Shown here: positions 1 through 64,000 of the stretch, one piece after another
How positions within the stretch are numbered: the first letter of the stretch is position 1
Layout of the letters: the number at the start of each line of letters is the position of its first letter
Source: Squalus acanthias
Taxonomy: Eukaryota
Assembly (NCBI GenBank): GCA_030390025.1
Contig: CM059431.1
Location: forward strand, 144,834,001 to 144,898,000
DNA length: 64,000 bases
Direction of reading: 5' to 3'
Program-made: the position numbers and the translations under genes
Notes under the pieces: model-generated
What the model saw: the letters and a program-made list of their open reading frames with translations, nothing else
Databases searched by the model: none
Told to the model about the DNA's origin: nothing

Positions 1-3000
1 TGTAACAAGTGTCCCTGTGTACAGTGTGTGTCTCTCCCAGTGAGGAGTCAGACTCTGTAACAAGTGTCCCTGTGTACAGTGTGTGTCTCTCCCAGTGAGG
101 AGTCAGACTCTGTAACAAGTGTCCCTGTGTACAGTGTGTGTCTCTCCCAGTGAGGAGTCAGACTCTGTAACAAGTGTCCCTGTGTACAGTGTGTGTCTCT
201 CCCAGTGAGGAGTCAGACTCTGTAACAAGTGTCCCTGTGTACAGTGTGTGTCTCTCCCAGTGAGGAGTCAGACTCTGTAACAAGTGTCCCTGTGTACAGT
301 GTGTGTCTCTCCCAGTGAGGAGTCAGACTCTGTAACAAGTGTCCCTGTGTACAGTGTGTGTCTCTCCCAGTGAGGAGTCAGACTCTGTAACAAGTGTCCC
401 TGTGTACAGTGTGTGTCTCTCCCAGTGAGGAGTCAGACTCTGTAACAAGTGTCCCTGTGTACAGTGTGTGTCTCTCCCAGTGAGGAGTCAGACTCTGTAA
501 CAAGTGTCCCTGTGTACAGTGTGTGTCTCTCCCAGTGAGGAGTCAGACTCTGTAACAAGTGTCCCTGTGTACAGTGTGTGTCTCTCCCAGTGAGGAGTCA
601 GACTCTGTAACAAGTGTCCCTGTGTACAGTGTGTGTCTCTCCCAGTGAGGAGTCAGACTCTGTAACAAGTGTCCCTGTGTACAGTGTGTGTCTCTCCCAG
701 TGAGGAGTCAGACTCTGTAACAAGTGTCCCTGTGTACAGTGTGTGTCTCTCCCAGTGAGGAGTCAGACTCTGTAACAAGTGTCCCTGTGTACAGTGTGTG
801 TCTCTCCCAGTGAGGAGTCAGACTCTGTAACAAGTGTCCCTGTGTACAGTGTGTGTCTCTCCCAGTGAGGAGTCAGACTCTGTAACAAGTGTCCCTGTGT
901 ACAGTGTGTGTCTCTCCCAGTGAGGAGTCAGACTCTGTAACAAGTGTCCCTGTGTACAGTGTGTGTCTCTCCCAGTGAGGAGTCAGACTCTGTAACAAGT
1001 GTCCCTGTGTACAGTGTGTGTCTCTCCCAGTGAGGAGTCAGACTCTGTAACAAGTGTCCCTGTGTACAGTGTGTGTCTCTCCCAGTGAGGAGTCAGACTC
1101 TGTAACAAGTGTCCCTGTGTACAGTGTGTGTCTCTCCCAGTGAGGAGTCAGACTCTGTAACAAGTGTCCCTGTGTACAGTGTGTGTCTCTCCCAGTGAGG
1201 AGTCAGACTCTGTAACAAGTGTCCCTGTGTACAGTGTGTGTCTCTCCCAGTGAGGAGTCAGACTCTGTAACAAGTGTCCCTGTGTACAGTGTGTGTCTCT
1301 CCCAGTGAGGAGTCAGACTCTGTAACAAGTGTCCCTGTGTACAGTGTGTGTCTCTCCCAGTGAGGAGTCAGACTCTGTAACAAGTGTCCCTGTGTACAGT
1401 GTGTGTCTCTCCCAGTGAGGAGTCAGACTCTGTAACAAGTGTCCCTGTGTACAGTGTGTGTCTCTCCCAGTGAGGAGTCAGACTCTGTAACAAGTGTCCC
1501 TGTGTACAGTGTGTGTCTCTCCCAGTGAGGAGTCAGACTCTGTAACAAGTGTCCCTGTGTACAGTGTGTGTCTCTCCCAGTGAGGAGTCAGACTCTGTAA
1601 CAAGTGTCCCTGTGTACAGTGTGTGTCTCTCCCAGTGAGGAGTCAGACTCTGTAACAAGTGTCCCTGTGTACAGTGTGTGTCTCTCCCAGTGAGGAGTCA
1701 GACTCTGTAACAAGTGTCCCTGTGTACAGTGTGTGTCTCTCCCAGTGAGGAGTCAGACTCTGTAACAAGTGTCCCTGTGTACAGTGTGTGTCTCTCCCAG
1801 TGAGGAGTCAGACTCTGTAACAAGTGTCCCTGTGTACAGTGTGTGTCTCTCCCAGTGAGGAGTCAGACTCTGTAACAAGTGTCCCTGTGTACAGTGTGTG
1901 TCTCTCCCAGTGAGGAGTCAGACTCTGTAACAAGTGTCCCTGTGTACAGTGTGTGTCTCTCCCAGTGAGGAGTCAGACTCTGTAACAAGTGTCCCTGTGT
2001 ACAGTGTGTGTCTCCCAGTGAGGAGTCAGACTCTGTAACAAGTGTCCCTGTGTACAGTGTGTGTCTCTCCCAGTGAGGAGTCAGACTCTGTAACAAGTGT
2101 CCCTGTGTACAGTGTGTGTCTCTCCCAGTGAGGAGTCAGACTCTGTAACAAGTGTCCCTGTGTACAGTGTGTGTCTCTCCCAGTGAGGAGTCAGACTCTG
2201 TAACAAGTGTCCCTGTGTACAGTGTGTGTCTCTCCCAGTGAGGAGTCAGACTCTGTAACAAGTGTCCCTGTGTACAGTGTGTGTCTCTCCCAGTGAGGAG
2301 TCAGACTCTGTAACAAGTGTCCCTGTGTACAGTGTGTGTCTCTCCCAGTGAGGAGTCAGACTCTGTAACAAGTGTCCCTGTGTACAGTGTGTGTCTCTCC
2401 CAGTGAGGAGTCAGACTCTGTAACAAGTGTCCCTGTGTACAGTGTGTGTCTCTCCCAGTGAGGAGTCAGACTCTGTAACAAGTGTCCCTGTGTACAGTGT
2501 GTGTCTCTCCCAGTGAGGAGTCAGACTCTGTAACAAGTGTCCCTGTGTACAGTGTGTGTCTCTCCCAGTGAGGAGTCAGACTCTGTAACAAGTGTCCCTG
2601 TGTACAGTGTGTGTCTCTCCCAGTGAGGAGTCAGACTCTGTAACAAGTGTCCCTGTGTACAGTGTGTGTCTCTCCCAGTGAGGAGTCAGACTCTGTAACA
2701 AGTGTCCCTGTGTACAGTGTGTGTCTCTCCCAGTGAGGAGTCAGACTCTGTAACAAGTGTCCCTGTGTACAGTGTGTGTCTCTCCCAGTGAGGAGTCAGA
2801 CTCTGTAACAAGTGTCCCTGTGTACAGTGTGTGTCTCTCCCAGTGAGGAGTCAGACTCTGTAACAAGTGTCCCTGTGTACAGTGTGTGTCTCTCCCAGTG
2901 AGGAGTCAGACTCTGTAACAAGTGTCCCTGTGTACAGTGTGTGTCTCTCCCAGTGAGGAGTCAGACTCTGTAACAAGTGTCCCTGTGTACAGTGTGTGTC

Positions 3001-6000
3001 TCTCCCAGTGAGGAGTCAGACTCTGTAACAAGTGTCCCTGTGTACAGTGTGTGTCTCTCCCAGTGAGGAGTCAGACTCTGTAACAAGTGTCCCTGTGTAC
3101 AGTGTGTGTCTCTCCCAGTGAGGAGTCAGACTCTGTAACAAGTGTCCCTGTGTACAGTGTGTGTCTCTCCCAGTGAGGAGTCAGACTCTGTAACAAGTGT
3201 CCCTGTGTACAGTGTGTGTCTCTCCCAGTGAGGAGTCAGACTCTGTAACAAGTGTCCCTGTGTACAGTGTGTGTCTCTCCCAGTGAGGAGTCAGACTCTG
3301 TAACAAGTGTCCCTGTGTACAGTGTGTGTCTCTCCCAGTGAGGAGTCAGACTCTGTAACAAGTGTCCCTGTGTACAGTGTGTGTCTCTCCCAGTGAGGAG
3401 TCAGACTCTGTAACAAGTGTCCCTGTGTACAGTGTGTGTCTCTCCCAGTGAGGAGTCAGACTCTGTAACAAGTGTCCCTGTGTACAGTGTGTGTCTCTCC
3501 CAGTGAGGAGTCAGACTCTGTAACAAGTGTCCCTGTGTACAGTGTGTGTCTCTCCCAGTGAGGAGTCAGACTCTGTAACAAGTGTCCCTGTGTACAGTGT
3601 GTGTCTCTCCCAGTGAGGAGTCAGACTCTGTAACAAGTGTCCCTGTGTACAGTGTGTGTCTCTCCCAGTGAGGAGTCAGACTCTGTAACAAGTGTCCCTG
3701 TGTACAGTGTGTGTCTCTCCCAGTGAGGAGTCAGACTCTGTAACAAGTGTCCCTGTGTACAGTGTGTGTCTCTCCAGTGAGGAGTCAGACTCTGTAACAA
3801 GTGTCCCTGTGTACAGTGTGTGTCTCTCCCAGTGAGGAGTCAGACTCTGTAACAAGTGTCCCTGTGTACAGTGTGTGTCTCTCCAGTGAGGAGTCAGACT
3901 CTGTAACAAGTGTCCCTGTGTACAGTGTGTGTCTCTCCCAGTGAGGAGTCAGACTCTGTAACAAGTGTCCCTGTGTACAGTGTGTGTCTCTCCCAGTGAG
4001 GAGTCAGACTCTGTAACAAGTGTCCCTGTGTACAGTGTGTGTCTCTCCCAGTGAGGAGTCAGACTCTGTAACAAGTGTCCCTGTGTACAGTGTGTGTCTC
4101 TCCCAGTGAGGAGTCAGACTCTGTAACAAGTGTCCCTGTGTACAGTGTGTGTCTCTCCCAGTGAGGAGTCAGACTCTGTAACAAGTGTCCCTGTGTACAG
4201 TGTGTGTCTCTCCCAGTGAGGAGTCAGACTCTGTAACAAGTGTCCCTGTGTACAGTGTGTGTCTCTCCCAGTGAGGAGTCAGACTCTGTAACAAGTGTCC
4301 CTGTGTACAGTGTGTGTCTCTCCCAGTGAGGAGTCAGACTCTGTAACAAGTGTCCCTGTGTACAGTGTGTGTCTCTCCCAGTGAGGAGTCAGACTCTGTA
4401 ACAAGTGTCCCTGTGTACAGTGTGTGTCTCTCCCAGTGAGGAGTCAGACTCTGTAACAAGTGTCCCTGTGTACAGTGTGTGTCTCTCCAGTGAGGAGTCA
4501 GACTCTGTAACAAGTGTCCCTGTGTACAGTGTGTGTCTCTCCCAGTGAGGAGTCAGACTCTGTAACAAGTGTCCCTGTGTACAGTGTGTGTCTCTCCCAG
4601 TGAGGAGTCAGACTCTGTAACAAGTGTCCCTGTGTACAGTGTGTGTCTCTCCCAGTGAGGAGTCAGACTCTGTAACAAGTGTCCCTGTGTACAGTGTGTG
4701 TCTCTCCCAGTGAGGAGTCAGACTCTGTAACAAGTGTCCCTGTGTACAGTGTGTGTCTCTCCCAGTGAGGAGTCAGACTCTGTAACAAGTGTCCCTGTGT
4801 ACAGTGTGTGTCTCTCCCAGTGAGGAGTCAGACTCTGTAACAAGTGTCCCTGTGTACAGTGTGTGTCTCTCCCAGTGAGGAGTCAGACTCTGTAACAAGT
4901 GTCCCTGTGTACAGTGTGTGTCTCTCCCAGTGAGGAGTCAGACTCTGTAACAAGTGTCCCTGTGTACAGTGTGTGTCTCTCCCAGTGAGGAGTCAGACTC
5001 TGTAACAAGTGTCCCTGTGTACAGTGTGTGTCTCTCCCAGTGAGGAGTCAGACTCTGTAACAAGTGTCCCTGTGTACAGTGTGTGTCTCTCCCAGTGAGG
5101 AGTCAGACTCTGTAACAAGTGTCCCTGTGTACAGTGTGTGTCTCTCCCAGTGAGGAGTCAGACTCTGTAACAAGTGTCCCTGTGTACAGTGTGTGTCTCT
5201 CCCAGTGAGGAGTCAGACTCTGTAACAAGTGTCCCTGTGTACAGTGTGTGTCTCCCAGTGAGGAGTCAGACTCTGTAACAAGTGTCCCTGTGTACAGTGT
5301 GTGTCTCTCCCAGTGAGGAGTCAGACTCTGTAACAAGTGTCCCTGTGTACAGTGTGTGTCTCTCCCAGTGAGGAGTCAGACTCTGTAACAAGTGTCCCTG
5401 TGTACAGTGTGTGTCTCTCCCAGTGAGGAGTCAGACTCTGTAACAAGTGTCCCTGTGTACAGTGTGTGTCTCTCCCAGTGAGGAGTCAGACTCTGTAACA
5501 AGTGTCCCTGTGTACAGTGTGTGTCTCTCCCAGTGAGGAGTCAGACTCTGTAACAAGTGTCCCTGTGTACAGTGTGTGTCTCCCAGTGAGGAGTCAGACT
5601 CTGTAACAAGTGTCCCTGTGTACAGTGTGTGTCTCTCCCAGTGAGGAGTCAGACTCTGTAACAAGTGTCCCTGTGTACAGTGTGTGTCTCTCCCAGTGAG
5701 GAGTCAGACTCTGTAACAAGTGTCCCTGTGTACAGTGTGTGTCTCTCCCAGTGAGGAGTCAGACTCTGTAACAAGTGTCCCTGTGTACAGTGTGTGTCTC
5801 TCCCAGTGAGGAGTCAGACTCTGTAACAAGTGTCCCTGTGTACAGTGTGTGTCTCTCCCAGTGAGGAGTCAGACTCTGTAACAAGTGTCCCTGTGTACAG
5901 TGTGTGTCTCTCCCAGTGAGGAGTCAGACTCTGTAACAAGTGTCCCTGTGTACAGTGTGTGTCTCTCCCAGTGAGGAGTCAGACTCTGTAACAAGTGTCC

Positions 6001-9000
6001 CTGTGTACAGTGTGTGTCTCTCCAGTGAGGAGTCAGACTCTGTAACAAGTGTCCCTGTGTACAGTGTGTGTCTCTCCCAGTGAGGAGTCAGACTCTGTAA
6101 CAAGTGTCCCTGTGTACAGTGTGTGTCTCTCCCAGTGAGGAGTCAGACTCTGTAACAAGTGTCCCTGTGTACAGTGTGTGTCTCTCCCAGTGAGGAGTCA
6201 GACTCTGTAACAAGTGTCCCTGTGTACAGTGTGTGTCTCTCCCAGTGAGGAGTCAGACTCTGTAACAAGTGTCCCTGTGTACAGTGTGTGTCTCTCCCAG
6301 TGAGGAGTCAGACTCTGTAACAAGTGTCCCTGTGTACAGTGTGTGTCTCTCCCAGTGAGGAGTCAGACTCTGTAACAAGTGTCCCTGTGTACAGTGTGTG
6401 TCTCTCCCAGTGAGGAGTCAGACTCTGTAACAAGTGTCCCTGTGTACAGTGTGTGTCTCTCCCAGTGAGGAGTCAGACTCTGTAACAAGTGTCCCTGTGT
6501 ACAGTGTGTGTCTCTCCCAGTGAGGAGTCAGACTCTGTAACAAGTGTCCCTGTGTACAGTGTGTGTCTCTCCCAGTGAGGAGTCAGACTCTGTAACAAGT
6601 GTCCCTGTGTACAGTGTGTCTCTCCCAGTGAGGAGTCAGACTCTGTAACAAGTGTCCCTGTGTACAGTGTGTGTCTCTCCCAGTGAGGAGTCAGACTCTG
6701 TAACAAGTGTCCCTGTGTACAGTGTGTGTCTCTCCCAGTGAGGAGTCAGACTCTGTAACAAGTGTCCCTGTGTACAGTGTGTGTCTCTCCCAGTGAGGAG
6801 TCAGACTCTGTAACAAGTGTCCCTGTGTACAGTGTGTGTCTCTCCCAGTGAGGAGTCAGACTCTGTAACAAGTGTCCCTGTGTACAGTGTGTGTCTCTCC
6901 CAGTGAGGAGTCAGACTCTGTAACAAGTGTCCCTGTGTACAGTGTGTGTCTCTCCCAGTGAGGAGTCAGACTCTGTAACAATTTTCCCTGTGTGCAGTGT
7001 ATGTCTCTCCAGTGAGGAGTCAGACTCTGTAACAAGTGTCCCTGTGTACAGTGTGTGTCTCTCCCAGTGAGGAGTCAGACTCTGTAACAAGTGTCCCTGT
7101 GTACAGTGTGTGTCTCTCCCAGTGAGGAGTCAGACTCTGTAACAAGTGTCCCTGTGTACAGTGTGTGTCTCTCCCAGTGAGGAGTCAGACTCTGTAACAA
7201 GTGTCCCTGTGTACAGTGTGTGTCTCTCCCAGTGAGGAGTCAGACTCTGTAACAAGTGTCCCTGTGTACAGTGTGTGTCTCTCCCAGTGAGGAGTCAGAC
7301 TCTGTAACAAGTGTCCCTGTGTACAGTGTGTGTCTCTCCCAGTGAGGAGTCAGACTCTGTAACAAGTGTCCCTGTGTACAGTGTGTGTCTCTCCCAGTGA
7401 GGAGTCAGACTCTGTAACAAGTGTCCCTGTGTACAGTGTGTGTCTCTCCCAGTGAGGAGTCAGACTCTGTAACAAGTGTCCCTGTGTACAGTGTGTGTCT
7501 CTCCCAGTGAGGAGTCAGACTCTGTAACAAGTGTCCCTGTGTACAGTGTGTGTCTCTCCCAGTGAGGAGTCAGACTCTGTAACAAGTGTCCCTGTGTACA
7601 GTGTGTGTCTCTCCCAGTGAGGAGTCAGACTCTGTAACAAGTGTCCCTGTGTACAGTGTGTGTCTCTCCCAGTGAGGAGTCAGACTCTGTAACAAGTGTC
7701 CCTGTGTACAGTGTGTGTCTCTCCCAGTGAGGAGTCAGACTCTGTAACAAGTGTCCCTGTGTACAGTGTGTGTCTCTCCCAGTGAGGAGTCAGACTCTGT
7801 AACAAGTGTCCCTGTGTACAGTGTGTGTCTCTCCCAGTGAGGAGTCAGACTCTGTAACAAGTGTCCCTGTGTACAGTGTGTGTCTCTCCCAGTGAGGAGT
7901 CAGACTCTGTAACAAGTGTCCCTGTGTACAGTGTGTGTCTCTCCCAGTGAGGAGTCAGACTCTGTAACAAGTGTCCCTGTGTACAGTGTGTGTCTCTCCC
8001 AGTGAGGAGTCAGACTCTGTAACAAGTGTCCCTGTGTACAGTGTGTGTCTCTCCCAGTGAGGAGTCAGACTCTGTAACAAGTGTCCCTGTGTACAGTGTG
8101 TGTCTCTCCCAGTGAGGAGTCAGACTCTGTAACAAGTGTCCCTGTGTACAGTGTGTGTCTCTCCCAGTGAGGAGTCAGACTCTGTAACAAGTGTCCCTGT
8201 GTACAGTGTGTGTCTCTCCCAGTGAGGAGTCAGACTCTGTAACAAGTGTCCCTGTGTACAGTGTGTGTCTCTCCCAGTGAGGAGTCAGACTCTGTAACAA
8301 GTGTCCCTGTGTACAGTGTGTGTCTCTCCCAGTGAGGAGTCAGACTCTGTAACAAGTGTCCCTGTGTACAGTGTGTGTCTCTCCCAGTGAGGAGTCAGAC
8401 TCTGTAACAAGTGTCCCTGTGTACAGTGTGTGTCTCTCCAGTGAGGAGTCAGACTCTGTAACAAGTGTCCCTGTGTACAGTGTGTGTCTCTCCCAGTGAG
8501 GAGTCAGACTCTGTAACAAGTGTCCCTGTGTACAGTGTGTGTCTCTCCCAGTGAGGAGTCAGACTCTGTAACAAGTGTCCCTGTGTACAGTGTGTGTCTC
8601 TCCCAGTGAGGAGTCAGACTCTGTAACAAGTGTCCCTGTGTACAGTGTGTGTCTCTCCCAGTGAGGAGTCAGACTCTGTAACAAGTGTCCCTGTGTACAG
8701 TGTGTGTCTCTCCAGTGAGGAGTCAGACTCTGTAACAAGTGTCCCTGTGTACAGTGTGTGTCTCTCCCAGTGAGGAGTCAGACTCTGTAACAAGTGTCCC
8801 TGTGTACAGTGTGTGTCTCTCCCAGTGAGGAGTCAGACTCTGTAACAAGTGTCCCTGTGTACAGTGTGTGTCTCTCCCAGTGAGGAGTCAGACTCTGTAA
8901 CAAGTGTCCCTGTGTACAGTGTGTGTCTCTCCAGTGAGGAGTCAGACTCTGTAACAAGTGTCCCTGTGTACAGTGTGTGTCTCTCCCAGTGAGGAGTCAG

Positions 9001-12000
9001 ACTCTGTAACAAGTGTCCCTGTGTACAGTGTGTGTCTCTCCCAGTGAGGAGTCAGACTCTGTAACAAGTGTCCCTGTGTACAGTGTGTGTCTCTCCCAGT
9101 GAGGAGTCAGACTCTGTAACAAGTGTCCCTGTGTACAGTGTGTGTCTCTCCCAGTGAGGAGTCAGACTCTGTAACAAGTGTCCCTGTGTACAGTGTGTGT
9201 CTCTCCCAGTGAGGAGTCAGACTCTGTAACAAGTGTCCCTGTGTACAGTGTGTGTCTCTCCCAGTGAGGAGTCAGACTCTGTAACAAGTGTCCCTGTGTA
9301 CAGTGTGTGTCTCTCCCAGTGAGGAGTCAGACTCTGTAACAAGTGTCCCTGTGTACAGTGTGTGTCTCTCCCAGTGAGGAGTCAGACTCTGTAACAAGTG
9401 TCCCTGTGTACAGTGTGTGTCTCTCCAGTGAGGAGTCAGACTCTGTAACAAGTGTCCCTGTGTACAGTGTGTGTCTCTCCCAGTGAGGAGTCAGACTCTG
9501 TAACAAGTGTCCCTGTGTACAGTGTGTGTCTCTCCCAGTGAGGAGTCAGACTCTGTAACAAGTGTCCCTGTGTACAGTGTGTGTCTCTCCCAGTGAGGAG
9601 TCAGACTCTGTAACAAGTGTCCCTGTGTACAGTGTGTGTCTCTCCCAGTGAGGAGTCAGACTCTGTAACAAGTGTCCCTGTGTACAGTGTGTGTCTCTCC
9701 CAGTGAGGAGTCAGACTCTGTAACAAGTGTCCCTGTGTACAGTGTGTGTCTCTCCCAGTGAGGAGTCAGACTCTGTAACAAGTGTCCCTGTGTACAGTGT
9801 GTGTCTCTCCCAGTGAGGAGTCAGACTCTGTAACAAGTGTCCCTGTGTACAGTGTGTGTCTCTCCCAGTGAGGAGTCAGACTCTGTAACAAGTGTCCCTG
9901 TGTACAGTGTGTGTCTCTCCCAGTGAGGAGTCAGACTCTGTAACAAGTGTCCCTGTGTACAGTGTGTGTCTCTCCCAGTGAGGAGTCAGACTCTGTAACA
10001 AGTGTCCCTGTGTACAGTGTGTGTCTCTCCCAGTGAGGAGTCAGACTCTGTAACAAGTGTCCCTGTGTACAGTGTGTGTCTCTCCCAGTGAGGAGTCAGA
10101 CTCTGTAACAAGTGTCCCTGTGTACAGTGTGTGTCTCTCCAGTGAGGAGTCAGACTCTGTAACAAGTGTCCCTGTGTACAGTGTGTGTCTCTCCCAGTGA
10201 GGAGTCAGACTCTGTAACAAGTGTCCCTGTGTACAGTGTGTGTCTCTCCCAGTGAGGAGTCAGACTCTGTAACAAGTGTCCCTGTGTACAGTGTGTGTCT
10301 CTCCCAGTGAGGAGTCAGACTCTGTAACAAGTGTCCCTGTGTACAGTGTGTGTCTCTCCCAGTGAGGAGTCAGACTCTGTAACAAGTGTCCCTGTGTACA
10401 GTGTGTGTCTCTCCCAGTGAGGAGTCAGACTCTGTAACAAGTGTCCCTGTGTACAGTGTGTGTCTCTCCCAGTGAGGAGTCAGACTCTGTAACAAGTGTC
10501 CCTGTGTACAGTGTGTGTCTCTCCCAGTGAGGAGTCAGACTCTGTAACAAGTGTCCCTGTGTACAGTGTGTGTCTCTCCCAGTGAGGAGTCAGACTCTGT
10601 AACAAGTGTCCCTGTGTACAGTGTGTGTCTCTCCCAGTGAGGAGTCAGACTCTGTAACAAGTGTCCCTGTGTACAGTGTGTGTCTCTCCCAGTGAGGAGT
10701 CAGACTCTGTAACAAGTGTCCCTGTGTACAGTGTGTGTCTCTCCAGTGAGGAGTCAGACTCTGTAACAAGTGTCCCTGTGTACAGTGTGTGTCTCTCCCA
10801 GTGAGGAGTCAGACTCTGTAACAAGTGTCCCTGTGTACAGTGTGTGTCTCTCCCAGTGAGGAGTCAGACTCTGTAACAAGTGTCCCTGTGTACAGTGTGT
10901 GTCTCTCCCAGTGAGGAGTCAGACTCTGTAACAAGTGTCCCTGTGTACAGTGTGTGTCTCTCCCAGTGAGGAGTCAGACTCTGTAACAAGTGTCCCTGTG
11001 TACAGTGTGTGTCTCTCCCAGTGAGGAGTCAGACTCTGTAACAAGTGTCCCTGTGTACAGTGTGTGTCTCTCCCAGTGAGGAGTCAGACTCTGTAACAAG
11101 TGTCCCTGTGTACAGTGTGTGTCTCTCCCAGTGAGGAGTCAGACTCTGTAACAAGTGTCCCTGTGTACAGTGTGTGTCTCTCCCAGTGAGGAGTCAGACT
11201 CTGTAACAAGTGTCCCTGTGTACAGTGTGTGTCTCTCCCAGTGAGGAGTCAGACTCTGTAACAAGTGTCCCTGTGTACAGTGTGTGTCTCTCCCAGTGAG
11301 GAGTCAGACTCTGTAACAAGTGTCCCTGTGTACAGTGTGTGTCTCTCCCAGTGAGGAGTCAGACTCTGTAACAAGTGTCCCTGTGTACAGTGTGTGTCTC
11401 TCCCAGTGAGGAGTCAGACTCTGTAACAAGTGTCCCTGTGTACAGTGTGTGTCTCAGTGAGGAGTCAGACTCTGTAACAAGTGTCCCTGTGTACAGTGTG
11501 TGTCTCTCCCAGTGAGGAGTCAGACTCTGTAACAAGTGTCCCTGTGTACAGTGTGTGTCTCTCCCAGTGAGGAGTCAGACTCTGTAACAAGTGTCCCTGT
11601 GTACAGTGTGTCTCTCCCAGTGAGGAGTCAGACTCTGTAACAAGTGTCCCTGTGTACAGTGTGTGTCTCTCCCAGTGAGGAGTCAGACTCTGTAACAAGT
11701 GTCCCTGTGTACAGTGTGTGTCTCTCCCAGTGAGGAGTCAGACTCTGTAACAAGTGTCCCTGTGTACAGTGTGTGTCTCTCCCAGTGAGGAGTCAGACTC
11801 TGTAACAAGTGTCCCTGTGTGCAGTGTATGTCTCTCCAGTGAGGAGTCAGACTCTGTAACAAGTGTCCCTGTGTACAGTGTGTGTCTCTCCCAGTGAGGA
11901 GTCAGACTCTGTAACAAGTGTCCCTGTGTACAGTGTGTGTCTCTCCCAGTGAGGAGTCAGACTCTGTAACAAGTGTCCCTGTGTACAGTGTGTGTCTCTC

Positions 12001-13696
12001 CCAGTGAGGAGTCAGACTCTGTAACAAGTGTCCCTGTGTACAGTGTGTCTCTCCCAGTGAGGAGTCAGACTCTGTAACAAGTGTCCCTGTGTACAGTGTG
12101 TGTCTCTCCCAGTGAGGAGTCAGACTCTGTAACAAGTGTCCCTGTGTACAGTGTGTGTCTCTCCCAGTGAGGAGTCAGACTCTGTAACAAGTGTCCCTGT
12201 GTACAGTGTGTGTCTCTCCCAGTGAGGAGTCAGACTCTGTAACAAGTGTCCCTGTGTACAGTGTGTGTCTCTCCCAGTGAGGAGTCAGACTCTGTAACAA
12301 GTGTCCCTGTGTACAGTGTGTCTCTCCCAGTGAGGAGTCAGACTCTGTAACAAGTGTCCCTGTGTACAGTGTGTGTCTCTCCCAGTGAGGAGTCAGACTC
12401 TGTAACAAGTGTCCCTGTGTACAGTGTGTGTCTCTCCCAGTGAGGAGTCAGACTCTGTAACAAGTGTCCCTGTGTACAGTGTGTGTCTCTCCCAGTGAGG
12501 AGTCAGACTCTGTAACAAGTGTCCCTGTGTACAGTGTGTGTCTCTCCCAGTGAGGAGTCAGACTCTGTAACAAGTGTCCCTGTGTACAGTGTGTGTCTCT
12601 CCCAGTGAGGAGTCAGACTCTGTAACAAGTGTCCCTGTGTACAGTGTGTGTCTCTCCCAGTGAGGAGTCAGACTCTGTAACAAGTGTCCCTGTGTACAGT
12701 GTGTGTCTCTCCCAGTGAGGAGTCAGACTCTGTAACAAGTGTCCCTGTGTACAGTGTGTGTCCTCCCAGTGAGGAGTCAGACTCTGTAACAAGTGTCCCT
12801 GTGTACAGTGTGTGTCTCTCCCAGTGAGGAGTCAGACTCTGTAACAAGTGTCCCTGTGTACAGTGTGTGTCTCTCCCAGTGAGGAGTCAGACTCTGTAAC
12901 AAGTGTCCCTGTGTACAGTGTGTGTCTCTCCCAGTGAGGAGTCAGACTCTGTAACAAGTATCCCTGTGTACAGTGTGTGTCTCTCCCAGTGAGGAGTCAG
13001 ACTCTGTAACAAGTGTCCCTGTGTACAGTGTGTGTCTCTCCCAGTGAGGAGTCAGACTCTGTAACAAGTGTCCCTGTGTACAGTGTGTGTCTCTCCCAGT
13101 GAGGAGTCAGACTCTGTAACAAGTGTCCCTGTGTACAGTGTGTGTCTCTCCCAGTGAGGAGTCAGACTCTGTAACAAGTGTCCCTGTGTACAGTGTGTGT
13201 CTCTCCCAGTGAGGAGTCAGACTCTGTAACAAGTGTCCCTGTGTACAGTGTGTGTCTCCCAGTGAGGAGTCAGACTCTGTAACAAGTGTCCCTGTGTACA
13301 GTGTGTGTCTCTCCCAGTGAGGAGTCAGACTCTGTAACAAGTGTCCCTGTGTACAGTGTGTGTCTCCCAGTGAGGAGTCAGACTCTGTAACAAGTGTCCC
13401 TGTGTACAGTGTGTGTCTCCCCAGTGAGGAGTCAGACTCTGTAACAAGTGTCCCTGTGTACAGTGTGTGTCTCCCAGTGAGGAGTCAGACTCTGTAACAA
13501 GTGTCCCTGTGTACAGTGTGTGTCTCTCCCAGTGAGGAGTCAGACTCTGTAACAAGTGTCCCTGTGTACAGTGTGTGTCTCCCAGTGAGGAGTCAGACTC
13601 TGTAACAAGTGTCCTGTGTACAGTGTGTGTCTCTCCCAGTGAGGAGTCAGACTCTGTAACAAGTGTACCTGTGTACAGTGTGTCTCTCCCAGTGAG
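1..13696. repeat. Highly homogeneous 55-bp tandem satellite (~249 units), running off the left edge and into the gap
   Basis: Unit TGTAACAAGTGTCCCTGTGTACAGTGTGTGTCTCTCCCAGTGAGGAGTCAGACTC repeated head-to-tail. Variation is almost only 1-2 bp indels in the CCC/(GT)n/(CT)n runs. Confidence 0.99.
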
Positions 13697-13896
13697 NNNN
13701 NNNNNNNNNNNNNNNNNNNNNNNNNNNNNNNNNNNNNNNNNNNNNNNNNNNNNNNNNNNNNNNNNNNNNNNNNNNNNNNNNNNNNNNNNNNNNNNNNNNN
13801 NNNNNNNNNNNNNNNNNNNNNNNNNNNNNNNNNNNNNNNNNNNNNNNNNNNNNNNNNNNNNNNNNNNNNNNNNNNNNNNNNNNNNNNNNNNNNNNN
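13697..13896. other. Assembly gap (exactly 200 N)
   Basis: Run of 200 N between two unrelated tandem arrays. The round number suggests a scaffolding placeholder of unknown true size. Confidence 0.99.
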
Positions 13897-16800
13897 TTCC
13901 CAGTCCCACTGGTACACGCATTCTGACAGATTCCAGTCTCAAGGGTTCACACACTCTGTCAAATCCCAGTCCCACGGGTTCCTGTACTCTGCCAGTTTCC
14001 AGTCCCACGGGTTCCCACACTCTGTCAGATCCCAGTCTCACGGGTTCCAGCAGTCTGCCAGTTTCCAGTCCCACGGGTTCCCACACTCTGTCAGATCCCA
14101 GTCTCACGGGTTCCCCCACTCTGCCAGTTCACAGTCCGATGGGTTCCCGCACCCTGCAAGTTCCCAGTCCCACGGGTTCCAGCACTCTGCCAAATCCGAG
14201 TCTCACGGCTTCCCGCACTCTGCCAGTTCCCTGTCCCACGGGTTCCCAAACTCTGGCACTTCCCAGTCCAACGGATTCCTGCACTCTGCCAGTTCCCAGT
14301 CCCAAGGGTTCCCACACTCTGCCAGTTCCCAGTCCCACGTTTACCCCCACTCTGCCAGTTCCCAGTCCCACGGGTCCCAAACTCTGGCATTTCCCAGTCC
14401 AACGGATTCCTGCACTATGCCAGTTCCCAGTCCCACGGGTCCCCGCACTCTGCCAGTTCCCAGTCCCACGGGTTCCCGCACTCTGCCAGATCCCAGTCCC
14501 ACGGGTTCCCGCACTCTGCCTGATCCCAGTCCCACGGGTACCCACAGTCTGCCAGATCGCAGTCCCACGGGTTCCCACACTCTGCCTGATCCCAGTCCCA
14601 CGGGTACCCACACTCTGCCAGTTCCCAGTCCCACGGGTACCCACACTCTGCCAGTTCCCAGTCCCACGGGTTCCCACAATCTGTCAGATTCCAGTCCCAC
14701 GTGTTCCCACACTCTGCAAGATCCTAGTCCCACGTGTACCCACACTCTGTCTGATCCCAGTCCCACGGGTACCCGCACCCTGCCAGTTCCCATTCCCACG
14801 TGTATCCACACTCTGCCAGTTCCCAGTCCCACGGGTTCCCGCACCCTGCCAGTTTCCAGTCCCACGGGTTCCCACAATCTGTCAGATCCCAGACTCACGG
14901 GTTCCCACAATCTGTCTGATCCCAGTCCCACGGGTTCCCGCACTCTGTCAGAGCCCAGTCTCACGGGTTCCCGCACTCTGCCAGTTCCCAATCCCACGGG
15001 TTCCCGCACTCTGCCAGTTCCCAGTCCCACGGGTTCCCACACTCTGCCAGTTCCCAGTCCCACTGGTACACGCATTCTGACAGATTCCAGCCTCAAGGTT
15101 TTCCGCACTCTGCCACATCCCAGTCACACGTGTACCCACATTCTGTCAAATCGCAGTCCACGGATTCCAGCACCCTGCCAGTTCCCAGTCCCACGTGTAC
15201 CCACATTCTGCCAGTTCCCAGTCCCACGGGTTCCCGCACTCTGCCAGATCCCAGTCCCACGGGTTCCCCCACTCTGCCAGTTCCCAGTCGCACGGGTTCC
15301 CACACTCTGCCTGATCCCAGTCCCACGGGTTCCCACACTCTGCTAGATCCCAGTCCCACGAGTTCCCACACTCTGCCAGATCCCAATCCCACGGGTTCCC
15401 GCACTCTGCCAGTTTCCAGTCCCACGGGTTCCCGCACTCTGTCAGATCCCAGTCTCACGGGTTCCCGCACCCTGCCAGTTCCCAGTCCCATGGGTTCCCG
15501 CACTCTGCTAAATCCTAGTCCCACGGGTTCCCGCACTCTGCCTGAACCCAGTCCCACGGATTCCTGCAGTCTGCCATTTCCCAGTCCCACGGGTTCACAA
15601 ACTCTGTAATTTCCCAGTCCAACGGGTTCCCCCACTCTGTCAGATCCCAGTCTCACGGGTTCCCGCACCCTGCCAGTTCCCAGTCCCACGGGTTCCCGCA
15701 CTCTGCTAAATCCTAGTCCCACGGGTTCCCGCACTCTGCCTGAACCCAGTCCCACGGATTCCTGCAGTCTGCCAGTTCCCAGTCCCACGGGTTCACCAAC
15801 TCTGTAATTTCCCAGTCCAACGGGTTCCCCACTCTGCCAGATCCCAGTCTCACGGGTTCCCGCACCCTGCCAGTTCCCAGTCCCATGGGTTCCCGCACTC
15901 TGCTAAATCCTAGTCCCACGGGTTCCCGCACTCTGCCTGAACCCAGTCCCACGGATTCCTGCAGTCTGCCATTTCCCAGTCCCACGGGTTCACAATTCTG
16001 TAATTTCCCAGTCCAACGTGTTCCCCCACTCTGCCAGATCCCAGTCTCACGGGTTCCCGCACCCTGCCAGTTTCCAGTCCCACGGGTTCCCGCACTCTGT
16101 CAGATCCCAGTCTCACGGGTTCCCGCACCCTGCCAGTTCCCAGACCCACGGATTCCTGCACTCTGCCAGATCCCAGTCTCACGGTTTCCCGCACTCTGCC
16201 AGATCCCAGTCCCACGGGTTCCCGCACTCTGCCAGATCCCAGTCCCACGGGTTCCAGCACTCTGCCAAATCCGAGTCTCACGGCTTCCCGCACTCTGCCA
16301 GTTCCCTGTCCCACGGGTTCCCAAACTCTGGCACTTCCCAGTCCAACGGATTCCTGCACTCTGCCAGTTCACAGTCCCAAGGGTTCCCACACTCTGCCAG
16401 TTCCCAGTCCCACGGGTTCCCACACTCTGCCAGTTCCCAGTCCCACTGGTACACGCATTCTGACAGATTCCAGTCTCAAGGGTTCACACACTCTGTCAAA
16501 TCCCAGTCCCACGGGTTCCTGTACTCTGCCAGTTTCCAGTCCCACGGGTTCCCACACTCTGTCAGATCCCAGTCTCACGGGTTCCAGCAGTCTGCCAGTT
16601 TCCAGTCCCACGGGTTCCCACACTCTGTCAGATCCCAGTCTCACGGGTTCCCCCACTCTGCCAGTTCACAGTCCGATGGGTTCCCGCACCCTGCAAGTTC
16701 CCAGTCCCACGGGTTCCAGCACTCTGCCAAATCCGAGTCTCACGGCTTCCCGCACTCTGCCAGTTCCCTGTCCCACGGGTTCCCAAACTCTGGCACTTCC

Positions 16801-19800
16801 CAGTCCAACGGATTCCTGCACTCTGCCAGTTCCCAGTCCCAAGGGTTCCCACACTCTGCCAGTTCCCAGTCCCACGGGTTCCCACACTCTGCCAGTTCCC
16901 AGTCCCACTGGTACACGCATTCTGACAGATTCCAGTCTCAAGGGTTCACACACTCTGTCAAATCCCAGTCCCACGGGTTCCTGTACTCTGCCAGTTTCCA
17001 GTCCCACGGGTTCCCACACTCTGTCAGATCCCAGTCTCACGGGTTCCAGCAGTCTGCCAGTTTCCAGTCCCACGGGTTCCCACACTCTGTCAGATCCCAG
17101 TCTCACGGGTTCCCCCACTCTGCCAGTTCACAGTCCGATGGGTTCCCGCACCCTGCAAGTTCCCAGTCCCACGGGTTCCCACTCTCTGCCAAATGCGAGT
17201 CTCACGGCTTCCCGCACTCTGCCAGTTCTCAGTCCCACGGGTTCCCCAACTCTGCCAGTTCCCAGTCCCACGGTTTCCCAAACTCTGGCACTTCCCAGTT
17301 CAACGGATTCCTGCACTCTGCCAGTTCACAGTCCCACGGGACCCGCGCTCTGCCAGTTCCCAGTCCCACGGGTCCCCGCACTCTGTCTGATCCCAGTCCC
17401 ACGGGATCCAACACTCTGCCAGTTCCCATTCCCACGGTTTCCCACACTCTGCCAGTTCCCAGTCCCACTGGTACACGCATTCTGACAGATTCCAGTCCCA
17501 CGGGTTCCCGCACTCTGTCTGATCCCAGTCCCACGGGTTCCAACACTCCGCCAGTTCCCAGTCCCACGGGTTCCCACACTCTGCCAGTTCCCAGTTCCAC
17601 TGGTACACGCATTCTGACAGATTCAAGTCTCAAGTGTTCCCACACTCTGTTAATCCCAGTCCCACGGGTTCCCGTACTCTGCCAGATCCCAGTCTCACGG
17701 GTTCCCACTCTCTGCCAGATCCCAGTCCCACGGGTTCCCGCACTCTGCCAGATCACAGTCTCACGGCTTCCCGCACTCTGCCAGATCCCAGTCCCACGGA
17801 TTCCCGCACTCTGCCAGGTTCCAGTCCCACGGGTTCCCACACTCTGTCAGATCCCAGTCTCACGGGTTCCAGCACTCTGCCAGTTCCCAGTCCCAGGGAT
17901 TCCTGCACTCTGCCAGTTCCCAGTCCCACGTTTACCCCCACTCTGCCAGTTCCCAGTCCCACGGGTCCCAAACTCTGGCATTTCCCAGTCCAACGGATTC
18001 CTGCACTATGCCAGTTCCCAGTCCCACGGGTCCCCGCACTCTGCCAGTTCCCAGTCCCACGGGTTCCCGCACTCTGCCAGATCCCAGTCCCACGGGTTCC
18101 CGCACTCTGCCTGATCCCAGTCCCACGGGTACCCACAGTCTGCCAGATCGCAGTCCCACGGGTTCCCGCACTCTGCCAGATCCCAGTCCCACAGGTTCCC
18201 GCACTCTGCCAGATCGCAGTCCCACGGGTTCCCACACTCTGCCTGATCCCAGTCCCACGGGTACCCACACTCTGCCAGTTCCCAGTCCCACGGGTTCCCA
18301 CACTCTGCCAGTTCCCAGTCCCACTGGTACACGCATTCTGACAGATTCCAGTCTCAAGGGTTCACACACTCTGTCAAATCCCAGTCCCACGGGTTCCTGT
18401 ACTCTGCCAGTTTCCAGTCCCACGGGTTCCCACACTCTGTCAGATCCCAGTCTCACGGGTTCCAGCAGTCTGCCAGTTTCCAGTCCCACGGGTTCCCACA
18501 CTCTGTCAGATCCCAGTCTCACGGGTTCCCCCACTCTGCCAGTTCACAGTCCGATGGGTTCCCGCACCCTGCAAGTTCCCAGTTCCACGGCTTCCCGCAC
18601 TCTGCCAGTTCCCTGTCCCACGGGTTCCCAAACTCTGGCACTTCCCAGTCCAACGGATTCCTGCACTCTGCCAGTTCCCAGTCCCAAGGGTTCCCACACT
18701 CTGCCAGTTCCCAGTCCCACGTTTACCCCCACTCTGCCAGTTCCCAGTCCCACGGGTCCCAAACTCTGGCATTTCCCAGTCCAACGGATTCCTGCACTCT
18801 GCCAGATCCCAGTCCCACGGGTTCCCGCACTCTGCCTGATCCCAGTCCCACGGGTACCCACAGTCTGCCAGATCGCAGTCCCACGGGTTCCCACACTCTG
18901 CCTGATCCCAGTCCCACGGGTACCCACACTCTGCCAGTTCCCAGTCCCACGGGTACCCACACTCTGCCAGTTCCCAGTCCCACGGGTTCCCACAATCTGT
19001 CAGATTCCAGTCCCACGTGTTCCCACACTCTGCAAGATCCTAGTCCCACGTGTACCCACACTCTGTCTGATCCCAGTCCCACGGGTACCCGCACCCTGCC
19101 AGTTCCCATTCCCACGTGTATCCACACTCTGCCAGTTCCCAGTCCCACGGGTTCCCGCACCCTGCCAGTTTCCAGTCCCACGGGTTCCCACAATCTGTCA
19201 GATCCCAGACTCACGGGTTCCCACAATCTGTCTGATCCCAGTCCCACGGGTTCCCGCACTCTGTCAGAGCCCAGTCTCACGGGTTCCCGCACTCTGCCAG
19301 TTCCCAATCCCACGGGTTCCCGCACTCTGCCAGTTCCCAGTCCCACGGGTTCCCACACTCTGCCAGTTTCCAGTCCCACTGGTACACGCATTCTGACAGA
19401 TTCCAGCCTCAAGGTTTTCCGCACTCTGCCACATCCCAGTCCCATGGGTTCCCGCACTCTGCTAAATCCTAGTCCCACGGGTTCCCGCACTCTGCCTGAA
19501 CCCAGTCCCACGGATTCCTGCAGTCTGCCATTTCCCAGTCCCACGGGTTCACAATTTCTGTAATTTCCCAGTCCAACGGGTTCCCCCACTCTGCCAGATC
19601 CCAGTCTCACGGGTTCCCGCACCCTGCCAGTTTCCAGTCCCACGGGTTCCCGCACTCTGTCAGATCCCAGTCTCACGGGTTCCCGCACCCTGCCAGTTCC
19701 CAGACCCACGGATTCCTGCACTCTGCCAGATCCCAGTCTCACGGTTTCCCGCACTCTGCCAGATCCCAGTCCCACGGGTTCCCGCACTCTGCCAGATCCC

Positions 19801-22800
19801 AGTCCCACGTTTACCCCCACTCTGCCAGTTCCCAGTCCCACGGGTCCATAACTCTGGCATTTCCCAGTCCAACGGATTCCTGCACTATGCCAGTTCCCAG
19901 TCCCACGGGTCCCCGCACTCTGCCAGTTCCCAGTCCCACGGGTTCCCGCACTCTGCCAGATCCCAGTCCCACGGGTTCCCGCACTCTGCCTGATCCCAGT
20001 CCCACGGGTACCCACACTCTGCCAGATCGCAGTCCCACGGGTTCCCACACTCTGCCTGATCCCAGTCCCACGGGTACCCACACTCTGCCAGTTCCCAGTC
20101 CCACGGGTACCCACACTCTGCCAGTTCCCAGTCCCACGGGTTCCCACAATCTGTCAGATTCCAGTCCCACGTGTTCCCACACTCTGCAAGATCCTAGTCC
20201 CACGTGTACCCACACTCTGTCTGATCCCAGTCCCACGGGTACCCGCACCCTGCCAGTTCCCATTCCCACGTGTATCCACACTCTGCCAGTTCCCAGTCCC
20301 ACGGGTTCCCGCACCCTGCCAGTTTCCAGTCCCACGGGTTCCCACAATCTGTCAGATCCCAGACTCACGGGTTCCCACAATCTGTCTGATCCCAGTCCCA
20401 CGGGTTCCCGCACTCTGTCAGAGCCCAGTCTCACGGGTTCCCGCACTCTGCCAGTTCCCAATCCCACGGGTTCCCGCACTCTGCCAGTTCCCAGTCCCAC
20501 GGGTTCCCACACTCTGCCAGTTCCCAGTCCCACTGGTACACGCATTCTGACAGATTCCAGCCTCAAGGTTTTCCGCACTCTGCCACATCCCAGTCACACG
20601 TGTACCCACATTCTGTCAAATCGCAGTCCACGGATTCCAGCACCCTGCCAGTTCCCAGTCCCACGTGTACCCACATTCTGCCAGTTCCCAGTCCCACGGG
20701 TTCCCGCACTCTGCCAGATCCCAGTCCCACGGGTTCCCCCACTCTGCCAGTTCCCAGTCGCACGGGTTCCCACACTCTGCCTGATCCCAGTCCCACGGGT
20801 TCCCACACTCTGCTAGATCCCAGTCCCACGAGTTCCCACACTCTGCCAGATCCCAATCCCACGGGTTCCCGCACTCTGCCAGTTTACAGTCCCCCGGGTC
20901 CCCGCACTCTGCCAGATCAGAATCCCACGGGTTCCCGCTCTCTGTCAGATCCCAGTCTCACGGGAAGCTGCACTTTGCCAGCTTCCAGTCCCACGGGTTC
21001 CCACAATCTGTCAAATCCCAGTCTCACGGGTTCCCACTCTCTGCCAGATCCCAGTCCCACGGGTTTCCGCACTCTGTCAGATCCCAGTCCCACTGGTACA
21101 CGCATTCTGACAGATTCCAGTCGCAAGGTTTCCCACAATCTGTCAGATCACAGTCCACAGGTTCCCCCACTCTGCCAGTTCCCAGTCCCACGGGTTCCCA
21201 AACTCTGGCACTTCCCAGTCTCACGGGTTCCCACAATCTGTCTGATCCCAGTCCCACGGGTTCCCACAATCTGTCAGATCACAGTCCACAGGTTCCCGCA
21301 CTCTGCCAGATCCCAGTCCCACGGGTTCCCACAATCTGCCAGTTCCCAGTCTCACGGGTTCCCACAATCTGTCTGATCCCAGTCCCACGGGTTCCCACAC
21401 TCTGCCAGATCCCAGTCTCACGGGTTCCCACTCTCTACCAGATCCCAGTCCCACGGGTTCCCGCACTCTGTCAGATGCCAGTCTCACGGGTTCCAGCACT
21501 CTGCCAGTTCCCAGTCCCATGGGTTCCCACACTCTGCCAGTTCCCAGTCCCACGGGTTCCCGCACTCTGCCAGATCCCAGTCTCACGGGTTCCCACACTC
21601 TGCCAGATCCCAGTCCCACGGGTTCCCAAACTCTGGCACTTCCCAGTCCAACGGATTCCTGCACTCTGCCAGTTCAAAGTCCCACGGGTTCCCAAATCTG
21701 TCAGATTCCAGTCTCACGGGTTCCCACAATCTGTCTGATCCCAGTGTCACGGGTTCCCGGACTCTGTCAAATCCCAGTCCCACGGGTTCCTGTACTCTGC
21801 CAGTTTCCAGTCCCACGGGTTCCCACACTCTGTCAGATCCCAGTCTCACGGGTTCCAGCAGTCTGCCAGTTTCCAGTCCCACGGGTTCCCACACTCTGTC
21901 AGATCCCAGTCTCACGGGTTCCCCCACTCTGCCAGTTCACAGTCCGATGGGTTCCCGCACCCTGCAAGTTCCCAGTCCCACGGGTTCCCACTCTCTGCCA
22001 AATGCGAGTCTCACGGCTTCCCGCACTCTGCCAGTTCTCAGTCCCACGGGTTCCCCAACTCTGCCAGTTCCCAGTCCCACGGTTTCCCAAACTCTGGCAC
22101 TTCCCAGTTCAACGGATTCCTGCACTCTGCCAGTTCACAGTCCCACGGGACCCGCGCTCTGCCAGTTCCCAGTCCCACGGGTCCCCGCACTCTGTCTGAT
22201 CCCAGTCCCACGGGATCCAACACTCTGCCAGTTCCCATTCCCACGGTTTCCCACACTCTGCCAGTTCCCAGTCCCACTGGTACACGCATTCTGACAGATT
22301 CCAGTCCCACGGGTTCCCGCACTCTGTCTGATCCCAGTCCCACGGGTTCCAACACTCCGCCAGTTCCCAGTCCCACGGGTTCCCACACTCTGCCAGTTCC
22401 CAGTTCCACTGGTACACGCATTCTGACAGATTCAAGTCTCAAGTGTTCCCACACTCTGTTAATCCCAGTCCCACGGGTTCCCGTACTCTGCCAGATCCCA
22501 GTCTCACGGGTTCCCACTCTCTGCCAGATCCCAGTCCCACGGGTTCCCGCACTCTGCCAGATCACAGTCTCACGGCTTCCCGCACTCTGCCAGATCCCAG
22601 TCCCACGGATTCCCGCACTCTGCCAGGTTCCAGTCCCACGGGTTCCCACACTCTGTCAGATCCCAGTCTCACGGGTTCCAGCACTCTGCCAGTTCCCAGT
22701 CCCAGGGATTCCTGCACTCTGCCAGTTCCCAGTCCCACGTTTACCCCCACTCTGCCAGTTCCCAGTCCCACGGGTCCCAAACTCTGGCATTTCCCAGTCC

Positions 22801-25800
22801 AACGGATTCCTGCACTATGCCAGTTCCCAGTCCCACGGGTCCCCGCACTCTGCCAGTTCCCAGTCCCACGGGTTCCCGCACTCTGCCAGATCCCAGTCCC
22901 ACGGGTTCCCGCACTCTGCCTGATCCCAGTCCCACGGGTACCCACACTCTGCCAGATCGCAGTCCCACGGGTTCCCACACTCTGCCTGATCCCAGTCCCA
23001 CGGGTACCCACACTCTGCCAGTTCCCAGTCCCACGGGTACCCACACTCTGCCAGTTCCCAGTCCCACGGGTTCCCACAATCTGTCAGATTCCAGTCCCAC
23101 GTGTTCCCACACTCTGCAAGATCCTAGTCCCACGTGTACCCACACTCTGTCTGATCCCAGTCCCACGGGTACCCGCACCCTGCCAGTTCCCATTCCCACG
23201 TGTATCCACACTCTGCCAGTTCCCAGTCCCACGGGTTCCCGCACCCTGCCAGTTTCCAGTCCCACGGGTTCCCACAATCTGTCAGATCCCAGACTCACGG
23301 GTTCCCACAATCTGTCTGATCCCAGTCCCACGGGTTCCCGCACTCTGTCAGAGCCCAGTCTCACGGGTTCCCGCACTCTGCCAGTTCCCAATCCCACGGG
23401 TTCCCGCACTCTGCCAGTTCCCAGTCCCACGGGTTCCCACACTCTGCCAGTTCCCAGTCCCACTGGTACATGCATTCTGACAGATTCCAGCCTCAAGGTT
23501 TTCCGCACTCTGCCACATCCCAGTCACACGTGTACCCACATTCTGTCAAATCGCAGTCCACGGATTCCAGCACCCTGCCAGTTCCCAGTCCCACGTGTAC
23601 CCACATTCTGCCAGTTCCCAGTCCCACGGGTTCCCGCACTCTGCCAGATCCCAGTCCCACGGGTTCCCCCACTCTGCCAGTTCCCAGTCGCACGGGTTCC
23701 CACACTCTGCCAGTTCCCAGTCGCACGGGTTCCCACACTCTGCTAGATCCCAGTCCCACGAGTTCCCACACTCTGCCAGATCCCAATCCCACGGGTTCCC
23801 GCACTCTGCCAGTTTACAGTCCCCCGGGTCCCCGCACTCTGCCAGATCAGAATCCCACGGGTTCCCGCTCTCTGTCAGATCCCAGTCTCACGGGAAGCTG
23901 CACTTTGCCAGCTTCCAGTCCCACGGGTTCCCACAATCTGTCAAATCCCAGTCTCACGGGTTCCCACTCTCTGCCAGATCCCAGTCCCACGGGTTTCCGC
24001 ACTCTGTCAGATCCCAGTCCCACTGGTACACGCATTCTGACAGATTCCAGTCGCAAGGTTTCCCACAATCTGTCAGATCACAGTCCACAGGTTCCCCCAC
24101 TCTGCCAGTTCCCAGTCCCACGGGTTCCCAAACTCTGGCACTTCCCAGTCTCACGGGTTCCCACAATCTGTCTGATCCCAGTCCCACGGGTTCCCACAAT
24201 CTGTCAGATCACAGTCCACAGGTTCCCGCACTCTGCCAGATCCCAGTCCCACGGGTTCCCACAATCTGCCAGTTCCCAGTCTCACGGGTTCCCACAATCT
24301 GTCTGATCCCAGTCCCACGGGTTCCCACACTCTGCCAGATCCCAGTCTCACGGGTTCCCACTCTCTACCAGATCCCAGTCCCACGGGTTCCCGCACTCTG
24401 TCAGATGCCAGTCTCACGGGTTCCAGCACTCTGCCAGTTCCCAGTCCCATGGGTTCCCACACTCTGCCAGTTCCCAGTCCCACGGGTTCCCGCACTCTGC
24501 CAGATCCCAGTCTCACGGGTTCCCACACTCTGCCAGATCCCAGTCCCACGGGTTCCCAAACTCTGGCACTTCCCAGTCCAACGGATTCCTGCACTCTGCC
24601 AGTTCAAAGTCCCACGGGTTCCCACAATCTGTCAGATTCCAGTCTCACGGGTTCCCACCATCTGTCTGATCCCAGTGTCACGGGTTCCCGGACTCTGCCA
24701 GATCCCAGTCCCACGGGTTCCCGCACCCTGCCAGTTCCCAGTCCCACGGGCTCCCGCACTCTGTCAGATCCCAGTCTCACGGATAGCTGCACTCTGCCAG
24801 TTTCCACCCACGGGTTCAAACAATCTGTCAAATCCCAGTCTCACGGGTTCCCACAATCTGTCTGATCCCAGTCCCACGGGTTCCCGCACTCTGCCAGATC
24901 CCAGTCTCACGGGTTCCCATTCTCTGCCAGTTTCCAGTCCCACGGGTTCCCGCACCCTGCTAGTTCCCAGTCCCAAGGGTACCCGCACTCTGTCAGATCC
25001 CAGTCTCATGGGATCCCACTCTCTGCCAGTTTCCAGTCCCACGGGTTCCCACAATCTGTCTGATCCCAGTCCCACGGGTTCCCGGACTCTTCCAGATCCC
25101 AGTCTCACGGGTTGCCACTCTCTGCCAGATCCCTGTCCCACGAGTTCCAGCACTCTGCCAGTTTACAGTCCCACGGATTCCCGCACTCTGTCAGATGCGA
25201 GTCTCACGGGTTCCAGCACTCTGCCAGTTCCCAGTCCCACGGGTTACCACACTCTGTCATTTTCAAGTCCCACGTGTACCCGCACTCTGCCAGATTCCAG
25301 TCTCACGGGTTCCCGCACTCTGCCAGTTCCCAGTCCCACGGGTTCCCCCACTCTGCCAGCGCAGAATCCCACGGGTTCCCACACTCTGCCAGTTCCAAGT
25401 TCCACTGGTACACGCATTCTGACAGGTTCCTGTCTCAATGTTTCCCACAATCTGTCAGATTCCAGTCGCACGGGTTCCTGCACTCTGCCAGATCCCAGTC
25501 CCACGTGTACCCACACTCTGTCAGATCACAGTCCACGGATTTCCGCACCCTGCCAGTTCCAAGTCCCACGTGTACCCATACACTGTCAGATCCCAGTCCC
25601 ACGGGTTCCCTCACCCTGCCAGTTCCCAGTCCCACGGGTTCCCACAATCTGTCAAATCCCGGTCTCACGGGTTCCCACAATCTGTCTGATCTTAGTCCCA
25701 CGGGTTCCCGCACTCTGCCAGATCCCAGTCTCACGGGTTCCCACTCTCTGCCAGTTTCCAGTCCCACGGGTTCCCCCACTCTGCCAGTTTCCAGTCCCAC

Positions 25801-28800
25801 GGGTTCCCACACTCTGGCACTTCCCAGTCCCACGGGTTCCCACACTCTGCCAGCTCAGAATCCCACGGGTTCCCACACTCTGCCAGTTCCCAGTCCCACT
25901 GGTACACGCATTCTGACAGATTCCAGTCTCAAGGTTTCCCACAATCTGTCAGATTCCAGTCCCACGAGTTCCCGCACTCTGCAAGATCCCAGTCCCACGT
26001 GTACCCACACTCTGTAAATCCCAGTCCCACGGGTTCCCGCTCCCTGCCAGTTGCCATTCCCACGGGTTCCAGCACTCTGTCAGATCCCAGTCTCACGGGT
26101 AGCTGCACTCTGCCAGTTTCCAGTCCTACGTGTACCCACACTCTGTCAGATCTCAGTCCCACGGGATCCGCACTCTGCCAGTTCCCAGTCCCACGGGTTC
26201 CCCCACTCTGCCAGTTCCCCGTCCCCCGGGTTCCCAAACTCTGGCACTTCCCAGTCCAACGGGTTCCCGCACTCTGCCAGTTCACAGTCCCACGGGTTCC
26301 CACACTCTGCCAGATCCCAGTACCACGGGTTCCCGCACTCTGCCAGATCCCAGTCCCATGGGATCCGCACTCTGCCAGTTCCCAGTCTCACGGTTAGCTG
26401 CACTCTGCCAGTTTCCAGTCCCACGGTTTCCCCCTCTCTGCCAGTTCCCAGTCCCACGGGTTCCCACAATCTGTCAAATCCCACTCTCACGGGTTCCCAC
26501 AATCTGTCTGATCCCAGTCCCACGGGTTCCCACAATCTGTCAAATCCCAGTCTCACGGGTTCCCACAATCTGTCTGATCCCAGTCCCACGGGTTCCCGGA
26601 CTCTTCCAGATCCCAGTCTCACGGGTTCCCACTCTCTGCCAGATCCCTGTCCCACGAGTTCCAGCACTCTGCCAGTTTACAGTCCCACGGGTTCCCACAC
26701 TCTGCCATTTTCCAGTCCCACGTGTACCCGCACTCTGCCAGATTCCAGTCTCACGGGTTCCCGCACTCTGCCAGTTCCCAGTCCCACGGGTTCCCACACT
26801 CTGCCATTTTCCAGTCCCACGTGTACCCGCACTCTGCCAGATCCCAGTCCCACGGGTTCCCGCACTGTCCCAGTTCCCAGTCCCACTGGTACACGCATTC
26901 TGACAGATTCCAGTCTCAAGGTTTCCCACAATCTGTCAGATTCCAGTCCCACGGGTTCCCTCACCCTGCCAGTTCCCAGTCCCACGGGTTCCCGCACTCT
27001 ACCAGATCCCAGTCTCACGTGTTCCCACTCTCTGCCAGTTTCCAGTCCCATGGGTTCCCACACTCTGCCAGATCAGAATCCCACGGTTTCCCACAGTCTG
27101 CCAGTTCCCAGTCCCACGGGTTCCCGCACTCTGTCAGATCCCAGTCCCACGGGATCCGCACTCTTCCAGTTCCCAGTCCCACGGGTTCCCGCACTCTGTC
27201 AGATCCCAGTTAAACGGGATCCGCACTCTGCCAGTTCCCAGTCCCACGGATTCCCGCACTCTACCAGATCCCATTCCCAAGGTTTTCCCGCACTCTGCCA
27301 GATCCCATTCCCACGGGTTCCCGCACTCTGCCAGATCCCAGTCTCACGGGATCCCACTCTCTGCCAGTTTCTAGTCCCATGGGTTCCCACACTCTGCCAG
27401 ATCAGAATCCCACGGGTTCCCACAGTCTGCCAGTTCCCAGTTCCACGGGTTTCCGCACTCTGTCAGATCCCAGTCCCACGGGATCCGCACTCTGCCAGTT
27501 CCCAGTCCCACGGGTTCCCGCACTCTGTCAGATCCCAGTCCCACGGGATCCGCACTCTGCCAGTTCCCAGTCCCACGGATTCCCGCACTCTGCCAGATCC
27601 CAATCCCAAGGTTTTCCCGCACTCTGCCAGATCCCATTCCCAGGGGTTCCCACACTCTGCCAGATCCCAGTACCACGGGTTCCCGCACTCTGCCAGATCC
27701 CAGTCTCACGGATTCCCACACTCTGCCAGATCCCAGTCTCACGGATTCCCACACTCTGCCAGTTCCCAGTCCCACGGATTCCCGCACTCTGCCAGTTCCC
27801 AGTCCCACGGGATCCGCACTCTGCCAGTTCCCAGTCCCACGGATTCCCGCACTCTGCCAGATCCCAATCCCAAGGTTTTCCCGCACTCTGCCAGATCCCA
27901 TTCCCAGGGGTTCCCACACTCTGCCAGATCCCAGTACCACGGGTTCCCGCACTCTGCCAGATCCCAGTCTCACGGATTCCCACACTCTGCCAGATCCCAG
28001 TCTCACGGATTCCCACACTCTGCCAGTTCCCAGTCCCACGGATTCCCGCACTCTGCCAGTTCCCAGTCCCACGGATTCCCGCACTCTGCCAGTTTCCAGT
28101 CTCATGTGTTCCCGCACATTGCCAGATCCCAATCCCACGCATTCCCGCACTCTGCCAGTTTCCAGTCCCACAGGTTTCCGCACTCTGGCAGTTCCCAGTC
28201 TCACGGGTTCCCGCACTCTGCCAGATCCCAGGCCCACGGGTTCCCGCATTCTGCCAGATTCCAGGCCCACGGGTTCCCACATTCTGCCAGTTTCCAGTCT
28301 CACGTTTTCCCACACTCTGCCAGTTTCCAGTCTCACGTGTTCCCACACTAATCCAGAACCCATTCCCTCGGTTTCCAACACTCAGCCAGATCCCAGGCCC
28401 ACGGGTTCCCGCACTCTGCCAGTTCCCAGTCCCACCGCTTCCCGCACTCTGCCAGTTCCCATTCCCGCGGTTTCCCAGACTCTGCCAGTTCCCAGTCCCA
28501 CAGGTACCCGCACTCTGCCTTTTTCCAGTCCCACGGGTTCCCGCACTCTGCTAGATTCCAGTCGCACGAGTACCCACAATCTACCAGTTTCCAGTCTCAC
28601 GGGTCACCGCACTCTGCCAGATCCCAGTCTCACGAGATCCCGCACTCTGCCAGTTTCCAGTCCCACGGGTTGCCACATCTGTCGTATCCCAGTCACACGG
28701 GTTCCCGCAGTCTGCCAGTTTCCAGTCTCACGTGTTCCCACACTCTGTCGGATTCCATTCACACGGGTTCCCACACTCTGCCAGTTTCCAGTCCCACGGG

Positions 28801-29030
28801 TTCCCGCACATTTCCAGATCACAGTCCCACGGGTTCCCGCACTCTGCCAGATGCCAGTCTCACGGGTTCCCACACTCTGTCGGATTCCATTCACACGGGT
28901 TCCCACACTCTGCCAGTTTCCAGTCCCATGGGTTCCCGCACATTTCCAGATCACAGTCCCACGGGTTCCCGCACTCTGCTAGATGCCAGTCTCACGGGTT
29001 CCCACACTCTGCCAGTTCACAGTCCCAAGC
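13897..29030. repeat. 33-bp minisatellite, main block (~460 units), with higher-order repeats
   Basis: Consensus CCCAGTCCCACGGGTTCCCGCACTCTGCCAG(T/A)T. Variant units recur in identical order at several offsets (198, 264, 462, 2930, 4809, 5470 bp). Confidence 0.98.
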
Positions 29031-29032
29031 TT

Positions 29033-32000
29033 ATAGAAACATAGACATAGAAAATAGGTGCAGGAGTAGACCATTCGGTCCTTCGAGCCTGCACCGCCAT
29101 TCAATGCGTTCATGGCTGAACATGCTACCTCAGTACCCCATACCTGCTTTCTCGCCATACCCCTTGATCCCCCTAGTTGTGAGTATTATATCTAACTCCC
29201 TTTTGAATATATTTAGCGAACTGGCCTCAACAACCTTCTGTGGTAGAGAATTCCACATATTCACCACTCTCTGGGTGAAGAAGTTCCTCCTCATCTCAGT
29301 CTTAATTGCCTTCCCCTTTATCCTTAGACTGTGACCCCTGGTTATAGTTTTCCCTAACATTGGAAACATTCTGCCCGCATCTAATTTGTCTAAACCAGTC
29401 AGGATTTTAAACGTCTCTATAATATCCCCCCTCATTCTTCTGAACTCCAGAGGATAAAAGTTCAGTTGATCCAGTCTTTCTTGATATGTTAGTCTGACCA
29501 TCCCAGGAACCAATCTAGTGAACCTTCGTTGCACTCCCTCAATAGCAAGAATGTCCTTCCTCAAGTTAGGAGTCCAAAACTGCACACAATACTCCAGGTG
29601 TGGCCTCACCAAGGCCCTGTACAACTGTAGCATCACCTCCCTACTCCTGTACTCAAATCCCCTTGCTATGAAGGCCATCATGCCATTTGCTTTCTTGACT
29701 GCCTGCTGCACTTGTCTTCCCACCTTCAGTGACTGATGTACCATGACGCCCAGGTCTCGTTGCACCTCCCCTTTCCCTAATCTGCCACCAATCAGGTAAT
29801 AGTCTGCCTCCCTATTTTTACCGCCAAATTGGATAACCTCACATTTATCCACATTGTACTTCATCTGCCATACATTTGCCCATTTACCCAACCTGTCCAA
29901 GTCACTCTGTAGCCTCCTAGCATCCTCCTAATTGTTCACACTGCCTCCCAATTTAGTGTCATCCTCAGATTTGGAGATATTACAATTAATGCCTTCGTCC
30001 AAATCATTAATATATAATGTAAACAGCTGGGGCCCCAGCACCGAACCCTGCGGTACCCCGCTGGTCACTGCCTGCCATTCTGAAAAGTACCCATTTACTC
30101 CTACTCTTTGTATCCTGTGTGCCAACCAGTTCTCAATCCACGTCAACACATTACCCCCAATCCCATGTGCTTTAACTTTGCACGCCAATCTCTTGTGTGG
30201 GACCTTGTCGAAGGCCTTCTGAAAGTCCAAATACACCACATCTACTGGTTCCCCCCAATCCACCCTATTGGAAACATCCTCAAAAAATTCCAGAAGATTT
30301 GTCAAGCATGATTTCCCTATCACAAATCCATGCTGACTTGGACCTATCATGTCGCCACTTTCCATATGTTCTGTTATGACATCTTCAATAATTGATTCCG
30401 TCATTTTACCCACCACCGATGTCAGGCTGACCGGTCTATAATTCCCTGCTTTCTCCCTCCCTCCTTTTTTAAAAAGAGGGGTTACATTAGCCACCCTCCA
30501 CTCCTTCGGAACTGATCCAGAATCTAAGGAATGTTGGAAAATGATCGTCAATGCATCCACTATTTCCAAGGCCACCTCCTTAAGTACTCTGGGAAGCAGA
30601 CCAATTAGGCCCTGGGGATTTATCAGCCTTCAGTCCCATCAATTTCCCCAACACCTTTTCCCGACTGATAAGGATTTCCCTCAGCTCCTCCCTCTTACCA
30701 GATCCTTTGATCTCTTTTATTTCCGGAAGGTTGTTTGTGCCCTCCACAGTAAACACCGAACCAAAGTACTTGTTCAATTCATCTGCCATTTCTTTGTTCC
30801 TCATTATGATTCCCCTGTTTTGGACTGCAGGGGACCTACGTTTGTTTTTACTAACCTCTTTCTTTTTACATATTTATAGAAGCTTTTGCAGTCCGTTTTA
30901 ATGTTCTCCGCAAGCTTCATTTCATATTTTATTTTCCCTGTCCTAATCAAACCCTTCGTCCTCCTCTGCTGAGTTTTAAAGTTCTCCCAGTCCCCGGGTT
31001 TGCTGTTACTTCTGGCCAATTTGTATGCCACTTCCTTGCTTTTAATACTATCCCTGATTTCCCTTGTTAACCGTGGTTGAGCCACCTTCCCTTTTTTATT
31101 TTTACGCCAGACAGGGATGTACAATTGCTGTAGTTCATCCATGCGATCACTAAATGTCTGCCATTGCCCGTCCACTGATAACCCCTTAAATATCGCTTGC
31201 CAATCTAACCTCGCCAATTCACGCCTCATACCCTCAAAGTTGCCCTTATTTAAGTTCTGGACCATGGTCTCTGAATTAACTGTTTCCTTCTCCATCTTAA
31301 TGTAGAACTCCACCATACTATGGTCACTCTTCCCCAAGGGGCCTCGCACCACAAGATTGCTGATTAGTCCTTCCTCATTACACAACACCCAGTCCAGGAT
31401 GGCCTCCCCTCTAGTTGGTTCCTCAACATACTGGTTTAGGAAACCATCCCTTAAACACTCCAGGAAATCCTCCTCCACCGTATTGCTTCCAGTTTGAGTA
31501 GCCCAATCTATATGCATATCAAAGTCACCCATGATAACTGCTGCGCCTTTTTTGCATGCACCTCTGATTTCCTGTTTCATACCCTCCCCCACCTCACTAC
31601 TACTGTTTGGAGGTCTGTACACAACCCCCACTAACGTTTTCTGCCCTTTGGTGTTCTGCAGCTCTACCCATATTGATTCCACATCCTCCAAGCTAATGTC
31701 CTTCCTAGCTATTGCATTAATCTCCTTTTTAATCAGCAATGCTACCCCACCCACTTTTCCTTTTATTCTATCCTTCCTGAATGTTGAATACCCCTGGATA
31801 TTCAGTTCCCAGCCTTGATTGTTCTGGAGCCACGTCTCTGTAATCCCAATCACATCATATCCGTTAACATCAATTTGCACAGTCAATTCATCCACCTTAT
31901 TATGGATACTCCTTGCATTAAGACACAGAGCCTTTAGGCTTGTTTTATTAATACCCTTTGTCCTTTTAGACTTATGATTTAGTATGGCCCTTTGTGTTTC

Positions 32001-32131
32001 TTGACTTTGTTTACTCGGATTTCCCTTATTGTTTCTCACCCTTCTAACATTTGTTTCTGACTGCATATTACTTCCCCCTGTTTCGCTACATAGGTTCCCA
32101 TTCCCCTGCCAAATTAGTTTAAATCCTCCCG
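29033..32131 (-). mobile_element. CR1-clade LINE (subfamily A), 5'-truncated at the end of ORF1, with disrupted ORF2 (APE endonuclease + reverse transcriptase)
   Basis: Minus-strand ORFs 30804-32495, 30580-30804, 29928-30575 and 29130-29900 give EN motifs (LNARSI, GITETW, SDH) and RT motifs ([26 protein letters not shown]). FADD is mutated to SEDD and there are frameshifts. The 3' tail is (TTTCTATG)-like at 29033-29055. Confidence 0.96.
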
Positions 32132-33424
32132 CACTCTGCCAGATCCCAGACCCACCGGTTCCCACACTCTGCCAGTTTCCAGTCCCACGGGTTCCCGCAC
32201 TCTGCCAGACCCCATTCCATCGGGTTCCCACACTCTGCCAGATCCCAGTCCCACGGGTTCCCGCACTCTGCCAGACCCCAGTCCCTCGGGTTCCCGCACT
32301 CTGCCAGACCCCAGTCCCTCGGGTTCCCACACTCTGCCAGTTTCCAGTCCCACGGGTTCCCCCACTCTGCCAGGTCCCAGTCTCACGGGTTCCCGCACTC
32401 TGCCAGTTTCCAGTACCACGCGTTCCCGCACTCTGCCAGTTTCCAGTCGCACAAGTACCCACAATCTGCCTGATCCGAGTCGCACGAGTTCCCACACTCT
32501 GCCAGATCCCAGTCCCACGGGTCCCCGCACTCTGCCAGATCCCAGTCCCACGGGTTCCCGCAATCTACCAGTTTCCAGTCTCACGTGTTCCCGCACTCTG
32601 CCATTTCCCAGTCCCACGGTTCCCCGCACTCAGCCAGATCCCAGTCCCACGGGTTCCCACACTCTGCCAGATCCCAGTCCCACGGGTTCCCACACTCTGC
32701 CAGATCCCAGTCTCACGGGTTCCCGAACTCTGCCAGATCCCAGTCACACGGGTTCCTGCACTCTGCCAGTTTCCAGTCTCACGTGTTCCCGCACTCTGCC
32801 AGTTTCCAGTCCCACGGGTTCCCGCATATTTCCAGATCCCAGTCCCATGGTTTCCCGCACTCTGCCAGATCACAGTCCCAAGGTTATTCCGCACCCTGCG
32901 AGATCCCAGTCTCCCGGGTTCCCACACTCTGCCAGATCCCAGTCTCCCGGGTTCCCACACTCTGCCAGTTTCCAGTCTCACGGGTTCCCACACTCTGCCA
33001 GATCCCAGTCCCAAGGGTTGCCGCACTCTGCCAGTTTACCGTCCCATGGGTTGCCGCACTCTGCCAGATTACAATCTCACCGGTTCCCACACTCTGCCAG
33101 ATCCCAGTCTCACGGGTTCCCGCACTCTGCCAGTTCCCAGTCCCACGGTTACCCACACTCTGCCAGATCCCAGTCTCACGGGTTCCCGCACTCTGCCAGT
33201 TACCAGTCCCACGGTTACCCACACTCTACCAGATTCCAGTCCCACGGGTTCCCGCACTCTGCCAGTTCCCAGTCCCACGGTTACCCACGCTCTACCAGAT
33301 TCCAGTCCCACGGGTTCCCACACTCTGCCAGTTTGCAGTCTCACGGGTCCCCACACTCTGACAGTTCCCATTCCCACGGGTTCCCGCACTCTGCCAGATC
33401 ACAGTCCCACGGGTTCCCACACTA
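32127..33424. repeat. 33-bp minisatellite, distal block (~39 more diverged units)
   Basis: Same consensus as 13897-29030, resuming directly after the LINE 5' end. Confidence 0.97.
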
Positions 33425-33808
33425 TGATAGTTCTAGATCTCCCCCTTTTTCTAGAATGGCCCCTCGAATATCAGAGGAATAGAGTTCGGATGAAATCTGT
33501 TGTTGTTGACACAATACGTGTTCAGTTTACATCATTTGGGCTGTGTGGGCAGTTCTGGTAAGCTAATCATGGAAGGTATATTTCTGCACTTTATAGGTCA
33601 GACAGCTCTGTACCAGAGATTGCAGGAATTCACAATTCCAGTTTTGAAGAAATTATACAAAATCCTGCTTTCCATCTTTAGAAAAGAAGAAACCTCCAGC
33701 TGATCTAATGTCAGTTTTAATGTAACGAGGAGAATGCACAAATTACCCAACTTCTTCACGGCAGCAAGGAGTTCAATCATAAAGATCTATAAATTCAAAA
33801 TGTGAAAT

Positions 33809-35814
33809 TAGATACATAGATACATAGATACATAGAAGATAGGAGCAGGAGTAGGCCATCCGGCCCTTCGAGCCTGCTCCGCCATTTAATGAGATCATGG
33901 CTGATCCTGCAATTCAGTACCTCGTCCCCGCCTTCTCTCCGTAACCCTTAACCCCTTTTGCCTGTAGAAATATATCTAATTCCCTCTTAAATATATTTAA
34001 TGAGCTGGCGTACACTGCCCTCTGTGGCAATGAGTTCCACAGGTTCACCACCCTCTGAGTGAAGAAATTCCCCCTCATTTCTGTCCTAAATGGTTTAGCC
34101 CTTATCCTTAAATTATGTCCTCTAGTTCTGTTCTCACCCGCCAAGGGAAACATTCCTTCTGCATCTAGTCTGTCTAGACCTGTCAGAATTTTATACACTT
34201 CTATGAGGTCCCCTCTCAATCTTCTAAACTCCAGTGTGTACATCCCTAAACTACATAGTCTCTCCTCATAGGTCAATCCCGCCATTCCTGGTATCAGCCT
34301 GGTGAATCGCCACTGCACCCCCTCCATGGCAAGAACATCTTTCCTCAGATGAGGCGACCAAAACTGTACACAGTACTCGAGGTGTTGTCTCACCAGTGCC
34401 CTGTACAGCTGCAGCAAGGTATCCCTGTTCCTGTATTCCAACCCTTTTGCTATGAAGGCCAGCATACCGTTTGCCTTCTTGACCGCCTGTTGCACCTGCA
34501 TGCTCGCCTTCAGTGACTGGTGTACAAGAACACCCAGGTCTCTCTGTACTTCCCCCTCTCCCAATTTATTGCCATTTAAATAATAATTTGCCCTCCCATT
34601 CCTGCACCCAAGGTGGATAACTTCGCACTTGTCCACATTATAGTGCATCTGCCATTTATCCGCCCAATCACCCAGTCTGTCCAAATCGCTCTGGAGCTTC
34701 CTGGTCTCCTCCTCTGAGCCCACCCCCCCTCCTAGTTTAGTGTCGTCTGCAAATTTGGAAATGCTGCATCCAACTCCCTGATCCAGGTCATTAATGTAAA
34801 TTGTGAACAGCTGGGGACCCAGGACAGATCCCTGTGGTACCCCACTTGTTACTGCCTGCCATTCAGAAAATGAGCCGTTTATTCCAACTCTCTGTTTTCT
34901 ATCTGACAGCCAGTTCTCTATCCACGTCAATACTTTCCCCTTTATCCCATGAGCTTCAATTTTCCATGCTAATCTTTTATGTGGGACCTTATCGAAGGCC
35001 TTTTGGAAGTCCAGGTACACCACATCTATTGGCTCTCCCCATCTATTTTAGCAGTTACTCCCTCAAAAAATTCCAATAGATTAGTCAAGCACGATTTACC
35101 CTTTGTAAATCCATGTTGACTCTGTCCTATCCTGTCCCCATTTGCTAAGTGCTCCGCTATTTCATCTTTAATGATGGACTCCAGCATTTTGCCCACAACT
35201 GATGTAAGGCTTACAGGTCTGTAATTACCTGCTTTTTCCCTACCCCCCTTTTTGAATAGTGGGGTAACGTTAGCTACCCTCCAATCCATGGGCACTGTTC
35301 CCGAGTCTAATGAATTCTGAAAAATCATACTTAGTGCATCCGCTATATCTAGGGCCACCTCCTTCAGTACCCTAGGATGCATGTTATCAGGCCCTGGGGA
35401 TTTGTCCGCCTTCAATCCCTTTAGCTTCCTTAACACCATATCCTTAGAGATATTGATTTGCGTCAGTTCCTCCTTTGCCAATGTCCCTATTTTTCCCGAT
35501 ATCCCAGGGAGGTTTTTTGTGTCTTCCTTCGTAAAGACTGACCCAAAGTATGCATTTAGTTGGTCTGCCATTTCCTTATTTCCCGTTATATATTCCCCCG
35601 TATCTGACTGCAATGGACCAACTTTGGTTTTCACCAGTCTTTTCCTCTTGATATAGTTATAAAAGCTTTTGGAGTTAGTTTTTATATTTTCCGCCAGCTT
35701 GCTTTCGTAAGCTATTTTGCCCCTCTTTATTAAGCCCTTTGTCCTCCTTTGCTCTATCTTAAACTGTTCCCAATCTTCCGCTCTGGCGCTTTTTTTGGCT
35801 ATTTTATACGCCCT
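33809..35814 (-). mobile_element. CR1-clade LINE (subfamily B), 3' part (RT and 3' UTR) of an element split by the 35815-39136 insertion
   Basis: ORFs 35026-35634 and 33914-35023 (KFADDTKL), with one frameshift in a G run near 35035. The tail is (TATCTATG)n at 33809-33837. The sequence continues exactly at 39137. Confidence 0.96.
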
Positions 35815-38800
35815 GGATTGCTACCAGGGCCACGAGCTAATCAGAATAGAGAGAACAGGATAGTGAGATTGAATACATGGCTTGAGCAGTGGTGCAGGAG
35901 GGAGGGATTCAAATTCCTGAGGCATTGGAACCAGTTCTGGGGGAAGTGGGACCTGTACAAAAGGGACGGTCTGCACTTGGGCAGGACTGGAACCGATGTC
36001 CTCGGGGTAATATTTGCTAAAGCAGTTCGGGAGGATTTAAACTAATATGGCAGGGGAAGGGGAACCTATGTAGCGAAACAGGGGGAAGTAATATGCAGTC
36101 AGAAACAAATGTTAGAAGGGTGAGAAACAATAGGGGAAGGCCGAGTAAACAAAGGCAAGAAACACAAAGGGCCATACTAAATCAAAAGTCTAAAAGGACA
36201 AAGGATGTTAATAAAATAAGCCTAAAGGCTCTGTGTCTTAATGCAAGGAGTATCCGTAATAAGGTGGATGAATTGACTGTGCAAATAGATGTTAACGGAT
36301 ACGATGTGATTGGGATTACAGAGACGTGGCTCCAGAACAATCAAGGCTGGGAACTGAACATCCAGGGGTATTCAACATTCAGAAAGGATAGAATAAAAGG
36401 AAAAGGGGGTGGGGTAGCATTGCTGGTTAAAGAGGAGATTAATGCAATAGCTAGGAAGGACATCAGCTTGGAGGATGTGGAATCAATATGAGTTGAGCTG
36501 CAGAACACCAAAGGGCAGAAAAAGTTAGTGGGAGTTGTGTACAGACCTCCAAACAGCAGTGGTGAGGTGGGGGAGGGTATGAAACAGGAAATCAGAGGTG
36601 CGTGCAAAAAAGGCACGGCAGTTATCATGGGTGACTTTAATATGCATATAGATTGGGCTACTCAAACTGGAAGCAATAAGGTGGAGGAGGATTTCCTGGA
36701 GTGTTTAAGGGATGGTTTCCTAAACCAATATGTTGAGGAACCAACTCGAGGGGAGGCCATCCTGGACTGGGTGTTGTGTAATGAGGAAGGACTAATCAGC
36801 AATCTTGTGGTACGAGGCCCCCTGGGGAAGAGTGACCAAAGTATGGTGGAGTTCTACATTAGGATGGAGAAGGAAACAGTTTAGTCAGAGACCATGGTCC
36901 AGAACTTAAATAAGGGCAACTTTGATGGTATGAGGCGTGAATTGGCGAGGTTAAATTGGCAAGCGATATTTAAGGGGCTATCAGTGGAAGGGCAATGGCA
37001 GACATTTAGAGATCGCATGGATGAACTACAACAATTGTACATCCCGGTCTGGCGTAAAAATAAAAAAGGGAAGGTGGCTCAACCATGGCTAACAAGGGAA
37101 ATCAGGGATAGTATTAAAACCAAGGAAGTTGCATACAAATTGGCCAGAAGTAGCAGCAAACCCGGGGACTGGGAAAACTTCAAAACTCAGCAAAGGAGGA
37201 CGAAGGGTTTGATTAGGGCAGGGAAAATAAAATATGAAAGGAAGCTTGCAGAGAACATTAAAATGGACTGCAAAAGCTTCTATAAATATGTAAAAAGAAA
37301 GAGGTTAGTAAAAACAAACGTAGGTCTCCTGCAGTCGGAAACAGGGCAAGTCGTAATGGGGAACAAGGAAATGGCAGATCAATTGAACAAGTACTTTGGT
37401 TCGGTGTTTACTGTGGAGGACACACACAACCTGCCGGAAATAAAAGGGGTCAGAGGATCTGGTAAGAGGGAGGAGCTGAGGGAAATCCTTATTAGTCGGG
37501 AAAAGGTATTGGGGAAATTGATGGGACTGAAGGCTGAAAAATCCCCGGGGCCTGATGGTCTGCATCCAGAGTACTTAAGGAGGTGGCCTTGGAAATAGTG
37601 GATGATTTGACGATCATTTTCCAACATTCCTTAGACTCTGGATCAGTTCCGATGGAGTGGAGGGTGGCCAATGTAACCCCTCTTTTTAAAAAAGGAGGGA
37701 GGGAGAAAGCAGGGAATTATAGACCGGTCAGCCTGACATCGGTCGTGGGTAAAATGATGGAAGCAATTATTAAAGATGTCATAACAGACCATTTGGAAAG
37801 TGGCGACATGATAGGTCCAAGTCAGCATGGATTTGTGAAAAGGAAATCATGCTTAACAAATCTTCTGGAATTTTTTGAGGATGTTTCCAATAGGGTGGAC
37901 AGGGGGGAACCAGTAGATGTGGTGTATTTGGACTTTCAGAAGGCCTTCGACAAGGTCCCACACAAGAGATTGGTGAGCAAAGTTAAAGCACATGGGATTG
38001 GGGGTAATGTGTTGACGTGGATTGAGAACTGGTTGGCACACAGGAAACAAAGAGTAGGAGTAAATGGGTACTTTTCAGAATGGCAGGCAGTGACCAGCGG
38101 GGTACCGCAGGGTTCGGTGCTGGGACCCCAGCTGTTTACATTATATATTAATGATTTGGACGAAGGGATTAAATGTAATATCTCCAAATTTGCGGATGAC
38201 ACTAAATTGGGAGGCAGTGTGAACAATGAGGAGGATGCTAGGAGGCTACAGAGTGACTTGGACAGGTTGGGTGAATGGGCAAATGTATGGCAGATGAAGT
38301 ACAATGTGGATAAATGTGAGGTTATCCACTTTGGTGGTAAAAATAGAGAGGCGGACTATTACCTGAATGGTGGCAGATTAGGGAAAGGGGAGGTGCAACG
38401 AGACCTGGGCGTTATGGTTCATCAGTCACTGAAGGTGGGAATGCAAGTGCAGCAGGCAGTCAAGAAAGCAAACGGAATGATGGCCTTCATAGTAAGGGGA
38501 TTTGAGTACGGGAGTAGGGAGGTGATGCTGCAGTTGTACAGGGCCTTGGTGAGGCCACACCTGGAGTACTGTGCGCAGTTTTGATCTCCGAACTTAAGGA
38601 AGGACATTCTTGCTATTGAGGAAGTGCAGCGAAGTTTCACTAGATTGATTCCTGGGATGGCCGGACTGACATATCAAGAAAGATTGGGTCAACTGAACTT
38701 GTATCCTCTGGAGTTCAGAAGAATGAGGTCGGATCTTATCGAGACATTTAAAATCCTGACTGGTTTAGACAAATTAGATGCGGGCAGAATGTTCCCAATG

Positions 38801-39136
38801 TTAGGGAAAACTTGAACCAGGGGTCACAGTCTAAGGATTAAGGGGAAGCCATTTAAGACTGAGCTGAGGAGGAACTTCTTCACCCAGAGAGTGGTGAATC
38901 TATGGAATTCTCTTCCACAGAAGGTTGTTGAGGCCAGTTCGCTAAATATATTCAAAAGGGAGTTAGATATAACACTCACAACTAGGGGGATCAAGGGGTA
39001 TGGCGAGAAAGCAGGAATGGGGTACTGAGGTAGCATGTTCAGCCATGAACGCATTGAATGGCGGTGCAGGCTCGAAGGACCGAATGGTCTACTCCTGTAC
39101 CTATTTTCTATGTTTCTATGTTTCTATGTTTCTATG
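35815..39136 (+). mobile_element. CR1-clade LINE (subfamily A) nested inside the subfamily B element; starts in the ORF1 C-terminus; ORF2 has several stops and a frameshift
   Basis: ORF1 end (GLLP...DGLHL...VREDLN*), then ORF2 pieces 36093-36491, 36528-36884, 36894-37598, 37583-38584 and 38624-38815. (TTTCTATG)n tail ends at 39136. Flanked by a duplicated (G)CCCT. Confidence 0.96.
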
Positions 39137-41345
39137 CCCTATCTTTGGATTTTATGCTGTCTCTAATTTCCCCTGTTATCCACGGTTGAGTCACCTTTTT
39201 AGATTTCCTTTTATGCCAGATTGGTATAAACAATTTTTGCAATTTTGTCATTCTATCTTTAAATGCTTGCCATTGTTTATCTACCTCCAGTCCTCCCAGG
39301 AACGTTGTCCAATCAGACCTACTCAGTTCCCGTCTAATGGCATCATAATTCCCGTTGTTTAAATTCAGGACCTTAGTCTCTGAGTCAATTTCTTCGCTCT
39401 CCATTTCGAGTGAGAAATCGATCATGTTATGATCGCTCTGACCCAAGGGTCCCCGTACAACAAGATTACTAATTAGTCCCTTCTCATTGCACAGTACCCA
39501 GTCCAATATAGCCTGTTCCCGAGTTGGTTCCTCGACATATTGATCCAGATAACCATCCCTTAAACACTCAAGGAATTCCTCCTCCTCATTATTTTTACTG
39601 ATTAGGCTAGTCCAATCTATATGTAAGTTAAAGTCACCTATGATGACAGCTGTGCTCTTATTGCACGCTTCTCTAATTTCCCTCGTGATGCCCTCCCCAA
39701 CCTCTATTTTACTATTTGGAGGCCTATATACCACTCCTATTAATGTTTTTCGCCCCTCGCTATTTCTTAGCTCCACCCATATAGATTCTGTATTAACTGA
39801 GTTAATATCCTTCCTTTCAATTGCATTTATCCCCTCTTTTACCAGCAATGCTACCCCTTCTCCCTTTCTTTTTTGTCGATCCTTCCTAAATACTGAATAC
39901 CCCTGTATGTTAAGCTCCCAGCCCTGCTCACCCTGCAACCATGTTTCCGTAATCCCAATTAGATCATAATTATTAACCTCTATTTCCACAGCTAATTCAT
40001 CTACCTTGTTCCTGATGCTTCTCGCATTAAGGTATAAAACCCTCAGGCTTTTTTTATGCTCACATTTTTTATGAATTAGTTTGGCCCTTTGTTTTTTGTT
40101 CCTCACCCTTTTACCATTTATTTCTGTCTGCCTTTCACTTTCCTCTATTTCACTACATAGGTTTCTAGCCCCCTGCCATGCTAGTTTAAATGCTCCCGAA
40201 CTGCTTTATCAAAAATTACCCCGAGAACATCAGTTCCATCTTTGCACAGGTGTAGACCGTCCCTTTTGTATAGGTCACACCTACCACAAAACTGGTTCCA
40301 ATGCCTCAAAAATTTAAAACCCTCCCTCTTACACCACTGCTCAAGCCACGTATTTAGCCTAACTATCCTGTTCTCTGTACTCTTACTAGCACGTGGCACT
40401 GGTAGTAATCCAGAGATTACTACCTTCGAGGTCCTACTTTTTAGCTTGGCTCCTAACTCCCTAAATTCTACTTGTAGGACCTCTTCCCTTTTTTTAGCTA
40501 CATCGTTGGTACCAACATGTATCACGACAACTGGCTGTTCCCCCTCCCCCTCCAGAATGTTCTGCACCCGCGCTGAGACATCCTTGACCCTTGCACCAGG
40601 GAGGCAACATACCATCCTGGAGTCTCGGTCGCGACCACAGAAACCCCTATCTATTCCCCTTACAATCGAATCCCCTATTACTATAGCCCTGCCACTCTTT
40701 TTCCCTCCCTTCTTTGCAACAGAGCCAGTCATGGTGCCATGAGCCTGGCTGCTGGTGCCTTCCCCCGATGAGTCATCCCCCCCCGACAACAGCACCTAAG
40801 GCGGTGAACCTGTTGCTAAGGGAGACAACCCCAGGGGATTTCTGCACTACCTTCCTGCCCTTGCTCTGCCTTTTGGTCACCCATGTACTATCTACGCTGG
40901 CCTTAACCTGCGGTGTGACCAACTCACTAAATGTGCTATCCACAACCCTCTCAGAATCGTGGATGCTCCAAAGTGAGTCCATCCGCAGCTCAAGGGCCGT
41001 AATGCGGTCCCACATGAGCTGCAGCTGGACACACTTCCCGCACACATGGTTGTCAGGGACACAGGAAGCGTCCCTGATTTCCTACATGTTACAGGAGGAG
41101 CATGACACAGGTCCGAGCTCTACTGCCATGACTTAACCCTTATATTACTTTTTAATTTTCTAGTTTTAGTTTATTTATTGACTTTTGTTTTCCCGAAGCT
41201 TACTTAGACCAATGTATACTGTACTCCTCTTATTCCTTTTTAAACTAACCAAATCCCACTAGTTTTAGTTTTACTTTCTAGGAAGGTTTGAGGAAAGTAC
41301 TTACCAGTTAGTCTTACCTCCCTGGTCTTTCGCTGACTTCCCGGT
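39137..41345 (-). mobile_element. CR1-clade LINE (subfamily B), 5' part: 5' UTR, ORF1 and endonuclease region of ORF2
   Basis: ORF 39132-40106 is the APE endonuclease, open back to 40190. ORF1 lies at 40181-41129, with an AT-rich 5' UTR upstream. The exact 5' boundary is uncertain (about 41340-41390). Confidence 0.93.
40181..41129 (-). pseudogene. CR1 ORF1: N-terminal CxxC...CxxC zinc-finger/coiled-coil plus SGNH esterase-like domain; one stop and one frameshift
   Basis: ATG at 41129 reads MAVELGPVSCSSCNM*EIRDASCVPDNHVCGKCVQLQL (TAG at 41082-41084). Frameshift in a G run near 40780. Esterase motifs are IGDSIVRG, HVGTND and DGLHL. Confidence 0.9.
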
Positions 41346-41773
41346 CTTGTGTCCCCTTGGAGTGAGAAGGGGCGCCGGGCGGAACATTTCACCTCACTGG
41401 GTAACTGTATTCTTTATGTTATTTACTGAGTTACCAGAGCGGTCATGCAGTACAAACCTATGTATCTGGCTCTGAAGTTGACAACTGGATTATCGAAAGT
41501 TTAGCACATGCCAAACCTAACCTTCTCGAAACAAACTGCAACATCCATGTGCTGCATAACACAGGCAAAGGTAAACTGATGAACCTCAATCTGAGGAGTT
41601 AAATAATCATGATATGCAACGAAAAAAACCAGAAAATTATCTTGAAAGAAGGGAAGATTATCAAAAAGTACACTTTTAAGTGGAATACTCCTGTCACTAC
41701 ATTTACTGCAATTTAGGAGGCAATAACAGGAACTCTATTATTTAACGTTAGATTGTTAAGTTGCTGATTTATA

Positions 41774-44083
41774 CTGGATCAATATGTCGAGGAACCAACT
41801 CGGGAACAGGCTATATTGGACTGGGTACTGTGCAATGAGAAGGGACTAATTAGTAATCTTGTTGTACGGGGACCTTTGGGTCAGAGCGATCATAACATGA
41901 TCGATTTCTCACTCGAAATGGAGAGCGAAGAAATTGACTCAGAGACTCAGGTCCTGAATTTAAACAAGGGGAATTATGATGCCATTAGACGGGAACTGAG
42001 TAGGTCTGATTGGACAACGTTCCTGGGAGGACTGGAGGTAGATAAACAATGGCAAGCATTTAAAGATAGAATGACAAAATTGCAAAAATTGTTTATACCA
42101 ATCTGGCATAAAAGGAAATCTAAAAAGGTGACTCAACCGTGGATAACAGGGGAAATTAGAGACAGCATAAAATCCAAAGATAGGGCGTATAAAATAGCCA
42201 AAAAACGCGCCAGAGCGGAAGATTGGGAACAGTTTAAGATAGAGCAAAGGAGGGCAAAGGGCTTAATCAAGAAGGGCAAAATAGCTTACGAAAGCAAGCT
42301 GGCGGAAAATATAAAAACTAACTCCAAAAGCTTTTATAAGTATATCAAGAGGAAAAGACTGGTGAAAACCAAAGTTGGTCCATTGCAGTCAGATACGGGG
42401 GAATATATAATGGGAAATAAGGAAATGGCAGACCAACTAAATGCATACTTTGGGTCAGTCTTTACGAAGGAAGACACAAAAAACCTCCCTGGGATATCGG
42501 GAAAAATAGGGACATTGGCAAAGGAGGAACTGACGCAAATCAATATCTCTAAGGATATGGTGTTAAGGAAGCTAAAGGGATTGAAGGCGGACAAATCCCC
42601 AGGGCCTGATAACATGCATCCTAGGGTACTGAAGGAGGTGGCCCTAGAGATAGCGGATGCACTAAGCATGATTTTTCAGAATTCATTAGACTCGGGAACA
42701 GTGCCCATGGATTGGAGGGTAGCTAACGTTACCCCACTATTCAAAAAGGGGGGTAGGGAAAAAGCAGGTAATTACAGACCTGTAAGCCTTACATCAGTTG
42801 TGGGCAAAATGCTGGAGTCCATCATTAAGGATGAAATAGCCGAGCACTTAGCAAATGGGGACAGGATAGGACAGAGTCAACATGGATTTACAAAGGGTAA
42901 ATCGTGCTTGACTAATCTATTGGAATTTTTTGAGGGAGTAACTGGTAAAATAGATGGGGGAGAGCCAGTAGATGTGGTGTACCTGGACTTCCAAAAGGCC
43001 TTCGATAAGGTCCCACATAAAAGATTAGCATGGAAAATTGAAGCTCATGGGATAAAGGGGAAAGTATTGACGTGGATAGAGAACTGGCTGTCAGATAGAA
43101 AACAGAGAGTTGGAATAAACGGCTCATTTTCTGAATGGCTGGCAGTAACAAGTGGGGTACCACAGGGATCTGTCCTGGGTCCCCAGCTGTTCACAATTTA
43201 TATTAATGACCTGGATCAGGGAGTCGAATGCAGCATTTCCAAATTTGCAGACGACACTAAACTAGGAGGGGGGGTGGGCTCAGAGGAGGAGACCAGGAAG
43301 CTCCAGAGCGATTTGGACAGACTGGGTGATTGGGCGGATAAATGGCAGATGCACTATAATGTGGACAAGTGCGAAGTTATCCACCTTGGGTGCAGGAACG
43401 GGAGGGCAAATTATTATTTAAATGGCAATAAATTGGGAGAGGGGGAAGTACAGAGAGACCTGGGTGTTCTTGTACACCAGTCACTGAAGGCGAGCATGCA
43501 GGTGCAACAGGCGGTCAAGAAGGCAAACGGTATGCTGGCCTTCATAGCAAAAGGGTTGGAATACAGGAACAGGGATACCTTGCTGCAGCTGTACAGGGCA
43601 CTGGTGAGACCACACCTCGAGTACTGTGTACAGTTTTGGTCGCCTCATCTGAGGAAAGATGTTCTTGCCATGGAGGGGGTGCAGCGGCGATTCACCAGGC
43701 TGATACCAGGAATGGCGGGATTGACCTATGAGGAGAGACTATGTAGTTTAGGGATGTACACACTGGAGTTTAGAAGATTGAGAGGGGACCTCATAGAAGT
43801 GTATAAAATTCTGACAGGTCTAGACAGATTAGATGCAGAAGGAATGTTTCCCTTGGCGGGTGAGAACAGAACTAGAGGACATAATTTAAGGATAAGGGCT
43901 AAACCATTTAGGACAGAAATGAGGGGGAATTTCTTCACTCAGAGAGTGGTGAACCTGTGGAACTCATTGCCACAGAGGGCAGTGTACGCCAGCTCATTAA
44001 ATATATTTAAGAGGGAATTAGATATATTTCTACAGGCAAAAGGGGTTAAGGGTTACGGAGAGAAGGCGGGGACGGGATACTGA
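41774..44083 (+). CDS. Uninterrupted partial CR1 ORF2 (end of endonuclease plus complete reverse transcriptase), no native start
   Basis: The 755-aa ORF in the track is open 14 codons further upstream. It contains [36 protein letters not shown] and DLG motifs. Confidence 0.9.
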   Translation: MDQYVEEPTREQAILDWVLCNEKGLISNLVVRGPLGQSDHNMIDFSLEMESEEIDSETQVLNLNKGNYDAIRRELSRSDWTTFLGGLEVDKQWQAFKDRMTKLQKLFIPIWHKRKSKKVTQPWITGEIRDSIKSKDRAYKIAKKRARAEDWEQFKIEQRRAKGLIKKGKIAYESKLAENIKTNSKSFYKYIKRKRLVKTKVGPLQSDTGEYIMGNKEMADQLNAYFGSVFTKEDTKNLPGISGKIGTLAKEELTQINISKDMVLRKLKGLKADKSPGPDNMHPRVLKEVALEIADALSMIFQNSLDSGTVPMDWRVANVTPLFKKGGREKAGNYRPVSLTSVVGKMLESIIKDEIAEHLANGDRIGQSQHGFTKGKSCLTNLLEFFEGVTGKIDGGEPVDVVYLDFQKAFDKVPHKRLAWKIEAHGIKGKVLTWIENWLSDRKQRVGINGSFSEWLAVTSGVPQGSVLGPQLFTIYINDLDQGVECSISKFADDTKLGGGVGSEEETRKLQSDLDRLGDWADKWQMHYNVDKCEVIHLGCRNGRANYYLNGNKLGEGEVQRDLGVLVHQSLKASMQVQQAVKKANGMLAFIAKGLEYRNRDTLLQLYRALVRPHLEYCVQFWSPHLRKDVLAMEGVQRRFTRLIPGMAGLTYEERLCSLGMYTLEFRRLRGDLIEVYKILTGLDRLDAEGMFPLAGENRTRGHNLRIRAKPFRTEMRGNFFTQRVVNLWNSLPQRAVYASSLNIFKRELDIFLQAKGVKGYGEKAGTGY

Positions 44084-44170
44084 ATTGAAGGATCAGCCAT
44101 GATCTCATTAAATGGCGGAGCAGGCTCGAAGGGCCGGATGGCCTACTCCTGCTCCTATCTTCTATGTATC
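41774..44170 (+). mobile_element. CR1-clade LINE (subfamily B), 5'-truncated within the endonuclease domain
   Basis: Nearly identical in inverted orientation to 33809-35814 plus 39137-39548. The 3' UTR and short tail end at about 44170. Confidence 0.97.
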
Positions 44171-45096
44171 CTCACAGTTGATAATGGGATAGTCTGTGGT
44201 GCCTGTCCCTACTGTAACAAATCAAAAGCTGGAGACCCAGTTATATGCACTCTATTGAAGTACAAACAGAGGAATTCGGTTGTGTTGTGTTGAACGGGTC
44301 CCTGCACAGCATCAAATACACGGAATCTGCTGTGTTGTGAATCCAAATATTTTCCCACGTCGTGGAGATCCCATTGTTGGAAAGCTGAATTTTATTATCC
44401 TGAAAGATATATGCTGCGAAGAAGATAAATCCTTCATTCACTCCTTTAACCCCTTACTAAGGAATTGGACTGAAGAGGAGGGGCAGACGTGCACTGATAC
44501 CCTGCTGGATTCTGGGAGTTGTAGTCCACCTGTGACAGAGACGCAAACAGAACTGGTGCATTATGGGAGACCGGTACTGGCCTGAGTTTCTTGATTTTGA
44601 AATTTTAGCAAAGTATAAAAATCCGGCTGCTGAAAGAGGTGCAAGATTGTGGTGAAACTACAAGAGACATTTCACACAGATAATTGCTGATAAACTTCTA
44701 GTGTTCAGTTTCCATTCCAATTTTAAATGATTTTTATGAATTTAATGCCTTTATTAATGTATTGTAATGATTTGATATAGTGAGCGATGCGCTCCAGGTG
44801 AACCATTAGCAATAATAAAACAATTGCTATACTTTTCTGATTGATTCTAATTTATCTTAATGTAAATGACCCTTACTTAACTGTTATCGCTAATTGATGA
44901 GAAAGGCCTCGCGGAGGGGTTACGTGAATTTGTGTCTATCTCTGCAGTCTGAGCTCTTCACTGTGAACCCACATCTCCCAAAGTTACTCCAAGATCCCAC
45001 GTCCGCTTCCCACAATCAGTCTCTCCGTTTTCTTAGAGCAGCATTTGTTAAATTTACACCCTACACTGTGACTGACTACGAACAATGACACGGGGA

Positions 45097-46375
45097 TCAT
45101 AGAATCATTGAATCCGAGAATTATACAGTACAGAGGGAGGCCATTAGGCCCATTGTGCCTGTGCCGGCTCTTTGAAAGAGAGAACCAATTAGTCCCACTC
45201 CTCTGCTACTTATTTTATTTTCATTTATTTTACTTCATCTCCCCGCTGGTTTTTGTGCCAATGACCTTAAATCTGTGTCCTCTGGTTACTGAGCAGACTG
45301 CCCCTGGAATAAATTTCGTAGAATTTCCTTTATCAAAACCATTCCTAATTTGTATTCTGTTTGGTGCTCCCTCGAATTATTTACACAACAATTATCTTAA
45401 GCTTCCTTTTTTCTGTTATCAATTTTGAATTCAGTTTTGGCTTGAATTTTGCTAACAGGTCTAGCATGTTGTACTGTGTCAAACGTCTTTTTAAAGTCCA
45501 TGTACACAACATCAACTGCACTATCCTCATCAACCCTCTCAGTTACTTCATGAAAGAACTCGATCAAGTTAGTAAAACATGATTCCCCACTAAAAAATCC
45601 GTCGTGGCTTTCATTGATTAACCCACATTTTCTAAGTGCTAATTAAGTTTCTGTCGGATTACTGTCTCTAAATGTTTCTGCACCAATTTAGGTTGACTGG
45701 CCTGAAGTTGCCAGGTCTATCCCTCTCCCCTTTTTTGAATGGGGGGTAATATTTGTAATCCACTGTTACTCTGGCAGCACTCTGATATTTAAGGACGATT
45801 GGAAGATTTAGTGACTCCAGAGTCTCTGCAATTTCAACCCTTACTTCCCTCAGCTACCGCGGATACAGCCCATTTGGACCAGGTGACATTTCTACTTTGA
45901 GCGCTGCCGATCTTTTAAGCAACTCCTCTTTATTTATGAGTTTCCGATCCAATTTCTCTACTATCGCCTCCTTTACTGTGACATTGGCAGCATTCTTTTC
46001 TTTCGTGAAGGCAAATGCAAAATATTCATTTAATATCTAAGCCATGCCCCCTGCCTGCTCAAGAAAATCTCCTTTTTGCTCTGTAATCGGCCCCATCATT
46101 GAGAGTGCCACACTCCCGGAGGATACCAGCACCACCTGTCTCTTCACACCCTGTCCATGCCCACCAACTTACTATCCTCATGAACTCATTGTGGCTGCGG
46201 GGTGACCACCTCCTGGAATATGTGGTCGAGCAAATTCTCAGCCCTGCACTGACTTCAGCCGCTCCTCAAGCTCAGAAACACTGAGTTTAAGTTCGAGCAG
46301 ATGGAGGCACTTCATGGATACGTGATTATCATGGACAAGTGAAGCGCCCTGGAGTTCCAACATGTCTCAGGAATA
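45097..46375 (-). mobile_element. Old, internally deleted CR1-clade LINE
   Basis: CR1-type 3' end at about 45097-45200 (reverse of GGGCCTAATGGCCTCCCTCTGTACTGTA), degenerate RT at about 45460-46090, and an ORF1 N-terminal remnant at about 46190-46375 (MLELQGASLVHDNHVSMKCLHLLELKLSVSELEE). Confidence 0.75.
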
Positions 46376-47627
46376 TCCACTGTTGTTATCAATGTAAATT
46401 GCAGCTTCTAAATTCAACAGTGACTGAAATCACGATGGAAGCTTAACGAGATTTTGAAAATAAAATACCATTTAAATTAAACGAAAGTTCATAAAATCAA
46501 ATTTAATTTGAAATAAGTGAAATGAAATGAAATTAAATTAATTACATTAAATTAAATGTAGTTTATTATATGGAACTTTAGACATTACAGAATTAATGTG
46601 TGATTTGCATTGCCCTGTGATATTTGTCCAATTTTCTGTGTTCCTTGCTTGAAGAGTTGTAGAGTGAACTGATATCCTGGGGCTGACGGACTGGGTGTTA
46701 GGTTCTACTCCCCTACCTTGTTGGTCCGGCGGAATTCCGGGATTGGGAAAATTACATTTGGTCACTGAGAAAGCCGAAGCTTTCTGACATAGACATTGAT
46801 CAGCGGCAGCATTTCCTGTTCTCAGACACTTAGACGGTGACCTCACTTCCTGCGGACCATTGTGAAGATCGCCACAGTCTAGAGTTGGGGGCTCTTGATG
46901 ACGTAGCGAGTGCTTCAAAAGTGGACCTGGTTTGTCACACTTCTGACACTAACAGCCAATGGGTGCAACGCTCAGGCGATGCTGTGACGTATCACCAATT
47001 ATACTCAGGAGCTCCTGCGTCTTGCGCTCCTTGCAGTTTGTTTGTTCAGCAGCTTTATTATACTCCTTCAGTTGAAGGATTTGTGGACATTAGCTCTGGG
47101 CATTGATTTTCTTAACATTAATATAACATAAGTTGTATTTAATTCCGGCTGAGGTAAAGATCCCTTTACATTCTTCTAGCATTGAATGGAACAAGTGGCA
47201 GATTCCGATGTTACGGACCGCCGTCAGACTTGGGATGGAGCTGTGTAGTCCTTCACTAACAGTCTACAACCACAGAACTCTCTGCACTGTGATACAAACA
47301 CATCCAACGCGATCATCGGGTTCCGACATGTAGATACACGATGGAGAAATTCGCGTGAGTTACACCCCAATTTTTAAGTCTTTCTTTCGAACCGATTATG
47401 CTATACATTTTAAATAAACATTTAAATCTGTTACTGAGTCTAAGTATTTATGAGTGACTAGGTTTCATCTAAAAGAACTATAAACAGACCCACAATCCAA
47501 ATACTGGCACTGCCCAACTGATTCTGACAGTAAAGTGTCTGGAAACAATTGGAGGCTTCTTCAAAAGTGTTTGTATTTTATCAATTACTATTCGGAAAAT
47601 AGGAAACACATCAATAATTCTGTGATT

Positions 47628-47802
47628 TGACTGAACTTTCCTCCGCTTTAGTGAATTATGCCGATTGGCAGCGGCGTATTTTACACCCACCCATATTTTA
47701 TTTTGCATTATAGTCATTGAAAAGGGAAGTTCGGCGGGGTGTATGACTGGCGGACAGTCCGCTCCAGCCTGATTTCCACCCAGGCCGTAATTTAAAATGC
47801 CC
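47628..47802. mobile_element. Degenerate palindromic MITE-like element
   Basis: Imperfect inverted arms TACACCC...TTTGCATT / ATTGAAAA...GGGGTGTA around a CATTATAGTCATTG centre. Confidence 0.4.
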
Positions 47803-48592
47803 TTAGTTTCAGAATATTCAGATTCCACGAATCCCTAATGGACTGATAACTACAGGCATGCAGTAGATGGAAGACACCGAAATAAAAATACAATCCGACT
47901 GGGCGAAAAAAAATGCATGCAAGCCAATCAGTTTAAAATTAATATAAACCAACAGAACAATTAATATCTGCGGCGCCCATTAATTTCAGCAGTTGTGTAA
48001 AGATCGAGCTGTCACAGCGCTGCCTGTTTATATGTGTAACCCAGGATATTGAATAGAACACCGGAAGCAGTCAGAGACAGTCCTCTGACTTTCTTACACA
48101 TCCTGCAGTGTGAACAGTGGATTTACCCAGTTGGAGGGACAGCTTCTCTTCGAAATCTTCTACCTGCAACATATATACTGCAGAATAAATTGGAAAACAG
48201 TTTCAACCGAGGCACTGAAATTAGCGGGCGGATAAAATGCTAGTCAATTAGCTCGAATCCTCATCTGAAGCCGTTGTGCCGAGCTATGCTCTCAAAACCA
48301 GGTCCCCAGTGGTGCTGGATGGAGCTCCGAATACACCGCCTTGCACTGGGGATACCCGTTCAATGCCAGTTGGTAAAAGGGACGAGGTTATACACGGCAT
48401 TGTCTGTGCACCAACACACACAGCGGATTATTCCATGTAAATATCTGAGAGTCCTGATTATTGATCCTTGCCTGAAAAGCCCCGATTATAAATTCTTATT
48501 TCTTACACTGTTTTACCAGGTTACAGGGTCCCTGATTGACAATAATAGCAGTCAGATTCACCATGATACATTTAGTAACAGCAAGTAACAAC

Positions 48593-48598
48593 TTTATT
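48593..48598 (-). terminator. Candidate polyadenylation signal for the GPCR gene
   Basis: AATAAA on the minus strand about 610 nt after the GPCR stop codon, followed by GT-rich sequence. Confidence 0.35.
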
Positions 48599-49204
48599 CA
48601 ATGTTGCTGGACAGATTTCAACTATTTCTCATTAATACAGACGTCAGAAGAAAAGGTAAAACGAGGCAACTCCAGTTAACATTCAAAAAATGGTGAAACA
48701 GCGCAACAATGAGAAGGGGACAGCGGCACCGCTCCTCATTCCCAGGAGAAGGGGTGAAGCGGCCCTTGCAGCTACAATCAGTCCAAGCAACATTTTCACC
48801 AAACCTGCCAGAAAAAGTAACTGGACCGAGAGTTGTAAACGACAAAATCCTTCCCTAAAACTGGTGACTGATCCGGTCAATATATGGTAGAATTGATTAC
48901 AATCCTCACAGGATCAGATATTAAACCCGTTGATCAACTATTATATACCACGGTTAAATTCCACTTCATCACTGACATTGTTCATACTTAAGGGGGAATG
49001 ACGTTGTTTGGGAGGTGTCACTCGGCCAAAGAACTGCGGAACCCCACAGTCCTTGTTGGCGTTAAATGCTACACAGGGCCTCAATTATACTCGTGTGCCT
49101 GTGAGTTTTTACAAGAACAACCCTTATGTACCGGTAAGCAGAGAGAACCCCAGTCTAAGCTGGAACAAGAGCAAGAACGGAATTCTAATGTCCCAACCGA
49201 AGCT

Positions 49205-50614
49205 CTAGTTCGGCTTTGTTTCATGTTTAACCAATCTTAGAATCAGTGTCCAGGGAGATTTCAGCACCTTCTTCAGCTCTTCTCTGAACTTCCTCTGGGT
49301 CGCTGCATATATACACGTGTTCGTACAGGAACTCAAAAGCGTCAGCATGGCTCCGGTTTCAGTGGCGATATAGGCTGGGTTTGTGCGGTCGCCTCGGTAA
49401 TAATTGACATTTGTCATTCTGGTAATTAAAAAATTCACTGCAGATGTCAGCCACAGCAATATAAAACTGCCCGAAATAGCGAAGAGCAAAATGATGGATT
49501 TCCTTCGGCTCTCCATCTCTGGATCGCTCTGATTCTCACTGCTATGACCCCGGAGTCCCCTGCGGGCTCTGCTGGCCATTAAAATACGTCTGACGGTAAA
49601 ACAATTAAACAAGGCCATTAAAGTAAAGGGAAGCCAAACGCGCCATATGGTGTGAAATCAGAGATACGCTTCACCTGGAGGGGAGGGAAAAAAAGCTACA
49701 CTTGACTGACAGCCCCACTGCACCTTGTTAATTATTTGCTGAGATTCATATGCAAACAACACGGGGATGCCCTTTAAAAATATTAGAAACGTGAACGTTG
49801 TTATAACCGCGGCCGCAGTTCTCTCGGTGCAATACTTTGCTTTAAACTTCTGGCAGCAGATAACTACAAATCGGTCAAATGTGAAGGAGACGGTGAACCA
49901 AACAGACAAATCGAAGGTGACAGCATTCATGTATAGATTGAACTTACACACGGGACTGTGGGACAGGAATGAACGTGGAAAGTGATAACTGAAAATATAA
50001 TACACCATTACATTAAAGATCATGACCAGTAGATCTGCTGTTGCCATGGCCACCATGTAGACAGAGATACACTTGGAAAGGCTGCAGTTTCTTCGGGAGA
50101 TCATCACGATTGTCACCAAGTTTGCTGTAAGAGAGAGAGAGGAGAGAAATAAAGTTCTAGTGTCTGATTGAAATATATATGGAGATACTTGTGGAGAGCA
50201 TTTCACTCCATTCAGTGTGATTATCAACACAGAGCAGTGTGAGAACAGGATTAGTATTGGAGCCATTACCTGGGAAACCCACCCACACATTTTAATCAGC
50301 TGCTGCAGAGCTCACTCTGCACGGGGGGACAAGACGGTCAGGAAATCCGCTAAAATCCTTGTGTTGGAGCTTCGAAGAGGATTGTAACATCAGTAATGTT
50401 ATCATACCAATGCAACTGGGAAAGTGCGGACACGCGGTTCACTGTGTCATGCTGACATCTGTAAAACAGTTACCATATCCAACATGCGACATGAACAGTG
50501 AGGCGGTTAACACCGATTAACAAAAAAAGGTTAGAATGGCTCACCGGGGACACCGAAAGCTGCGAGAATCGGGTAGTAAATCTCTTTTATCAGCAGTATA
50601 GCTGGTCGCCCCAT
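49205..50614 (-). pseudogene. GPR139/GPR142-like class A GPCR. Two coding exons (50614-50545 and 50124-49205), 329 codons, with one in-frame TGA at codon 179 (49658-49660)
   Basis: Exon 1 is MGRPAILLIKEIYYPILAAFGVP|gtgag, then a 420-bp phase-1 intron ending in a (CT)-rich tract and ttacag. Exon 2 reads ANLVTIV..MATADLL..TFDRFVVIC..AYL*FHTIWRVWLPF..SIILLFAISGSFILLWL..SCTNTCIYAATQRKFREEL. Seven hydrophobic segments. Track ORFs 49658-50290 and 49205-49618 are in the same frame. Confidence 0.9.
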
Positions 50615-51049
50615 TTCCAGTGAGATTGGATGAATTCTGTAGGAGATGAAAGACTCTGACTGGCGCACGGCTGAGACAATAGAGGGGAAGCTATATTTAT
50701 CCACACATCAATCCTCCAGGGAGTTAATCAAATTAGCTCATAATTGGTATTAGTTCTGTCATTTAACAAATCGACCGAGGTAAGTTTTTTTTTTGTCTGA
50801 TTCGTCGGATTATGAGAAATATGTGAAATTGTTATTCTACAGTTTCAAAAACACGTACAATACAAAAACTCTTTACGAATGGAACTGGAATCACCCAATA
50901 ATGGAGCTGACCGTATTCCAGCAGGACTCGTGGAAGCAGCTAAAATGGCAGTCATCGGTCTGACCCAGCCCTTCACTGACTCCTAGTGCTCCAACACCTC
51001 CAGAACAGGCGCTGAAACAAATCCAGTAATATATGAAACAGTCCTGCAG

Positions 51050-51140
51050 CATTAGAGATGACCATGTTCTTCTGGTAATATTAGCTCCTAAAACTTACAC
51101 TAGACGTGACCCTGCTCCTCCACTACTAGTGACAACCTAC
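51050..51140. repeat. Degenerate ~48-bp tandem repeat, left part
   Basis: ACTTACACTAGA..GACC.TGCTCCTCCACTACTAGTGA.AACCTAC unit, the same as 55518-55965. Confidence 0.7.
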
Positions 51141-54100
51141 ATAGAAACATAGAAACATAGAAAAATAGGAGCAGAAGTAGGCCATTCGTCACTTCGAGCC
51201 TGCTCCGACATTCAATATGATCATGGCTGATCCTCCATCTCAATACCTTATTGCCGCTCTCGCCCCATATCCCTTGATGCCTTTTGTTTCTAGAAATCTA
51301 TCTCCTTCTTAAATATATTCAGTGACTTGGCCTCCAAAGTCATCTGTGATAGACAATTCCATAGGTTCACCACCCTCTTACTGATAGAAATTTCTCCTCA
51401 TCTCTGTTCTAAATGTCCTACCCCGTATCCTGAGACTATGAACCCTCGTTTTAAACTTCCCAGCCAGGGGAAACATCCACCTTGCATGCAGTCTGTCTAG
51501 CCCGGTCAGAATTTTATACGTTTCAATGAGATCCCCCTCTCATTCTTCTAAACTCTAGTGAATACAGGCCTAGTCGATCCAATCTCTCCTCATACGACAG
51601 TCCATCCGATGAATCAATCTGGTGAACGTTCGCTGCACTCCATGTATGGCAAGTATATCCTTTCTTAGGTAAGGAGACCAAAACTGCACGCAGTACTCCA
51701 GGTGTGGTCTCACTGTAGTAAAACATCCTTGCTCCTGTCTCAAATCCTCTTGAATGAAAGCCAACATACCATTTGCCTTCCTAACTGTTTGCTGCACCTG
51801 TATGTTTGCTTTCAGTGACTGGTGTACAAGGACAACCAGGTCTCTTTGTACATCAACATTTACCAATCTATCAACATTTAAATAATACCCTGCCTTTCTG
51901 TTTTTCCTACCGAAGTGGATAACTTCACATTTATCCACGTTATACTGTATCTGCCATGTATTTGCCACTCACTGATCCCTGCGGTACCCACTAGTCACCA
52001 TCTGCCACCCCGAAAAAGACCCATTTATTCCAACTCTCTGTTTCCTGTCTGTTAACTAATTTGCAATCCATGCCAGTATATTAGCCCCAATCCCATGTTC
52101 TTTAATTTTGCACACTAACCTCTTATGCGGGATTTTTTCAAAGGCCTTCTGAAAATCCAAATACAGCACATCCACTGGTTTTCCCTTATCTATTCTACCA
52201 GTTACATACTCAAAAAACTCCAGTTGGTTTGTCAAACACGATTTCCCTTTCATAAATCCATGCTGACTTTGTGGACTCCCGTTGAAAATTTCTAAGTGTC
52301 CTGTTATCAAATTCTTTAGAATAGACTCTAGCATTTTCCCTACTACTGACGTTAAGCTAACCAGTCTGCAGCTCCCTGTTTTCTCCCTCCCTCCTTTTTT
52401 AAATAGTGGTGTTACATTTGCCACTCTCCAATCTGCAGCAACTGTTCCATAATCTATAGAATTTTGGAAGATGACAACTAATGCATCAACTGTTTCCATG
52501 GCTGCGTCTTTTAGTACTCTGTAATGCAATTTATCAGGCCCTGGGAATTTATCAGATTTCAGTCCCATTAATTTCTCCAGCACTATTTTTTTACTAATAC
52601 GAATTTCCTTTAATTCCTCCTTCTAACTAGTCCCTTAGTTCCTTAGATTTTTCTGGGAAGTTATTTGGGTCCTCTACCGTGAAGACGGAGCTAAAGTATT
52701 TGTTTAATTGCTCAGCCATTTCCTTGTTCCCCATTATAAATTCTCCCATTTCTGACTGTAAGAGACCTACATTTGTCTTTACTAATCTTTTTCATTTTAC
52801 ATACTTACAGAAGCGTTTACATTCCGCTTTTATGTGCCTCGTCAGTTTACGAAAATTACCTTTTTCCCCTCTTAATCAATCTCTTGGCCTGTTTTTGCTG
52901 AACTCTAAACTGCTCCCAATCCTCAGGCTTGCTACTTTTTCAGGCAACTTTATATGACTCCTCTTTGTATCTAATACTATCCTTAAAATTTTTGTTAGCA
53001 ATGGTTGAGCAGCTTTTCCTTTAGTGTCTTTGCGCCAGAAAGGAATGTATATCTGTTGCAATTCAAACATTCGTTCCTTAAAAGTTAGACATTGTCTATC
53101 CACCGTCATGCCTTTTAATGAAGCATCCCAATCTATTATAGCCAACTCCCTCCTCTTACCTTCGTGGTTTCCTTTGTTTTGATTTAGGATCCTAGTTTCG
53201 GATTGGACTACTTGAATTTCGATCTTAATGAAGAATTCTTACATGATATGGTCACTCTTCCCTAAAGGACCCCGCAAAACAAGATTATTAATTAACCCCT
53301 TCTCATTGCAGAATGCCCAATCTTTGATAGTGTGTTCCCTGGTTGGGTCCTCAACGTATTGGTCTAAAAAAACATCTCGTACAGACTACAGGAATTCATC
53401 CTCCACAGTATTACTGCTAATTTGCTTTGGCCATTCTATATGTAGATTAAAGACACCCATGATTACTGTAGTACACTTGTTACATGCATTTCTAATTTCC
53501 TGTTTGATGTCCTCCCCTACATTAAAGCTACTGTTTCGAGGCCTATATACAACTCCCACCAATGTGTTCTGCCCCGTAGTGCTTCTTAGCTCCACACAGA
53601 CTTATTCGACATCTTGATTTTCTGAGCCAATATCCTTTCTCACGATTGCTCTGCTATCACCCTTTACGAACAATGCCACTGCATCTCTTTTACCTTTTTG
53701 TCTATCCTTCCTAAATATGGAATATCCTTGGATATTCAGCTCCGAGCCTTGGTCACTCAGCAGCCATGTCTCAGTAATTGCAATTAAATCGCATCCGTTT
53801 TCATCTATTTGTGCTGTTAATTCGTCTACCTTATTACGAATGCTTCGTGCATTCAGATACAGTGCCTTTAGATTTGTCTTTTTAATATTTTTAGACATCT
53901 TAACTTTTTTTGTACTATGGCCCTATTTGTCTTAAGAATTTTTCTTACCCGGATCCTATTTGTTAGTGCCCTCTTTTGTTTATACGCTCTGTCCCTTCCT
54001 GACTCAATCTGGTTGTCCTTAGCCCAATCCATTTGCTGCACTGCTTCCTTGTCTTTTCTCTTTAGCATTCTAGATTTCTCACCACCGTGACCCCACCCCC

Positions 54101-55450
54101 CCCCCCCTTATTTTGTTTAAAGCCCTAACTACCTCCCTAGTTATTCGATTCGCTAGAACTCTGGTCCCAGCATGGTTCTTGTGTAGTCCGTTCCAATGGA
54201 ACAGCTCTCTCTTTCACCATTACTGGTGCCAGTGCCCCACGAATCGAAACCCACTTCTCCCACACCAATGTTTGAGCCACGCATTCATCTCCCTGATCCT
54301 ATTGACCCTATGCCAATTTGCTCGCGGCTCAGGTAATAACCCAGAGATTATTACCTTTTAGGTTCTGCTTTTTAATTTAGTTCCAGCTGCTCAAACTCTC
54401 TCAGCAGAACCTTTATCTTAATCCTACCTATGTCGTTGGTACCTACGTGGACCACGACAACTGGTTCCTCGCCCTCCCATTGCAAGTTCTTGTCCAGCCC
54501 GGGGGAGATGTCTTTTACCCTGGCACCAGGTAGGCAACATAGCCTTCGGGTCTCACGCTCCTGGCTGCAGAGAACAGTGTCTATCCCCCTAACTATAGTG
54601 TCGCCTACAATAACCACCTTCATTTTTACTTTCCCTACTTGAACGGCTTCCTGTAACACGGTGCAGTGGTCAGTTTGCTTTCCTCCTCGCAGTCCCCGCA
54701 CTTGTCCACAAGGGTTACAAGAACCTCGAATCTATTGGACAAGTGCAGGGGCTGAGGCTCCTGCAATCCTACCTCCTGGATCCCCGTACTTGCCTCACTC
54801 ACAGTCACAACCTCCTGTCCATGACCTCGTGTCAATTCTAAAGTATTTAGTCTAAGGGGTGTAGCTGCCTCCTGGAGAAAAAGGTCCAGGTAACTTTCTC
54901 CCTCCCTGATGTCTCGCGATGTCTGCAGCTTGGACTCCAGCTCCTCAATTCGGAGCCGAAGTTCCTCGAGCCGCAGATACTTACCGCAGGTGTAGTCACC
55001 CTGGACAAAAGTGACCACAAGCTCCCACATATTGCAGCAGCAACACATATTTCCTGTTCTCCCATTATTTTATTGAGTTATTAATTTATTAGTTTAGTGG
55101 GAATCAAAGTATTTGCCTCGTTTCATTTATTAAATTAATTAAAGTAAATTTAGTTTTTAAAATTTTGTTATATGTTATATGCTAACTTAAAAGTTAGCCC
55201 CCAGTCACGACCAATCACTTACCTGATTTACCTGTGACGTCACACTGCAGTTTTCTCTTGTTGTTGCAGGTCTGCTGCTGCTTTTACCCCGCTCTCGGGC
55301 CTCGGTCTGCTCCCGCTCAGGTCAGACGCCGCTCTGCGGGAGAGGTTAGGAAAAGCAAGGAAAAGCAGCACCTCCTTCCCCCACTTCACCGAACTCCCAC
55401 ACTTACCAAACTCCAAATGTGTTCACTTTGTTTCAAGTTGCACTCCATGA
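51140..55450 (-). mobile_element. Near full-length but decayed CR1-clade LINE (third subfamily), with a deletion of the RT core
   Basis: (TTTCTATG)n tail at 51140-51165, RT pieces 51570-51968 and 52056-52583, EN pieces 53386-53898, and ORF1 pieces 54372-54701 (VGDTIVRG, HVGTND) and 54635-55065 (CxxC..CGK). The 5' UTR extends to about 55450-55515. Confidence 0.92.
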
Positions 55451-55517
55451 CAAACTGCACACCAACCTCCCTTTTTTATACTACTCAGATTTATGAGTCA
55501 GCTCTCTGGCAGTTCTT

Positions 55518-55965
55518 AAACTTACACTAGACGAAACCGTGCTCCTCCACTACTAGTGATAACCTACACTTACATTAGAGTTGCCCGTGCTCCGCCTGTA
55601 CTTTTTTTATCCTACACCTACAGTAGACATGACTGTGCTCCTCCGGTACTCGTGATAGCCTATATTTACACCAGAGGTGAGCACACTCCTGTGGTACTAG
55701 AGGTTCGCTAAACATACAAAAGAGTGGAACATGCTCCTCCACCACTAGTGGTACTTCTACACTTTATCTTGGGGTTGTCAGTGCTTCTCCGGTACTAGTG
55801 TTACCCTACACTTACAGTATAGGTGAACGTGCTACTCTAGTAATATTGGTATCCTACACTTACAATAGAACTGACCGTGCTCCTCCAATATTAGTGGCAA
55901 CCTATACTTACACTAGAGTTAAACATCCTCCTCCGGTACCAGAAGTACCACTACACTTACACTGT
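55518..55965. repeat. Degenerate ~48-bp tandem repeat, right part (~9 units)
   Basis: Recurring CTACACTTACA.TAGAG..GACCGTGCTCCTCC.GTACTAGTG motif. Confidence 0.8.
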
Positions 55966-55974
55966 GGTTCAGAG

Positions 55975-56523
55975 GCTTGGCTCTGATTCTCATATTATAA
56001 AAAGGAAATAGAGGCACTGAAAGAGGTGAAGAAGATATTTAAAGGTTTTATACCAGAAATGAGAGATTATACCTATCAGCAAAGTTTGAACAATCCACGA
56101 CACTTTTCTCTAGAAAAGAGAGTGCTGACGGGTGACCCGATAGAAGTCTTAAATTTATGAATGGGTTTTATAGGGTAAATGAAGAGAAGACATTCCCACT
56201 TGTGAGGAGAATTAAACTAGTGGCCATGAGTATAAGATAGGCACTAATACATCCAACAGGGAGTCCAGGAGAAACTTATTCAACAAGAAACTGGTTAGAA
56301 TGTGGAATTCGCTACTACAAGGATTAGTTGTGGCGAGTGACATCGATACATTGAAGGGGAAGCTAGGCAAGTACATAAGAAGGAATGGACTAGAAGGATA
56401 TGCTGATACGTTTAGGTGAGTGAGGTGGGAGGAGGCTCGCGTGGAGCATAAACACCGACATGGACCAGTTGTACCGTATGTTCTGTTTCTGTGCTGTACA
56501 TTCTATATAAATCTATATAAATC
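55975..56523 (+). mobile_element. Old CR1-clade 3' fragment
   Basis: Degenerate ORF2 C-terminus (GTTAGAATGTGGAATTCGCTAC) and a 3' UTR GGAGCATAAACACC...CTGTTTCTGTGCTGTACATTCTAT with a short tandem tail. Confidence 0.8.
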
Positions 56524-56959
56524 ATAAACCATCTATGGAACAGGCTCCCTGGAAAGACCGTGGAAGAAGTTAGAAACAACTAACTCAACTGAAAATTAGA
56601 GAGGTTTCTTTCAGAAAGTAACGTTTTGGGAAACGGTATCTGAATAATTTGAGACATGACCGAAGTGTGATAGCTTCGGATGAACTCATGACTTTGAACC
56701 CATGGTCCACACAGCGCTGTATCACTGGGGATTTACTCTTGTCTTTACTGGGTCTGTTGTAGACTAATTGATGGAGATCGATTGCGATGATTAGCAAGCA
56801 ACTGTATTATGTAACATGCGACTAGCAGGATAGTAGTAGGTGAACTAAATGAACTATGGTCATTTTTCCTCTAGCAGTTACTATGTTTCTTTGTTCTTTG
56901 TCCCCTTGTATTTATCATCATTATGCTGGCCTTCAGCCACATAATCACCAGTGAATGGA

Positions 56960-58015
56960 GTAGATTCCGATTTTCAAAAAGCATTCGATAAGTTGCCACA
57001 GTAAAGGTTATTACACAAAATTTGGAGTCATGGGACTGGTGATAAGAAATTAGCATGTGCATGAGGATTGGTTAACGGGCAGAAAACAGTGAGTAGTAAT
57101 ATACAGGTAATTTCGAGTTAGCAGGCTGTAACTAGTGGGGTACCGCAAGCATCAGTGCTTGGGCCTCAGCTACTTACAATCTATATTAATGACTTTGATG
57201 AAGGGACTGAGTGGAATGTATCCAAGTTTGTTGACGAAACAAAGCTGGGTGGAAAAATAAGTTGTGAGGAGGACACAAAGAGGTTGCAAAGGTATACAGA
57301 CAGTTTCAATGACTGAGCCAGAGCATGGCAGATGGAATCTAACGTGGTGAAATGTAAAGTTATCCACTTAGGAAGGAAACATAGAAAAGCAGAATATTTT
57401 TAAATGGTGAGAGATTGGGAAACATTGGTGCTCAGAGGGACATGGGTACCTTGTACAGGAATCATAGAAAGTTAACATGCAAGTAAGGAAATACATTAGG
57501 ACAGCAAATGTTATGTTAGCCTTTACTACAAAATAATTAGAGGATAAGAGTAAAGACGTCTTACTGCAATAATATACGGCCTTGGTGAGACCACACCTGG
57601 AGTACTGTTTACAGTTTTGGTCTTATTACGTAAGGGAGGATGTATTTGCCTCAGATGGAGTGTCACGGGGGCTCACTATACTGGGTCCTGGTATAGGGGT
57701 ATTGTTGTATGAGGAGAGATTGAGTAGACTAGGCCTATATTCCCTAGAATTTAGAAGAATGAGAAGTTTTCACAGAAACGTTGAAAATTCTTTCGGGTCT
57801 TGACAGGATAGATGCTGGGAGGATGTTCCCCTGGCTGTGGAGTCAGGAACTAGGGATCTCAGTCTCACAATAAGAGGTCGGCGATTTATGACTGAGATGA
57901 GGAGACATTTTTTCACTGAAACGGTTGTGAATCTTTGGAAGTCTCTACCACAGAGGGCTGTCGATGCTCAGTCGTTGATTATATTCAAGACAGAGATCGA
58001 TAGATTTTTGGATAC
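56960..58015 (+). mobile_element. Old CR1-clade RT fragment
   Basis: Degenerate DFQKAFD, GVPQ.SVLGP, KFVDETKL, VRPHLEYC and VVNLWKSLP motifs with many stops. Confidence 0.88.
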
Positions 58016-58189
58016 TTTTAGAAAGGCGAGGAGTTCCACTGAGAATCCCATCAGTAAAGGATTTGTTCAAGGTGAGAGTCTAACAAGTTATTGGGTGCCG
58101 TTTAATTTCTGGTAAAAAGCTAGGTATTTTTGAGTCAATTTGACTGGTGATTTACTGGTGTATAAAGCTCGCCCATTCCTCATCTGCGA

Positions 58190-58600
58190 GTGTGTGATGT
58201 TTATATGTGCAGAGATTTCGGTCTTGTATTCATACCATGCTGTCCGTGAGATGCTGTGCTTCACTCTGCGTGATGAACGATATATGCAGTGAGATTTGCA
58301 CTGTATCTAATCCCCTATCAACCTGACCTGAGTGTACTTGATTGAACAGTTTCGAGGTTCCTTTACTATGTATCTGCCCCGTGCTGTTCCTCACCTGTGT
58401 GTTTTTCTGAGACAATGTCGAGGGAGCATCATTCTGTATACAGCCCGTGCTGAAATTGCCCTGAGAGTGTATGCTGGGATTTTTAGAGTGTACTTTATTC
58501 TGCGTTTTACCCAGAATGTGCCTAACCTGGGTATGTTTGATGGGAAAGTACTGACTGAGCTTTATTCTGTACCTAACTCGAGTTATACCTGACCTGGGAG
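58190..58600. repeat. Degenerate ~66-bp tandem repeat, left part
   Basis: Recurring GAGCTTTACTCTGTATCTAACCCGTGCTGTACCTGACCTGGGAGTGTTTGATGGGACAGTGTAGAG-like unit. Confidence 0.75.
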
Positions 58601-58619
58601 CACCTACTATGCAGCACGA

Positions 58620-58880
58620 CTTTATGATGAAGTGAGAGGGAGGATTGATGAAGGGAATGCAATGGATGTTGTCTACATGGATTTTGAAAAGGCTTTTGAC
58701 ATCACATAGAAGGCTGGTTAATAAAATTTAGGCTCATGGAATAGGTGGGTTAGTGGCAGTTGGATAATGAATTGACTTAAGGACAGCAAACAGCGAGTTC
58801 TGGTAAATGGCTATTTTTCAGACTGGTGGATGTTAGACATTGATGTTCCCCAAGGGTCAGTGCTGGGGCCAATGTTTGTT

Positions 58881-58916
<36 letters not shown>

Positions 58917-59856
58917 CCTGGATATTGGAATACAGAGTAGAATTTCTAAATTTGCCAATGAAACCAAACTTGGGGGTGTGGCAAAAAGCGAGGATGATAC
59001 CAATCGACTGCAACAGGACATAGAAAGGCTAGCAGAATGGGAAGACAAGTGAGGTGATGCATTTTGGCAGAAGGAATAGGGAGAGTCAATATACACTTAA
59101 TGACACGGTTTCAAAGAGTGTGCACGTACAGAGGGACCTGAGAGTTAATGTGCATATGTCCCTAAAGGTGGCGGGACATATTGAGAGAGGGGTTAGCAAA
59201 GCATATGGGATCTTGGGCTTCATAAATAGAGGTATTGAGTACAAAATTAGAAAAGTTATGTTGAACCTTTATAAAGTGCTGGTTAGGCCACAACTGTAGT
59301 ATTGCGTCCAGTTCTGGTCACCACACATTAGGAAGGGTGTGAAGTTTCTTGAGACGGTGCAGAGGAGATTTACCAGAATGGTTCCGAGGATGGAGGATCT
59401 TAGCTACAAGGACAGTTTGGAGAAGCTGGATTTGTTTTCATTAGAGCAAAGGAGGTTGAGGGGTGATTTGATAGAGGCGTACAAGATTATGATAGACGTG
59501 TAAAAGATTCTGACGGGTTTGGATAGGCTAGACGGGGACAGGCTGTTCCCACTAATTGATGGTACAAGGACTAGGAAACACAGATTTAGGTTTAGGGCAA
59601 CAGATACAGGGGTGATGTGAGGAAAAAAGTGTTTATACAGCGGATGGTGAGGATATGGAACTCGCTGCCGACGGAAGTGGTGGAAGCGGAGACTCTCAAT
59701 GTTTTGAAGAGGAGACAGGATAGGCATTTGAGGGAAATGAACTTGCAGGGCTACGGGAATAGTGCGGGGGAATGGGACTGACTGGATTGCTCTACAGAGC
59801 GCCGGCACGGTCTCGATGGGCCGAATGGCCTCCTTCGGTGTCGTTATGACTCTATA
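58620..59856 (+). mobile_element. CR1-clade LINE, 3' part (RT and 3' UTR), inserted in the ~66-bp array
   Basis: Degenerate DV.YMDF.KAFD, KFANETKL and VRPQL motifs. The 3' end is GATGGGCCGAATGGCCTCCTTC...TATGACTCTAT. Confidence 0.9.
58883..58914. repeat. (AT)16 microsatellite inside CR1 RT sequence
   Basis: Direct reading of the sequence. Confidence 0.97.
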
Positions 59857-59899
59857 CGTGAGGTGGCGTGCAACATTGGTCGTGTCAGGTAAGCTGTAC

Positions 59900-60550
59900 A
59901 TTGCTTTGGCCACAAGCTGTACCTGAGTTGTCTGTACTTGCGAACGACTATACAGTGAGATTTATACTGTAATTAACCCCGTCTACTTGTAATTCGACTT
60001 TTTAACGGGACAGTGTAGAGGGAGCTATTCTCCGTAACTAACCCAAGCTGTATTGCCGGAGTTGTGTTGATGGGACAGTGACCAGAGAGCTTTACTTTTA
60101 TCTAATCCGTACTGTACCTTTCATGTGAGAGTTTTTTCGAACAGCGTCGAGGGAGATTTATTCTGTATCTGACTCGGGCTTTTCCTGACCTGGAGTGTTT
60201 TATGGGAATTTCTAAAAGGACCTTGACTCGGTATTTAATACATACTGTACCAAACCTGGATGTGTTTGATTGGACAGTTTAGACAGAGATTTGCTCTGTA
60301 TCTAACCAGTGTAGTAGCTGACCTGGACGGGTTTGGTGGGGCATGTAGAGGGAGCTTTACTCAGTATTACCCCGTGCTGGACCTGACGTGATGGGATATT
60401 TTAAACTGTGCTCTACAGTGTATCTAACCCATGCCGTACATAATTTGGGAGTGATTGATGGGACAGTTTAGATGTAGTTTTACTCTGCATGTATCTCGTG
60501 CCGTACCTGAACTGCGAGTGTTTGATGGGACCGTGTAGACGGTGCTTTAT
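59900..60550. repeat. Degenerate ~66-bp tandem repeat, right part (~9-10 units)
   Basis: GGGACAGT-like anchors recur at about 60008, 60072, 60138, 60204, 60271, 60338 and onward. Confidence 0.85.
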
Positions 60551-61671
60551 CTATTATTGCCCATGATTTCGCCTCCAATTATTAGTCCAGTGGCCTCACA
60601 CATTCATAGCCCTGATGATCCCTACAATGTGCCTCTGACGCCTCTTCCTGTTACATGGAATATACTGGTTTTAGTACACAGAGGTGCTTGTTATATCCTC
60701 ATCCAAGCACCAATACTTCAGACTGCGTTTCAATGCCAAGACAGGAGCGAGACAAACTGTCTGATATTATGCGAGGGAGACTTTGTGGTGTACAAATCAA
60801 AAGATGAACACACGGGCCAGTGAATAGTATGTATTCATATTTGGAGCATGGGAGGACAGTACGTAAAAGGCAATTATACGCATTTTTGCTGCCTGCCTGG
60901 GGTTTCAGTACATGGGAGCGGGGTCGGAGACAGGACTGAATGTACAACAGGTGTCCATCCCTAGTGAGACTGCGCACCACGAGCAGAGCCTGGTCATGTG
61001 ACCCTGTGACACCTCGACGGGGCGGAGCTTCGGCTGCTTTGTGACATTGTTATTGGATGCTGTGTGATTGGCTCCTGGCTCCATTGCGATGTCACCTGGA
61101 GACAGGTTTCCGCCCCTGGTTACGCTCCATCAGTGGAGAGTTACTGCGGGCGAAGCTGGTGTTGCCAGCAGATATTGTTACTGAGTTCAGTCCCTATAAA
61201 TAGGGTCAAGGAAAGAAATTAAAAAGTTAACTATAAAGTGAGTAATTCAAACAAATGTAATTACATTTAAATATCTTCAAATTGAATATATTGATAGTAA
61301 CAAAATTAGTTCCATTGTTTTCGAGCAACAGATTCGAGAATTAAAGAAAACATTTTTTGTTTAAAAAGTTTTTTGCAGTGAGCTTTGTCTCAGAAAGGTG
61401 AACGGTGCAAAATCGAATCAGCCCCACTCGAACTGGGTGTAGATAAATGTTGATAGTTGTAGTGAGATTTACAAACACTTTATGCTTGGAATAGTAAGTG
61501 CAGTGCGAGTGTAGTGCATGTTTACACATCTGTACTCTTATCTGTTTAATCTACTCTGCTTGTAAAGTGCTTTGCATAGTGACTGAAGAAATAAAGGCAG
61601 TGAACCTGAAGCAATAATTATTTTGGTTATTACTCAAGTAAAGAGACAATGTAGTTTTCTTCACCTTCATC

Positions 61672-61977
61672 AATCTCAGCATTGAATACACTCAACGACT
61701 GACCCTCCACAGCCCTCTTGGGTAGAGAATCCCAAAGATTCACCGCCTTCTCTGAGTGATGAAATTCCTCCTCAACTTGATCCTAAATGACCAACCCCTT
61801 ATCCTGAGACTCTGCCCCCTAGTTCTAGACACTCCAGTCAGGGGAAACAACCTCTCAGCATCTACCCTGTCAATCCCCTTCAGAATCCAGTATGTTTCAA
61901 TGAGATCACCTACTCATTCTTCTGAAGTCCAGAGAGTATCGGCCCATTCTCCACAATCTCTCATCATAGGACAGCCC
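61672..61977 (-). mobile_element. CR1-clade ORF2 C-terminal fragment
   Basis: Reverse strand matches the GHSLRI.G / VNLW.SLP.RAV region of the other copies. Confidence 0.8.
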
Positions 61978-61983
61978 TATGAG

Positions 61984-63548
61984 GCAGGACATCTCTAAAA
62001 GAACACGAAGGAACCACCAAACATGAAGCTGCTCTTACAGCACCTGCCAGTTCAAGTTCTGTTATCAAATTATTTCGCAAAGTTGAGGCAGCACTGTTGT
62101 GAGAATGACCTTGTTTGCATACCGTACCGTTGGACATAATCACAGTTTGAGGTCAGTGGACTCTGCTTATAGTCATCGAGTCATACGGCACAGAAGGAGG
62201 CCATTCGGCCCATCGAGTCCGTGCCGACTCTCTGTAGAGCAATCCAGTCAGTCCCATTCCCCTGCTCTATACCCGTAGCCATGAAAGCTTATTTCCCTCA
62301 AGTGCCTATCCAGTCTCCCATTGAAAACATTGAGTGTTTCTGCTTCCATCACTTCTGTCGGCAGCGAATTCCAGGTCATCACCATTCGCTGCGTAAAAAT
62401 GTTTTTTCTCACATCCCCCCTGTATCTCTTGCCAAATATCTTAAATCTGTGTCCCCTGGTACAAGTACCATCAACTAGTGCGAAGGGCCTTTCCCCGTCT
62501 AACCTATCAAAACCCATCATAATCTTGTACACCTCTATCAAATCACCCCGCAACCTCCTTTGCTCTAATGAAAACAAATCCAGCTTCTGCAACCTGTCCT
62601 TTTAGCTAAGATCCCGCATCCCCGGAACTATTCTGGTAAATCTCCTCTGCACCCTCTCAAGGGCCTTCACAACCTTCCTACAGTGTGGTGACCAGATCTG
62701 GACGCAATACTCCAGTTGTGGCCGAACCAGCTCTTTATAAAGGTTCAGCATATCTTCTCTAGTTTTGTACTCAATACCTCTATTTATGAAGCCCAAGATC
62801 TCATATGCTTTGCTAATCACTCTGTCAATATGTCCTGCCACCTTCAGGGACATATACACATTAACCCCCAAGTCCCTCTGTCCCTGCACACTCTTTAAAA
62901 CTGTGCCATTAAGTGTATATTGCCTCTCCCTGTTCCTTCTGCCAAAATGCATCACCTCACATTTCTCTGTATTAAATTACATCTGCCACTTATCTGCCCA
63001 TTCTGCTAGCCTTTCTATGTCCTGTTGCAGTAGATTGGTATCATCATCTCTGTTTTCCACCCCCCCAAGTTTGGTGTCATCGGCAAATTTAGAAATTCTA
63101 CTCTGTATTCCAATATCCAGGTCATTTATATATATCAAAAACAGCAGTGGCCCCAGCACTGACCCTTGGGGAACACCACTGTCTACCAGAACTGAAAGAT
63201 GGCCGATATGTGTCATTGTCTTTTGATGCATCGAATAGCCGTCGTGGAAAGTTGCTTCCTGTCTTGGTTGACTTTTTCAAAGCTTGTGAAGGCCGTTCGG
63301 GTGTGCAAACTAAATTTGTGGCTTGTGTCGAACCTAGAAATTATTGAGATAATAAACGTATGGAATCGAAAGTGAGCTTGTGGCAGTGTCAGCAGACAGC
63401 ACAACGCAGACTTTGGCGGCCGACACAGTCATGGGAGAGAAACCGAGCACAGCAAGTGAAGGCGAGCTTACAAAGGGAATTGGTAGGCTTTTGATGCCCT
63501 GCTCCCATCGTGCACAACTGTGCCCGAACTGCATGGGATGCAATCCGG
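61984..63548 (+). pseudogene. Fragmented hAT-superfamily DNA transposase (pieces about 61984-62168 and 63187-63548), interrupted by a CR1 copy
   Basis: Conceptual translation across frameshifts gives GRTSLKEHEGTTKH (zinc-finger end), [58 protein letters not shown] and RELVGF*CPAPIVHNCARTA. The last is a degenerate CxxH motif. Confidence 0.72.
62169..63186 (-). mobile_element. CR1-clade LINE 3' part, same subfamily as 58620-59856
   Basis: ORFs 62977-63231 ([15 protein letters not shown]), 62602-62955 and 62248-62592. The 3' UTR is nearly the same as 59745-59856. Confidence 0.93.
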
Positions 63549-63559
63549 TGAGAAAGAAA

Positions 63560-64000
63560 GACGGGACGGGCTCCACCGGGCCAGGTCCAGTGTCATGGCG
63601 AACGGAATAACTAGGGCAGTAGAAAGGGCTTTAAACCAATGAAGGGTGGGGGAGGGGAGGGGAGGATTCAGTAAATTTAAAAGCAGTGATATGTCGAGGC
63701 TCTGGAGCAGAGTAGAATTTTGGGTAAAAATAAGCAGAATGGTTCAGGAAGGGACAGAGAGAGTAACAAAGGTAATAAGGCATCAGTGACTAAGTTGACA
63801 TCAGGGAAAGAGAAATAAGCCAAAGCTAAAGGCACTATATCTGAATGCACGAAGCATTCGCAACAAAATAGATGAATTAATAGCGCAGATTGAAATGAAC
63901 AGGTTTGATCTAATAGCCATAACAGACACGTGGTGGCAAAGTGGCCAAGGTTGGTAACTAAATATTCCAGGATACTTAAATTTGAGAAGAGATAGGCAAA
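63560..64000 (+). mobile_element. CR1-clade LINE starting at the end of ORF1 and running off the window in the endonuclease domain
   Basis: DGLH...ITRAVERALN, then LKALYLNARSIRNKIDELIAQIEMNRFDLIAITDTW. Confidence 0.88.

Follow-up and report, generated by a model that had tools for sequence, protein, structure and literature searches.

A deeply conserved slippery heptamer at the ORF1/ORF2 junction of CR1 LINEs as a probable programmed −1 frameshift signal

Introduction

The 64,000-nucleotide stretch of DNA analyzed here (the window) contains LINE copies in which ORF2 lies in the −1 frame relative to ORF1 and TTTAAAC marks the junction, which raises the question of how the ORF2 protein of these elements is made. 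Translation of LINE ORF2 was termed unclear in 2013, and the accessible part of that article discusses only reinitiation and, for APE-type LINEs, 2A skipping (PMC3708506). SART1 uses termination-reinitiation at UAAUG, and mammalian L1 uses an unconventional reinitiation proposed to be AUG-independent (accessible sections of PMC3708506 and PMC5009743). U_UUA_AAC, G_GGA_AAC and A_AAA_AAC belong to the heptamers most prone to shifting, and equine arteritis virus has the variant G_UU(A) (PMC5009743). CR1 ranks first in abundance among the retroelement families of birds, crocodilians, turtles and snakes (PMC4316615). A preliminary description of the window had proposed that its LINEs express ORF2 as a −1 frameshift fusion with ORF1. 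The comparisons reported here support this reading through silent-site conservation and through the exchange of one shift heptamer for another.

Results

Five CR1 junctions in the window carry TTTAAAC

Positions 1-29000 of the window are satellite DNA, and nested LINE copies lie beyond. ORF1 of these LINEs encodes an SGNH/GDSL esterase (Pfam PF13472, E 1e-11) that also matches the structure PDB 4C1B (E 8e-30), which we take to be the ZfL2-1 ORF1 esterase. ORF2 comprises an APE endonuclease and a reverse transcriptase (RT) (Pfam PF14529/PF03372, PF00078), and arrays of an 8-bp repeat terminate the copies at 39101-39136, 33809-33836 and 51139-51168. A 3' end of 8-bp repeats in place of poly(A) is a hallmark of CR1. 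The esterase ORF1, APE/RT ORF2 and 8-bp 3' repeats together thus give the layout of CR1, and all three are shared with canonical vertebrate CR1 as described in the accessible part of a 2026 vertebrate CR1-group survey (PMC13343379). The window junction also resembles rows labeled CR1 in the accessible part of the supplement to that survey, and the RT tree was built without named references. The closest named protein relatives are elasmobranch, which points to a cartilaginous fish as host.

A blastn search with the junction regions found five junction-bearing CR1 copies in the 64-kb window and no more. The copies at 32117 and 36036 are 95% identical (blastn) and form one subfamily (A); the remaining ones are 66-74% identical to these two, so the five copies represent four subfamilies. 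The following features were identified:

35803..36042, + strand: 3' portion of ORF1 (C-terminus of the SGNH esterase) of a 5'-truncated CR1 copy, subfamily A
36036..36042, + strand: heptamer U_UUA_AAC ending ORF1 (…REDLN), subfamily A
36043..36045, + strand: ORF1 stop codon TAA immediately 3' of the heptamer, subfamily A
36036..39028, + strand: ORF2 (linker, APE endonuclease, RT) in the −1 frame, subfamily A
32117..32123, − strand: heptamer of the second subfamily A copy, TAA next
40184..40190, − strand: heptamer of the subfamily B copy (…REHLN), TAG next
40184..41130, − strand: full-length ORF1 region of subfamily B, with a Cys-rich N-terminus and the SGNH esterase
54115..54121, − strand: heptamer of an old copy (…RALN), AAA at the expected stop position
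63630..63636, + strand: heptamer of an old copy (…RALN), CAATG where TAATG is the presumed original

TTTAAAC was therefore confirmed at all five ORF1/ORF2 junctions, as first described; counted by subfamily, these are not five independent cases. The heptamer directly precedes the ORF1 stop codon or its apparently mutated equivalent (TAA, TAA, TAG, AAA and CAA). The phasing X_XXY_YYZ relative to ORF1 (GAT/CAT/GCT TTA AAC) was also seen, and at 32117 it rests on homology to 36036: ORF1 of the 32117 copy is reduced to about 10-12 nt, and a 33-bp satellite lies upstream in its place. A derivation of this satellite from the CR1 junction was considered and rejected, as 87 of 200 shuffles scored equally well. 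The 36036 copy is dead, with premature stops further along ORF2, and ORF1 of subfamily B (40184..41130, − strand) is interrupted by one stop and one frame break. Over the whole window, TTTAAAC occurs 14 times against 4.3 expected, a count reached by none of 100 shuffles; nine of the 14 matches fall outside the junctions.

The heptamer is conserved at silent positions across vertebrates

Leu-Asn at the end of ORF1 could in principle be encoded without the heptamer. In the CR1 frames of the window, TTA accounts for 18% of Leu codons and AAC for 43% of Asn codons, and the codon-usage null for TTTAAAC, including the preceding wobble T, is 0.015-0.054 per lineage. Among 19 Leu-Asn pairs away from the junctions in these frames, the motif was present in two, both being one site in two copies.

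The consensus rows in the PMC13343379 supplement, accessible as the first 400 nt of each cell, were then read by eye. A motif search gave 23 matches, 17 of them at ORF1 ends and six unrelated. According to the row labels, the hosts of the 17 junction rows are dogfish, catshark, sawfish, stingray, chimaera, bowfin, teleost, coelacanth, frog, alligator and crocodile. Because a motif search is itself biased, it was repeated with anchors free of the heptamer. With the DGLHL codons as anchor (22 of 24 places listed), TTTAAAC followed by TAA or TAG was present in 9/9 CR1 rows with a visible junction, one row that ends before the junction being left out of this count. The G-rich tract and further anchors likewise gave 9/9 CR1 rows, with three rows lacking the full site left out. 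When both anchor sets were combined, all 13 vertebrate CR1 consensus rows with a visible junction, which share ancestry, carried TTTAAAC plus TAA or TAG. Both Leu codons of DGLHL vary freely in these rows (CTG, CTA, CTC, CTT, TTG, TTA). The preliminary description had regarded free synonymous variation of the Leu and Asn codons and the preceding wobble base as speaking against its proposal; across the vertebrate rows such variation was not found. Junction sequences were not found in the accessible supplements of PMC4316615, PMC6523648 and PMC2734521, and three motif matches in that of PMC4316615 came without support for their junction status.

At the protein level, LN forms the ORF1 C-terminus in 70 of 74 vertebrate-type proteins with a full-length tail (counted from 111 matches; 37 that were truncated, extended or without the anchor were left out). 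These LN-ending proteins come from lizards, turtles, frogs, a hummingbird, sharks and rays, and the four exceptions (LI, VN, SN and FN) are each one base away from TTA AAC. This near invariance of LN in vertebrate ORF1 proteins is what would be expected if the C-terminal Leu-Asn were maintained by protein constraint and shared descent, with ORF2 translated from its own downstream AUG. However, neither the codons used nor the wobble T before them varies, whereas neighboring silent sites do. Judged from these codon comparisons, TTTAAAC at CR1 junctions is conserved beyond coding need.

ORF2 is open in the −1 frame from the heptamer onward

Translated in the −1 frame, the three young copies (32117, 36036 and 40184) give FKLIWQG or FKLAWQG, and the frame stays open into the endonuclease, in agreement with the initial description. 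From the shift site to the first Met or the endonuclease, the −1 frame contains no stop in 199 codons (six sites), compared with 11.9% stops in other frames. Upstream of the heptamer, a stop occurs in the ORF2 frame within a few codons with no AUG between, so ORF2 cannot begin earlier.

An ORF2 start at its own downstream AUG draws support from Met codons in the linker or at the endonuclease start in many families; several relatives have a Met at or just before the endonuclease. Nevertheless, the −1 frame is free of stops 5' of those Mets. The first in-frame Met is codon 19 in subfamily A. In the 40184 copy, where ORF2 stays open from FKLAWQG to the end of the endonuclease, no Met precedes this domain, and the first in-frame one is codon 255, past most of the endonuclease.

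A separate ORF2 product could also arise by termination-reinitiation near the ORF1 stop, of the SART1 UAAUG type or AUG-independent, with the heptamer incidental or contributing to a reinitiation signal. As in SART1 and L1, which provide the precedents (accessible sections of PMC3708506 and PMC5009743), a bicistronic LINE RNA would have a coupled ORF2, and some shark CR1 families, a minority, have UAAUG. In three of the 17 junction rows of the accessible PMC13343379 supplement, a TAATG in the ORF2 frame overlaps the ORF1 stop; the CAATG at 63630 was probably TAATG originally; the database protein P0179 begins MWQG; and the near-cognates ATA, ATT or GTG are found in a few others, ATA and ATT occupying this codon in the 36036 and 32117 copies. 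An AUG overlapping the ORF1 stop is, however, absent at 36036, 32117 and 40184, and in 12 of the 17 rows the stop-overlapping codon is neither AUG nor one of the usual near-cognates. The SART1 and L1 systems also differ in that they yield a free ORF2 protein and need no slippery heptamer (PMC3708506, PMC5009743). Together with the distant relatives described below, this makes reinitiation an unlikely general explanation, although in the TAATG families it may contribute in addition to frameshifting.

Splicing to a CAG acceptor within the G-rich tract, for which CTAAT would be the branch point, or an overlapping upstream start would likewise connect or expose ORF2. The arrangement CTAAT…CAG|G in shark subfamilies does resemble a branch point and acceptor, but the two lie 8 nt apart with no pyrimidine tract, and the crocodilian, frog and coelacanth rows in the accessible supplement lack the CAG. 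An upstream start is opposed by the ORF2-frame stop and the missing AUG noted above. We regard this pair of explanations as the least probable of all those weighed.

Several database proteins pass from ORF1 directly into ORF2: P0001, P0002, P0028 and P0245 continue into FKL…, and P0153, of the KN subclade described below, passes from …TKK into the endonuclease. Such ORF1-to-FKL… proteins probably owe their continuity to small indels in a copy or to corrected gene models and are not evidence of translation. With all five, the −1 register is confirmed for rays, a tortoise and one further lineage.

Distant relatives exchange one shift site for another

The 150 ORF1 representatives obtained by clustering at 50% included 102 with a usable C-terminus; 48 were dropped. 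The C-terminal dipeptide was slippery-compatible (16 are possible) in 55/102 representatives, compared with a background of 5%: LN in 41, GN in 11, KN in two and NL in one. Such a dipeptide occurred within the last four residues in 70/102 and was missing from them in the other 32. Binomial p-values for this enrichment ignore relatedness and were not relied on. The LN, GN, KN and FF/GF ends sit on separate branches of the tree; the GN, KN, FF and GF ends are known at the protein level, with DNA seen for two GN cases. In one subclade, KN occupies a fixed position in eight proteins with the stop 2-12 codons downstream.

DNA-level evidence came from 80 metagenome loci, the best 80 of 280 confirmed, which were located by two esterase motifs excluding the junction. 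An endonuclease was detected downstream in 58 of these 80. ORF2 was open in the −1 frame in four of the 58 loci (from the best 80 of 280), and all four have a shift site:

L001, metagenome DNA: shift site G_TTA_AAC
L002, metagenome DNA: shift site G_GGA_AAC
L007, metagenome DNA: shift site G_GGA_AAC
L014, metagenome DNA: shift site T_TTA_AAC, ORF1 stop 8 codons later

The window RT shares 55-57% identity with those of L001, L002 and L007. L007 has a 150-residue ORF1 tail, yet again a heptamer at the stop. L014 and the eight KN proteins suggest that adjacency of the slippery heptamer to the ORF1 stop is not obligatory. The swapping of one shift heptamer for another at the same place is predicted neither by protein constraint nor by reinitiation. 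Reinitiation leaves unexplained this switching, the sites with a distant stop (L014 and the KN group) and the hairpins at frameshift spacing described below. The GN, KN, FF or GF ends of other lineages further argue against a protein requirement for Leu-Asn. On these comparisons, protein constraint with an independent ORF2 start seems largely refuted, and we consider it very improbable, more so than reinitiation.

Scans of viral contigs found no relatives. Fourteen weak SGNH matches in bacterial records from a prokaryote-genome scan had no endonuclease or RT nearby and were not used.

A G-rich tract, and in some relatives a hairpin, follows the shift site

The preliminary description noted that the heptamer is kept although the sequence downstream diverges between subfamilies. 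The heptamer is indeed kept, but the downstream divergence is incomplete: a G-rich tract, starting at about +8 to +12, is also kept in all five window copies. In subfamily A it is located as follows:

36049..36062, + strand: G-rich tract (+7 to +20), subfamily A

The G fraction in the five copies is 0.36-0.73 at +4..+25, compared with 0.23-0.29 further downstream, and a run of four or more G from +7 to +14 was counted by eye in 12 of the 17 rows of the accessible PMC13343379 supplement.

Strong 3' hairpins were found in L007, starting at +8 (z −4.8), and in L014, starting at +11 (z −4.6). No stable 3' hairpin was detected in the three young shark copies, L001 or L002 (z −1.2 to +1.1 versus shuffles), and no stem-loop in any of the five window copies. 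The tested junctions gave no pseudoknot above shuffles, a search of two copies gave no long-range pairing partner for the G tract, and Rfam gave no meaningful match at the junction. ViennaRNA predicted a G-quadruplex only in the two old copies (54115 and 63630), and none in the three young shark copies, L001 or L002. Since the young shark copies have no stable 3' structure, the efficiency of frameshifting could be low. In vertebrates, the stimulator may be the adjacent stop codon, the G-rich tract (as a G-quadruplex or by protein binding), or both.

Other esterase LINEs show a UGA readthrough layout

ORF2 was open and in frame with ORF1 in 33 of the 58 loci (from the best 80 of 280). In 32 of the 33, a single TGA separates the two ORFs, with C as the next base in 29; in the remaining one, L020, ORF1 reads straight into ORF2 with no stop. 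UGA-C is a readthrough context. Although most of the in-frame loci come from a single expanded family, three separate esterase lineages show this arrangement, and their RTs share 30-43% identity with the window RT. The linker contains no stop in 11 representatives, compared with 6.4% in other frames. In the other 21 of the 58 loci, the linkers are interrupted or shifted and the ORF1 ends are mostly the same; we read these loci as probable decayed copies. The window does not show the readthrough layout, as ORF2 there is in the −1 frame and not in frame.

In 2012, Kajikawa et al. reportedly found that translation of ORF2 of ZfL2-1, a zebrafish L2 LINE, needs translation of ORF1, probably via suppression of the ORF1 stop. 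The ORF1 esterase of CR1 is homologous to that of ZfL2-1, and the in-frame UGA loci match the layout reported for ZfL2-1; CR1 differs from it in belonging to another LINE clade and in having a −1 layout instead of in-frame stop readthrough. If ZfL2-1 is indeed translated in this way, esterase LINEs already offer a precedent for a recoded ORF1-ORF2 fusion, and a CR1 fusion becomes more likely a priori and less novel.

Discussion

The heptamer site is real and deeply conserved, and a programmed −1 frameshift signal is its best explanation. We consider it probable, with good confidence, that LINEs of the esterase-ORF1 CR1 type produce an esterase-endonuclease-RT fusion in this way. Most ribosomes would complete ORF1 (…L-N-stop), and a minority would slip back one base on U_UUA_AAC, pass the stop and enter ORF2. 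The slip could involve tRNA-Leu and tRNA-Asn together, or tRNA-Asn alone during slow decoding of the stop codon; in some distant relatives, the 3' hairpin would act as stimulator. The predicted product is an ORF1p-endonuclease-RT fusion at a low ratio, as in retroviral Gag-Pol, with the junction …EDLN/LIWQG…. Of the two trans-frame peptides first suggested, EDLN/LIWQG fits tandem slippage, whereas EDFKLIWQG does not. That ribosomes slip here, how often they do so, and the formation and fate of the fusion are inferred from sequence.

The proposed arrangement is like that of retroviral gag-pol and of coronavirus and arterivirus ORF1a/1b, with X_XXY_YYZ heptamers of the most shift-prone classes in the upstream frame, where a structural ORF ends, and the polymerase ORF in −1, and the 3' hairpins of the CR1 relatives L007 and L014 are like those at viral −1 sites (accessible sections of PMC5009743). 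Unlike the viral sites, the CR1 site belongs to a non-LTR element, is argued for from sequence, and in vertebrates has only an adjacent stop and a G-rich tract, with no detectable stem-loop or pseudoknot. Frameshift recoding without LTRs is common to CR1, as proposed here, Penelope-like elements and HeT-A, the latter two being other element classes: Penelope-like elements have a frameshift and pseudoknot after ORF1 (PMC8557442), and HeT-A has a frameshift inside gag (PMC5009743). The accessible parts of these two articles do not mention CR1 in the context of frameshifting, and those of the 2026 survey (PMC13343379) mention neither frameshift, translation, overlap nor start codon.

The mechanism class is well known, and its use at the CR1 ORF1/ORF2 boundary, with a stimulator that in vertebrates is probably non-standard, was not found in the searched literature. 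The accessible open full texts contained no report of CR1 frameshifting; the overlap, and speculation about frameshifting, may well appear in the primary papers of 1997-2012 (Haas 1997; Kajikawa 1997/2012; Kapitonov and Jurka 2003) or in Repbase, and the novelty of the proposal is therefore not assured.

A broader reading is that the whole esterase CR1 clade, the dominant repeat of birds, reptiles and sharks, already produced its fusion through −1 frameshifting before vertebrates radiated and has done so ever since, that its sister clades arrive at the fusion through UGA readthrough, that the vertebrate site is driven by the G tract (as a natural G-quadruplex or protein-binding stimulator), the adjacent stop codon or both instead of a stem-loop, and that this is unpublished for CR1. 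All of these together we propose tentatively, as something that may well not hold in full. If it did, the split between CR1 and its sisters would repeat the frameshift/readthrough split of retroviral gag-pol.

If CR1 frameshifting is true, the functional CR1 RT would be an esterase-tethered fusion, ORF2 annotations from the first Met would be wrong at the N-terminus, screens for 'intact elements' would need redefinition, and assays restricted to ORF2 would not capture the native protein. In vertebrates, the G-rich tract would then be a candidate natural G-quadruplex frameshift stimulator. The accessible part of a 2016 review describes such a stimulator as anticipated but not known (PMC5009743).

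A minor observation concerns the 36036 copy. The sequencing runs found to contain the sequence include none recorded as RNA. Among the variants listed from four sequencing runs over 35830-36330, a list in which some variant rows are not included, many fall at 35865-36017 and none at 36018-36058, and this gap is weakly consistent with conservation of the junction.

Junction layouts in other esterase LINEs

Outside the CR1-like group, esterase LINEs of three esterase lineages carried a single UGA, mostly UGA-C, before an in-frame ORF2 (loci L003, L004, L006, L008, L012, L048 and L049, and family L009-L079). Among the best 80 of 280 metagenome esterase-LINE loci, TGA separated ORF1 from ORF2 in 32 of the 33 open in-frame loci, and C directly followed the TGA in 29 of these 32. 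At locus L020, a sense codon occupied the place of the UGA, and ORF1 read through into ORF2. Judged from sequence, this arrangement is a probable widespread readthrough layout. The ORF1 (L007:423-1313) of L007, a CR1-like locus with ORF2 in the -1 frame, continued beyond the esterase as a 150-residue low-complexity tail, whose far end held a G_GGA_AAC site and a strong hairpin.

CR1 copies in the window

The heptamer T_TTA_AAC also occurred in frame within ORF2 of subfamily B, the CR1 subfamily with a junction heptamer at 40184-40190:

39357-39363, minus strand, in-frame T_TTA_AAC
41959-41965, plus strand, in-frame T_TTA_AAC

The -1 frame following this internal heptamer closed within at most six codons, and the homologous position of the 36036 copy (subfamily A) was not slippery; its occurrence is probably due to chance.

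An apparently full-length subfamily B element (33800-41700) was interrupted by the 36036 copy, inserted at ~35820-39135. GCCCT was present at each end of the insert, likely a 5-bp target-site duplication. A 5'-truncated copy, 98% identical to the subfamily B element, lay in the opposite orientation at 41768-44083.

Within the first 400 nt of each consensus row in the PMC13343379 supplement, three shark CR1 sequences (ScyCan_CR1-1b, ScyCan_CR1-14 and SquAca_CR1-1) started at the heptamer or a few bases off, and the window copy at 32117 likewise started at or near it. Such starts may reflect ORF1 swapping or a favoured truncation point.

Other features

1-13696, 55-bp satellite, ~250 highly homogeneous copies, 99% matches, 200-N gap at its end
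13898-29027, 33-bp satellite, ~459 copies
32127-33423, 33-bp satellite, ~39 copies
49205-50311, minus strand, reading frame resembling a G-protein-coupled receptor, with motifs of the seven-transmembrane type as judged by eye
55536-55961, 48-bp tandem repeat, ~9 copies, 65% matches

The 33-bp arrays (81-84% matches over both, 16/17-bp substructure) showed no significant similarity to CR1; they flank a CR1 copy that starts directly at the ORF1/ORF2 junction. The receptor-like frame was interrupted by a stop at ~49658.

CR1 ORF1/ORF2 sequence constituted, or formed part of, several annotated host gene models, such as 'hydroxyacid oxidase 2 isoform X1' (database proteins P0002, P0197, P0205, P0212, P0218, P0247 and P0055), which are likely annotation artefacts.
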